Below are positions 1 through 64,000 of a stretch of 64,000 bases of DNA, piece by piece. The position numbers and the translations under genes are program-made. This stretch comes from Mobula hypostoma (Eukaryota). The DNA is taken from NCBI RefSeq assembly GCF_963921235.1, contig NC_086108.1, positions 94,056,001 to 94,120,000 on the forward strand. Reading direction: 5' to 3'. Numbering within the stretch: the stretch's first letter is position 1; the number at the start of each line of letters is the position of its first letter. Under the pieces are notes generated by a model. It made no database searches, was not told where the DNA came from, and saw only the letters and a list, made by a program, of their open reading frames with translations.

Positions 1-545
1 AGGGGGGAGGGGTGAAGTAAAGAGCTGGGAAGTTGATTGGTGGAAGAGATACAGGGCTGGAGAAGGGGGGATCATGGGAGAGGACAGAAGGCCATGGAAG
101 AAGGGGAAGGGGGAGGAGCACCAGAGGGAGGTGATGGGCTGGTAAGGAGATAAGGTGAGAGAGGGGAATGGGGGAATGGTGAAGGGGAGGGGGGGGGGAC
201 AATTACCAGAAACTCGAAATGGATGCTTATGCCATCAGGTTGGAGGCCACCCGGACATTATACTGTATAAGTTGTTGCTCCTACAACCTGAGTGTGGCCT
301 TATCCTAGCAGTAGAAGAGGCTATGGACTGACTTGTTGGAATGAGAAAGGAAGTAGAATTGAAATGGGTGGCCACCGGGAAATCCCGCTTTTTGTTGGGG
401 GCCGAACGAAGGTGCTCGACGAATCAATGTCGGGTGTCACCGATATACAGGAGGCCACACCAGGAGCACCGGATACAGTAGGTGACCCCAGCAGACTCAC
501 AAGTAAAGTATCGCCTCACCTGGAAGGACTGCTAGAGGCCCTGAA
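1..545 (-). mobile_element. Old degenerate Penelope-like element 3' fragment (GIY-YIG C-terminus plus purine-rich 3' UTR)
   Basis: atgccatcaggttggaggc and acaacctgagtgtggcc match, with many substitutions, the GIY-YIG end of the PLE at 20602-20960. Confidence 0.75.
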
Positions 546-611
546 TCAAAATGTGCATCACAGATTCCAATAGTAGCAGAATCATATTTGAAAGAAGAAG
601 TAGTAAAAGAA

Positions 612-824
612 AAAAACAACAGGAATTCTGCAGATGCTGGAAATTCAAGCAACACACATAAAAGTTGCTGGTGAATGCAGCAGGCCAGGCAGCATCTCTA
701 GGAAGAGGTGCAGTCGACATTCGTTAGTCCTGACGAAGGGTCTCGGCCTGAAACGTCGACTGCACCTCTTCCTAGAGATGCTGCCTGGCCTGCTGCGTTC
801 ACCAGCAACTTTTATGTGTGTTGC
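612..824. mobile_element. Fold-back PLE-terminus mini-element with hammerhead motif and 14-bp TSD
   Basis: Direct repeat aagtagtaaaagaa at 598-611 and 825-838. Inverted 70-bp arms at 649-718 and 755-824 with one mismatch. Sequence matches the PLE terminus at 20206-20335. Confidence 0.9.
726..761 (+). ncRNA. Minimal type I hammerhead ribozyme motif
   Basis: agtc|CTGACGA|agggtctcggcct|GAAAC-GTC|gact. Stem I agtc/gact, core CUGANGA and GAAA, palindromic ACGU helix III, predicted cleavage after C757. Confidence 0.8.
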
Positions 825-1994
825 AAGTAGTAAAAGAATTAGTTTTGTGAACTGTCTGCAGGACGTCACCTTGGGTACAATGCTCAACTGGTGTCTAACC
901 AGACTTTTACAGAGCTGCAACCATTCTAGTTACCCCGACACCCTTCACCTCCTCTATCCATTACTGAACTGCACTGTCAACAATTTAAACCACTCTTTAT
1001 AATGCTGTTTACATTGTAAATACATGCTGGTGTTTATGTATTTATACTCATTTTATTCCATATCTGTACTTTAACCCCTATTCTTATATAATTCTTTATA
1101 ATTGCTGGATGTTTTTTTGTTGCATCTGTCACACTGACTAACACACCACGGCAACTTCCTATTGCACGTAAATGTAAATGGCAATGGAGGTTTTCCCTTG
1201 ATGACCTCAAACTCTTGAACTCCAATCCCCTGGCAAACGAAGGCTGGGGATGAGCGAAGACCTTAATGGTTGGGATTTCCTTCTGTAATGTTCAGCTTCA
1301 GAGCTCTTGGACCACACTAGAATTGAACATCCATTGTGGTTAGCGACTGGCTCCATTTTAGTGAGGGGAAAAATGCAAGATGGCGCCGAGCTGCCCTCTG
1401 GTTGAACACCTTAGTTGGGTGGCCCTTCATTGATTCTGTTATAGTTACTATTTTATAGATTCGTTGAGTATGCCTGCAGGAAAATGAATCTCACAGTTAC
1501 ATATGGTGACTTGTATGTACTTTGACAATAAAATTTTACTTTGAACTTTGGAAGAATCAGACGTCATTTGTGATGCCTGCAGTCAAACAGTTAAGTGGTG
1601 TAAATAAGTCACTTATTTAAATAACAAGCCCGCTGGCAAGGTATTTCAGAGTTAAACTCCTGTAAGAGGCAACTCCTTTCTGATTTTTTTGTTTACCTGT
1701 GGTTTGTATTTGACAGCGGTGAGTTAATCTACCAACACGTCAGTGAGGTGTGGGAAGAAGCTGGAATGTCAGGTAGAAACTTGACATGGAGTCGGGGATG
1801 TGCACGTTCCATCGGGACAGCACCAGTGTACAGGACCAAGCTTGACCTGGAGTTGTGAAGCAGTATCACTCATTGCTATGTCCAGCACAACAGGGTGTTG
1901 TCCCTTTCACCTTCCATATCTAATGTAAATGTTCTTACTCCCTCAGTCTCTGAGACACCTTCAGTTGTAAGATTGCTTGCTTCCACGTTGGTGA

Positions 1995-2582
1995 AACCCG
2001 TCCTAAATTGGGGGACCCCTTCGTGGAGCATCTCTGCTCCATCCACCAAAAGCAGAACTTCCTGATGGCCAAACATTCTAATTCCCATTCCGACGTGTTG
2101 GTCCCCGGTCTCCTCTTGTGCCAAGATGAGGCCACCCTCAGGGTGGAGGAGCAACACCTTGTATTCCATCTGGGTAGCCTCCAACCTGATGGTATGAATA
2201 TTGATTTCTCCTTCTGGGGGGGAAAATTCTCTCCCCCTCCCTCATCCTCTATTCCCACTCTGGCCTTTTACCTCTTCTCACCTGCCTATCACCTTCTCTG
2301 GTGTCTCCTCCTTCCCTTTTTCCTGTCGTCCATTCTCCGCTCCTTTCAGATTCCTCCTTCTCCAGCCCTTTACCTTTCCCAGCTGCCTGGCTTTTCCTCC
2401 ACCCCCACCCCCACCTTTTTATTTTTGCACATTCCCCTTTCCTTTAAAAGCCTGAAGAAGGGTCTTGGCGTGACATGTCAACGGTTTATTTCTTTCCATA
2501 GATACTTGCTGCCGTGCTGAGTTCCTCCAGCATTTTATGTGCGTTTCTTTGGATTTCCAGCATCTGCAGAGTTTCTCGTGTT
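1995..2582 (+). mobile_element. Degenerate PLE 3' fragment (GIY-YIG C-terminus, pyrimidine-rich UTR, decayed HHR, terminus)
   Basis: ORF 2008-2520 contains [27 protein letters not shown]. Decayed ctgaagaagggtcttggcgtgacatgtc near 2452-2479. Ends tccagcatctgcagagtttctcgtgttt. Confidence 0.85.
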
Positions 2583-3083
2583 TATGAACTGGTGCCCAAG
2601 CCAAAAGCACAAAATCAGTGATTAGAGGAATGGAAAATAACTCCAATAAAGCTGCATCATGTTGTGGTACGAGTACTGGTCCTCTCTAAGGTGCACAGCC
2701 GCACGGTTACTGAAATGCTCCCACACACATAGCTTTTGGTGCTCTGCAGCTGGAATTTTCTTTTGTGTAAAGTGCTGCACAGCTTTCAGGCCATGTGAAA
2801 CTTTCCAGCTCAGAGTTCTAGTCCGCGCAGATGTTTTTAAAAAAAAATTAGAAGGAACGTTATACATGATGCAACACTAAATGTGCTCTTGACAAACCAG
2901 ACATAATCCCACCTAATGCCTCCAAAAATATTCAACTTCCTTACAGTGAGAGAATGCTGCTCAAAGTACAGTAATTGCAAATACAAGGGATTGATGGGAC
3001 CATGTTAATGAAGCTGGTTATCTGTGGAAGGTTTACATTAAATAGTGAATCCCTCCTTATTTCCAGGCTCCTGTAGAATAAAC

Positions 3084-3350
3084 CTAGAACATAGAACAGT
3101 ACAGGCCCTTCAGCCCATTGTGTCGTACTGACCTTTTATCCTACTCCTCCATCGGTATAACCCTTCCCTCCTCCACAGCCCAAAACCCTCAAATTTTCTT
3201 TCATCCACGTGCCTATATAAGAACGCAAACACAAGGAAATCTGCAGATGCTGGAATTTCAAGCAACACACATAAAAAAGCAGAGTTGATGGTGGAGGAAG
3301 GGAAGCCCCTTAGAGCCTCTTAAACGTCCCTAATGCACCTGCCTCCATGA
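3084..3350 (-). mobile_element. CR1 3'-UTR fragment interrupted by a short chimeric PLE piece (3222-3311)
   Basis: tagaacatagaacagtacagg tail typical of the CR1 copies here. Inserted aaacacaaggaaatctgcagatgctgg PLE terminus. Confidence 0.6.
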
Positions 3351-3354
3351 CTGG

Positions 3355-3645
3355 CCACCGCAGTGTGACACGATTCCAGCTCGGGGTGGCAGAGTTCAGA
3401 GTTCAATTTTGACACCTGTAGGGAGTCCATACCTCTTCCCTGTGGAATGCGTAGGTTTGCTCCGGGTGCTCTGGTTTCCTTCCACAGTCCAAAGAAGTAG
3501 GATGGACCAGACAGCAGGTTGATTAGTCATTGTAAATTGATCCTTGATTAGGCTGGGGCTCAGTCGGGGGCAGGGGGTGGGGTTGCCAGGTGGCATAGCT
3601 CAAAGGGCCAAAAAGGCCTATTCCGTGGTGTATCTCAATAAATAT
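3355..3645 (+). mobile_element. tRNA-derived V-SINE-like SINE
   Basis: B-box-like agagttcaatt, then central block tttgctccgggtgctctggtttccttccacagtccaaaga and a LINE-like tail. Confidence 0.6.
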
Positions 3646-4505
3646 ATATCCTCTGACATACTCCCTAAAGCTTCCTCCAATCATCTTAAAATTATCTCCT
3701 CTGCTATTGCCCATTACTGCCTGGGAAAAAATCACTGGCTGTCTGCTCGATCCATGCCTATTATTTTACACACCCCAATCAAATCACCTCCAATCCTGCT
3801 TCGTTCCAGAGAAAAGCTCTATCTCTCTACCTTTCACAAGGTACTATTTGCTTTAGGGTGTAGTTGCTGTAATTAAAAATCTGTTCGGAGCCAGCACCAA
3901 CAAACAAACATAGCAATCTGTCAACATTATTGTATGTTCCTGTGTGTGGGTAGCAGAGAGGGAGATTGGCCAAGGCACCTGCTCTTTGAGTTAGTGCCAT
4001 AGGCCTATTCTATCAAGGCACAAACAACATCTAATGACTATGAGTGTTGGTTGTGCTTGCAAGGTCCACTGATTCTGAGCTGATAAGAGTTCCCCGGTAA
4101 AGCAGGTCTGACGCAGGTGGTTTTACAGGCAGTCTCCAGAGTCACGATAGGACTCCGCTCCTAACAGCTGCTCATAACCTGAACAGCTTGCAAGTGGGAA
4201 ATGAACTGTGCTGAGAGCACGGGCAAGAGCACGAAGGGTGTCGCTGACTCCGTGCGTGTGCCTGCTCAGTGTTCTCAACCCCTGACTGCTGTGGCTCGGG
4301 GGGGGGGGGGGGGCGGGGTAAGAAGACACATAGAAGTGGCCCTTTCCCACCCAGTTGAAAATGCATGCAGCAGCCTGCAAATGTACCCCCATCCATCTAG
4401 CCAGATCTTGATGTATGGGCTTTCCGTACGGCAGACAATTCGCTATTGTTTTGCTTTGTGCTTCCTCCGTACACAGTGTAATGAATTCATCTGTATGAAC
4501 GGTAT

Positions 4506-5135
4506 TAGATTAGATTATGAGGACGCACAGTCCTCTTTTATTGTCATTTAGTAATGCATGCATTAAGAAATGATACAATATTCCTCTAGTGTGATATCAC
4601 AAAACACAGGACAGACCAAGACCGAAAAAACTGACAAAACCACATAATTATAACATATAGTTACAACAGTGCAACAATACCATAACTTGATGAAGAACAG
4701 TCCATGGCACAGTAAAAAAGTTCAAAGTTTCTCGAAAGTCCCACATCTCACGCAGATGGGAGAAAGAAGAAAATTCTCCCTGCCATGCCCGACCACAGTC
4801 CAACTCTGAGTCATCTGAAAACTTAGAGCTCTGAGCAGCCCTCCGACACCGAGCACCGAGCACCATCTCTGTCTGAACGTTTCAACCTCAGCCTCGGTCG
4901 CCAGCAGCAGGCAAAGCCGGGGATTTTGGGGCCTACCCTTTGGAGATTCTTGATTGCACAGTAACAACAGCAGCGAACCAGGCATTCCAGAAATTTCTCC
5001 AGATGTTCCTCTGCTTCTCACATCTGTCTTCATCTAATCAGAATTGTCCACGGCCCCTATTTAACAGATACGATATCATTTTTCACCGGAGAGCTGTGCG
5101 CGCGCGTCGTGCTGCCATCTTCTCCTCCCACCTCC
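4506..5135 (-). mobile_element. Non-autonomous LINE-derived element with (TAATC)n tail and 6-bp TSD
   Basis: cggtat at 4500-4505 and 5136-5141. tagattagatta tail on the left. CpG-rich 5' head (aagatggcagcacgacgcgcg on -) on the right. No real ORF. Confidence 0.65.
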
Positions 5136-5225
5136 CGGTATGCAAGACAAGTGACAATAATAAACTACCTGAGTGGGATCTGTATTGTGAGATTGAGTGT
5201 AAAGTTACTTTAATGTGCAATCTAC

Positions 5226-6163
5226 ACACATCAAAGTTGCTGGTGAACGCAGCAGGCCAAGCAGCATCTGTAGGAAGAGGTGCAGTCGACGTTTCAGGCC
5301 GAGACCCTTCGTCAGGACTAACTGAAGGAAGAGTGAGTAAGGGATTTGAAAGTTGGAGGGGGAGGGGGAGATCCAAAATGATAGGAGAAGACAGGAGGGG
5401 GAGGGATAGAGCCGAGAGCTGGACAGGTGACAGGCAAAAGGGGATACGAGAGGATCATGGGACAGGAGGTCCGGGAAGAAAGACAAAGGGGGGGGGACCC
5501 AGAGGATGGGCAAGAGGTATATTCAGAGGGACAGAGGGAGAAAAAGGAGAGTGAGAGAAAGAATGTGTGCATAAAAATGAGTAACAGATGGGGTACGAGG
5601 GGGAGGTGGGGCCTTAGCGGAAGTTAGAGAAGTCGATGTTCATGCCATCAGGTTGGAGGCTACCCAGACGGAATATAAGGTGTTGTTCCTCCAACCTGAG
5701 TGTGGCTTCATCTTTACAGTAGAGGAGGCCGTGGATAGACATGTCAGAATGGGAATGGGATGTGGAATTAAAATGTGTGGCCACCGGGAGATCCTGCTTT
5801 CTCTGGCGGACAGAGCGTAGATGTTCAGCAAAGCAGTCTCCCAGTCTGCGTCGGGTCTCGCCAATATATAAAAGGCCACATCGGGAGCACCGGACGCAGT
5901 ATATCACCCCAGTCGACTCACAGGTGAAGTGTTGCCTCACCTGGAAGGACTGTTTGGGGCCCTGAATAGTGGTAAGGGAGGAATTGTAAGGGCATGTGTA
6001 GCACTTGTTCCGCTTACACGGATAAGTGCCAGGAGGGAGATCAGTGGGGAGGGATGGGGGGGGACAAATGGACAAGGGAGTTGTGTAGGGAATGATCCCT
6101 GCGGAATGCAGAGAGAGGCGGGGAGGGAAAGATGTGCTTAGTGGTGGGATCCCGTTGGAGGTG
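5226..6163 (-). mobile_element. 5'-truncated PLE with intact Cys-rich linker and GIY-YIG endonuclease (ORF 5614-6075) and HHR-bearing terminus
   Basis: CKRNKCYTC...VIYCVRCSRCGLLYIGET...EH...HF...H. Near-identical to 20240-21150. gcaatctac repeated at 5217-5225 and 6164-6172. Confidence 0.92.
5284..5319 (-). ncRNA. Minimal hammerhead ribozyme motif in the PLE terminus
   Basis: Reverse complement reads agtcCTGACGAagggtctcggcctGAAACGTCgact. Confidence 0.8.
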
Positions 6164-6354
6164 GCAATCTACCTGATTGTTATTTCATCATCTAAAGAGA
6201 AATTACCTGGAACCCCATGAAGCTGTCAGCCTGCTCCACCCTGCTCCCATGGCTGTTCTTCCTGTGAAGCCCAGTGTTGTCGCAGCCAGGTCTTCACCAG
6301 TGGGCCTGGTGCTACTGATAGGTGTGGCTGCTGAAAAAGGACCAACAGACAACC

Positions 6355-6450
6355 ACCACACAACATGCTGGAGCGACTCAGCAGGCCAGGCAGCATCTAT
6401 GGAGAAGAGTAAACAGCTGACGTTTCGGGCCGAGACCCTTCATCAGGACC
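6355..6450 (-). mobile_element. Short PLE-terminus derivative with hammerhead core
   Basis: Reverse complement of 6414-6450 is ggtcCTGATGAagggtctcggcccGAAACGTCagctg. Core intact, stem I weak. Confidence 0.65.
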
Positions 6451-6479
6451 CTTGTCCTCAACGTCAAGAAGCTTGCAAC

Positions 6480-7495
6480 GTCCTTGAACTCAACGTCAGT
6501 AAGATGAAAGAGCTGATTGTGGACTTCAGGAAGGGTAAGACAAAGGAACACATACCAATCCTCATAGAGGGATCAGAAGTGGAGAGAGTGAGAAGTTCCT
6601 GGGTGTCAAGATCTCTGAGGATCTAACCTGGTCCCAACATATCGATGCAGCTACAAAGAAGGCAAGACAGCAACTACCCTTCATTGGGAGTTTGAAGAGA
6701 TTTGGCATGTCAACAAATACACTCAAAAACTTCTATAGTTGTACTGTGGAGAGCATTCTGACAGGCTGCATCACTGTCTGGTATGGGGGGGAGGACTGAA
6801 AGAAGTTATAAATTTAGTCAGCTCCACCTTGGGTACTAGCCTACAAAATACCCAGGACATCTTCAGGGAGCGGTGTCTCAGAAAGGCAGCATCTATTATT
6901 AAGGACCTCCAGCACCCAGGGCATGCCCTTTTCTCACTGTTACCATCAGGTAGGAGGTACAGAAGCCTGAAGGCACTCAGCAATTCAGGAACAGTTTCTT
7001 CCCCCTGCCATCCGATTCCTAAATGAAAATCAAGAGTAAGTCTAAATTCCGAAATGGACATTGATCCTGTGAACACTACTTCACGTTTTAAATATATATT
7101 ATTTCTGTTTTTGCATGGTTTTTAATCTATTTGTTGTACATATACTGTAATTACATAGAAACATAGAAAATAGGTGCAGGAGTAGGCCATTCGGCCCTTC
7201 GAGCCTGCACCGCCATTTATTATGATCATGGCTGATCATCCAACTCAGAACTCCGCCCCAGCCTTCCCGCCATACCCCCTGACCCCTGTAGCCACAAGGG
7301 CCATATCCAACTCCCTCTTAAACATAGCCAATGAACTGGCCTCAACAGTTTCCTGTGGCAGAGAATTCCACAGATTCACCACAAATTCATTAATTGATTT
7401 ACTTTTTTTCTTCTTCTATATTATGTATTGCATTGAACTGCTGCTGCTGAGTTAACAAATTTCACGACGCATGCTGGTGATAATAAATCTGATTC
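6480..7495 (+). mobile_element. Rex1/Babar-type LINE 3' fragment, with a CR1 3'-UTR piece inserted at about 7154-7382
   Basis: Motifs LNVSKMKELIVDFRK and ALFSLLPSGRRYRSL. Tail ataaatctgattctga. Confidence 0.75.
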
Positions 7496-8019
7496 TGAAG
7501 GGTCTCAGCCCGAAACATCTTTTCCATAGATGCTGCCTGGCCTCCTGAGTCCCTCCAGCATTTTGTGTGTGTTGCTTTGGATTTCCAGCACCTGCAAATG
7601 TACTTGTTGTCTTCAGCAGACAATCAGTTTTATTTTTCTCACTCAATGCTGTTACTAATGGTAACACAGAAAAGTGTGGTTAGTGCTTCTTTTGGAGTCT
7701 CAGAGATTGTGGGGATGCCACAGTAGCTGGGAGTATCCGATAGAGAGTATCAGTAAAGATTTGGAGCAATCGTTTGCGAAGCACATTAATACCAAACTGC
7801 GGTTCAGTGGTGCCTGAAGTAACCTTTGACACCAGTTCTGGCCGCAGGTTCTCAATCTCAAAGCCAAGAGCTTTTCTAGTTACAAATGTTACTTGGAGAG
7901 CATCTGAAAAGTTGATCATCACCTGCTCAAGCTTCAATATGTGCTCTGTCCGAAAAGCTTTTCTGTAGTTTGTGCTAATGGAAAATAGTGGTGGCAGCAT
8001 TGCTGTCCCCTCACCATCA

Positions 8020-8630
8020 CTATCACATCTATAGATGTGTTGTGGGGAGCGTGTTGACTGCCTGCATCACGGCCCAGTATGGGAACACCAATGCCTTTGA
8101 AGGGAAAATCCTACAAAAAGTAGTGGATTCGCTCCAGTACGTCACGGGTAAAGCCCTCCCAACCACTGAGCGTATCTACATGAAGAGGTGCTGTAGGAAA
8201 GCAGCATTCATCATCAGAGACGCCCACCACACCGGCCACGCTCTCTTCTCACTACTGCCATCAGGTAGAAGGTACAAGAACCTCAGGACTCACACCACCA
8301 GGTTCAAGAACAGCTACTATACCTCAGCCACCAGGCCCTTGAACAAAAGGGGATAATTATACTCATCTATTGAGATGTTCCCACACCCAATGATCTCACT
8401 TTATGGACTCTTTATCTTGTTGTTTCATGTTCTTGTTATTTATTGCTATTTATTTATATTTACATTTGCACAGTTTGATGTCTTCTATTCTCTACCTGAT
8501 CTTTCATTGATCCTGTTATAGTTACTATTCTATATATTTACCTAGTAAATGTATAGGATAAAGCACCTCGGGGTTGTATGTGGAGACATATATGTACGCT
8601 GGTAATAAAATTTACTTTGAACTTTGAATG
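8020..8630 (+). mobile_element. Rex1/Babar-type LINE 3' fragment
   Basis: ORF 7988-8356: SVLTACITAQYG...LFSLLPSGRRYKNLRTHTTRFKNSY. Tail aataaaatttactttgaactttga. Confidence 0.8.
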
Positions 8631-9104
8631 TCCCTGGCTTAGCTGCGAGGCTCCTGGACCTCAGTATCATCGCTCTCCCTTCTGTCCTCTCAGCTAATGC
8701 TGTTGAGCAAACTCCAGTCAAATAGGATAAATCATCTGAGTAAGGACAGGTAATTAATTCAAATGGTAACCATTCAGATAGCTGATGTAATGGGTTCTGC
8801 TCTGCAGTAGCAGTTGTGCTTGTGGAGTTATGACCAACAAGCATCGTTGGGAGAGAGCAGGAAGTATTCAGGAGTGAAGAGCAGAGGTAGTTATAACTTG
8901 CAGCTTGTCCTGATATGAAATACAAGACACGTATTTGGTCAAAAAAGCTGAGGTTGTCTTTGAAGGAGTTTAAAAAAATGCCAATGTTTACCTTGAATTA
9001 TAAGCTTAAATGGCAAAAATATGTGAAGCTCTTTGGTGCAGATTTAACCCTTTGCTGGTGAAGGCTGTCCTATAATTATGTAATTTATGCAGAATAAGCA
9101 AATA

Positions 9105-9842
9105 CAGTGGATTTTGGTCAATGGGCCATTGGTTAATCAGGGCAGCCGCTTATTCAGGACAGCTCTTAAAGAACTTAAAACAGATTGAGACAATAGCTGG
9201 GATGGATTCTCTTTGTTTCTTTGGGACACTATGCTGCTTAATAGGGACAGGAGACTGTTACCGAACATTTTCTAGCTAGCATCAGTCGCATGGGTGTTAG
9301 TACACCATGCTGAGAGGGAATAGTTTTTAAACTGCGTCCTTTGCATGTTTGTGTACAAAAAGCAGTGATTTTTGTCACTGTTGTTTGGTGAGTAAGAAAC
9401 AGACAAATCGGAATCAGTTTTGCTCACTGCAGTTTCAAGCATTCAGGCCTGGAGATGCCAGTATATAAAATGATTTTACTAATTCAACAAGTTAGGAACT
9501 ACAAAGAATTTGAAAGTATCAACAATCACCTTGAATGTTGCAATGGAAATAAATATTTGGAGGATGCAATCATGGAAAGCTCTTTTTGAAGGCAGTCCAT
9601 TATCTGCACTGATTTTGTTCATTTACAGGCAGTCATGTCAACACGTCAGCATACACTGATTTCCTCCATCAATTACCATCAGGAACTGATACACAGTTTT
9701 ATAGTTCTGTAGTGGTATTGGTAGTGTTCTAATTTATTCTGTGTTTTATTTAAATACTGAATGTTGTATCTTTTTTAACTATTTCCATGAAACTTTGGCT
9801 GACTGGGGCAGCCGATGTGTCCCAATTAACCGGAATCCACTG
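9105..9842 (+). mobile_element. Tigger/pogo-like non-autonomous DNA transposon with TA TSD
   Basis: TA|cagtggattttggtcaatggg ... cccaattaaccggaatccactg|TA inverted termini. Homologous to 26873-27650. Confidence 0.8.
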
Positions 9843-10769
9843 TATTATTAATCGTAGTATTTACTCTTTTGCAGGTAGTTTTGTTTGAATCCATAGGCCT
9901 TCACAATACTTCAACATTCTGCTCACCCTCCTGTAATTCTAATTCTGATCCCCAGCTGCCTTGTTTCCTCTGATGTCCATGTCCCTGTGTATTGCCTCGA
10001 TTTTTATTGTAACACGATGAGCACGGGATCGTGAGAAGTTGCTATTTTAATTTGCTTCAGATGCTCACAAGGAGTGGGGGTGGGGGAGTTGGGGGCCAAA
10101 GGTCACCATGTCCCTGATCTTCCTTGTACTGTTACCGTTTGAGAATGAAATGTCTTGTTCTTGTAGTAACATAGCAATAAAGATGTTCCACCCATCTAGG
10201 AATGGTGGTGGGGGGGCAAGATCTGTTGCAATTTCTCTGAGAAATATTAACTTCCTATTTACATTAATCCTATTGAGTAGAGGCATGTTATTTAAACCCT
10301 TGTACATTGTACACAGGAAAACACTGGAAACTGTTGGGACAAGTCTAATTTAGAGCAGACTGCTTTACAACAAGCCAATGTCAGCTTGAATTTACATTTA
10401 TTTAAGAGCTTTATTACGTCATCATAAAGAGCTTTACAGCCAGTAGGGGTGGGGGGGGGCTGTGGGGGAGCTTCTGGAGTGTATTGTGTTGGAATGCAGG
10501 AAACATGGTAAAAAAGGAAATCCCCCACAACTGGAAACTGATTATGTCCAGATTACTGAGGGGTTAATTAGGTGGTAACGTGGTGAAGATATAGAGGACA
10601 GTTCTCCCACTCATTTCTCAGAACGGGATCTTTTTTGTATCCAGTTTAAGGCCTCCTTCAAAAGACAACACCTTCTCTGGCAAAAGATGATTAGTAAACC
10701 TTCACCTTTCAAAAGCAAGGCTTTCCTCTCTGTGCACTCATAACTGTGTGGCTAGGGAGAGCTCAAACA

Positions 10770-10935
10770 ACATCTGAAAATTCAGGCAACACACATAAAA
10801 GTTGCTGGTGAACGCAGCAGGCCAGGCAGCATCTATAGGAAGGGGTACAGTTGACGTTTCGGGCCGAGACCCTTCGTCAGGACTAACTGAAAGAAGAGGT
10901 AGTAAGAGATTTGAAAGTGGGAGGGGGAGGGGGAT
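10770..10935 (-). mobile_element. PLE terminus fragment with hammerhead motif (10849-10884)
   Basis: Reverse complement agtcCTGACGAagggtctcggcccGAAACGTCaact. Confidence 0.8.
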
Positions 10936-11035
10936 CACTGTCGGCTGAGGTGTGTGACAATGAGGAAGATCAGCTGGTTGATGTGTGTTGCAACGACAAT
11001 TTTGTACTCAATGCCAGCAAGACTAAGGAATTGAT

Positions 11036-11201
11036 CACAAACGAGAGAAAATCCGCAGATGCTGAAAGTGAAAGTAATACACACAAAATGCTGGAGGAAC
11101 TCAGCAGGCCAGGCAGCATCTATGGAAAAGAGTAAAATAGTTGACGTTTCAGGTTGAGATGCTGTATGGCCTGCTGAGTTCCTCCAGCACTGTGTGTGTA
11201 T
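11036..11201. mobile_element. Older fold-back PLE-terminus derivative with about 15-bp TSD
   Basis: atgctggaggaactcagcaggcca is inverted as tggcctgctgagttcctccagca. gactaaggaattgat at 11021-11035 reappears split by the MITE (11202-11207 and 11725-11736). Confidence 0.7.
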
Positions 11202-11207
11202 GACTGA

Positions 11208-11724
11208 AGGCTGATTTATACTTCTGTGTCAACTTGACGCCGTAGGTACAGCGTTGCTGTGAACCCTACGTAGAGCCTACGCAGATCCCTATGCCGTCGC
11301 CTGATGCGCACCTCTCCCAAAATGTAACTGCGCGTCGCGGCAACGCAGACCACAACAACTGTGATTGGTCCGCTTGGTAGCGTCGCATTTCCTCCTACGC
11401 TGCAATAGCTTCCCATTGGGCGACTGAAGGGCAGGGAAGGAACTCTGGCTGCAATGCTTTCCATAAAGCTTTACAGACCTCCAAAATTATGGAGGACACA
11501 TTTTGCTTTTACGAAAAAAGGTACTCGCTTTAAACTTGTATACCCCGAGAAAGACTACCATGAACATGAAGCCTTGCGCGGGCAGGTGTGTGTGCACATG
11601 CACGACGTGCCCGAAATGCAGAGCGACGCAGACACACCAACGCACAAGTATAAATGCTCACAACACGCGTCGGTCACTAGCGTAGGTTACGGCGTCGAGT
11701 TGACACACAAGTATAAATCAGCCT
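11208..11724. mobile_element. PIF/Harbinger-like MITE
   Basis: TIR aggctgatttatacttctgtgtcaacttgacgccgta versus tacggcgtcgagttgacacacaagtataaatcagcct. 3-bp flanks tga/taa. CpG-rich interior implies a young age. Confidence 0.85.
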
Positions 11725-11902
11725 TAAGGAATTGATTGTGGACTTCAGGAAGGGGAAGTCAGAACACACTGCAGTGCTCACTGAGGGATTAGCGGTGGAA
11801 AGAGTGAGCAGTTTCACGTTCCTGGGCATCAACATCGCAAGCGATCTATCCTGGTCCCAATATATTGATAAACAAAGAAGGCATGCCAGTGGCTTTATTT
11901 CC

Positions 11903-13995
11903 ATAGAACCATAGAAACTACAGCACAGAAACAGGCCTTTTGGCCCTTCTTGGCTGTGCCGAACCATTTTCTGCCTAGTCCCACTGACCTGCACATGGAC
12001 CATATCCCTCCATACACCTCCCATCCATGTATCTGTCCAATTTATTGTTAGATGTTAAAAAAGAACCCGCATTTACCACCTCATCTGGTAGCTCATTCCA
12101 TACTCCCACCACTCTCTGTGTGAAGAAGCCCCCCCCCAATGTTTCCTTTAAATTTTCCCCCCCTCACCCTTAACCCATGTCCTCTGGTTTTTTTCTCCCC
12201 TTGCCTCAGTGGAAAAAGCCTGCTTGCATTCACTCTATCTATACCCATCATAATTTTATATACCTCTATCAAATCTCCCCTCATTCTTCTACGCTCTAGG
12301 GAATAAAGTCCTAACCTATTCAACCTTTCTCTGTAACTGAGTTTCTCAAGTCCCAGCAACATCCTTGTAAACCTTCTCTGCACTCTTTCAACCTTATTTA
12401 TATCCGTCCTGTAATTTGGTGACCAAAACTGAACACAATACTCCAGATTCGGCCTCACCAATGCCTTATACAACCTCATCATAATATTCCAGCTCTTATA
12501 CTCAATACTTTGATTAATAAAGGCCAATGTACCAAAAGCTCTCTTTACGACCCTATCTACCTGTGGCGCCACTTTTAGGGAATTTTGTATCTGTATTCCC
12601 AAATCCCTCTGTTCTACTGCACTCCTCAGTGCCTTACCATTAACCCTGTATGTTCTACCTTGGTTTGTCCTTCCAACGTGCAATACCTCACACTTGTCTG
12701 TATTAAACTCCATCTGCCATTTTTCAGCCCATTTTTCCAGCTGGTCCAAGTCCCTCTGCAGGCTCTGAAAACCTTCCTCACTGTCTACTGCACCTCCAAT
12801 CTTTGTATCATCAGCAAATTTGCTGATCCAATTTACCACATTATCATCCAGATCATTGATATAGATGACAAATAACAATGGACCCAGCACTGATCCTTGT
12901 GGCACACCACTAGTCACAGGCCTCCACTCAGAGAAGCAATTCTCAACTACCACTCTTTGGCTTCTTCCATTGAGCCAATGTCTAATCCAATTTACCACCT
13001 CTCCATTTATACCTAGCGACTGAATTTTCCTAACTAACCTCCCATGCAGGACCTTGTCAAAGGCCTTACTGAAGTCCATGTAGACAATATCCACTGCCTT
13101 CCCATCATCCACTTTCCTGGTAACCTCCTCGAAAAACTCCAATAGATTGGTCAAACATGACCTACCACGCACAAAGCCATGTTGACTCTCCCTAATAAGT
13201 CCCTGTCTATCCAAATGCTTGTAGATTCTGTCTCTTAGTACTCCCTCCAATAACTTACCTACTACTGACGTTAAACTTACCGGCCTATAATTTCCCGGAT
13301 TACTTTTCGATCCTTTTTTAAACAACCGAACAACATGAGCCACTCTCCAATCCTCCGGCACCTCATCCGTAGACAGCGATGTTTTAAGTATTTCTGCCAG
13401 GGCCCCTGCAATTTCAACACTAGTCTCCTCCAAGGTCCGAGGGAACACCCTGTCAGGTCCCGGGCATTTACCCATGTTAATTTTCCTCAAGACAGCAAGC
13501 ACCTCCTCCTTTACAATCTGTACAATTTCCATGATCTCACTACTTGATTCCCTTAATTCCATAGACTTCATGGCAGTTTCCTTAGTAAATATTGACGCAA
13601 AAAACCTATTTAAGATCTCCCCCATTTCCTTTGGTTCCGCACATAGCTGACCACTCTGATCTTCAAGAGGACCAAGTTTATCCCTTACAATCCTTTTGCT
13701 CTTAATATACCTGTAAAAGCTCTTTGGATTATCCTTCACTTTGACTGCCAAGGCAACCTCATGTCTTCTTTTAGCCCTCCTGACTTCTTTCTTAAGTATT
13801 TTCTTGCACTTCTTATACTCCTCAAGCAGCTGATTTACTCCCTGTTTCCTATACATGTCATACAACTCCCTCTTCTTCTTTATCAGAGTTGCAATATCCC
13901 TGGAGAACCAAGGTTCCTTATTCCTATTCACTTTGCCTTTAATCCTGACAGGAACATACAAACTCTGCACTCTCAAAATTTCTCCTTTGAAAACT
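11903..13995 (-). mobile_element. 5'-truncated CR1 LINE; ORF2 RT region open over about 630 codons
   Basis: ORF 12093-14168 contains NYRPVSLTS, YMDFSKAFDKV, GVPQGSVLGP, KFADD, LVRPNLEYC. 3' tail atagaaccatagaa. Confidence 0.95.
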
Positions 13996-15493
13996 TTCAT
14001 TAGGAGTTTGAGAAGATTTGCTATGTCACCAAAGATTCTATCAAATTTCTGCCAGTGTAAGGTGGAGAGCATTCTAACTGGTTGCATCATCTCCTGATAT
14101 GGAGGCTCTAATGCGCAGAACGGCCCTCCCCACCATTGAGGACATCTTCCAAAGTCAGTATCCGTCACTAAAGACCCTCACTATAACCATATGAGACATG
14201 CCCTCTCTCATTACTACCAGCGGGGAGGAGGCACAGGAGCTTAAAGACTCACTCCTAACATCTTAGGAAGAGCTCCTTTCTCTCCAGCATCAGATCTCCG
14301 AATGGTCCATAAAAATCACTATATGTTAGAAAAAGTAAATACATTCTGCAGAAGAGGAATAATGAGTGTTGATGGGCTCATTGACCATTGGCACACTTTA
14401 GGGCAGGTGCAGAGGAGATCCGCCAAAATGAGTTTTGTGGAGTCCTGGAGTGGTCCTTTGGCCCAGTGAGTCTGTGCTGACCACAGTGCCCACTCAGCTA
14501 ATGACAATTTATTGAATTTGGGCCAGATGCCGCCCCCCCCCCCCCCCACCATGTACCTGTCCATTTGCACCTACCCGTGGAGACTGGAAAGTCACCTTTG
14601 GAGAAAGGATGGTTGAGGAATGATTTAGTAGAAATGTTCATTACATTCAGCTTTGATTAAGTAAATAAAATTGCTAACCAGGGGGCATCATTGCAGGACA
14701 TCTGGCAAAACAAACAGGGAAATGAGAGGAATTTCCTTTCTAATGTTACCCTGTGTTATGGAAGGCAAACATAATGCACACTTATGAGAATTTGAGATTT
14801 CCAAGTTAGTCATACTTGTGGAAGAGTGAGTCAAGTTGGAGATTGTTTGCCTACACATATAATTTAAAGAAGACTACATAGAATCTAGCAGATTGGAAAT
14901 GATCTGGTGAGATTCTTTTGAAAAACCTTGATGGTCAATATGGAAGTTCGTACATTTCTGCATGAGCCTGTAAATAGTGCTCATATACAGCACCAAACCT
15001 GTCCATTGCTCGCTTGATTACTAGGAACATGGGAAGCATTCTTGTTTAGTTTTTGATATATTTGTAGTGTTAGCTTGTTTGTTTCAAGGTCATAATATGG
15101 CAACAATTTATCAGCCCATCCAGTGCTCAACAATAATATTGTCTAATGTGTAATTTTGATACTGATAAATAGTGTACAGTATTTGCTGCCAGGGCCACAT
15201 TTATTGTTCATCTCTGGTTATGTGGGATAAAAGGAAGGCCTGTTTTAAAGCCAACTGAACTGGTGCCTGGAACAAGAGAAAATCTGCAGATGCTGGAAAT
15301 CCAAAGCAACACAACACACACAGGAACTCAGTAGGCCAAGCAGCATCTGTGGAAAAGAGACACTTCATCAGGACTGGAAAAAAAAACTTCCTCCCCTCCT
15401 CCCTCTGTGGCAGCAATATAGAGGGTGCAGAAGTGAATCACCAGGATGTTGCCTGAGATGGGGATTGTACATGTAAGAAGAGTTTGGGTAGAC

Positions 15494-15629
15494 AACAGGA
15501 ATTCTGCAGATGCTGGAAATTCAAGCAACACACATCAAAGTTGCTGGTGAACGCAGCAGGCCAAGCAGCATCTATAGGAAGAGGCGCAGTCGACGTTTCA
15601 GGCCGAGACCCTTCGTCAGGACTAACCGA
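15494..15629 (-). mobile_element. Solitary PLE terminus with hammerhead motif (15588-15623)
   Basis: Ends a few bases past the HHR stem I. Flanked by ttgggtagac (15484-15493) and ttgggtaggc (15630-15639). Confidence 0.8.
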
Positions 15630-16016
15630 TTGGGTAGGCTAGGTTTATCAGCATATGGGCTTCCAGCTACCAAAATTAAAAGACCTGTTCAAGGCTAGAG
15701 CAGAGAAAAGAGCTGAAAAAATTACTGCAGACTCCACCCCCTCCCGCCCCCAAGTAGTTCCCTATTCACCAAATTGCCATCAGGGAGATGCTGCAAGTCC
15801 AATCCCACCAGGACTACATGTCATCTCTACATGAAAGCTTCTTTCCTGCTGCTATCCAACTTCTCAACAAACCTCACCCAGGTGTAATATCCTGACTGTC
15901 CCCGCACAACATCCGTTAAGTGGTCTTTCCTGCTGTCCTTCTGTTGATAATTATTGAGTTTGTTCTTTATCTTCACCCTTGCACATGTGACTGTTCTGCT
16001 AATTGTTAATTTCAAA

Positions 16017-16762
16017 ACGGGGAGAACATCCAGGAATCTGAGATGCAGAGGGATCTGGGAGTCCTTGTGCAGAACACCCTGAAGGTTAATTTGCAGATTG
16101 AGTCAGTGGTGAGGAAAGCAAATGCCATGCTAGCATTCATTTCAAGAGGTCTAGAATACAAGAGCAAGGTTGTGATGATGAGGCTTTATGAGGCACTGGC
16201 GAGGCCTCACCTTGAGTATTATGAACAGTTTTGGGCCCCTCATCTTAAAAAAGACGTGCTGGCATTGGAGAGGGTCCAGAGGAGGTTCACAAGGATGATT
16301 CAGGAATGAAAGGGTTATCATACGAGGAACGTTTGGTAGCTCTGGGTTTGTACTCGCTGGAATTCAGAAGGATGAATTCTTGAAAACTTTCGAATGTTGA
16401 AAGGCCTAGACAGACTAGATGTCAAAAGGATGTTTCCCATGGTGGGAGAGTCTAGGACAAGAGGGCATTGCCTCAGGATAGAGGGACGCCCTTTCAAAAT
16501 AGAGATGTGGAGAAATTTCTTTAGCCAAAGAGTGGTGAATTTGTGGAATTTGATGCCACACTTGCGGCTGTGGAGACCAGGTTGTTGGGTGTATTTAAGG
16601 CAGAGATTGATAGGTTCTTGATTGAACATGGCATCAAAGGTTACGGGGAGAAGGCCGGGAACTGGGGTTGAGGAGAAGTGAAAAAAGGATCAGCCATGAT
16701 TGAATGGTGGAGCAGATTCAATGAACCAGATGGCTTAATTCTGCTCCTGTGTCTTATGGTCT
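16017..16762 (+). mobile_element. CR1 LINE 3' fragment (RT C-terminus plus UTR)
   Basis: RDLGVLVQ...LARPHLEYYEQFWAPH...ERVQRRFTRMI and FFSQRVVNLWN. Confidence 0.9.
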
Positions 16763-16919
16763 TTTGTTGATTGCTCATGGCTATTTGCCCCATTGTCTTA
16801 TAAAATGTTGGTTGCTATTGTATTGCCTGTTGTGGTGTCCCGTGTTTTATGGTTGGCACTGAACCACAATAAATTCTGATGTGTTCCACGTACTGGCAAT
16901 GAAGTGATTCAGATTTGGA

Positions 16920-17475
16920 TAGTCTGACTTGAGGGAGTCAGAATGGCTTTGTGCACGAGAAGTTGTGTTTAAATATTTTAGTTTTTTTTTGAAGAGGTAA
17001 CCAAAAATGTGGATATGGGTAGGGCAGTTGATGTTGTCTATTTGGATTTGAGCAAAGTCTTCAACAAGGTTCTGCATGATAGGCTACTGTAGAAGGTTAG
17101 GACCTATGGGACTCAGGAAGAGGGTGATTGTTCAAGGCTGTTTATTGGAATGGAGGTTGGTGACTGTGTGCCAGGGGTCAGTGTTTGGGACTTTTGTTAT
17201 TTACATTAATGATTTGGATGCAAATAAACAATGCTAATCAGTAAATTCGTGTAGGACCTGGACCTGGGAGGTGTTGTTGATGGTGAAATAGGTTATCAAA
17301 GATTATAGGAGGATTTTGATCAGTTTGGGAAGTGGGTTGAGGAGGGGCAAATGGATTTCGGTTCAGGTACGTTGAAGTGATAAATTTTGGAAAGTCAAAC
17401 TTGCAGAGGACATGTATGATGCATGGTAGGACAGTAGAGAGTGTAATGGAACAGGGGGACACGTGCATAGTTCAT
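16920..17475 (+). mobile_element. Highly degenerate CR1 RT fragment
   Basis: gcagttgatgttgtctatttggatttgagcaaagtcttcaacaaggt (VDVVYLDLSK) and related blocks. Confidence 0.6.
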
Positions 17476-17644
17476 TGATTGGAAGTGGTAGTTGGGAAGT
17501 GGAAAAGATTGGAAACAGTAGTTGGGAAAGTGGAGACAGAGATGGTGGGTGGGATGAAATGGGTGATTTGGAGGGCAGATGTCAATCAGCAGGCGGTTAG
17601 TTGGATGAGGGCTCTCGGTATGTAAGTTAACCTCATCGGGTGTG

Positions 17645-19240
17645 ATTTGAAATGAATTGGCTTTATTTCTTACATCCTTCATATACATGAGTAAAAATTT
17701 TTACGTAACTTCTCCTTCTAAATATGCAATGTGTAATTTATAGTACTTTATAATAAATAGTATGTACAACAGGACAGTTAATATAACATAGAAATATAAT
17801 TGTATCAGCATGAATTATTCATTCTGAAGGCCTGGTGGAAGAAGCTGCTGGTCCTGGCTTTTATGCTGCGGTACTGCTTCCCGGATGGTAGCAGCTGGAA
17901 CAGTTTGTGATTGGGGTGACTTGGGTCTCCAATGATCCTTCGGGCCCTTTTTATGCACCTGTCTTTGTAGATGTCCTGAACAGTGAGAAGTTCAGATCTA
18001 CAGATGCGCTGGGCTGTCTGCACCACTCTCTGCAGAGTCCTGCGATTAAGGGAGGTACAGTTCCCGTACCAGGCAGTGATGCATCCAGTCAGGATGCTCT
18101 CAATTGTGCCCCTGTAGAAAGTTCATAGGACTTGGGGGCCCATACTGAACTTCTGAGGTGAAAGAGGCACTGTTGTGCCTTTTTCACCGCACAGCTGGTA
18201 TGTACAGACCACATGAGATCCTTGGTGATGTGGCTGCCAAGGCACTTAAAGCTGTTCACCCTCTCAACCCCAGATCCATTGATGTCGATAGGAGTTAGCC
18301 TGTCTCCATTCCTCCTGTAGTCCACAACCAGCTCCTTTGTTTTTGCAATGTTGAGGGAGAGGTTGTTTTCTTGACAGCACTGTGTCAGGGTGATGACTTC
18401 TCTGTAGGCTGCCTCATTATTATTTGAGATTAGGCCAATCAGTGTAGTGTCAACAGCAAATATAATTAGCAGATTGGAGCTGTGGGTGGTGACACAGTCA
18501 TGGGTATACTGAGAGTAAAGGAGGGGCCTTGGGGCACCTGTGTTGAGGGTCAGAGTGGCAGAGGTGAGGGAGCCCACTCTTACCACCTGCCGGTGATCTA
18601 AGAGGAAGTCCAGGAAGGCCAAAGTCTCTGAGCTTCTTGTGGACCCTGCAGAAATTATGGTGTTGAATGCTGAACTGTAGTCCAAGAGCAGCATTCTCAA
18701 CAAGCATCCCTCTTCTCCAGATGTGTAAGGACGGAGTGTAGAGCTGTGGTTATGGCATCATCTGACAATCGGTTGTGTCGGTAGGTGAATTGTAGGGGTC
18801 CAGTGTGGGTAGCAGCATGCTGCAGATGTAGTCCTTGACCATCCTCTCAAAGCATCTGCTTATTATTGAGGTGAGTGCGACAGGAATCCAGTCATTCAGA
18901 CATTACCTTGGTCTTTTTAGGTAAAGGGACAATGGTGGATGCTTTGAGACAGAAGGGAAATCTACACTGGGAGAGAGAGAGAGATTAAAAATATCTGTAA
19001 TCACACCGGCCAATTGTACTGCGCACACCCTGAGTACCGGCCCTGGGGTGCCATCCGGTCCCGCAGCCTTGTGACTGTCCCCTGGTTGGAAAAACCTGTG
19101 TACTTCAGCCTCAGAGATGACCAAGCTGCCGGTCACTTCAGCACTTCAGTATTGGCGACATCGAATCAAGCGTGAAAAAAAGATTTAGCTCGTCTGGGAG
19201 GGAGGCAGCAATGTTGGAAACTCCACTGCATTTAGCTTTG
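17645..19240 (-). mobile_element. Rex1/Babar-type LINE fragment with frameshifted RT
   Basis: KAAGPDG, RMLLLDYSSAFNTI, LLYSQYTHDC, FAVDTTLIG, FQLLPSGKQYRSIKART. Confidence 0.85.
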
Positions 19241-20205
19241 AAGTCTGCGATGGTGTGCCAACCTTTGATCAGGCAGCTGATGAGCTGCTGAGTAGGCAGC
19301 CAGCAGAGCCAGGGTTGGAGAGCTGTCAGTCTTCTGTCTTCCCCTCACTTCCACCCGCCTGATAGCACATATCACCAGACTCAGGGACAGCTTAACCCCA
19401 TTGTTATAAGACAATTGAATGGTTTCCTAGTACAATAAGATGAACTCTTGATCTATCTTTATGACCTTGTTGTTTGTTTCCTGGCACTGCACTTTCTCTA
19501 CAGCTGTCATACTTTATTCTGCATTGTTATTGTTTTACCTTGTTCTACCTCAATGTACTTTGCAATAATTTGATCTGTAAGATAAGATTTTCATTGTACT
19601 TCTGTACACGTGACAATAATACACCAATATCAAGGCAGCAGGCAATGCACTTGGAAGACTTGCCCGGGAAAGTCAGAAAGCCTCCACCCCCTGTGTGTTG
19701 TGTGTAGCGAGACTGGGTTCCTACTAACAACCCCTGGCAGTGGGCAAGGGAAGATCAAGGCCCTAGTAACAGCAAAGCAGTCTCATCTAGGAGCTTTGGA
19801 GTTTTGATGTTTTGGTGCGTAGACTCCATATATGAGAATTATGTGATGCAAAGCACACCGTGTATCCCATTTCTCAACACCCCTCGGGCCTGGTGGCCTC
19901 CAATCTCACACGATGTACCCAATAGGGCATTTCATAACATTGAAACGAGGCCCTGAGAAACATCATGTTCCGGGCCATTAGGTTTCTGCAAGAAATTTAG
20001 TTGCCAGGTTGGGATTAGCACTTGCCTCATCTGTTGGTGGGACATTATTAAGGAGGGACAACCAACCAGTAAGGCAAGGGAGGACCCACGCTGTTCAAGT
20101 CCACATCTTTATTAATTTATTTAATGACATTACTGGACAATAGGATGGACACAGAAAGGGTAAGTACCAATGCTTTTCTGCAAAAGGATTGATTCATAGT
20201 AACAA

Positions 20206-22546
20206 CAGGAATTCTGCAGATGCTGGAAATTCAAGCAACATACATCAAAGTTGCTGGTGAACGCAGCAGGCCAGGCAGCATCTCTAGGAAGAGGCGCAGT
20301 CGACATTTCAGGCCGAGACCCTTCGTCAGGACTAACTGAAGGAAGAGTGAGTAAGGGATTTGAAAGCTGGAGGGGGAGGGGGAGATCCAAAATGATAGGA
20401 GAAGACAGGAGGGGGAGGGATAGAGCCGAGAGCTGGACAGGTGATAGGCAAAAGGGGATACGAGAGGATCATGGGACGGGAGGTCCGGGAAGAAAGACAA
20501 GGAGGGGGAGGTGACCCAGAGGATGGGCAAGAGGTATATTCAGAGGGACAGAGGGAGAAAAAGGAGAGTGAGAGAAAGAATGTGTGCATAAAAATAGGTG
20601 CCTAGCGGAAGTTAGAGAAGTCGATGTTCATGCCATCAGGTTGGAGGCTACCCAGACGGAATATAAGGTGTTGTTCCTCCAACCTGAGTGTGGCTTCATC
20701 TTTACAGTAGAGGAGGCCGTGGATAGACATGTCAGAATGGGAATGGGATGTGGAATTAAAATGTGTGGCCACTGGGAGATCCTGCTTTCTCTGGCGGACA
20801 GAGCGTAGATGTTCAGCAAAGCGGTCTCCCAGTCTGCGTTGGGTCTCACCAATATATAAAAGGCCACATCGGGAGCACCGGACGCAGTATATCACCCCAG
20901 TCGACTCACAGTTGAAGTGATGCCTCACCTGGAAGGACTGTTTGGGGCCCTGAATGGTGGTAAGGGAGGAAGTGTAAGGGCATGTGTAGCACTTGTTCCG
21001 CTTACACGGATAAGTGCCAGGAGGGAGATCAGTGGGGAGGGATGGGGGGGACGAATGGACAAGGAAGTTGTGTAGGGAGCGATCCCTGCGGAATGCAGAG
21101 AGAGGCGGGGAGGGAAAGATGTGCTTAGTGGTGGGATCCCGTTGGAGGTGGCGGAAGTTACGGAGAATAATATGTTGGATCCAGAGGCTGGTGGGGTGGT
21201 AGGTGAGGACCAGGGGAACCCTATTCCTAGTGGGGTGGTGGGAGGATGGAGTGAGAGCAGATGTACGTGAAATGGGGGAGATGCGTTTAAGAGCAGAGTT
21301 GATAGTGGAGGAAGGGAAGCCCTTTTCTTTAAAAAATGAAGACATCTCCCTCGTCCTAGAATGAAAAGCCTCATCCTGAGAGCAGATGCGGCGGAGACGG
21401 AGGAATTGCGAGAAGGGGATGGCGTTTTTGCAAGAGACAGGGTGAGAAGAGGAATAGTCCAGGTAGCTGTGAGAGGCTGTAGGCTTATAGTAGACATCAG
21501 TGGATAAGCTGTCTCCAGAGACAGAGGCAGAAAGATCTAGAAAGGGGAGGGAGGTGTCGGAAATGGACCAGGTAAACTTGAGGGCAGGGTGAAAGTTGGA
21601 GGCAAAGTTAATAAAGTCAACGAGTTCTGCATGCGTGCAGGAAGCAGCGCCAATGCAGTCGTCGATGTAGCAAAGGAAAAGTGGGGGACAGATACCAGAA
21701 TAGGCACGGAACATAGATTGTTCCACAAACCCAACAAAAAGGCAGGCATAGCTAGGACCCATACGGGTGCCCATAGCTACACCTTTAGTTTGGAGGAAAT
21801 GGGAGGAGCAAAAGGAGAAATTATTAAGAGTAAGGACCAATTCCGCTAGACGGAGCAGAGTGGTGGTAGAGGGGAACTGATTAGGTCTGGAATCCAAAAA
21901 GAAGCATAGAGCTTTGAGACCTTCCTGATGGGGGATGGAAGTATATAAGGACTGGACATCCATGGTGAAAATAAAGCGGTGGAGGCCAGGGAACTTAAAA
22001 TCATTGAAAAGTTTAAGAGCGTGAGAAGTGTCACGAATATAGGTCGGAAGGGATTGAACAAGGGGTGATAAAACAGTGTCGAGGTATGCAGAAACGAGTT
22101 CGGTGGGGCAGGAGCAAGCTGAGACAATAGGTCGGCCAGGACAGGCAGGTTTGTGGATCTTGGGTAGGAGGTAGAAACGGGAAGTGCGGGGTGTGGGAAC
22201 TATAAGGTTGGTAGCAGTGGATGGGAGATCCCCTGAGCGGATAAAGTCGGTGATGGTGTGGGAGACAATGGCCTGGTGCTCCTTAGTGGGGTCACGATCG
22301 AGGGGTAAATAAGAGGAGGTATCGGCGAGTTGTCGCTGCGCCTCGGCAAGGTAGAGGTCAGTACGCCAGACTACAACAGCACCCCACTTATCAGCGGGTT
22401 TAATAATAAGGTTAGGATTAGTGCGGAGGGAGTGGAGAGCAGAGCGTTCCGAAGGAGTGAGGTTGGAATGGGGACAAGGTGCGGTGAAGTCGAGACGGTT
22501 GATGTCCCGTCGGCAGTTAGCAATAAAGAGATCCAGAGCGGGCAGA
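20206..22546 (-). mobile_element. 5'-truncated Penelope-like element (Neptune-type) with 14-bp TSD
   Basis: attcatagtaacaa at 20192-20205 and 22565-22578. Long RT plus GIY-YIG ORF. HHR-bearing terminus at 20206-20335. Confidence 0.95.
20298..20333 (-). ncRNA. Hammerhead motif, variant GAAAU-GUC
   Basis: Reverse complement agtcCTGACGAagggtctcggcctGAAATGTCgact, with a CpG-type change in helix III. Confidence 0.7.
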
Positions 22547-22554
22547 AGTAACAA
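20602..22554 (-). CDS. PLE reverse transcriptase plus GIY-YIG endonuclease, N-terminally truncated, no stops over 650 codons
   Basis: IIKPADK, FYLLPKIHK, GRPIVS, MDVQSLYTSIP, QTKGVAMG, YIDD, FLD, YYKPT, CKRNKCYTC linker, VIYC..C..C...YIGET. The called start lies at the insertion junction and is not a real start codon. Confidence 0.93.
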   Translation of the reverse strand: MLLLPALDLFIANCRRDINRLDFTAPCPHSNLTPSERSALHSLRTNPNLIIKPADKWGAVVVWRTDLYLAEAQRQLADTSSYLPLDRDPTKEHQAIVSHTITDFIRSGDLPSTATNLIVPTPRTSRFYLLPKIHKPACPGRPIVSACSCPTELVSAYLDTVLSPLVQSLPTYIRDTSHALKLFNDFKFPGLHRFIFTMDVQSLYTSIPHQEGLKALCFFLDSRPNQFPSTTTLLRLAELVLTLNNFSFCSSHFLQTKGVAMGTRMGPSYACLFVGFVEQSMFRAYSGICPPLFLCYIDDCIGAASCTHAELVDFINFASNFHPALKFTWSISDTSLPFLDLSASVSGDSLSTDVYYKPTASHSYLDYSSSHPVSCKNAIPFSQFLRLRRICSQDEAFHSRTREMSSFFKEKGFPSSTINSALKRISPISRTSALTPSSHHPTRNRVPLVLTYHPTSLWIQHIILRNFRHLQRDPTTKHIFPSPPLSAFRRDRSLHNFLVHSSPPSLPTDLPPGTYPCKRNKCYTCPYTSSLTTIQGPKQSFQVRHHFNCESTGVIYCVRCSRCGLLYIGETQRRLGDRFAEHLRSVRQRKQDLPVATHFNSTSHSHSDMSIHGLLYCKDEATLRLEEQHLIFRLGSLQPDGMNIDFSNFR

Positions 22555-23164
22555 GTAACAAGTAATTCATAGTAACAAGTGGCTTTGATTGTTATTGATT
22601 CACCAGAGGACTTCTGGAGAATGCAGTTGGCATTATTTAAAATATAATACTGCAATTATTGAATGTTTTCACAGCATGAGTCATTAATTTTATTTCTGTT
22701 TCTCCGACATGCAAATGTTTGCTGGTATTGTCTCTACAACCCAGAGTCTGCACCTGGTCCCTCCCTGCCTAATAATGCCAGCAATGCAGTCTAGTGGTGG
22801 TTATGGGATGAGGAATTTCCTGCCTCCCTGGTGAGAATATTTTCAAACACTCAGTAGGCCAGGCATCATCTGTAGAATGAGAAACAGAGTTAAAGTTTTG
22901 AGGCTGGGGAACTTCAGGTGATGACTCTGACTCTATCCAACAGTTGCTGGTTTTGTTTCAGATTTTCGGCATCTGCAGTATATTGGATATTCAATCTATA
23001 GTAGCGAGGTATAGAAGGAGAGAAAGAACATAGTCTTTTTCCCACGGAGGAGATGCTAAAAATAAGGGATATTTATTTATTTGTCTGTCTGGCTCTTTAT
23101 TTATTTCTTACATTCAAGGGATGTATGAGCAATAAGGAAGGGACATGTGGGAGGATATTGCCCA

Positions 23165-23622
23165 AACACTAAGAGTGTATACATAATTGTTTTGTATACT
23201 TCAATGTACAGTCAGATATGCAATCAGATCAATGTGTATTGATCAGTCTGATGGCCGGGTGGTAGAAGGTCCCGTGCCTATTGGTCCTGGCCTTAATGCC
23301 GTGGTACCGTTTGCCAGACGGTAGCAGCTGAAACAGTTTGTGGTTGGGGTGGCTGGAGTCCCTAATGATCCCCTGGGCCCTTTTTACACACCTGCTGCTG
23401 TAAATGTCCGAAATAGAGGAAAGCTGACACCCACAGGTGAGCCGGGCTGTCGGCATCGCTCTCTGCAGTGCCCTGTGATTGAGGGTACTACAGTTCCCCT
23501 GCCAGACGATGACACAGCCAGTTAGCATGCTCTCAGTGGTGCCCCTGTAGAAAGTCCTGAGGATTTGAGTCTCCTTCAGCCGTCTGAGGTGTAAAAGGCA
23601 CTGCTGTGCTTTTTAATCACCA
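23165..23622 (-). mobile_element. Rex1/Babar LINE 3' fragment
   Basis: MLTGCVIVWQGNC...FQLLPSGKRYHGIKARTNR. Confidence 0.8.
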
Positions 23623-23639
23623 CATTGCTGGAGACAGGT

Positions 23640-24085
23640 GAGAGATTTTACCGTGGAGAAGGTTTCACCTGGTTGCATCACCAGCTGGTATGGAGGTGCC
23701 AAGACACAGGACCAAAAAAAGCTGCAGAGGATTGTAAACTCGGCCGTCTCCATCATGGGCACCAGTCTCCCCACTTTCGACAACATCTTCAAAAGGTGAT
23801 GCCTGAAAAAGGCAGCATCCGCCTTTAAGGACCCAGGATAAACCCTTTTCTCACTACTACCATTAGAACGCCTGAAGGCACAAGCTCGATATTTGAAGAA
23901 CAGTTTCTGCCTGTCCGGTATCAGATTTCTGGATGGACAATGAACCCATAAACACTACTTCACTGTTCTTGCTCTCCTTTTGCCCTACTCATTTACTTTT
24001 ATGACATTACATTCTGCGTTGTCCTGCTGTCACGAAACAACAAATTTCAAAACTTAGGTTAGTGATAATAAACCTGATTCTGACT
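23640..24085 (+). mobile_element. Rex1/Babar LINE 3' fragment (degenerate)
   Basis: ggttgcatcaccagctggtatgga, aaaggcagcatcc, tail gataataaacctgattctga. Confidence 0.65.
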
Positions 24086-24609
24086 TTTGACACTGATTCT
24101 GAAAAACAAGGGTATCAGAGGTGGCAGCTTCGCCCAAAGGTGGTGGTGTGTATTTGGAATCAGCTGCCAAAAATAATGGCTGAGTCGGGCACATTAACAA
24201 CATGTTAAAAAAGCTATCTAAACAGGCACATGAACATGAGTGATTTAGAGAGCTATTGGGACTAGCTCAACGGACTACGCTATCAGCATGGCTCTGTTTC
24301 CACACTATGACTCCATGTCTCTTCGTCTGCCTTGGTTAAATAGCTTTGAGGCTGTACTTAATGCTTGTATATTACCAAGAGTAAGATAACCTTTACAACC
24401 CAGTGGGAAATGATGAATATACACTGATTTAACAGCGGTCTGTTGAAGGAACTCGGTGGGTTGAGTAGAGTCTGTGGGAAGAATTGTTGTTCCCGTCCCT
24501 GTTCTTCTGCCAGCCCCTATCCTAACTTTCTCCTCTAAAGTCAGACAAGTATATGAACAGACAGCCAAGCTGCCACAGTCTGTTTGTGGCTTCCTCATCA
24601 TTCTAAGTA

Positions 24610-25012
24610 AATTTATTATTAGAAGTATGCACATATATTTCACCATATCCTGAGATTCATTTTTTTGTGGGCATTCACTATAGGTACAATAAAACACAAC
24701 AGAATCAATGAAAAACAAAGACAGACAAACAACCAATGTGCAAAAGAAGACAAACTGTGCAAATCCAAAGAATAAATAGGAGATAATACTGAAAACAAGA
24801 GTTGTGGAGTCCTTGAAACTTGAGTTGATAGGTCGTGGATCAGTTCAGTGCTGAGGTGAGTGAGGTTACCCATGCTGGTCAGAAGCCCGATGGTGTGGGA
24901 CTGAAGGTTCCCTGTGCCACCTCCCCGAAGGCAGCAGCAAGAAGAGAGCATGGCCAGGATGGTGGGGGTCCTTGATAATGGATGCTGGTTTCTATGGCAG
25001 CACTCCTTGTAG
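24610..25012 (-). mobile_element. Rex1/Babar 3'-UTR fragment
   Basis: Reverse complement of the family tail (aagtaaatttattatt, tgagattcattt) and gcagcatccattatcaaggac. Confidence 0.6.
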
Positions 25013-25244
25013 TCGCAGAAGGATAAGCTGCCTTTCTTCTCTGCACGTTGCTGTTTCGTGCTTTAGAAATGGAGATTGGATCAGACCTTTCAGTGAATGA
25101 AGTAAGTGTTCCAAATGACTGAGTATTTATAACCCAGATAAGAGAGAAGAGCCCTCCTTTCTTTCACTTTCATATCGCAGAATGTGGTTTTAATTTCTTC
25201 GCCTCGCTGGTAGTGAAAGTATCCACTTTCCTCCCCGGTAACAG

Positions 25245-25358
25245 AGCCTGGAACTGGACGCACCTTTGATGAAGCATTTACCCATTTCCAAGTGGCTGGG
25301 CCAGCTGGGTCTCCCCGAGTACCTGAAGCTCTTTGATGAAGAGTACGACGGAGTGGAG
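25245..25358 (+). CDS. Host exon encoding the N-terminal half of a SAM domain: (SLELDAPL)MKHLPISKWLGQLGLPEYLKLFDEEYDGVE; possibly a BCAR3/SH2D3 (NSP) family long isoform
   Basis: Pyrimidine tract plus cag acceptor at 25242-25244. ATG at 25269. Consensus donor GAG|GTGAGT after 25358. WL-x2-LGL-x2-Y-x3-F is the SAM helix 1-2 signature. The family guess is from memory and is unverified. Confidence 0.8.
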
Positions 25359-25689
25359 GTGAGTGAGAGACTGTCTCCAAACAGGACAGTAAACTTCTAA
25401 TGAGCTGCAAGTAAACCCTATTTGTGCTAATGTTGAGTGGTCTGAGAGGTACATCAGAGCCTGGTCTCCATCTGAATCCAGGTCAGCTGGAGGCTGGAGA
25501 ATGTAGACTGTCTTGGGGTTAGAGACCTAGACACTACTATGGCTGTGGGGAGGAATGGGGCTTGTTTTGTTGCTTATTGTGTTCTGTGTTATTCTGCTGA
25601 GCGTGGTGGGTGTGCAATGTTGGTGCTGGAATGTGTAGTGACGCTTATGTGCTTCCTCTACCTCACCATCAGGTGTGTTGGTTAGAGTC

Positions 25690-25980
25690 AGAGGAAAGTA
25701 CAGCACAGAAACAGGCCCTTCAACCCATCTAGTCCATGCCGAACCATTTAAACTGCCTGCTCCCATCGACCCACACTGGGACCATAGCCCTCCATACCTC
25801 TACCATCCACGTACCCATCCAAATTTCTCCTAAACATTGAAATCGGGCTCGCATGCACGACTTGTGCTGCCAGCTCGTTCCACACTCTCACCGCCCTCTG
25901 AGTGAAGAAGTTTCCCCTTAAGCTTTTCACCTTTCACCCTTAACCCATGACCTCTAGTTGAAGTCCTACCCAACCTCAGC
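25690..25980 (-). mobile_element. CR1 3' end fragment
   Basis: LRGNFFTQRAVRVWNEL and the cagcacagaaacaggccctt tail. Confidence 0.75.
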
Positions 25981-26872
25981 AGTTGTCATTGCAAATGACA
26001 CATTTCACTGTATGTTTTGATGTGTGATAAATAAACTTGAATCTTGTCAGCAGGTCAAGTTACGGAAAGCTTGGCGGCCGTTCCACTATCTCATCCCAAC
26101 AAGTGGAGTCATAGGGGGTTAGGGCCTATACCATAAGCCCTCTGTGATCCAAGTAGCTGGTTAGAAATGAGGAATAGGTACAGGATCTCCTGGGTTTTGG
26201 GCTCTCTTTCAAGGACTCTTTAACTCATGTTTTTGAAATACATTGCTTATTTATTATTATTATTATTTCTGTATTTGCACATTGGATGTGTGTTCCATTT
26301 TTGTGTGCAGTTTCTCGTTAATTCTATTGCGTTTCTTTATATTTACTGTGAATGCCAGCAAGAAAATGAATCTCGGGGTAGTATATGGTGACATATATGT
26401 ACTTTGTAAATAAACTTACGTTAACCTCTCTGCACGTTGAGCTGTCGATCCAGGGACAGAGACAATAGGATGAGGAAGGAGTTATTGAGGCCCTGGTGCA
26501 GGAAATTCACTGTTCTCCACATAACGCTGCTTGGAGTATCTCAGTATCTTGCACTCTGTATCTGCCTGGCATTCTGTGACTGGATTCCCTAATGCTGGAC
26601 ACTTCTTCTCAATAGCATGTTTAAAAATAATCTTGATTCTGAGGAAAATTCGGCCCCATTTAAAGAGAAATGACATCCAGTGGGAGTATTTTTGAAACAT
26701 GGAGTATTTTTCTTTGAGATTGTACAAAGCGAAAATTGTTTTATAAAACCTTAGTGGTTCTGCGTTTAAATCCTCATACATTAGTGTTCTGGAGATTCGT
26801 AACTACGTTCAGATTTATTAACACTCAGCATCTAAGGCCATCTTCTTGGCCCTTCGGTTACTCATCCAAGTA

Positions 26873-27650
26873 CAGTTAATTAGGCCCTCAGTTAAGTTTC
26901 TTATTTGGGACAACTTTTAAAGAACAAAAACTACTCAAGAAAATTGCCAGGATTCCCTTCATTTATTTGGGATACGTTGCCACTTTATTGGGGCATGAGA
27001 CTGTTGCTGAACAGGTTCTAACTAGTCTTAGTCACACGCACTTGTGACTTCACACCATGCTTAGAGTGAACAGTTTTTAAATAGAGTCGGTTGTGTGTGT
27101 ACGTGTTTAAAAAAAAGTGATTTTTGCCACTGATAGTTGGTGAGCAATAAACAGTAAGATGATTCAGAACTGTTTTGCTCACTGCAGTTTCAAGCATTTA
27201 GGCTTGGAGATACCAGAAATGGCCAGGAGTGAACATGAAATGATTTCACTACTTCAACAAGTTAGGAACTACGAAGAATTTGAAGGTATCGACAATCATC
27301 TTGAATGGTACCATAAAAATGAAGATTTGGAGGATGCAGTTGTTGAGAGTATTGTATGAAGGCTGTCCATTATCTGTACTAGGTGTCTGTATTGATTCTG
27401 TTCATTGCATACACTGGATGAATTTCTCTGTCGATAACTGTTAGGAACTAATATACTGCATTATAGTACTATAGTATTATTGGTAGTGTTCTAGTTTGTT
27501 CTGAATTTCATTTAAATACAGAATTTGTTACTCAGTTAAAAATATATAAAAAAGTCAAACTATTTCCATGAAACTTGCCAATTACAGCATCTGCTTAATT
27601 GGGCCACAATGTACTGGTCCCAGTGCATCCCAATTAACAGGAATCTACTG
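26873..27650 (+). mobile_element. Tigger/pogo-like non-autonomous element (second copy)
   Basis: Homologous to 9105-9842. Right end cccaattaacaggaatctactg|TA. Residual IQNCFAHCSF resembles the Tigger transposase C-terminal I-x-NCF motif. Confidence 0.75.
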
Positions 27651-28066
27651 TACATTTCAAATGTGATGAGGCCCTTGCGCAGGATGAGAAAGAGAGAGAT
27701 AGAAGTTAGCCTATGAAAGATTGACACAATTTCACTATTCTCACAATAATACTTAAGGGTTATATACTGGTAATACCTACCAGCTTGAAAGAAAAGATTA
27801 TTGCTGAACTTCATATTGAGGATGCAGGAATAGTCAGAGTTACAAGAAATGTTTGCCTACTGGCACAAAGTTTCTTCAATGATGCTGAATAATTGGTAAG
27901 TAATACAGTATTTATTAAAATTGTAGTTGCAAGCAGCTCAAAAGCTTATCTGTAGTCATAGCCCCTTTAGTACTTTCAGAGTCCATATAACTTTTTGTGA
28001 TTGCTGGAAATGGTGATTGGTACTAATCAATAATCATGTAGATTATATTTGCACTTCTATTCAGCC

Positions 28067-28310
28067 GGCACAGTAGTGTAATGGTTAGCGTCATGATATT
28101 AAAGTTCCAGCGACCTGGGTTCAGTACTGCCGCTGTCTGTAAGAAGTTTGTACTTTCTTCCTGTGACCACATGGGTTAACTCCGGGTGCCCCATTTTCCT
28201 CCCACATTCTAAAGCTACATGTCAGTAGGTCAGTTGGTCAAGTAAGTGTAATCGGGTGGCGCGTGCTCATAAACTGGAAGGCCTCATTACTGTGTTGTAT
28301 CTATAAATAA
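28067..28310 (+). mobile_element. tRNA-derived V-SINE-like SINE
   Basis: ggcacagtagtgtaatggttagcg (A box), gggttcagtac (B box), central tccgggtgccccattttcctcccacattctaaag, tail tgtatctataaataa. Confidence 0.75.
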
Positions 28311-29684
28311 GCTTTAAACGAAGATGGATTGTTTTGCTTGGGTTCACGTCACATGACTGAATGTGCTCTAGATGGCTTGTGATCCATTTGTATGTCACAG
28401 CTTGGAATGAATAGATCATGGCACCCAGTTCCGACTGACGGTTCAAAGTACACTTATTATCAAAGTGTGCAACATTGTACAACCTTGGGGTTTGACACCT
28501 ATCAGGCAGCCACAAAACAAAGAAACCAAAAAGAACCCATATTAAAAAAAAGACCATCAAACATCCAAATGTGCAGAGAAAAAAATAACACACCATGCCC
28601 TTAAAAAAAGAAGCCATTAGAGAAGATCATCAAACACCCAATGTGTAGAGAAAAAGTTCTTGCAAACTTTATGAAATGGAGTGGCATCAAATATGACCTT
28701 GCCTCCCCATGACATCAAATGGCATGGATGATGCATCATTCAGAGTAACTTAAGCTCACAAAGTTGCAGAGTTATCTGAAACTCGACTTGAACCATCCTC
28801 TTACTAATCACCTGGTGAAATAGAGTACAGTTCCCGTCCAGCTGCCGAGCTCCTGGTGACGCACTTCAATTCTGATCAACCAAATCTGCTTTCTGTAATT
28901 GAAGCTGTTGGATGAAAACTACCTGCGACATAACAAGGTGGAATGCAAGTTCGAGCAAAACAAATGTAAACATTCTTGGCCCAACTAGCAATTTGAGCTC
29001 TCGCAAGTAGGGGGTTGGGGGGACACAGGAAGGGAGATAGAGTTTGCAAAACCAACATTGAATTGAAACTGGTGTTGAAATCTGAAACTCTTCAGGTAAA
29101 TCAATTGATCTCTTGCTAGAGATGAATCAAGTCAGCATGGACAACTCTCCATTATGACGTCGTATGTGGGTTGTATCCACAGCAGGTTTCAACTCATGAA
29201 GAACTAAACCCCAAGTTCAAGTCCAGGGAATTATTTTAAAAAACCTGTAAATTGTTGCTTGCAACAATTTGTAGACTTTCGTTGAATGTGAATGTTGATA
29301 AATGTTGCCTTTTTAAAAAAAATGCAGAGTATGGTGGATGAAGATGCTTAATATAACTTTGAGTAAATAGAATTCTTTCTGTATCTATGCGATGTTCCTA
29401 CATGGAAACAATGTAATGTTGTCAAAGACAGACTGGAACATTTAGTTTGCACCATTAGGTTTGAGACTCAACATTGGAGCAGTTTGTACAGTCCTGTAAA
29501 CCTCCTACAGGAAAAATCCGATAATCCACTATTCTGTAATTGCACTCCCTTGAAACTTGCCAGTTTTGCTGAAAATTGATTGTTCTGCTATGTAATATTT
29601 TTAAAGTGAATTAAAAGTGTTGAAATATTAGTTAGAATCACATTCATTAACCTGAAAAGAACATGTTAGTGCGACACCACGAAG

Positions 29685-30545
29685 GTTCAAAGTACCTATC
29701 TGTCACCACATACAGCCTTTAGATCATTTTCAGTAGAACAAAGAAATGCAACAGAATTGATGAGAACTACACACAAAGACATACAAACAACCAAGTGTAA
29801 AGGAAAACAAACTGCAAGTTAAAAAAATATAAGTAAGTAAATAAACAATATTGAGAACCTGAATTCTAGGAAGTGAGTCCATAGGTCATGGAATCCATTC
29901 AGAGTTGAGGTGAAGTTGTTCAAGTTGGTGCGGGAATATGCTGGTTGTAGGGTAATGCTGTAACTGTTCCTGAACCTGGTGCTGTGTGACCTGAGGCTCC
30001 AGTACCTGCATCCTGATGGCAGCAGCGAGAAGAGAGCACGTTCTGGGTGGTGGGGTACTCGATGAATGTTGCTTTCTTGTGGCAGCATTCCTCGAAGATG
30101 TGCTCAATGGTGGGGAGAGATTCTCCTGTGACGGTCTGGGCTGTATCCACCACTTTTTGTAGGCTTTTCCGTTCCTGGCCACTGGTGTTTCATACCAGGC
30201 TGTGATGCAACCAATTAGGATACTCTCCACTGTGCACCTTTGGAAGTTTGTCAAAGTTTTAGATGACGTGCTGAATCTGTGCAAACTTCTGAGACAGTGG
30301 AGGCATTGCTGTCATTCTTTGTGATGGCACTATTGTACTGGTCCGAGGATAGATGTTCTGATAGATAACACCAAGGAGTTTAAAGTTACCTACCCTCCCC
30401 ACTTCCGATCTTCTAAGGAGGACTGGCTCATGGCTGTCCGGTTTCTTCCTCCTGTAGTCAACGACCGGCTCTTTACTTTTGCTGATGCTGAGTGAGAGGT
30501 TGTTGAGGGACCATTCAACCAAGGTTTTCAATCTCCCTTCTATAT
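29685..30545 (-). mobile_element. Rex1/Babar LINE 3' fragment
   Basis: CTVESILIGCITAWY and ALFSLLPSGCRYWSLRSHSTRFRNSY. Confidence 0.8.
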
Positions 30546-31753
30546 GTCAGTCCCAACCATGCTGGATTAACATAAACACAGGATGCAGGAAATTTTGAGC
30601 AGCATAGACAACTGCAAAAAAAACTGAGCAGGTCAAGCAGCACCTATCGAGTGGAATAAACAGTCGACGTTCCAGACGAAGGGTTCAAAATGTGGATTGA
30701 TTCTTCCCCTCCATAGATGCTCTTGAGTTCCTCCTTCATTTTGTGTGTGATGCCAGATTGACAGTTTTAGCGAATACAATATATCCCCTCAGAAAGATTC
30801 TATTGTACCTTCACGATGCTCATGAGAACATTGAGGTGGGTGTGAGGAGAAGAAGACCATTGTCTCAGCAGTAGGTGAGGATGAAAAAGTATCGGTGTAA
30901 GTCTGGGGTCAAATAGGATGCTTTGATTGTAAAGAGTCTGGTTCAGTCTGAGAAGATGGTCAGGAGACGGATGGCATTGATGTCTAGAGAATGGGCTTAG
31001 ACAGAGGAAGAAACTGATGCTTTTGATCTGGACTGAGTTTAGCTGGGGGAAGTTTGAGGCCCAGTCAAGACCGGATGCTGAAGAAACAATATGACAGTGC
31101 AGAGGCTGTGGAAGGATTAAGGGAGACAGTGACAAGGTCACCGGGGCTCAAGTATCGAGTAACCTGTGTCTGAAGGTGGTGTGGCCGGGAGGCAGAAGCC
31201 AGTCGGAATATAGGGATAAGTTACTGCATTGGTCAATGCCTTAAATAATTGCTGGCACCTGTGCTGAGTTTCCAAGTGGATCACTATTAGATGGCAAGGT
31301 GTTGTGAAGATCTGTCTCTTCATCTTACCGTGAGTTGAGTGTAGGGTAAGGAAAAAATGTAGCCACTTCTTCCCTTTGCCCTGGAGGGATGTCTGTGCAG
31401 CAGATTTGTTGTTGAACTTGCGCATAACCTTCAGTTACCCCTCGACTCTGTAGTCAGTGATCACTGCCAGCATCTTGAGATGCTCAAGGTACAAGAAGGT
31501 AGTTTGAGAAATGCTGATATACAGATGGGTGTCCTTATAAACCGGTCACTGAAAGGAAACCTACAGTGTAGAAGGTATGTATAGTGCATCATAAAGTCTG
31601 AATGGTACAGTGAGGCCATTTGGCCCACTGTGCCTGTGCCTACCACTATGCTCATCCCATTTGTCTGTATTAATTCCACATCTTTCAGTCATTCAATTAC
31701 CTGTCAAACAGCCTTTTAAATGTTGTTCTTGCCTCATCATTTCACCTGGTAGT

Positions 31754-31960
31754 ACCATAGAAAACATACACAGCCGAGCATTTTAGAGAGTGTCTGAAAG
31801 TAGTTTAAGGTGAGAGGGAGGACATTTTAAAGAGGATCCATGGGGTAACTCTCTTTGTGAAAAAGTTACCCCATGGATCCTCTTTAAAATGTCCTCCCTC
31901 TCACCTTAAACTACTTTCAGACACTCTCTAAAATGCTCGGCTGTGTATGTTTTCTATGGT
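31754..31960. repeat. Perfect inverted repeat: 97-bp arms, 13-nt spacer
   Basis: 31754-31850 is the exact reverse complement of 31864-31960. Spacer ctctttgtgaaaa. Confidence 0.97.
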
Positions 31961-33645
31961 GATATGATAGGAGATATTTTATGTGCTTCCTATGATCAGA
32001 ATCAGAATCAAGTTTATTATCACTGGCATGTGCCTCCTGGCCTCTTTAGCTCCTGAAAAACAGCCCCAGCCTATTCAATCTCTCCCAATAACTCAAGCCC
32101 TCCAATTCGGGTAACATCATTATGATATTTTATGAACTATCTTAACTTAATTACTTCCTTCCCATAGTGTGGTCAGCAGAACTGCACACTGCTGGTCTTC
32201 ATTGCAAGAGCATTTGGGTGCAGGAGCAACAGTGCCCTAGCACAATTACACAGGGTCTTCATAAAACCACTGCTAATGTACTGTGCATAGTTTTGTTCTA
32301 GTTGCCTAAAAAATATATACTTGCCATTTGAGGGGGTGTGTAAAAGTTTGGCGCAGGAGATTGGGTTGACTGGCTGATTTCACTTGACAAACTCGTAGAG
32401 TATGCAGAGTATCATAAAGGCTGAAGTGCCACATCCAAGCTAGTCCCAATTGCCAGCACTTGGCTCATAACCATCTAAAATCTGTGTACCTCTCCAATTG
32501 CCTTTTAAAAGTTGTCATTGTGCCATTAGTGATATAAAACCAAAAATTAATTGACTTTAAATTACTTCCACCAATGTTCAAATAGATGTTTTTGAAATTC
32601 TGAAATATATTTTTCTCCCATATGATTTTCTGGCAATACAAGAAAATTGGTCAGATTCTCAATCCCAAATGTCTTTCACCTTATTCTGATTGCTGTGACT
32701 CCTCATTATAGAATCCCCATGGCCCCTGTCTTCCCCGCCCCCCCACCTTTCTTTTTGGTCTTTACACACAAAAGTGGAATTGAGAGAGGGAAACATCAGT
32801 CATGATATTGAATAGGTGAACCGGCTTGATGGGCCAAATGGCCTTTTCCTGCTCCTGTTTGGGATCAGTAGATTGCTCAAGTGTCAATTGGGACAATCCA
32901 GGCCTGTCTGGCCCCTGATTCATCTTTACGTGTCCAGTGTTCAGTTGCGGGGAAGTACCCTGGAGCTGATGAGCTGTGTGTTCAGTTTGGTGCTAATTTG
33001 CTGCAACTGAAATTAAGGAGTAAAAAAGTTAATAGAGCATAATACAACATACATTCTTCTATTCTGGCTCACCATTCCGCATTTCCTGGTGGGCTCCCAT
33101 GATGTAGTGACAACCCAATCTTAAAATGAAACAGCTCATTTTGAGCAGTTTAAAATATGTGAGTAACAAAATTGTCAGTGCACCCTCTACTAACAAACTG
33201 TATGAGAAATATAATTTCCTTAATTACTAATTCTTTTGGGAATATTCTACTCTAATTAGTTCCTGTTCATAAAATGCCATGCCCTACCCATCATAGACAC
33301 TACAAAAGTCATATTCCAATGCATCAAGAATACTACTTAAATAGTAATTATGTTTTAGATTCATCCTTTGTTACTTCCCACAGTGGAAATTTAATACCCT
33401 AATTACTAATGCTCATGGGACTTCATTCTGTCTATTAGGAATATTGCTTTCTAATTACTCACCACACAGGAATATGATCCCTAATTACTAAGTGCCCCTT
33501 GAATTTAATGACATGATTAGTTACTGAACTAGAAACATCATAATCCCTGCTTATTATCTGCACTAGAAATACTAACACTTTAACTTTCTGCTCATCTCAA
33601 AAGAAATATCATCGATACTCACCCACACTTGGAACAAATTCTGGA

Positions 33646-33648
<3 letters not shown>

Positions 33649-33698
<50 letters not shown>
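33649..33698. repeat. (AC)n microsatellite, about 25 units
   Basis: Direct reading. Confidence 0.98.
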
Positions 33699-33700
<2 letters not shown>

Positions 33701-34049
33701 CTAATCAGTGACTGCACTCACAATTTCACCCTTGGAATTAATGGAACTGGGCATTTCCTCTGAAATTGCAATGTTCGAGGAATTGATTCAGTGTGTTTTT
33801 TTCCTGCTTGCCCTGAATAAGTGGTGATGCAGCAGCTCAGATTGACAATGCTATCTAATCGGAGTTCATTGATTAAAGGCAACGGCTGTGCAAGCAACCC
33901 GAGAAATGTCAAACTTCCACTGTTAAATCCTGTTATTTCCAACTATTCAGATCTAAATTGCATTGTGCATAGTTCAATATGATTCATCATCACTGAGTTT
34001 TTGTAGAGTTAATTACTTGTACCTTTGAAAGGACCTTCATAATCTGTAC

Positions 34050-34422
34050 AAGAAGGTACAGGAGGCTTGGGTCCTACAGCACCAGGTTCAGGAACAGTTA
34101 TTACCCTCAGCCATCAGGCTCCTGACCAGGCTGGATAACTTCCCTCACCCAAACTCTGAACTGGTTCCACAACCTATGGACTTCCTTTCAAGGACTCGAT
34201 AATAAATGTTCTCAATATTACCTACCTATTATTATTTGTGTTTTTTTTGTGTATTAGTGGTTTGTCTTTTGCGGATTGGTTGTTTGTTAGTCTTCGTGTG
34301 TAGTTTTTCATTGATTCTGTTGGTTTTTTTGTTCTACTGTGAATGTTTGTAAGAAAATGAACCTCAGGGTTGTATATGTGACATATATGTACTTTGATAA
34401 TACATTTACTTTGAACTTTGAA
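34050..34422 (+). mobile_element. Rex1/Babar 3' end
   Basis: accaggttcaggaacagttattaccc ... tttactttgaactttgaac. Confidence 0.7.
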
Positions 34423-34529
34423 CAATTTTATTTCCTCAAACACCAACCCCTGTCTGCATCCTCTACCCCAACATTTATTTCCATGGGCTGTTGGTTGGTA
34501 ATCAGTTCCAGTGGCACTACGGCCCAGAC

Positions 34530-36555
34530 CCAGAATCATAATCGGGTTTAATATCAATCACATGCATCATGACATGTGTTGTTTTGCGGAGGCAGTGCAT
34601 TTATTTGTTTGTTTATTTTGTGATACAGCATGGAGGAGATCCTTCTGGTCCTTTGAGCTGCACAACCCCACAACCCCACAAGCCCGATAAGCACTAATAT
34701 ATATAATAAGTAGTGCAGAAAGAGAGAGAAAAAGAACTGCAGTAGAATTCATGGGTTCAACGCCCATTCAGAAATTTAGTGGCAGATGGGAAGAAACTGT
34801 TCCTGCATCATTGAGTGTGTGCTTTCAGGTTCCTGTACCTCCTTCCTGATGGTGGTAATGAGTAGGGGGCATGCCTGGGTGATGGGGATCTTTAATGATG
34901 TACGCTGCCTTTTTGAGGCATTGCTCCTTGAAGATGGCCTGGATACTATGGAGGCTAGTGCCCATGATGGAGCTGACTGAGTTTACAACTCTCTGCAGCT
35001 TTTTCTGATCCCGTGCTGTGGCCCCTCCATACCAGATGGTGATGCAACCAGTTAGAATGCTCTACATGGTACGTCTGTAGAAAGTTGTGAACGTTATAGA
35101 TGACATACCAAGTCTTATCAAATTCCTAATGAAATATAGCCACTGTCGTGCCTTCTTGCATCAATATGTTGGGCCCAGGATAGATCCTCAGAGATGTTGA
35201 TACGCAGGAACATGAAACTGCTCATCCTTTCCACTGTTGATCCATCGATGAGCACTGCTGTGTGTTCCCCTTACTGAAGTCTACAATCTTACTGACATTG
35301 AGTGTTAGCTTGTCGCTGTAGCGTAACTCAACCAGCTGATCTATCTCGCTCCCGTACGTCACCTCGTCACCATCCGAAATTCTGCCAACAATAGTTGTGT
35401 CATCAGCAAATTTATCGACGGTGTTTGAACTGTGCCTAGCCACACAGTCATGGGTGTAGAGAGAGTAGAGCAGTGGGTTAAGCACACACCCTTGGTGCAC
35501 CAGCGGGGAAGAGCTGTTACTTCCGATCCGCACAGACTGGTCTCCTGTCGAGGAAGTCAAGAATCCAGTTGCAGAGGGAGGTAGAGAGAGCCAGGTTTTC
35601 GAGCTTGTTGATTAGAACTGAGGGTATAATTGTGTTAAACACTGAGCTGTTGTCAATAACAGCAGCCTGACATAGTATTGTCCAGGCGATCCAAGGCCAG
35701 GTGGAGAACCAGTGAGATTCCATGCACAGTAGACCTATTGTAGTAATAGGCAAATTACAGTGGGTCCAAGTCCCTGCTTATGCACGGGTTGAATCTAGCC
35801 ATGACCAACCTCTCAAAACACTTCACCACAGTAGATGTGAGGGCCACTGGGTGATGGTCACTGAGGCAGCTCACTCTGCTCTTCTTGAACACTGGTATGA
35901 TTGTTGCCCTTCTGAAGTGGGTGAAAACCTCAGACTGCCTCAGTGAGATATTGAAGACGTCCTTGAGTATTCCCACCAGTTGGTTGGCACAGATTTTTCG
36001 GAAACCTACCAGGCACACCAAGAAGTGCTTGATGCCTTTTGAGGGCACACCCTCTTGAAAGAAGTTCTGACGTCAGCCTCTGAGACAGAGATCATGGGGG
36101 GTCACCAGAAGCTGCAAGGTGTACATAGGTGTAGTATTACTTTCCCATCAAAGCATGCGTTAAATACATTGAGCTCATCCAGGAGTGAAGTATCACAGCC
36201 ATTCATGATGTTAGGTCTCGTTTTGTAGGAAGTAATGTCCTGCGAGCTCTGCCAGAGCTGAAGTGCACAAATCGGAATTGCTTTTATCGCTCTTAGAGTA
36301 GCCATTCGTAGGTGGTACCTGGACGACTTGTACAGTTCTGGATCACCGGTCTTGATAATGCACACTTACTTTTATCATGCACTTTGAATGCCACAGATCT
36401 ACCCTCAGCAGGCTGTGAATCTCCTGGTTTTGGTATGTCCAGCATGTTCTCAAAGGCACACACTCATCCCCACAGCTCTTGATGAAGCCGGTGACAACGG
36501 TGGTGTATTAGTTCAGATTTGAAGATGTATTCCTGAATATTGTCAAAGCGCCATT
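34530..36555 (-). mobile_element. Degenerate Rex1/Babar LINE (RT region)
   Basis: HPVALTSTVVKCFERLV, QGCVLNPLLYSLYTHDC, KFADDTTIVG. Confidence 0.85.
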
Positions 36556-36560
36556 GAACA

Positions 36561-37194
36561 GGATGGTGTCAGTATGTCGTATCACCATCTCAGTACCTGG
36601 ATGGTGTCAGTATGCCGTACCATCTCAGTACCTGGATGGTGTCAGTATGTCGTATCACCATCTCAGTCCCTGGATGGTGTCAGTATGCCGTACCATCTCA
36701 GTACCTGGATGGTGTCAGTATGCTGTATCACCATCTCAGTACCTGGATGGTGTCAGTATGTCGTATCACCATCTCAGTCCCTGGATGGTGTCAGTATGCC
36801 GTATCACCATCTCAGTCTCTGGATGGTGTCAGTATGCCGTACCATCTCAGTACCTGGATGGTGTCAGTATGCTGTATCACCGTCTCAGCACTTGGATGGT
36901 GTCAGTATGCCGTATCACCGTCTCAGCACCTGGATGGTGTCAGTATGTCGTATCACCGTCTCTGCACCTGGATGGTGTCAGTATGTCGTATCACCGTCTC
37001 AGCACTTGGATGGTGTCAGTATGCTGTATCACCGTCTCTGTACCTGGATGGTGTCAGTATGCTGTATCACCGTCTCTGTACCTGGATGGTGTCAGTATGC
37101 CGTATCACCGTCTCAGCACCTGGATGGTGTCAGTATGCTGTATCACCATCTCTGTACCTGGATGGTGTCAGTATGCTGTATCACCATCTCAGCA
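36561..37194. repeat. Minisatellite, about 17 units of 38 bp (three are 35-bp variants): GGATGGTGTCAGTATGYYGT(ATC)ACCRTCTCWGYACCT
   Basis: Head-to-tail units start at 36561, 36599, 36634, 36672, 36707 and continue to 37160. There are no unique spacers. Confidence 0.97.
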
Positions 37195-37419
37195 TAGCTC
37201 CACTTGTGCTAGCAGTGTGATGTTCCACAGCAAATTGGTGCAGAGAGCCAGTATGCCCCTCCATGACCCAAAAGCCCAGGTGCCAACTGTTGCTGTGCTA
37301 ACAGTAGGTTAATTTAGACTTGGACCCACGTACATCGTGCTCCACAGTACCCTACAAACTTGCTAAACCTAACAAGTTAGGATGTTATTCCCTGGAGCAT
37401 AAGAGAATGAGGGGAGATT

Positions 37420-37765
37420 TGAAGGAGGTGTAGGGCACTCCTTCCCTCCACTCGCCTGCTGGTCGCCCCTGGGCAAGGTGTAGCATCTGTTTAGCCACTC
37501 GTTCAGGGTCATGTGAAGCCACGGGAGCAGGTGGTGGATGGTCGTATGAGCAGCTGGTGCATATCGTAACTCCTGGTTATGCGACCACAGACGCCAGACG
37601 GACGATCTCTGAAGAGTATTGATTATGGCTGGGGTCGCCCGTCTTGTAAAGACAGTGCTCAGAAGAAGGCAATGGTGAACCACTTCTGTGGAAAAATTTG
37701 CCAAGAGCAATCACGGTTAAAGACCGTAATCGCCCATGTCATACGATGTGGCACACGATGGTGCA
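37420..37765 (+). mobile_element. RTE-related SINE-like element inserted in a CR1 3' fragment (about 37380-37420 and 37768-38080)
   Basis: gaaggcaatggtgaaccacttctg resembles the RTE/Bov-B-type ggcaaaccact block. CR1 sequence resumes after it. Confidence 0.5.
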
Positions 37766-38828
37766 GAATTATGAGCAGTAAAGACAGGGTGAATGCAAGC
37801 AGGCTTTTTTTCCACTGAGGTTGGGCAAAACTAAAACTAGAGGTCATGGGTTAAAGGTGAAATGTTTAAGGGGGACATTAGAGGGAACTTCACTCGGGGT
37901 GGAACAAGCTGCCAGCAGAAGTCATAGATATGGTTTTGATTTCAACATTTAATAGAATTTTCCATTACTACATGGATGGGAGGTGTTTGGAGGGACGTGG
38001 TGCAGATGCAGGTCGATGGGTCTCAGTGGAATAATGGATGGGCTGAAGGCCTGTATCAGTACTGTTGTGTTCTATGACTCTAAACACTTGGTGAGGGCTA
38101 CAGAATCCTTGGGAAGATTTCAAATGTAATGTAAGCTGAAAATAAACTAGATGTCAAATAGTGCCAGCAGTTTACTTTCTAATCTGTTTACTTTTGATGG
38201 CTTGCCGGGAACTCTGTTGATGAGGTTATCTGTTATATTTAATTGCTGTCAGAATTTCACCTGATTGATTCCATAGTGTTAATAAATCCACGGCCTGGCT
38301 TTGAAGTCAAGTTATAGAGGTCAAACTGCAACTTATCTGAACAGTAAACGGCGAGATGTAACTGCTTGCGGTAATTTTGAAGAGAGCTGTAAATGTCATT
38401 TGATAGAGTTTGGACTGGAGCTGATGTGAAAGATGGAAATGGTGACTCGTGCTGGGGTGGTGGAGAGGGCTGATGCCTCGGTATTTAAATTGTACTGATA
38501 GAAGCTGCCAACTACTTCCTGTTGTGAAGATTCAAGTTTAGCTTTACAGAGGGTGCAGAGGTTTACCAGGAAACTGCCTGGATTAGACAGCGTGATTTAT
38601 GAAGACAGATTGAGCAAGCTCGGGCTTTTCTCCTTGGAGTGAAGGACGATGATAGGTGAGTTGATAGAGGTGTACCAGATGATAAGAGGCACAGATCAAG
38701 TGGACAGCCAGAGACCACTTCGCAGGGCAGAAATGGCTGATACCAGGGTGCAGAATATTAATGTTATTGGAGGGACGTATAAGGGGTGATGGCAGAGTTA
38801 AGTTCTTTATACTGAGAGTGGTGAGTGC

Positions 38829-39062
38829 TGTTATGTATTTAATATTTCAGTAACCTTGTATATATGGTTGGTTAAGCATTCTTCTTTGTTTAGGTAATTC
38901 ATTACAGATTATATGTATAAATACGTGAATTACGTACGTCATGATGCTGATACATGATACCCGTGCCTCACTTAAAGTTAAAACACAAGGTCAGACTCAC
39001 AGTTCAGACTCCCGTATCTTCCTTTGAACTGGTTTAATGTTTTGATGTTACAAAACATAACA
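38829..39062. mobile_element. Solo LTR (234 bp) with 5-bp TSD, inserted in a CR1 fragment (about 38540-39210)
   Basis: agtgc|TGTTATGT ... ACATAACA|agtgc: TG..CA ends, 8-bp inverted termini, 5-bp TSD. Confidence 0.85.
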
Positions 39063-40299
39063 AGTGCATGGCAGTGGGGCTGATAGAGGCAGATATATTA
39101 GGGGGACTAAAGAAACTCTTACATAGGTATATGGATAATAGAAAAATGGAGGGCTGTAGAGGAGGGTAGGATTAGATTGATCTCAGAGTAGGTTAAAAGG
39201 TCGGCACAACATTTTATTTGTCACATATGCATTGCAACGTTGAAACATACATTGAAATGCGTCTTTTGTGTCAGTGACCAACACAGTGTAACGATGTGCT
39301 CAGAGGAAACCCACGCAGTTACGGGGAAAATGTACAAACCCCTTATAGGCAGAGGTGGGAATTTGAACCCTGATCAGTGATCGCTGGCTCAGACTGCTAC
39401 ACTCCCATACTGACTATCACTTATTGTGCTGCCTACCCACCACTTACTGTGCCAATGCAAGTTCATTGGCTTGTAGCTAACTATTTCAACTAAGGATTGG
39501 GAATATTCACGCAACATCATTACCAGGTCTTAGGCTGTCCAGTGGGATTGAGTATGCCTAGCTTCCAGTTGTGCTTTCTGAAGTGATTGAGGAAACCAGT
39601 AACCTCCTCCATGGACGGATGGATACTTTGTGAGGTGGTGGCCATAAAACCCATTCCCCTGCACTGGAAACACGTTTGTTGCTGGAATCTGTACTATTGT
39701 CTAAATTGCGTATTTGTTGATGCCTGAGCTGGAGTCGGTGATTGTGAACTGGAACGAAGGTGTGCTGCCTTATTCACTGTCCTCTTGCCTGGCCAGGTAA
39801 CAGTTGTAGTGCATCTGAAGTGAAAAAGTTTTAAAGTCAAGTTTATATGTACAGGAATCTTCCATTGTCTCGTGCAGATACAGGGCATATTTCCTTCTTA
39901 CCATTGGTGCAGTGACCACAAGACTGCAGCCTGTTCTGCAAACCTTTGCTCTAGCCGGCCTCACTGGTAGAATGACCGTGGCTGGAGCAGGGTCTAATAA
40001 TGACCCCACTCCCCTGTGACTGATGCAAATTAACTTTATTCGAACCCACTTACAGCACTCAACCCCTGATAAAGTGTCCACTCAAAGAATGTGATCAGTG
40101 CAGGCCGAAAGCCAAATTCATTGATTGGCAGCACAACATTAACAAAATTGCCAGCAGTGCGCAGGGCTGAAGTAATTGCCCATCACAATCTTCAACCTGT
40201 TTTCAAAAAGTATCCAACTTGTTTTCCTATGTTATGCCAGAATTTCAAATGATATGTGGTTTGATAAGGAACTGGCTGGAGTCAACCGTCCGTGCAGGA

Positions 40300-40328
<29 letters not shown>
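40300..40328. repeat. (TG)n microsatellite
   Basis: Direct reading. Confidence 0.95.
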
Positions 40329-40330
<2 letters not shown>

Positions 40331-41139
40331 GAGACTAAGAAGCGGGCAGGAAAAATCATTGTGGACACTACCCCCCCTGCAAACTGCCTTTTCCAAAAGG
40401 TCCCTTCACACTATCTTAAAAGTTTCTTTCCCCAGACAGTTAATCTGATCAACCATTCTAGTTACCCCCCCCAACCCCTCTATCTATTACCTCAGTCACT
40501 ACAGAGCACTATAAACACCTTAAACCACTTACAGTGCTGTTTCCATTGTAAGTGCATCCTAGTATTTATGAACATTCCATATCTGTACTTTAACCTATTT
40601 TTACATTTTTTAATTCTTTATAAATGTTGAATGTTGTTGCCCTTTGTTGCATATTGCTCCAAAATACCAGAATGAATTCCTAAAACATGTAAATGTATAT
40701 GCTGAGCAAAGTTGATTCTTGTTGACTCTCTAGTCCGAATCTATTCTAGTACATGCCAGTGTTAACGAGCAATGAAAATAATGAGCAGCCGGCAAAATAT
40801 ATTGTCCCTAGGGCAGCATGCTTTTCACACTGCATGTGTACGTGGGTGTGTGAAATTGCACTTTAACTTTGCTGTTTATAACAAGCTCATTCTGTTGACA
40901 TATTGTATTTCTGTAATTACCATTTCTCCTGCAAACTGGCTGGGACTTCTCAGAGTAAGTCTGGGCTTCACCCAAAAAAGCCCTAAATCACTCGAGGTTG
41001 AAATGTAACAGGTACTGCAACTGCCTTGTACAACCTGATCCTCATACCTGAATTCATTGATGCTGTTGGTTTTTAGTCGAACCATCTATCCCTCGTAAAG
41101 TTTTTGAACCATAGATTCATGTGCCACGGCCATATGCAC

Positions 41140-41520
41140 TGGTATTTAGGGCAGCAATGAAGGTCCTCCATCTCTGTCAGTGTTCAGGGCTTCCTTCGTC
41201 ATGTCAGTAGCTGCCTCTTGGTTTTCACTACTGTCAGTCATGCAACTGTTGGGCAGAGACTCAGGAATACTGTCACACTCAGATGTAGAAGGATTCTCCA
41301 TTGCTGTTTCTTTAACAGTTTTGTTCAACCAGTCAGGGTTGTTAGCCCTGAGCCTGGAGGACCAGTGGACCACTCTGTTCTCTACCCTTTGACCCGTTTG
41401 GTATGGGCGACCTTACCAAGAGCCAAAGCACAAGGCCCCATCTCCAGCCCTCATAGTTCTCTGGATCATTGAGGCACGCAAGCCTCCAAAACCCAACAAG
41501 GTTGTGGTCCTTTTGGAGGA
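41140..41520 (-). mobile_element. RTE-type non-autonomous element (RTE 5'-UTR-like head)
   Basis: Reverse complement accacaaccttg...gcttgcgtgcctcaatga...ggtcgcccataccaaacgggtc resembles the 5' end of fish RTE (Expander/Rex3-like) elements. Confidence 0.55.
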
Positions 41521-42027
41521 TAGATTCATTAAACCATAGGAACAACCATCTTCCCACTGAGCTTTCACTGCCCACCAAGCACTCCTTTACACTAATCCTA
41601 CACCAATTCCATTTTATTCTTCCCTCATTAGTCTCGGGGACAGCCAGAGACTTATTCCCAGGGCAGAAATTGCTATCCGAGGGGGCATAATTTTAAGGTG
41701 ATTGGAGGAAAGTAGGAAGGGGATGACAGAGGTAAGTTTTTTTTTACCCAAAGTGGTGGGTGCATCAAACCTGCTGCCGGGGGTGGTGGTAGACGCAGAT
41801 ATTTTAATTCATTTATTTATTATTTTGAGATTGCACGGAACAGGCCCTTCTGGCCCAATCAGCAACCCTAGCCTAATCACAGGACCATTTACACTAACCA
41901 ATTAGCCTACTAGCCGGTACGTCTTTGGACTGTGGGAGGAAACTGGAGCACCAGGAGGAAACCCACATGGTCAAGGGGAGAACGTACAAACTCCTTAGAG
42001 ATGGCACCAGAACTAAGCTCTGAACAC

Positions 42028-43980
42028 TAATAGACAATAGGTGCAGGAGTAGGCTATTCAGCCCTTCGAGCCAGCACCACCATTCACTGTGATCATGGCT
42101 GATCATCCACAATCAGTACCCCGTTCCTGCCTTCTCCCCATATCCCTTGACTCTGCTACCTTTAAGAGCTCTACCTAACTCTTTCTTGAAAGCATCCAGA
42201 GAATTGGCCTCCACTGCCCTCTGAGGCAGAGCATTCCACAGATCCACAACTCTCTGGGTGAAAAAGTTTTTCCTCAACTCCATTCTAAATGGTCTACCCC
42301 TTATTCTTAAACTGTGGCCTCTGGTTCTTGACTCCCCCAGCATCAGGAACATGTTTCCAGCCTCTAGCGTGTCCAATCCCTTAATAATCTTATATGTTTC
42401 AATCAGATCCCCTCTCATCCTTCTAAATTCCGGTGTATACAAGCCCAGTCGCTCCAATCTTTCAACAGTCCCGCCATCCCGGGAATCAACCTTGTGAACC
42501 TATACTGTACACCCTCAATAGCAAGAATGTCCTTCCTCAAATTTGCAGACCAAAACTGCACACAGTACTCCAGGTGTGGTCTCACCAGGGCTCTGTACAA
42601 CTGCAGAAGGACCTCTTTGCTCCTATACTCAACTCCCCTTGTTATGAAGGCCAATATGCCATTAGCTTTCTTCACTGCCTGCTGTACCTGCATGCTTACT
42701 TTCAGTGACTGATGAACAAGGACACCTAGATCTCGTTGTACTTCCACTTTTCCTAACTTGACTTCATTCAGATAGTAATCTGCCTTCCTGTTCTTGCCAC
42801 CAAAGTGGATAACCTCACATTTATCCACATTAAACTGCATCTGCCCACTCACCCAACCTGTCCAAGTCACCCTGCATTCTCATAACACCCTCCTCACATT
42901 TCACACTGCCACCCAGCTTTGTGTCATCTGCAAATTTGCTAATGTTACTTTGAATCGCTTGATCTAAATCATTAATGTATATTGTAAATAGCTGCGGTCC
43001 CAGCACCGAGCCTTGTGGTACCCCACTAGTCACCGCCTGCCATTCTGAAAGGGACCCGTTAATCGCTACTCTTTGTTTCCTGTCTGCCAACCAATTTTCT
43101 ATCCATGTCAGCACCCTACCCCCAATACTATGTGCTCTAATTTTGCCCACTGATCCCCTACGTGGAACCTTATCAAAGGCTTTCTGAAAGTCCAGGTACA
43201 CTACATTCACTGGCTCTCCCTTGTCCGTTTTTGTAGTTACATCCTCAAAAAATTCCAGCAGATTAGTCAAACATGATTTCCCCTTCGCAAATCCACGCTG
43301 ACTCGGACCAATCCTCTTACTGCTATCCAAATATGCCGCTATTTCATCTTTTATAATTGACTCCAGCATCTTCCCCACCACTGATGTCAGGCTAACTGGT
43401 CTATAATTCCCTGCTTTCTCTCTCCCTCCTTTCTTAAAAAGTGGGATAACATTAGCTACCCTCCAATCCGCAGGAATTGATCCTGAATCTACAGAACATT
43501 GGAAAATGATTACCAACGATTTCTAGAGTCACCTCCTTAAGTACCCTGGGATGCAGACCATCAGGCCTTGGGGATTTATCAGTCTTCAGTCACGTCAGTC
43601 TATCCAACACCATTTTCTGCCTAATGTGAACTTCCTTCAGTTCCTCCGTTACCCTAGGTCCTCTGGCCACTATTACACCTGGGAGATTGTGTCTTCCCCA
43701 GTGAAGACAGATCCAAAGTACCTGCCATTTTCCTTGTTCCCCATATTAATTTCACCTGTTTCTGTCTTCAAGGGCCCAACTTTGGTCTTACCTAATTTTT
43801 TCCTCTTCACATACCTAAAGAAGCTTTTACCATCCTCCTTTATATTCTTGGCTAGCTTACCTACGTACCTCATCTTTTCTCCCCGTATTAGTTATCTTCT
43901 GTTGCTCTTTAAAAGTTTCCCAATCCTCTGGCTTCCTGCTCATCTTTGCTATGTTATACTCCTCTTTTATTTTTATACTG
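42028..43980 (-). mobile_element. 5'-truncated CR1 LINE with frameshifted ORF2
   Basis: ORF pieces 42830-43516 (NYRPVSLTS, GVPQGSVLGP, KFADD), 42415-42870 and 42113-42457. Tail aatagacaatagg. Confidence 0.93.
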
Positions 43981-44599
43981 CTCCAAGGCCCCCTACTCTT
44001 GCAACTATAAAGATTAGATTAGCTTCATTTACCACATGTACGTCGGAACAGTGAAAGTGAAATGCGTCAAATCAAATCAATCAGGATTCTGCGGTCAGCC
44101 TGCAAGTGTCGAGTGATTGAGCTAACCACTATGCTACCGTGCTGTACAACCTGTCATTCGAGATGCTGTCATGAGTGAAAGCACCTCAACATTTACCCTC
44201 CAAAGAGTTTGCTTCTGCGGTAATATAATTCCTCATTTTTCCATTACATTATACTCGCACTGTTGAATGTGCAATGTAAATATTTTTATATGATGCTGCA
44301 AAATGCACGCCCTGCTTTATCTCGACCATTCTCTGCTGTTGCTAAACCCAGCTCCAAAGTCCAAATGAAGACAATACTGGGTCACTAGATTACTTCCGGG
44401 ACAAACTCCATTGGATTATTTTTAAAGATCTTTGAAATGAAATGTTAACTCACTCTCTCCATCCAGATGCTGCATGCCCTGTGTATCTCTGGCATTTTGG
44501 TTTGAATTTAAATTGCCAGAATCAGTAGTATTTTGCTCTGGCATGTTGAAGAGAATGAGTTATGCTACAAATGAGATCTTGCAAAGTGTCCTTTATCTG

Positions 44600-45770
44600 C
44601 TACATCTGCAGCATACTACCACCCACACATGGACCCCCTCCAATTCAACTACTGACATAACCGATCGACAAATGACACAATAGCCACTGCTCTACACACT
44701 GTCCTTGCATATCCTGGACAAGAAGGATACTTATGTGAGAATACTGATCTTGGTCTACAGTTCAGCATTCAACGCTATGATTCCCTCTAGGCTTGACAAG
44801 AAGCTCAGAGACCTCAGCCTTCACCCAGCCGTCTGTAGGTAGATCCTGGACTTCCTGTCAGATCGCTGGAGGGTGGTAAGAGTGAGCTCCCTCGCCTCTG
44901 ACCCTCCACACAGGAGCCCTCTAGGGCTGTGTCCTAAGCCCCTCCTTATACTCTCTGTACCACTATTACTATGTCGCCACCCACAGCTCCAATTTGCTAA
45001 TTAAATTTGCAGATGATACCACGTCTCAAATAATAATGAGGCAGCCTACTGAGGAGAAGTCATCACCCTGACACAGTGGTGTCAAGAAAACAAACTCTTC
45101 CTCAATGTCGCAAAAACAAAGGAGCTTCTTTGTGGACTACAGGAGGAACAAAGACTGGCTAACCCCTATTGACACCAATGGATCTGGGGTTGAGAGGGTA
45201 AACAGCTTTAAGTTCCTCAGCATCCACATCACCGAGGACCTCACGTGGTCTGTACATACCGGCTGTGCGGTGAAAAAAGCACAACAGCAGCTCTTTCACC
45301 TCAGACGGTTGAAGAAGTTTGGTATGGGTCCCCAAATCCTAAGGACTTTCTACAGGGGCATAGTTGAGAGCGTCCTGACTGGCTGCATCACTGCCTGGTG
45401 TGGGAACTGTACTTCCCTCAATCACAGGACTCTGCAGAGAGTGGTGCGGACAGCCCAGCTCATCTGTAGATGTGAACTTCCCACTATTCAGGATATTTAC
45501 AGAAACAGGTGCATACAAAGGGCCCGTAGGATCACTGGGGATCCAAGCCATCCCAGCCACAATCTATTCCAGCTGCTACCATCCGAGAAACGGTACTGTA
45601 GCATAAAAGCGAGGACCAACAGGCTCCGGGACAGCTTCTTCCACCAGGCCATCAGACTGATTAATTCACGCTGACAAAATTGCATTTCTAAGATATATTG
45701 ACTGTTCTGTTGTATCTCTTACTATACATGCTATTTATTACAAATTACTATAATTTGCACATTCAGAGAT
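44600..45770 (+). mobile_element. Rex1/Babar LINE fragment; its tail resumes near 47047-47100
   Basis: ORF 45105-45674: VESVLTGCITAWCG...FQLLPSEKRYCSIKARTNRLRDSFF. Same subfamily as 17645-19240. Confidence 0.88.
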
Positions 45771-46937
45771 AGAACATAGAATAGTACAGCACAGTACAGG
45801 CCCTTCGGCCCACAATGTTGTGCTGACCCTCAAACACTGCCTCCTATATAACCCCCCACCTTAAATTCCTCCATATACCTGTCTAGTAGTCTCTTAAACT
45901 TCACTAGTATATCTGCCTCCACCACTGACTCAGGCAGTGCATTCCACACACCAACCACTCTCTGAGTGAAAAACCTTCCTCTAATATCCCCCTTGAACTT
46001 CCCACCCCTTAACTTAAAGCCATGTCCTCTTGTATTGAGCAGTGGTGCCCTGGGGAAGAGGCGCTGGCTATCCACTGTATCTATTCCTCTTAATATCTTG
46101 TATATCTCTGTCAAGCCTCCTCTCATCCACCTTCTCTCCAAAGAGAAAAGCCCTAGCTCCTTTAATCTCTGATCATAATGCATACTCTCTAAACCAGGCA
46201 GCATCCTGGTAAATCTCCTCTGTACCCTTTCCAATGCTTCCACATCCTTCCTACAGTGAGGCGACCAGAACTGGACACAGTACTCCAAGTGTGGCCTAAC
46301 CAGAGTTTTATAGAGCTGCATCATTACATCACAACTCTTAAACTCTATCCCTCGACTTATGAAAACTAACACCCCATAAGCTTTCTTAACTACCCTATCT
46401 ACCTGTGAGGCAACTTTCAGGGATCTGTGGACATGTACCCCCAGATCCCTCTGCTCCTCCACACTACCAAGTATCCTGCCATTTACTTTGTACTCTGCCT
46501 TGGAGTTTGCCCTTCCAAACTGTACCACATCACACTTTTCCAGGTTGAACTCCATCTGCCACTTCTCAGCCCACTTCTGCAACCTATCAATGTCTCCCTG
46601 CAACTTCGACAATCCTCTACACTATCTACACCACCACCAACCTTTGTGTCATCTGCAAACTTGCCAACCCGCCCTTCTACCCCCACATCCAGGTCGTTAA
46701 TAAAAATCACGAAAAGTAGAAGTCCCAGAACCAATCCTTGTAAGACACAAGTAGTCACAACCCTCCAGTCCGAATGTACTCCCTCCACCACCACCCTCTG
46801 CCTTCTGCAGGCAAGCCAATTCTGAATCCACCTGGCCAAACTTCCCTGGATCCCATGCCCTCTGACTTTCTGATTAAGCCTACCGTGTGGAACCTTGTCA
46901 AGTGCCTTACTAAAATCCATGTAGATCACATCCACTG
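45770..46937 (-). mobile_element. 5'-truncated CR1 LINE, same subfamily as 55185-58070
   Basis: ORFs 46483-46935 and 45830-46612 nearly match the proteins at 55248-56521. Confidence 0.93.
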
Positions 46938-47552
46938 TGTAATCACAGATGTAACAGTCGATGTTTCAGGTCAAGACATTTCTTCAGGACTGTAAACAAT
47001 GGGGAAGAGACCAAGGGGAAGGGAAGGAGGCCAGCTGGAAGGTGATAGATGTAACAAAGATTTTTTATTCCTCATGAAAGAAAGAAAGTCAATTCAATTC
47101 AGTCAAACTGCACTGTAAACTTGTGAAATTTATTGGTGCCCAAAAAATTCCTTTTACCGTGACTTACTAATGAATTCCATTGATAGATTCATTGTACTAA
47201 ATGCTCCTAGTAGTCATAGTTTTCACTATAATATATACAGTCAGTAAATGTTGATGAATGACCTTCAAGTGCCAGCAAAGGGACTTAAGTACCAAGACAT
47301 GGCACTGTAGATGAGGGAATCATTAATGTAAGTGCTGAAAATTCCCAGCAGGTCAGGCAGCATCTATGGAGAGGGAAACAAGCTGAAGCCTGTACTGTAC
47401 ATCAAGAGGATTTGGAGATGTAGTGGGCATTAAGGTATGAAAGAAGTGAGGAGAGGAGGAAAGAGCAGAAGGCAATGCCTGTGGCAGGATAGAAGAGTAG
47501 AGGGGTTAAATGAAGAAGAAAATGGGGCAATACATTCCTAACCTGTTATCTG

Positions 47553-48300
47553 AACACAAGAAATTCTGCAGAAACTGGAAATCCAAAGCAACCAACATGC
47601 ACACACGCACATACACACACGCGCACACACGCACACGCGCACACGCACACACGCGCACACACGCACACGCACACGCGCGCACACACACGCGCACACACAC
47701 GTGCGCACACGCACACGCGCACACACGCACGCGCACACACACATACACACACACACACGCGTGCACACACACACACACACACACACACGCGCACACACGC
47801 ACACACATGCAACACTGGAGCAGGTCAGGCAGCATCTATGGAAATGAATAAACAGTTGATGTTTCAGGTTAAGACACTTCTTCAGGACTGTAAGGGAACG
47901 GGGAAGAGACCAGGGGAAGGGCAGAAGGCTAGCTGGAAGGTGATGGGTGAAGCCATGTGGGTGGGAAAGGTAAAGGGCTGGAGAAGAAGGAATGTGATAG
48001 GATAGGAGAGGAGAGTAGACCATAGGAGAAAGGGAAGGAGGAGGGGACCCAACGGGAGGTGAGAAGAGGTAAGAGGCCAGAGTGGGGAGTAGAAGAAGGG
48101 ATGGGGAGAGAAACATTTTTTTAACTAGAAGGAGAAATTGATGTTCATGCCATCAGGTTGGAGGCTACCCAAACAGAATATAAGGTGTTGCTCCTCCACC
48201 TTGTGGGTGGTCTCACCTTGGCACAAGAGGCCATCCTCAGGGTAGAAAAGCAACACTTTATATTCCATCTGGGTAGCCTCCAACCTGACGGCGTGAATCT
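47553..48300 (-). mobile_element. Older PLE 3' fragment with expanded (CA/CG)n tract, HHR-like motif (47853-47890) and inverted 5' segment (about 48226-48298)
   Basis: Reverse complement cagtcCTGAAGAagtgtcttaacctGAAACATCaactg. GIY-YIG tail at 48140-48215 repeated in the opposite orientation. Confidence 0.75.
47597..47810. repeat. Alternating purine-pyrimidine (CA/CG)n tract
   Basis: Direct reading. Confidence 0.97.
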
Positions 48301-49125
48301 GTTATCTAAACTGCTATAACCAGAGGGAACATCAGGAAAATCAAACCCCATCCTGCTCCCAGATGACATTTACACACATGCATTCATATATTTTTAAATG
48401 CATAAAATTAAATATTTTGGAATGGGGAAAATATTTTTGCATTATCCCCATTGCAAAATAGGAACACTCTGGGCCATCAATGTTCAGCCATCTGATAGGC
48501 TACTCAGTTTAACTGGTGCTTTGATTATGCGACTCAGAAAGGTGAGAATCGTTTTGTGAGTTGGGACAAGATGCTGATGGGGTGATTCTAATTAATCTGG
48601 CCTCAGCCTCATTGAGTATCCACCTGCTTAGATTGGTATTAACCTGTGAAGTGGGAGAGTACAATGACTGAACAGGGCTTGTGGCATTTTCCCGCTTGCT
48701 TGGCAATAAAGTAACCTGGTGGGCAGCTAGTACAGCTGCCACCTCTCAGCCCTAGTGGTTCAGGTTCAATCCTGATCTCCTGATCTCCCTGCAGTAGAGC
48801 TGCTTCCCCTCAGCTCCAGAGGCCCGAGGTCGATCCTGCCCTCCTGTGTGGGGCTAAACACCATTTCACTGAAGCAGAGCTGCTGTCCCTCAGCCCAGTG
48901 GTGCAGGTTCAACCCTGTCCTTTGTGGGGTTGAACAAGTTCTCCCTGTGACTGTGTGAGTTTTCTCTGGATGCTCTCGTTTCCTCCCATGTCCCAAAGGC
49001 CTGTGAATGGGTGGTTTAACACTCAGTTTGTTGGGGTGTGTGTGGTAGAATTGATGAGAGTGGAGGGAGAATGGGTTGCAGGAAAACTCAGTGGGGGATA
49101 GGAACGCTGAAGTTGGCATAAACCT

Positions 49126-49210
49126 CAAACACGAGGAATTCTGCGGATGCTGGAAATTCAAGCAACACACATCAAAGTTGCTGGTGAACGCAGCAACTTT
49201 GATGTGTGTT
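49126..49210. mobile_element. 85-bp fold-back PLE-terminus insertion with 14-bp TSD
   Basis: gttggcataaacct at 49112-49125 and 49211-49224. Hairpin aacacacatcaaagttgctg-gtgaacg-cagcaactttgatgtgtgtt. Confidence 0.9.
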
Positions 49211-49479
49211 GTTGGCATAAACCTGATGGGTTGAGTGATCTCCTTGTAAGGGAACTTCCTGGAGAAATTAGTGGGGGGATGGAAATTATCAGAGTTGATA
49301 TAAGAAAGGGTTGAGAGCTCCAAGCCCCCAGGAGTGACCTGTTCTGATCCAACTATGTAGGTGCCATGTCCAAGAGAGCTCACCAAGCCTCTATTTCCTC
49401 CATCGATAAAAGAAATCTGGTACGTTCCCTTTGACCATCGCCAGTTGTTATTGTAGAGGGCATTGTGTCTCAATGCATC

Positions 49480-50930
49480 AGGACTTGGAACAGCAGTTAC
49501 TCTGCTCGAGAGTGCAAGAAACTACAGGGAGCTGAGGACGCAGCACAGCACATCGTGGAAACCAGCCTCTCCTCCGTGAACTCTGTCTATGTGTCTCACC
49601 GCCACAGTAAGAAACATAATCACAGATATGCTCTCTTCTATCCCTTCCCACCAGGCAGAAGATACAAACGCCTGCATTCATGTATCACCAGGCTCAAGGA
49701 CAGCTTCAGCCCTGCTGTTGTTAGACTGTCGAATGGTTCCCTAAGATAAGATGGACTTTTGACTTCGCAATCTACCTTGTTATGTCTGTTTGCTCTGTAA
49801 CTGTAACATTTTATTCTGCATTCTGTTTTTGTTTTCCCTTGTACTACCTCAATGCACTGATGTGATGAATTGATCGGTATGGTTGGCATGCAAAATAAAA
49901 TTTTCCACTGTACCTCAGTACACATGACAATAAACCAATTTTACCAATGTATACTAATTTAAATTTGAGATAATCTTGTGATAGATCGGCTATTTGAGGA
50001 GATGTTGCAATATTAACCTCACACTCAGCAACAGCAAGACCAAGGAATTAATTGTGGACTTCAGAAAGAGAAAGTCAGGTGAACACACACCAATCCTGTA
50101 GGTGGAAAGGGTGAGCAGTTTTAAGTTCCTGGGTGTCAACATCTCAGAGGATCTATCCTGGGTCCAACATGCATCAAGAAGGTGGCTCTGCTTCATTACA
50201 AATCGGAGAAGTTATGTCATCAAAGACTCTTGCAAATTTCTATAGATGTACAACAGAGAGCATTCTGACAAGTTGCATCTCAGCCTGGTATAGAACCTCC
50301 AATGTACAGGATCACAAAAGGCTTCAGGGGTTTGTAGATTCATCCAGCTCCATTACAGGTACAGTATAACTCCCTTCGCCATCAAGGACATCTTAAAGAG
50401 GCAGTGCCTCAAAAAGGCAACATCTATCATTATGGACCCTCACCAGCTGACACATGTCTTCTTCACGTTTCTACCGTCGGAGAGGAGGTACAGGACCTAC
50501 ATTCAACTTGAGAACAGCTCCTTGTCCTCCACCACCAGATTTCTAAACAATTTGTGATCCCGATCCCATAAACACTACCTTGTTAGTTACTTTAATTTGC
50601 ACTGTTTATTTCTGAACTCAGGGCAGCATCCATCATTAAGGACCCTCACCACCTGGGACGTGTTTCTACTCATTACTACCATCAGGGAACCTAAAGACCC
50701 ACACTCAACGTTTTAGGACAAACTTCTTCCCCTCCACCATCAGATTTCTGACTAGTCCACGAACCCATAAACACTACCATACCTCACTACTTTGTTTTCT
50801 TAATGCATTATTTATTTTTATATATATTTCTTATTGTAACATAGAAATTTTTTACATATTTCATTCTACTGCTGCCTCAAAACAACAAATTATATGATGT
50901 GTCATTGCTAATAAATTTGATTTTGATTCA
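49480..50930 (+). mobile_element. Adjacent Rex1/Babar 3' fragments
   Basis: PPGRRYKRL...TRLKDSF and FYRCTTESILTSCISAWY, plus family tails. Confidence 0.7.
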
Positions 50931-51802
50931 ATGGGCTAAGTGATCTCTTCACACTTGGCAAGGAGATATAGAAAATACAGACATTAATATGTCTGTGCCT
51001 AACTGATTGTGATCTATGTGAGTTATTGTGTTCTTTTCTCTGGAACAGGATTAGGCCATTCATTCGTTCCAGCCTATTCTACCACACTGTTAGGTCATGG
51101 CTGATCCACTAGGCTGCTATAGGGACACGTCCCCTAAAACCTTTATCTGACAGCTTTAATATGCCAGCTGATAAATCTGCGTCAAATGTGTCTCCTGGTG
51201 TGAATGTCATGGAGACATTTGCATTTGGTACTTATCTAGTGAAATGGACGAAAGTGCCCTTGAGCACGTAACTGCATCTACCTGTTGGAGCAGGCTTGGG
51301 TTAAGACAGGCATGCAGAGACTGCAGTAACCCTCTCTAGCAATTTTCGATGAATTGTACGCATCAGTAGCAGTGTTATTGACGGCTTTCTGGTTAGCCCG
51401 AGGGGGGAAGTGGGGAACTTACAGCTGGAACATCTCAGTAAATGTTACCCTGATCTATAGGTCTTCGTTGCCAGTTGTTGCTTTTCTTTTAAACAACTTT
51501 TGAGGTGTGTTTGCATTAATTTCAAGAGTGCAGCTCTGCTTTGTGTCGCCAGCAAACAAGATGTAAATACGTGAAAATTCTAAAGCAAATCTTTTGGTTA
51601 ATATGCTGTCAGTTTGAATCCCTGCCCTTTTAAATTCCTTAAATTAACCCATTATTTACTAAATTCCCACATTGATTTTCCATTTCTAGCATTCCCATGC
51701 CCTTCTCCCCATCTCCAACATCCAACACCCCTGGGAGTGTTCTTTCCTATTCTGGTCTCTTATCTAAAAAGGAAAAGAAACCCGGATATGAAAGGTTTAG
51801 AG

Positions 51803-51882
51803 CAGGGGTTCCCAAACTTGTTTATGCCATGGACTAATACCATTAAGCAAGGGGTCCGTGGACCCCGGGTTGGAAATCCTTG
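51803..51882. mobile_element. 80-bp hAT-type MITE with 8-bp TSD
   Basis: gtttagag|caggggttcccaaac ... gttggaaatccttg|gtttagag. Confidence 0.85.
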
Positions 51883-52574
51883 GTTTAGAGAGATGTTGTA
51901 CTAGCTGAGATGGAGCTCTGTGTCAGTATAGATGTGTTAGGCCAAAAGACCCGTTTCCATGGTGCTATATACTGGGAGTAGAAGTGCAGCCAGGTGATCA
52001 AGCTTGCCAAAGAAAGACTAGGGCTGGCACGGTAAGCATTCTTGATGGTGGTGTAACAGTGATCAAGTGTGTTGACTCTGCTTCTGCAGGTGACATGTTG
52101 GTCAGGGACTTATTCAAACTAGCCTGGTTGAGGTCCCCTGCGATGACCGGGAAGGCATCAGGGTGCACTGTGTCATGGCTGTTGATCATGGTGCTCCACT
52201 CCTTCAGTGTCAGCTTGACATTTGCCAAGGGTACCGTGACGATTTGACAGACTGATATTTTGGCCTAAATACAAGAAGGTACATTAGCTAGAAGACAGCT
52301 ATTGCATGGGGACTTAATGCATGTGTGCACAGATTTGCATGCACTCTCACTCACACTTGCATGGAGATTTGTATACAAACTCTTGCCCACGGCTTCCTCT
52401 TCCTCTGCTCCCTCCCTTTGATCCCTGTTCCTTCAGATATCGCCTTCCTCTCCTGACGAGGAATACAAGTAATTCATTCCTGACTTTGTCTGGGCCACAT
52501 TTCTGTCACGGAATCCAGCTAGCTTACTAGCTTTGTTAGTGATATCAATATAGATATACACAGAGGTGATATAA

Positions 52575-53365
52575 AGGGCATTGACTGGTTGCAGAGCTGG
52601 GCTGAGGAATGGCAGATGGCGTTCAGTCAGAAAAATGTGAAGTGATTCATTTTGGAGGGTCAAACCTGAAGGCAGAGTACATGGGTAATGGAAGAATTGT
52701 TAGCTGTGTGGAGCAACAATGGGATCTTGAGGCCTGAGTCCGTAGATCCCTCAACATTGCCACACAAGTTGATAGGGTAATTTGTATGGTGTGTTGGGCT
52801 TCATTAGTCAGGGAATTGAGTTCAAGAACCACAAGGTAATGTTGCTTCTCGATAAAACCCTGGTTACACCAGACTTGGTGTATTGTGTTCAGTTCTGGTC
52901 ACCATATTATAGGAAGAATGTGGAATCTTTAGAGAGATTTGCCAGGATGTGGCCTGGATTAGAGAACATGTCTTATGAGGATAGGCTGCGAAAGTTAGAG
53001 CTTTTCATCTTGGAGCAAAGGAAGGTGAGAGGCGACTTGATAGAGGTGTACAAGATTATAAGAGGCGTAGATAGTGGATGGTCAATGTCTTTTTCCCAGG
53101 GTGGCAATGGCTAATACACCTGTTTAGGATGAATGGGGGAAAGTTCAGGGGACATGTCATAAAATGGTTAAGTGCCTGAAATGCAGTGCTGGGGGTGGTG
53201 GTGGGACATCTAAGAGACTCGTAGGCACATGGATGAAGGAAAAATGGAGGGCTATGGGCTACGTAAGAGGGAGGGGTTCGATTTTTGATGGAGTAGTTTT
53301 ATGTATGGTAGGCCAGCACAACATTGTGGGCCGAAGGGCCTGTGCTGTGCTGTTCTGTTCTATTC
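52575..53365 (+). mobile_element. Degenerate CR1 3' fragment
   Basis: GVLGFISQGIEFK...YCVQFWSPYYRK...RGDLIEVYKI. Confidence 0.85.
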
Positions 53366-54422
53366 TGTGTAATGCTACCTTTTTCTATTTTCTTTGGTAA
53401 TGTGGTCCTTGGATTTTTTTAGGACAGTTCTAATTTTGCTGCTGTCCTTTGACAATTCCCACCGGTGTCTGTAAAGAGTTTGCACATTCTCCCTAAGACC
53501 ACATGGGTTTCTTCCAGGTGCTCCAGTTTCCTCCCATATTCCAAAGACTTGGATTAGGTTCAGTAAACTAAGCTGGTGCCAGAAGCTTGGTGACACTTGC
53601 AGGTCGCTCCCAGCATATCCTCAGACTGTGTTGCTTGTTGACGCAAATAACACATTTCACTGTGTGTTTCAATATTTTTATATACATGTGACAAAATAAG
53701 CTAATTTTCAGTAAGTTTAAACTAGTTGGCTGGATTAGGGATGTTCATGAACAAGTGTAGTCAGTCCATCATTACTGCTGAACTGTGGTGTCACTACAAG
53801 CTTGCACAGTGCAGGTCTTGCTTTTGGGTTTATCGATATAACGGTAATCCTGCAAACAACACAGGTTATTGTATTCACAGGAAGAACGCCACCCCTTGCA
53901 TATAAAGTTACTCCTTTAAATGCATTCGTGCTGTTTTCTGATTGTTTTTCTCTGTCTAGTCATAAAAACACTGAATGGTCGACTGATTTCCTTTACTGAT
54001 GGGAACTTGCCTTCTCCATTCTGTCTGACCTCCATCTCATTCTAATTCTTCTCTCTGTTTGACCTTTATTTTGTGTCCTGAAGTGGCCTGGCAGGCCACT
54101 TAGTTGTAAAAAACTAATCACCCCTCAAAGCTCAGTACCACCAGGGTGGCTAAAGATAAATTAAGATGAGCAATAAATATGTCAGAATTGACCCTTCAGA
54201 CACCAGAGGCACAGGGTGGTGGGTCCTCACATTCTTTACATGCTCTTGAATGATAGGCTTGGAGTTGATTTCCTTCAGCCAGGGAACAGATTAATGAACA
54301 TGTGAATTTTGAAACATTTTGACGGGGGAACATGAGGGGGGACTACTGCACTCAGAAGTTGGTATGAATGTGGAACGAGTTGCCAGTAGAAGTAGTGCAT
54401 ATTGGTTCGATTTCAATATTTA

Positions 54423-57400
54423 TAGTGCCCATAAGAAATATTCACCTCCCTTGGAAGTTTTCATGTTTTTATTGTTTTACAAAATTGAATCACAGTGGGT
54501 TTAATTTGGCTTTTTTTGACACTTATCAACAGAAAAATTCTTTCATGCCAAAGTGTAAACAAATCTCTACAAAATGATCTAAATTAATTATAAACAAAAA
54601 ACACAAAATAATTGATTACATAACTATTCACTCCCTTTAATATGACACATCAAATCATCACTGGTACAGACAATTGGTTTTAGAAGTCACATAATTAGTT
54701 AAATGGAGATCACCTGTGTGCAGTCGAGGTGTTTCAATTGATTGTCAGTGTCCTAGCAGAAACTACACTATGAAGACAAAAGAACATTTCAAGCATCTCC
54801 GCGAAAAGGTTATGGAAGAGCACAAGTCCGGAGATGGATACTAGAAAATTTCCAAGTCACTGAATATCCCTTGGAGTGCAGTTAAGTCAATCGTCAAGAA
54901 ATGGAAAGAATATGGTACCACTGTAAATCTGCCTAGAGCTGGCCATCCTCAAAAATTGAGTGACTGTCCAAGAAGGGGACGAGTGAGGGATGCCACCAAG
55001 AGACCTATGACAACTCTGCAGGAGTTACAAGCTTCAGTGGCTGAGATGGGAGAGACTGCACATACAATGACTGTTGCCCGGGTGTTTCACCAGTCACAGC
55101 TCTATGGGACAGTGGCAAAGAGAAAGCCACTGTTGAAAACAACTCACGTGAAATCTCAGCTAGAGTTTGCCAGACTCTGAGTCTACATAGAACATAGAAG
55201 AGTACAACACAGTACAGGCCCTTCGGCCCACAATGTTGTGCTGACCCTCAAACCCTGCCTCCCATATAAGCCCCCACCTTAGATTCCTCCATATACCTGT
55301 CTAGTAGTCTCTTAAACTTCACTAGTGTATCTGCCTCCACCACTGACTCAGGCAGTGCATTCCACGCACCAACCACTCTCTGAGTAAAAAACCTTCCTCT
55401 AATATCCCCCTTGAACTTCCCACCCCTTAACTTAAAGCCATGTCCTCTTGTATTGAGAAGTGGTGCCCTGGGGAAGAGGTGCTGGCTATCCACTCTATTT
55501 TTTCCTCTTATTATCTTGTACACCTCTATCATGTCTCCTCTCATCCTCCTTCTCTCCAAAGAGTAAAGCCCTAGCTCCCTTAATCTCTGATCATAATGCA
55601 TACTTTCTAAACCAGGCAGCATCCTGGTAAATCTCCTCTTTACCCTTTCCAATGCTTCCACATCCTTCCTATAGTGAGGCGACCAGAACTGGACACAGTA
55701 CTCCAAGTGTGGCCTAACCAGAGTTTTATAGAGCTGCATCATTACATCACAACTCTTAAACTCTATCCCTCGACTTATGAAAGCTAACACCCCATAAGCT
55801 TAACTACCCTATCCACCTGTGAGGCAACTTTCAGGGATCTGTGGACATGTACCCCGAGATCCCTCTGCTCCTCCACACTACCAAGTATCCTGCCATTTAC
55901 TTTGTACTCTGCCTTGGAGTTTGTCCTTCCAAAGTGTACCACCTCACACTTCTCCGGGTTGAACTCCATCTGCCACTTCTCAGCCCACTTCTGTATCGTA
56001 TCAATGTCTCTCTGCAATCTTTGACAATCCTCTACACTATCTACAACACCACCAACCTTTGTGTCGTCTGCAAACTTGCCAACCCACCCTTCTACCCCAA
56101 CATCCAAGTTGTTAATAAAAATCACGAAAAGTAGAGGTCCCAGAACAGATCCTTGTGGGACACCACTAGTCACAATCCTCCAATCTGAATGTACTCCCTC
56201 CACCACCACCCTCTGCCTTCTGCAGGCAAGCCAATTCTGAATCCACCTGGCCAAACTTCCCTGGATCCCATGCCTTCTAACTTTCTGAATAAGCCTACCG
56301 TGTGGAACCTTGTCAAATGCCTTACTAAAATCCATATAGATCACATCCACTGCACTACCCTCATCTATATGCCTGGTCACCTCCTCAAAGAACTCTATCA
56401 GGCTTGTTAGACACGATCTGCCCTTCACAAAGCCATGCTGACTGTCCCTGATCAGACCATGATTCTCTAAATGTCTATAGATTCTATCTCTAAGAATCTT
56501 TTCCAACAGCTTTCCCACCACAGACTTAAAGGCTCACTGGTCTATAATTACCCGGACTATCCCTACTACCTTTTTTGAACAAGGGAACAACATTCGCCTC
56601 CCTCCAATCCTCTGGTACCATTCCCGTGGACAACGAGGACATAAAGATCCTAGCCAGAGGCTCAGCAATCTTTTCTCTCGCCTCGTGGAGCAGCCTGGGG
56701 AATATTCCGTCAGGCCCCGGGGACCTATCTGTCCTAATGTATTTTAACAACTCCAACACCTCCTCTCCCTTAATATCAACATGCTCCAGAACATCAACCT
56801 CACTCATATTGTCCTCACCATCATCAAGTTCCCTCTCATTGATGAATACCGAAGAGAAGTATTCATTGAGGACCTCGCTCACTTCCACAGCCCCCAGGCG
56901 CATCTTCCCACCTTTATCTCTAATTGGTCCTACCTTCACTCCTGTCATCCTTTTTTTCTTCACATAATTGAAGAATGCCTTGGGGTTTTCCTTTACCCTA
57001 CTCGCCAAGGCCTTCTCATGCCCCCTTCTTGCTCTTCTCAGCCGCTTCTTAAGCTCCTTTCTTGCTTCCCTATATTCCTCAATGGACCCATCTGATCCTT
57101 GATTCCTAAACCTCATGTATGCTGCCTTCTTCCACCTGACTAGATTTTCCACCTCACTCGTCACCCATGGTTCCTTCACCCTACCATTCTTTATATTCCT
57201 CACCGGGACAAATTTATCCCTTACATCCCGCAAGAGATCTCTAAGCATCGACCACATGTCCATAGTACATTTCCCTGCAAAAACATCATCCCAATTCACA
57301 CCCGCAAGTTCTAGCCTTATAGCCTCTTAATTTGCCTTTCCACAATTAAAAATTTTCCTGTCCTCTTTGATCCTATCCTTTTCCATGATAATTATAAAGG

Positions 57401-58848
57401 CCAGGGAGTGGTGGTCACTGTCCCCCAGATGCTCACCCACTGAGAGATCTGTGACCTGACCCGGTTCATTACCTAGTACTAGATCTAGTATGGCATTCCC
57501 CCGGTTGGCCTGTCCACATACTGTGACAGGAATCCATCCTGGACACACTTAACAAACTCTGCCCCATCTAAACCCTTGGAACTAATCAGGTGCCAATCAA
57601 TATTAGGGAAGTTAAAGTCACCCATGATAACAAACCTGTTATTTTTGCACCTTTCCAAAATCTGCCTCCCAATCTGCTCCTCTGTATCTCTGCTGCTACC
57701 AGGGGGCCTATAGAATACCCCCAGTAGAGTAACTGCTCCCTTCCTGTTCCTGACTTCCACCCATATTGACTCAAAAGAGGATCCTGCTACATTACCCACC
57801 CTTTCTGTAGCTGTAATAGTATCCCTGACCAGTAATGCCACCCCTCCTCCCCTTTTTCCGCCCTCTCTATCCCTTTTAAAGCACTGAAATCCAGGAATAT
57901 TGAGAATCCATTCCTGCCCTGGTGCTAGCCAAGTCTCTGTAATGGCCACTACATCATAATTCCATGTATGTATCCAAGCTCTCAGTTCATCACCTTTGTT
58001 CCTGATGCTTCTTGCGTTGAAGTACACACATTTCAGCCCTTCTACCTTACTGTCTTTACACCGTTTATTCTCTGAGAGAGACTCTGAAGTCAGCTGGAAG
58101 AAGTTTCTCTGGTCTGGTGAAACCAAAACTAAATGTTATGTTTGGCATAAGCCAAACACTGCACATCATCAAAAATACACCATCCTTGCCATGAAGCCTC
58201 ATGCTTTGGGAATGCTTCACTGCAGCAGGCCCTAGTAGGCTTGAGAAGGTAGAACGTAAAATGAATGTAGCAAAGTACAGGGAAATCCTGGAGGAAAACC
58301 TGATGCAGTCTGCAAGAGAACTGTGGCTTGGGAGAAGACTCGTTTTCCAGCAAGACAATAACCTCAAGCATAAAGCCAAAGTTACATAAGAATGGCTTAA
58401 AAACAACAAAATTAATGTCCTGGACTGGCCAAGTCAGAGTTCAGACTTCAATCTAATTCAGAATTTGTGACTGGACTTGAAAAGGGCTGTTCACTCATGA
58501 TCCCCCATGCAATCTGACAGAGCTTAAACAGTTTTGTAAAGAAGAATGGGGAAAAATTGTAGTGTCCAGATGTGCAATGCTGATAGAGACCTATCCACAC
58601 AGACTCAAGGCTGTAATTGCTGCCAAAGGTGCATCTACTAAATATTGACATGAATGGGTGAATACTTATACAATCAATTATTTTATATTTATAATTAATG
58701 TAGATCACTTTGTATAGATCTGTTTGACATGAAAGAGTCTTGTTCTGTTGTGTCAAAAAAGCCAAATTAAATCCATTGTGACTCAGTTTTGTAAAACAAT
58801 AAAACATGAAGAACTTCCAAGGGTTGTGAATACTTTTTATAGGCGCTG
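54423..58848 (+). mobile_element. Tc1-family DNA transposon with long (about 200 bp) IR/DR-type TIRs and TA TSD; transposase pseudogenised and interrupted by CR1
   Basis: TA|tagtgcccataagaaatattcac...cttggaag versus cttccaagggttgtgaatactttttataggcgctg|TA. Transposase remnants AKRKPLLK, KFLWSGETK, FQQDNNLKH, DWPSQSSD. Confidence 0.92.
55184..58070 (-). mobile_element. CR1 LINE with near-complete ORF2 (APE endonuclease plus RT), frameshifted, nested in Tc1
   Basis: YFNARSIRNK, AITETW, FYRPP, MGDFN, LDLVL, SDH (EN); NYRPVSL, GVPQGSVLGP, KFADD (RT). agactctga repeated at 55172-55180 and 58079-58087. Confidence 0.95.
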
Positions 58849-60209
58849 TAAGAGAAGTTTGTCTAAGTACGTGGATGGGAGAGGTACAGAGAGCTATGAT
58901 CCAGGTGTAGGTCAATAGGATTAGGCAGAATTATAGTCTGGTGTGGATGAGATGGGCTGAAGGGCCTGTTTCTGTGCTGTGGTATGAATGAACTAACGGC
59001 AGGGATCTGCAAGTCCAAGGACAAGAGGACATGGATTCACTGCAGTTGGCATAAGTAACTGGGGTTTTAGGGCAACACCCTTTTCCACCATGAGTTTCTG
59101 AGATCTACAGTTCACTTCCTGAGGGGTGTGGAAGCAGGTTCAATTGCAAAGTTAATTAGAGGGTTGTATAAATTCTCAAACAGGAAGTGATTTGCAGAGC
59201 CACTGCGAATGATTGGCAGAGTGGGAAATGGGACTGGTTGGACTGCTTTCCTAATCAGTCACCTGAAGTAGAGTGAGTGGTCTGAACGGCTGCCTTCTCG
59301 ACACCGTTCTATGGTAAGTGACCTCAGGTCCCCTGCCTTCTCAGTCCTTAATGTGACACCCTCTCTTGCTCTCCCTGCTGCAGGGGTGAGCCTCGTTGAT
59401 GTCGTAGAGTCTGAGGGTTGAAGCTATGATCTCTCCAGCCACTTCACCCAAATTATACTTTTCAGCATTGTCTTCCCCTGTAATTGTTCTTTCTTCCCAG
59501 TCTTTACATGCATTTGATGCCCGTCCGATATAATACTGTGAAGGCATGGTTACCACATGGAGTGGGTTTTGTGCATTTTCTGACTTTGTCGACAAAATTA
59601 ACATGGATATCTGAAAACAGACCTGTTTGTTACCCGGGGAACAGCCCGGACAGCTTTCAACATTCTGGCACCTCTGCCCGCCAATGCTGATTCGTGACTT
59701 CCCTCAAAATCTCCTTATTCCTCCACCTTGCTGTTTCCCTCCCTGGTTTTAAAAGTCACTTAACATCCCTTCTTTCAAGCTTGTTTTCCCTAACCAAGCC
59801 TTCACCTGAACCCCATTTTTGTCCCCCATACCAATAGGGTGGACTACTTTTTGCTGTCATGCACCCCTAAGATTCTTACAGATTAGGTAGCGTTCCTTGG
59901 AAGAGAAGTACTTTAGGTGTTGAGCGAATATCAGGCTCTCCGTTGCGATGTGTACACAAGCCAGAGCAGTACAATATGGAGCAAGCTGTTGCCCATGCGG
60001 CAGGCATCCCCTCTTCACACAGCTAACGAACCCAAAGGAACAGCACAGACTGATACAGTTTGGCACCAGCGGCATTGCAGGAGTCGTCAGTCAGCACTAA
60101 ACTCAGTAAAGGGTTGCCTTAGGGATTCCAGCTCTGGATTTTTCTTGGGTTTTACTCCCAAAGCCTTCCCCATGAATGGGTAAAGCCAAAGGCAGTGGAG
60201 ATTTAAGAT

Positions 60210-60491
60210 ACATAAAAGTTGCTGGTGAACGCAGCAGGCCAGGCAGCATCTGTAGGAAGAGGTGCAGTCGACATTTCAGGCCGAGACCCTTCGTCAGGAC
60301 TAATTGAAGGAAGAGTGAGTAAGGGCTTTCAAATCCCTTACTCACTCTTCCTTCAGTTAGTCCTGACGAAGGGTCTCGGCCTGAAACGTCGACTGCACCT
60401 CTTCCTAGAGATGCTGCCTGGCCTGCTGCGTTCACCAGCAACTTTTATGTGTGTTGCTTGAATTTCCAGCATCTGCAGAATTCCTGTTGTT
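60210..60491. mobile_element. Fold-back PLE-terminus insertion with two opposed hammerhead motifs and 14-bp TSD
   Basis: tggagatttaagat at 60196-60209 and 60492-60505. Arms 60210-60325 and 60335-60450. Confidence 0.92.
60359..60394 (+). ncRNA. Minimal hammerhead ribozyme motif; opposite-strand copy at 60266-60301
   Basis: agtcCTGACGAagggtctcggcctGAAACGTCgact. Confidence 0.8.
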
Positions 60492-61935
60492 TGGAGATTT
60501 AAGATCAGAGTTTTCCTTCTTGGACGAGCTACCAACCACGTGAGCTCCATCTGCCTGATAACCTTTCGATATTTACCTGTTGAATACTGAAAGACCCAGA
60601 TGGAGAGGATATTTCAAATAGTGGGAGAGTCTATGACCAGAGAGCAGAGCCTCTGAATACACAGGTGTCCCTTTAAGACAGAGATGAGGAGGAATTTCTT
60701 TACCCAGAGGTTGGTGAATCTGTGGAATTCATTTTCATCTGTGGAAATCTGGAAAGAAGGCAGGAGAATGGGGTTGAGAGGAATAATAAATCGGCACCCT
60801 AGCTGTGGGTAACCAGTGCTTCATGATTTTACACCATAACATCCCTACTCTTTTTTTCTATACCATGTTCTGATTATGCCTTTCACTTTCAGGGACCCTT
60901 GAATTTGTACACCTCTGTTCCTGAATTCTTCCTATAGCTCTACTATTATGTCTACACCCTCCCAGAGCTACACCATCATAAGACATAGGAGCAGAATTAG
61001 ACCATTCGGCCCATTGAGTCTGCTCTGCTATTCCATCATGGCTAATTTATTATACTTCTCAACCCCGTTCTCCTGCCTTCTCCCCGTAACATCTGACACC
61101 CTGACTATCAACCTCTGCTTTAAATATGCCCAGTGACTTAGCCTCCACAGTCATCTGCTGGCAATAAATTCCAGTTTCACCCCCATCTGGGTAAAAAAAG
61201 TTCCTCCTCAGCTCTGTTCTAAATGGATGTCCCTCTATTCTGAGGCTGTGTTATAGACCAGATCAGATTTCAAAGACATTCCCCCTCATTCTTCTAAACT
61301 TTAGCGAGTACAGACCCAGAGCCATCAAATGCTCCTCAAACATTAACCATTTAATTCGCAGAATCACCTTTGCACTTATCAGGATTAAATTCTATCTGCC
61401 ATTGCTCTGCTCATGTTACCAATTGATGAATGTTGTTCTATAGACTACAACTATCCTCCTCACTGTCAACAACAGTATCGATTAAGTCACTTGCAAAATT
61501 ACTAATCATCCCTCCACACCCCCCCCCCACAGTTTTTTACCCAAACCATTAATATATGTCACAGACAGTAAGGGTCCCAGCTTATATTATTGGTCATGGG
61601 CTTCCAATCACACAAACATCATGACCCACTGTTCCTGAATACCACAACAATTTTGGATCCAATTTGCCCTGGATTCTGTCAGCAGGTCAGGCAGCACCCA
61701 CAAAGGGATGTGGGCAGGTCCAGAGAAAAGGTCTGGACCAGAAATGTTGACTGTCCATTTTCCCTTCCTTGGTGCTGCCTGACTCCTTGAACTCCCCCAG
61801 TGTTTTGAAAGTTGCCCCAGATTCTAGCATCTACAGTGTACTCTGTCCCCGTCGGTCGTATGGGCAAAAGGGATGAGCCTAGACGGCCATCTGGTTGGGC
61901 ATGTTAGAATTGAGCCGAAGAGTCTATTTCCACGC

Positions 61936-62069
61936 AAACACGAGGAAATCTGCAGATGCTGGAATTTCAAGCAACACTCATAAAAGTTGCTGGTGAACGC
62001 AGCAGGCCAGGCATCTCTAGGAACAGGTACAGTCGACGTTTCGGCCCGTAACTTTTATGTGTGTTGCTT
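61936..62069. mobile_element. PLE-terminus insertion truncated inside the HHR, with short inverted tail and 16-bp TSD
   Basis: gagtctatttccaYgc at 61920-61935 and 62070-62085. aacttttatgtgtgttgctt is the inverse of aagcaacactcataaaagtt. Confidence 0.88.
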
Positions 62070-62099
62070 GAGTCTATTTCCATGCTAATTACTGTATGA

Positions 62100-63075
62100 C
62101 TGTCTGGAGGGGTGTGTTAAACAATCGTGCGTTATACTGGCACCAGGAACCGGATAGCGGGCCCTCTCTCCGCCGCAGTGCTCGATGACTCTAATAGAGC
62201 TGAATAGTTCTCTGCCAGATCCCCGAACGAAGCTTCGGGAAGTGAAAACGGGGTGGGGTTGGGGAGGAAATCCCGGCCTCTGGTTATCTTGTCTGATCAC
62301 ACAATGTCCTGGCGCTAATGCTTCCCGATCCTTGAAACGTGTTGGTGGTCCCCATGCACGGGCTGAGAACTGTCTGGGTGGGAAATTGATGAGTCTGCCT
62401 TTGAAAGGTATTTACGTCTGCAAGTTGGTGGGATATGAATGAGGGGGCCATTCAGTGTGTGGCTGTTTACACCTGACTTCATTACTTGTCTTGTTGGGAT
62501 CGGGATCGGGAGCGGAGCCGGGTCAGCTGCCCGCGGAAGGGACTACAGGTGCGCAAACACAAAGGCTCGGAGCAAAAGAGACTTCATTCCCCCCCGAATC
62601 GCATACACGATGGCCGCTTGAGTAGTCATAACATTTACAGAGAGATAAGGAATACAAAGGGCTACCAGGATAGTACCGCGGCTCTGATCCTGAAACAATC
62701 TGCTACGGTGTCAGAAGGTAACAATACTTAAAAGCATTCAGCTGCCTTTGTTCACTGGCTATTTGCCACCGATTCAAAGATAAATAACGTGAAGGTTTAC
62801 AGCGAAGTCCCGGAGATATGCTGCCCGTCCAGGTGATCTGCACCCAGAACAGTCAGTGGTTGAGACAAGAACGGCCCCGGACTCGGATACCACGGCACCT
62901 CACAGGAAACTCACTGCCTCCAGGAACTGTAAGCTTGCTGTGGTGAGCGGGAACGATGCAGCAAAATCGCTAATGCGCCAGAGTACTTTTCTTCCCGCAA
63001 TCGCCCGCTGGCGTCAGGAAATCTTGAGTGCGGGCGCGTGCTTCACGTAGGCACGAGCATTCCGGTTTCGAAAAG
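62100..63075. promoter_or_regulatory. CpG-rich unique region; candidate alternative promoter, first exon or enhancer
   Basis: Visibly higher CpG density than its flanks and no recognisable repeat motifs. Confidence 0.45.
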
Positions 63076-63189
63076 TTAAGTTGAGGAAATACTGCTTTAT
63101 TGGGCAAAAAATAAACTTGAGGAATGCATTTAGATCTAGTAACTGAGTGTGGCTTTTGGTTTGTTCAAAATTCTCTGTTCAAAAAGGAC

Positions 63190-64000
63190 ATCGACGGTGG
63201 TGACGAATCAGCGTGTAGGAAGGAGATTGAAAATCTGGCTGAGTGGTGGCACAAAACAACCTCTCTCTGACCAAGGGGCGGATTATTGACATGAGCCAGT
63301 CCTCATGGGGGGATTAGAGGTGGGGAGGGTCAGCAACTTTAACTTCCTTTGTGTTATTATTTAAGAGGACCTGTCCTGGGCCCAGCACAGAAGAAGAAAG
63401 ATAGCAGCACCTCTAATTCCTTAGGAGTGTGTGAAGATTTGGCAAGACATCTAAAACATTGACAAACTTCTATAGATATGTGGTGGAGAGTATATTGACT
63501 GATTGCATCACAGCCTGGTATGGAAACAGAAAATCCTATAAAAAGTAGTAGTTATGGCTGGCCCATCACAGGTAAAGCCCTACCCACCATTAAGCACATC
63601 TACACAGTGTTGTTGCAGGAAAGCAGCATCCATCATCAGGGCCCCCCACCACTCTCTCCTTGCTGATGCCATCAGGAAGAGAAGTTAAGAGCTTCAGGAC
63701 TCACACCACCAGGTTCAGGAACTGTTATTACCCCTCAACCGCCAGACTCTTCAACCAAAGGTGATAACTTCACCCACCCTATCACTAAAATGTTTGTGGA
63801 CTCACTTTCAAGGACTCTTCATCTCATGTCTTGATATTTATTGCTTATTTATTCATTATTATCTCTTTCTTTTTGTATTTGCAGTATTTTTTTGCACACT
63901 GGTTGAACTCCTAGATGGTGCAGTTTTTCATTGCTTCTGTTTGGGTATTACATGGATTTGTTGAGTATACCCGCGAGAAAATTAATTTCAGGGTTGTATA
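63190..64000 (+). mobile_element. Rex1/Babar LINE 3' fragment
   Basis: gtggagagtatattgactgattgcatcacagcctggtatgga and actcacaccaccaggttcaggaactgttattaccc. Confidence 0.8.

Follow-up and report, generated by a model that had tools for sequence, protein, structure and literature searches.

Results

Hammerhead motifs in the window

The window – the 64,000 nucleotides of Mobula hypostoma contig NC_086108.1 analysed here – carries near its start, at 614..824, a head-to-head insertion of two pseudo-LTRs (pLTRs) of a Penelope-like retrotransposon (PLE), one of which carries an intact minimal hammerhead ribozyme motif. An initial annotation listed ten such motifs, and all ten are present where it placed them. 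The main features are:

598-611 and 825-838: 14-bp target-site duplication of the insertion at 614..824
614..824, both strands: head-to-head pLTR insertion
614-721, minus: left arm of this pair, beginning within the motif, tailed
723-824, plus: right arm of this pair, untailed
726..761, plus: intact minimal hammerhead motif (strict descriptor), in the right arm
2448..2483, plus: strongly decayed eleventh motif, absent from the first list, behind a GIY-YIG remnant
5284..5319, minus: intact motif in the 3′ pLTR of a 5′-truncated PLE (5218-6165) that retains the GIY-YIG coding end
6415..6450, minus: older solo copy with broken stem I
10849..10884, minus: motif of a solo copy (10774-10934), with G-C basal pair and a stem I mismatch at a CpG
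15588..15623, minus: intact motif, within a solo insertion of 138 bp (15492-15629) that has a target-site duplication
20201..22548, minus: 5′-truncated PLE with target-site duplication, the longest PLE copy in the window
20298..20333, minus: motif with CpG decay in helix III, in the 3′ pLTR of that longest copy
25245..25358, plus: likely host exon with cag and gtgagt borders, 38 SAM-like codons
46956..46991, minus: decayed older-subfamily copy (N7=A), short insertion with target-site duplication
47854..47889, minus: decayed older-subfamily copy, downstream of a GIY-YIG remnant
60205..60493, both strands: head-to-head pair with target-site duplication
60266-60301, minus: motif with decayed helix III, in the untailed arm of this pair
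60359-60394, plus: intact motif, in the tailed arm

A core pattern allowing at most one mismatch matches the window 10 times, against 1.6 expected (100 shuffles, largest 6). The strict minimal-hammerhead descriptor – a 4-bp stem I, CUGANGA, a helix II of at least 3 bp, GAAA, a palindromic helix III and UH – is passed by four of the ten listed motifs. Seven had been described as good copies, which is right for 726, 5284, 15588 and 60359 and too generous for 10849, 20298 and 60266, which fail; at 20298 and 60266 ATGT replaces the ACGT palindrome. The three described as variants (6414, 46956 and 47853) are all present, on the minus strand, and are more decayed than the others. Changes in the six failing motifs fall for the most part at CpG sites. 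The cut of the 726..761 motif is predicted between 757 and 758, as the standard numbering (GAA-A15.1-C15.2-G16.2-U16.1-C17) places the scissile bond after C757.

Other elements share the window. A 694-codon stop-free frame at 12096-14177 (minus strand) has motifs of what we take to be a CR1-like LINE reverse transcriptase, with related fragments at 42116-43522, 45833-46965 and 55251-58135, and a remnant at 54845-55177 (plus strand) presumably resembles the N-terminal part of a Tc1/mariner transposase. The PLE stub at 6366-6449 is nested in the remnant of another LINE-like element (6350-7010). There are long fold-back repeats at 31754-31960 and 11035-11244, with weak Rfam hairpin matches below the gathering score, the latter repeat containing a truncated PLE end, and a tandem repeat at 36512-37309 has stop-free frames on the plus strand.

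The carrier element

The longest PLE copy contains a 654-codon stop-free frame (20605-22566, minus strand) with reverse transcriptase (RT; YIDD), a CX4CxxC linker and a GIY-YIG endonuclease in that order, and the motif at 20298 lies about 270 bp downstream of this frame. The RVT_1 match of the frame (E 3.8e-5) is below the Pfam cut-off, the GIY-YIG match is over it in one scan and under it in another, and a PDB search with the PLE protein gave no match. The linker before the endonuclease reads CKRNKCYTC in translation and fits CX2-5CxxC, described as characteristic of Neptune and Nematis PLEs and as lacking in Penelope/Poseidon (PMC8557442). By linker and domain layout the carrier is probably a PLE of the Neptune/Nematis type.

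Of a further 29 copies of the RT region in the genome, three (L034, L036 and L059) are tandem, with a motif-bearing pLTR followed by an ATG 170 nt past the motif start, and seven have an inverted pLTR copy upstream. The upstream pLTR of the three tandem full-length copies reaches 5′ of the motif, so these copies were not made from RNA cut at C17. No listed run containing the sequence is registered as RNA; contigs of sequencing runs cover the pLTR and the ORF start, and are of a kind from which strand, ends and level are not readable. Endonuclease coding sequence precedes motifs 20298, 5284 and 47853 and none of the seven others in the list, in keeping with the earlier remark that most motifs are uncoupled from coding sequence (7 of 10 in the window).

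Hammerhead features and predicted folding

The assignment of the motif to the minimal type I hammerheads of PLE termini is supported by the order of its core, its helix I, its palindromic helix III and its position in the pLTR. The core CUGANGA ... GAAA ... NUH is present in type I order, closed by a helix I of 4-5 bp (AGUC/GACU, with an extra C-G in older subfamilies). A 4-bp helix II (GGGU/GCCY, loop CUCG) can be drawn following a single unpaired A, an arrangement published for minimal hammerheads (PMC4209133); the extra A after A9 occurs in 60/60 young copies. In the commonest form the basal helix II pair 10.1-11.1 is G-U, whereas it is G-C in published minimal hammerheads; position 11.1 is U in 48/60 and C in 10/60 young copies, and C in 48/87 old copies. 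Helix III is a palindromic ACGU (15.2-16.2) without loop III, and its departures are mainly CpG transitions.

An Rfam cmscan of the window (E<=1) returned 10 matches, none to a hammerhead family; the RF00163 search proposed earlier as a check thus fails to detect these motifs. In context, the hammerhead fold is predicted to lie 0.7-7.8 kcal/mol above the best fold, and lone copies are accordingly predicted to misfold, other folds beating that of the hammerhead. The folding z-score of the motif is -0.37, and the hammerhead dimer is placed at -8.9 kcal/mol versus -28.3 for the best predicted dimer fold. An upstream 'anti-core' hairpin, considered as a regulator, is predicted in the young family and was set aside as not clearly above shuffled upstream sequence (fractions of 0.055, 0.30, 0.07, 0.035 and 1.0 in the five subfamilies described below). 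When the descriptor was relaxed to admit a longer helix II, a U3/A8 or C6 core and longer palindromes, no second hammerhead family appeared in a 1.864-Mb sample, made up of 464 kb surrounding the window plus 1.4 Mb lying between the CUB exons of three giant genes.

Copy number

A 34-base consensus has 41,517 exact matches in the 3.48-Gb genome and none when reversed, bearing out the proposal that copy number is very high; a 27-mer downstream of it matches 104,240 times. The 1.864-Mb sample holds 44 strict motifs (one per 42 kb; none in reversed and complemented controls), 26 exact motifs (one per 72 kb) and, regardless of quality, 147 motif-complete copies (one per 13 kb). The suggested density of one motif per ~6 kb therefore describes the window when decayed copies are included and does not extend to the larger sample, where intact motifs occur once per 42 kb. 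Extrapolation from the 44 strict motifs gives ~82,000 intact motifs in the genome. Published counts of minimal hammerheads, obtained with other descriptors and assemblies, are ~4,000 in the coelacanth and ~9,000 in Xenopus tropicalis (PMC4209133). Our literature search found no higher count and no account of this PLE family, although supplements of the cited papers could list it, and nothing relevant on sharks.

Subfamilies and decay

Of 163 copies, the 100 whose upstream sequence derives from the element were grouped by Ward clustering into five subfamilies plus one singleton. The 36-mer of the motif is retained across all five while the upstream 40 bases diverge, and its subfamily changes fall mainly at N7, loop II, 11.1, position 17, decayed CpGs and, in one subfamily, A6C; the catalytic core and NUH site are retained in four of the five. 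The A6C subfamily (cluster 5, 9/100 aligned copies of the 1.864-Mb sample) has a core reading CUGCCGA, and A6C is a natural hammerhead variant reported to favour manganese over magnesium in other hammerheads (PMC7151607).

Conservation and covariation had been put forward together as a check. The motif is conserved across subfamilies and no compensatory covariation was seen: none of 10 base pairs is altered on both sides among 11 window copies, a comparison of close families with little power, and stems are nearly invariant across the five subfamilies. The region downstream is conserved among subfamilies about as much as the motif, and with no compensatory change selection for catalysis is thus not proven. 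After insertion, mutations number 9/600 in the core and 14/1500 in the flanks (p 0.25), 35/480 at CpG sites, and 2/180 (core) versus 6/450 (flanks) in sense copies; the motif core decays neutrally after insertion.

Ends of copies

Counted from the motif start, the 3′ ends of 106 young copies gather in two clusters, near +95..105 and +131..139, and each of the 13 head-to-head pairs combines a short arm with a long one. Both element ends were internal start sites of reverse transcription in the Anolis PLE (PMC11167929), and a one-sided tail is known in PLEs (PMC3846280). At the other side, 24/106 young copies have 5′ ends at -10..+9, versus 7 over the 174 positions -224..-51; 25/106 extend beyond the reference, and 28/60 young complete copies begin at most 50 nt from the motif. 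Target-site duplications of at least 8 bp flank 9/17 short solo copies (mean of mismatched-pair controls, 0.19), so these stubs are separate insertion events.

A pyrimidine tract and YAG stand at the 5′ edge of stem I in 5/5 subfamilies, and the intron end of D. virilis Penelope is located similarly (PMC4209133); no GT..AG joint ending at the motif occurs among 12 listed joints (four runs, contigs only). A count of 7,132 copies starting at the first base of the motif was discarded as unusable, since about half of the first 100, judged by eye, belong to an older subfamily with different upstream sequence.

Is there a trace of cleavage?

Cleavage at C17 would leave copies beginning at about +32. 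None of the 106 young copies, an unbiased sample, begins at +31..+33. Genome-wide, counting copies with all three upstream bases mismatched, 498 begin at +32 (the cut site), 186 at +33 and 147 at +35; looser patterns give 258 at +31, of which roughly half look like the +32 type on visual inspection, and 263 at +29. The 498 are 0.5% of the 104,240 anchor-bearing copies. Of the first 21 places with a +32 junction, one is a tandem duplicate and was set aside; of the 20 that we read, 12 are GAC(T) microhomology joins, one is a single-base deletion and 7 are not explained in this way. Subtracting this 13/20 share leaves ~175 of the 498, near the neighbouring counts, and the small +32 excess appears largely explained by microhomology. 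Cut RNA would then be the source of at most a small fraction of copies; the raw +32 peak could mean that cut RNA is sometimes copied, and to that extent it counts against the explanation we favour below. Some junction types recur that look as if the hammerhead core had been excised precisely between short GAC or GTC repeats (13 of the first 100 listed +32 copies, by three flanking bases; one locus read).

Introns and host genes

A Pfam scan of 207 non-repeat frames gave three weak matches below the cut-off, one of which was later backed as the exon at 25245-25358. Contigs of two runs match 25243-25359 exactly and skip its flanks, and this spliced-looking plus-strand exon upholds the intronic setting proposed for the window, at least part of which is therefore likely inside a plus-strand gene. 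One run evenly covers the unique DNA flanking the exon and three others of the same study do not; such coverage may reflect tissue-specific pre-mRNA. If the gene spans the window, two of the ten listed motifs and two of the four intact ones (726 and 60359) are sense.

In the three giant genes (1.4 Mb) intact motifs divide 19:13 between sense and antisense, core matches 45:44, young complete copies 18:26 and old complete copies 33:26; sense copies are neither depleted nor enriched, the tested ratios not differing from 1:1, and the 95% interval of the sense fraction is 0.40-0.61 for these three genes only. LINE and endonuclease-fragment controls show no strand bias either, so the strand test may be insensitive here and weak selection would be missed. 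An apparently younger age of sense than antisense copies (p 0.002) was gone (p 0.99) with the family defined without an identity cut-off. Gaps between same-sense intact motifs are usually tens of kilobases (<2 kb in 1/16, <10 kb in 3/16).

Published behaviour of related motifs bears on these copies. Minimal motifs tested singly showed no cleavage and their dimers weak cleavage (PMC4209133); the hammerhead of the Anolis PLE required the PLE protein for cutting and was not needed for insertion (PMC11167929); and 8/9 Xenopus retrozyme dimers were inactive, with retrozymes depleted in introns (bioRxiv 10.64898/2026.07.22.740005). The proposal that introns are seeded with conditional self-cleaving RNAs does not find support here, with no strand bias, neutral decay of the core and predicted misfolding.

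Discussion

Relation to known systems

The class of element is already described, and the scale is the striking part. The motif resembles the minimal hammerheads of PLEs (Cervera and de la Pena 2014, PMC4209133) in being type I, with the same core, a 4-5-bp helix I, an unpaired base after A9, a loopless palindromic helix III and a pLTR position; solo copies dominate in both, with opposite-strand pairs close together. In place of those ~4,000 or ~9,000 varied motifs, a single sequence accounts for at least 41,517 exact copies here, with G-U commonest at 10.1-11.1, a minor A6C subfamily, and activity that is predicted.

The carrier shares RT, CX2-5CxxC linker and C-terminal GIY-YIG with Neptune/Nematis PLEs (Craig et al. 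2021, PMC8557442), and its pLTR-ORF tandem, inverted 5′-truncated copy, 30-40-bp tail on one arm and target-site duplications with endonuclease-positive PLEs (PMC8557442; Arkhipova et al. 2013, PMC3846280). It departs from the Neptune/Nematis PLEs, to which it probably belongs, in that many insertions are 100-170-bp stubs beginning at the motif. PAc, a Poseidon element of Anolis carolinensis (Frangieh et al. 2024, PMC11167929), also has two ends ~36 nt apart downstream of the motif and genomic copies mostly from uncut RNA; it is of a different clade, and its ORF starts within the hammerhead, whereas here the ATG lies at +170 nt. Non-LTR retrozymes (Li et al. 2026, bioRxiv 10.64898/2026.07.22.740005) are similarly non-coding, pLTR-derived repeats with type I hammerheads; they form head-to-tail tandem arrays, unlike the dispersed monomers and head-to-head pairs here. 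No head-to-tail hammerhead units were found in the 1.864 Mb, where the shortest same-strand intact spacing is 1.9 kb.

What the motif does

The explanation we favour, to which we give a probability of roughly 0.7, is that the motif is the minimal hammerhead of the terminal repeat of an abundant PLE, whose insertion has left scattered copies that are probably inert; these are predicted to need dimerization or the PLE protein for cutting, and not to cut alone in host introns. Counting against it are also the G-U pair at 10.1-11.1 of the commonest form and the A6C subfamily. The PLE protein would nick DNA and prime reverse transcription internally, at two tail sites about 97 and 133 nt past the motif start, on uncut RNA; priming in the 5′ pLTR would be followed by run-off at the RNA end or a stall in front of the motif, giving 100-170-bp stubs, single or as head-to-head pairs primed from both strands. 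As the literature suggests, two motifs may pair via the ACGU palindrome, probably assisted by the PLE protein, and be cut after C17 at some step of the PLE cycle. Inserted copies would then decay neutrally, fastest at CpG sites including those of helix III.

That the resemblance to a hammerhead arose by chance is extremely improbable: the lack of an Rfam hammerhead match, the z-score of -0.37 and the missing covariation could be read that way, but all descriptor features are present where expected in a PLE, strict matches are absent from reversed and complemented controls, and the motif fits the published consensus of minimal PLE hammerheads (PMC4209133). A motif kept mainly for a non-catalytic job in the element RNA is unlikely, although several observations suit it. 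Such a job could be joining two RNAs via the ACGU palindrome, so that both target strands are primed, and all 13 head-to-head pairs use both priming sites, one in each arm; or it could be marking the 5′ end or a splice acceptor, as the pyrimidine tract and YAG at the 5′ edge of stem I, where 5′ ends cluster, would allow. Anolis elements with catalytic mutations in the motif remain able to insert in vitro (PMC11167929), and PLE clades without a hammerhead proliferate well (PMC8557442). Yet core and NUH site are kept in 4/5 subfamilies with variation at tolerant positions, a 4-bp palindrome is weak (-8.9 for the hammerhead dimer versus -28.3 kcal/mol for the best), and none of the 12 listed joints, from contigs only, is a GT..AG joint at the motif. 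We consider it very improbable that the ribozyme routinely cuts the PLE transcript in vivo and that new copies are usually templated by the cut RNA or its religated circular form, as has been proposed for PLEs (PMC4209133). The one-base local peak of 5′ ends at +32 and the 7/20 sampled junctions that microhomology does not explain speak for it; +32 starts are 0.5% of anchor-bearing copies, 13/20 junctions are microhomology joins or a one-base deletion, no young copy of 106 starts at +31..+33, and the upstream pLTRs of the three tandem copies extend 5′ of the motif.

Conditional self-cleavage of host pre-mRNA by tens of thousands of sense intronic copies, triggered when two copies meet or when PLE protein is expressed, is improbable. 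The numbers would permit it (~82,000 intact motifs by extrapolation, 19 of them intact and sense in the 1.4 Mb of three genes), solo copies retain the tail region where, by the Anolis study, the PLE protein is expected to act (PMC11167929), and the window is likely intronic, with 726 and 60359 intact and sense if a gene spans both. Against it stand sense:antisense ratios of 19:13, 45:44 and 51:52, sense mutations of 2/180 in the core versus 6/450 in the flanks, the wide spacing of same-sense intact motifs, predicted misfolding, and a lower divergence of sense copies that vanished without an identity cut-off (p 0.99). One version of this idea is a long shot with large consequences: stubs keep hammerhead and tail region together, so PLE protein, e.g. 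in the germ line, might switch on tens of thousands of ribozymes and have host pre-mRNAs cut in trans. If true, the genome would hold a protein-triggered ribozyme network as a transposon legacy.

Implications

The analyses above suggest that intact minimal hammerheads in sense orientation within introns are tolerated by animals, in agreement with the idea that these ribozymes are silent as monomers. Its more than 41,000 identical copies and ~100,000 young element ends make this genome a natural resource for questions of PLE biology, such as in vivo cutting by the hammerhead, the starting point of the template RNA and the way in which head-to-head insertions form.
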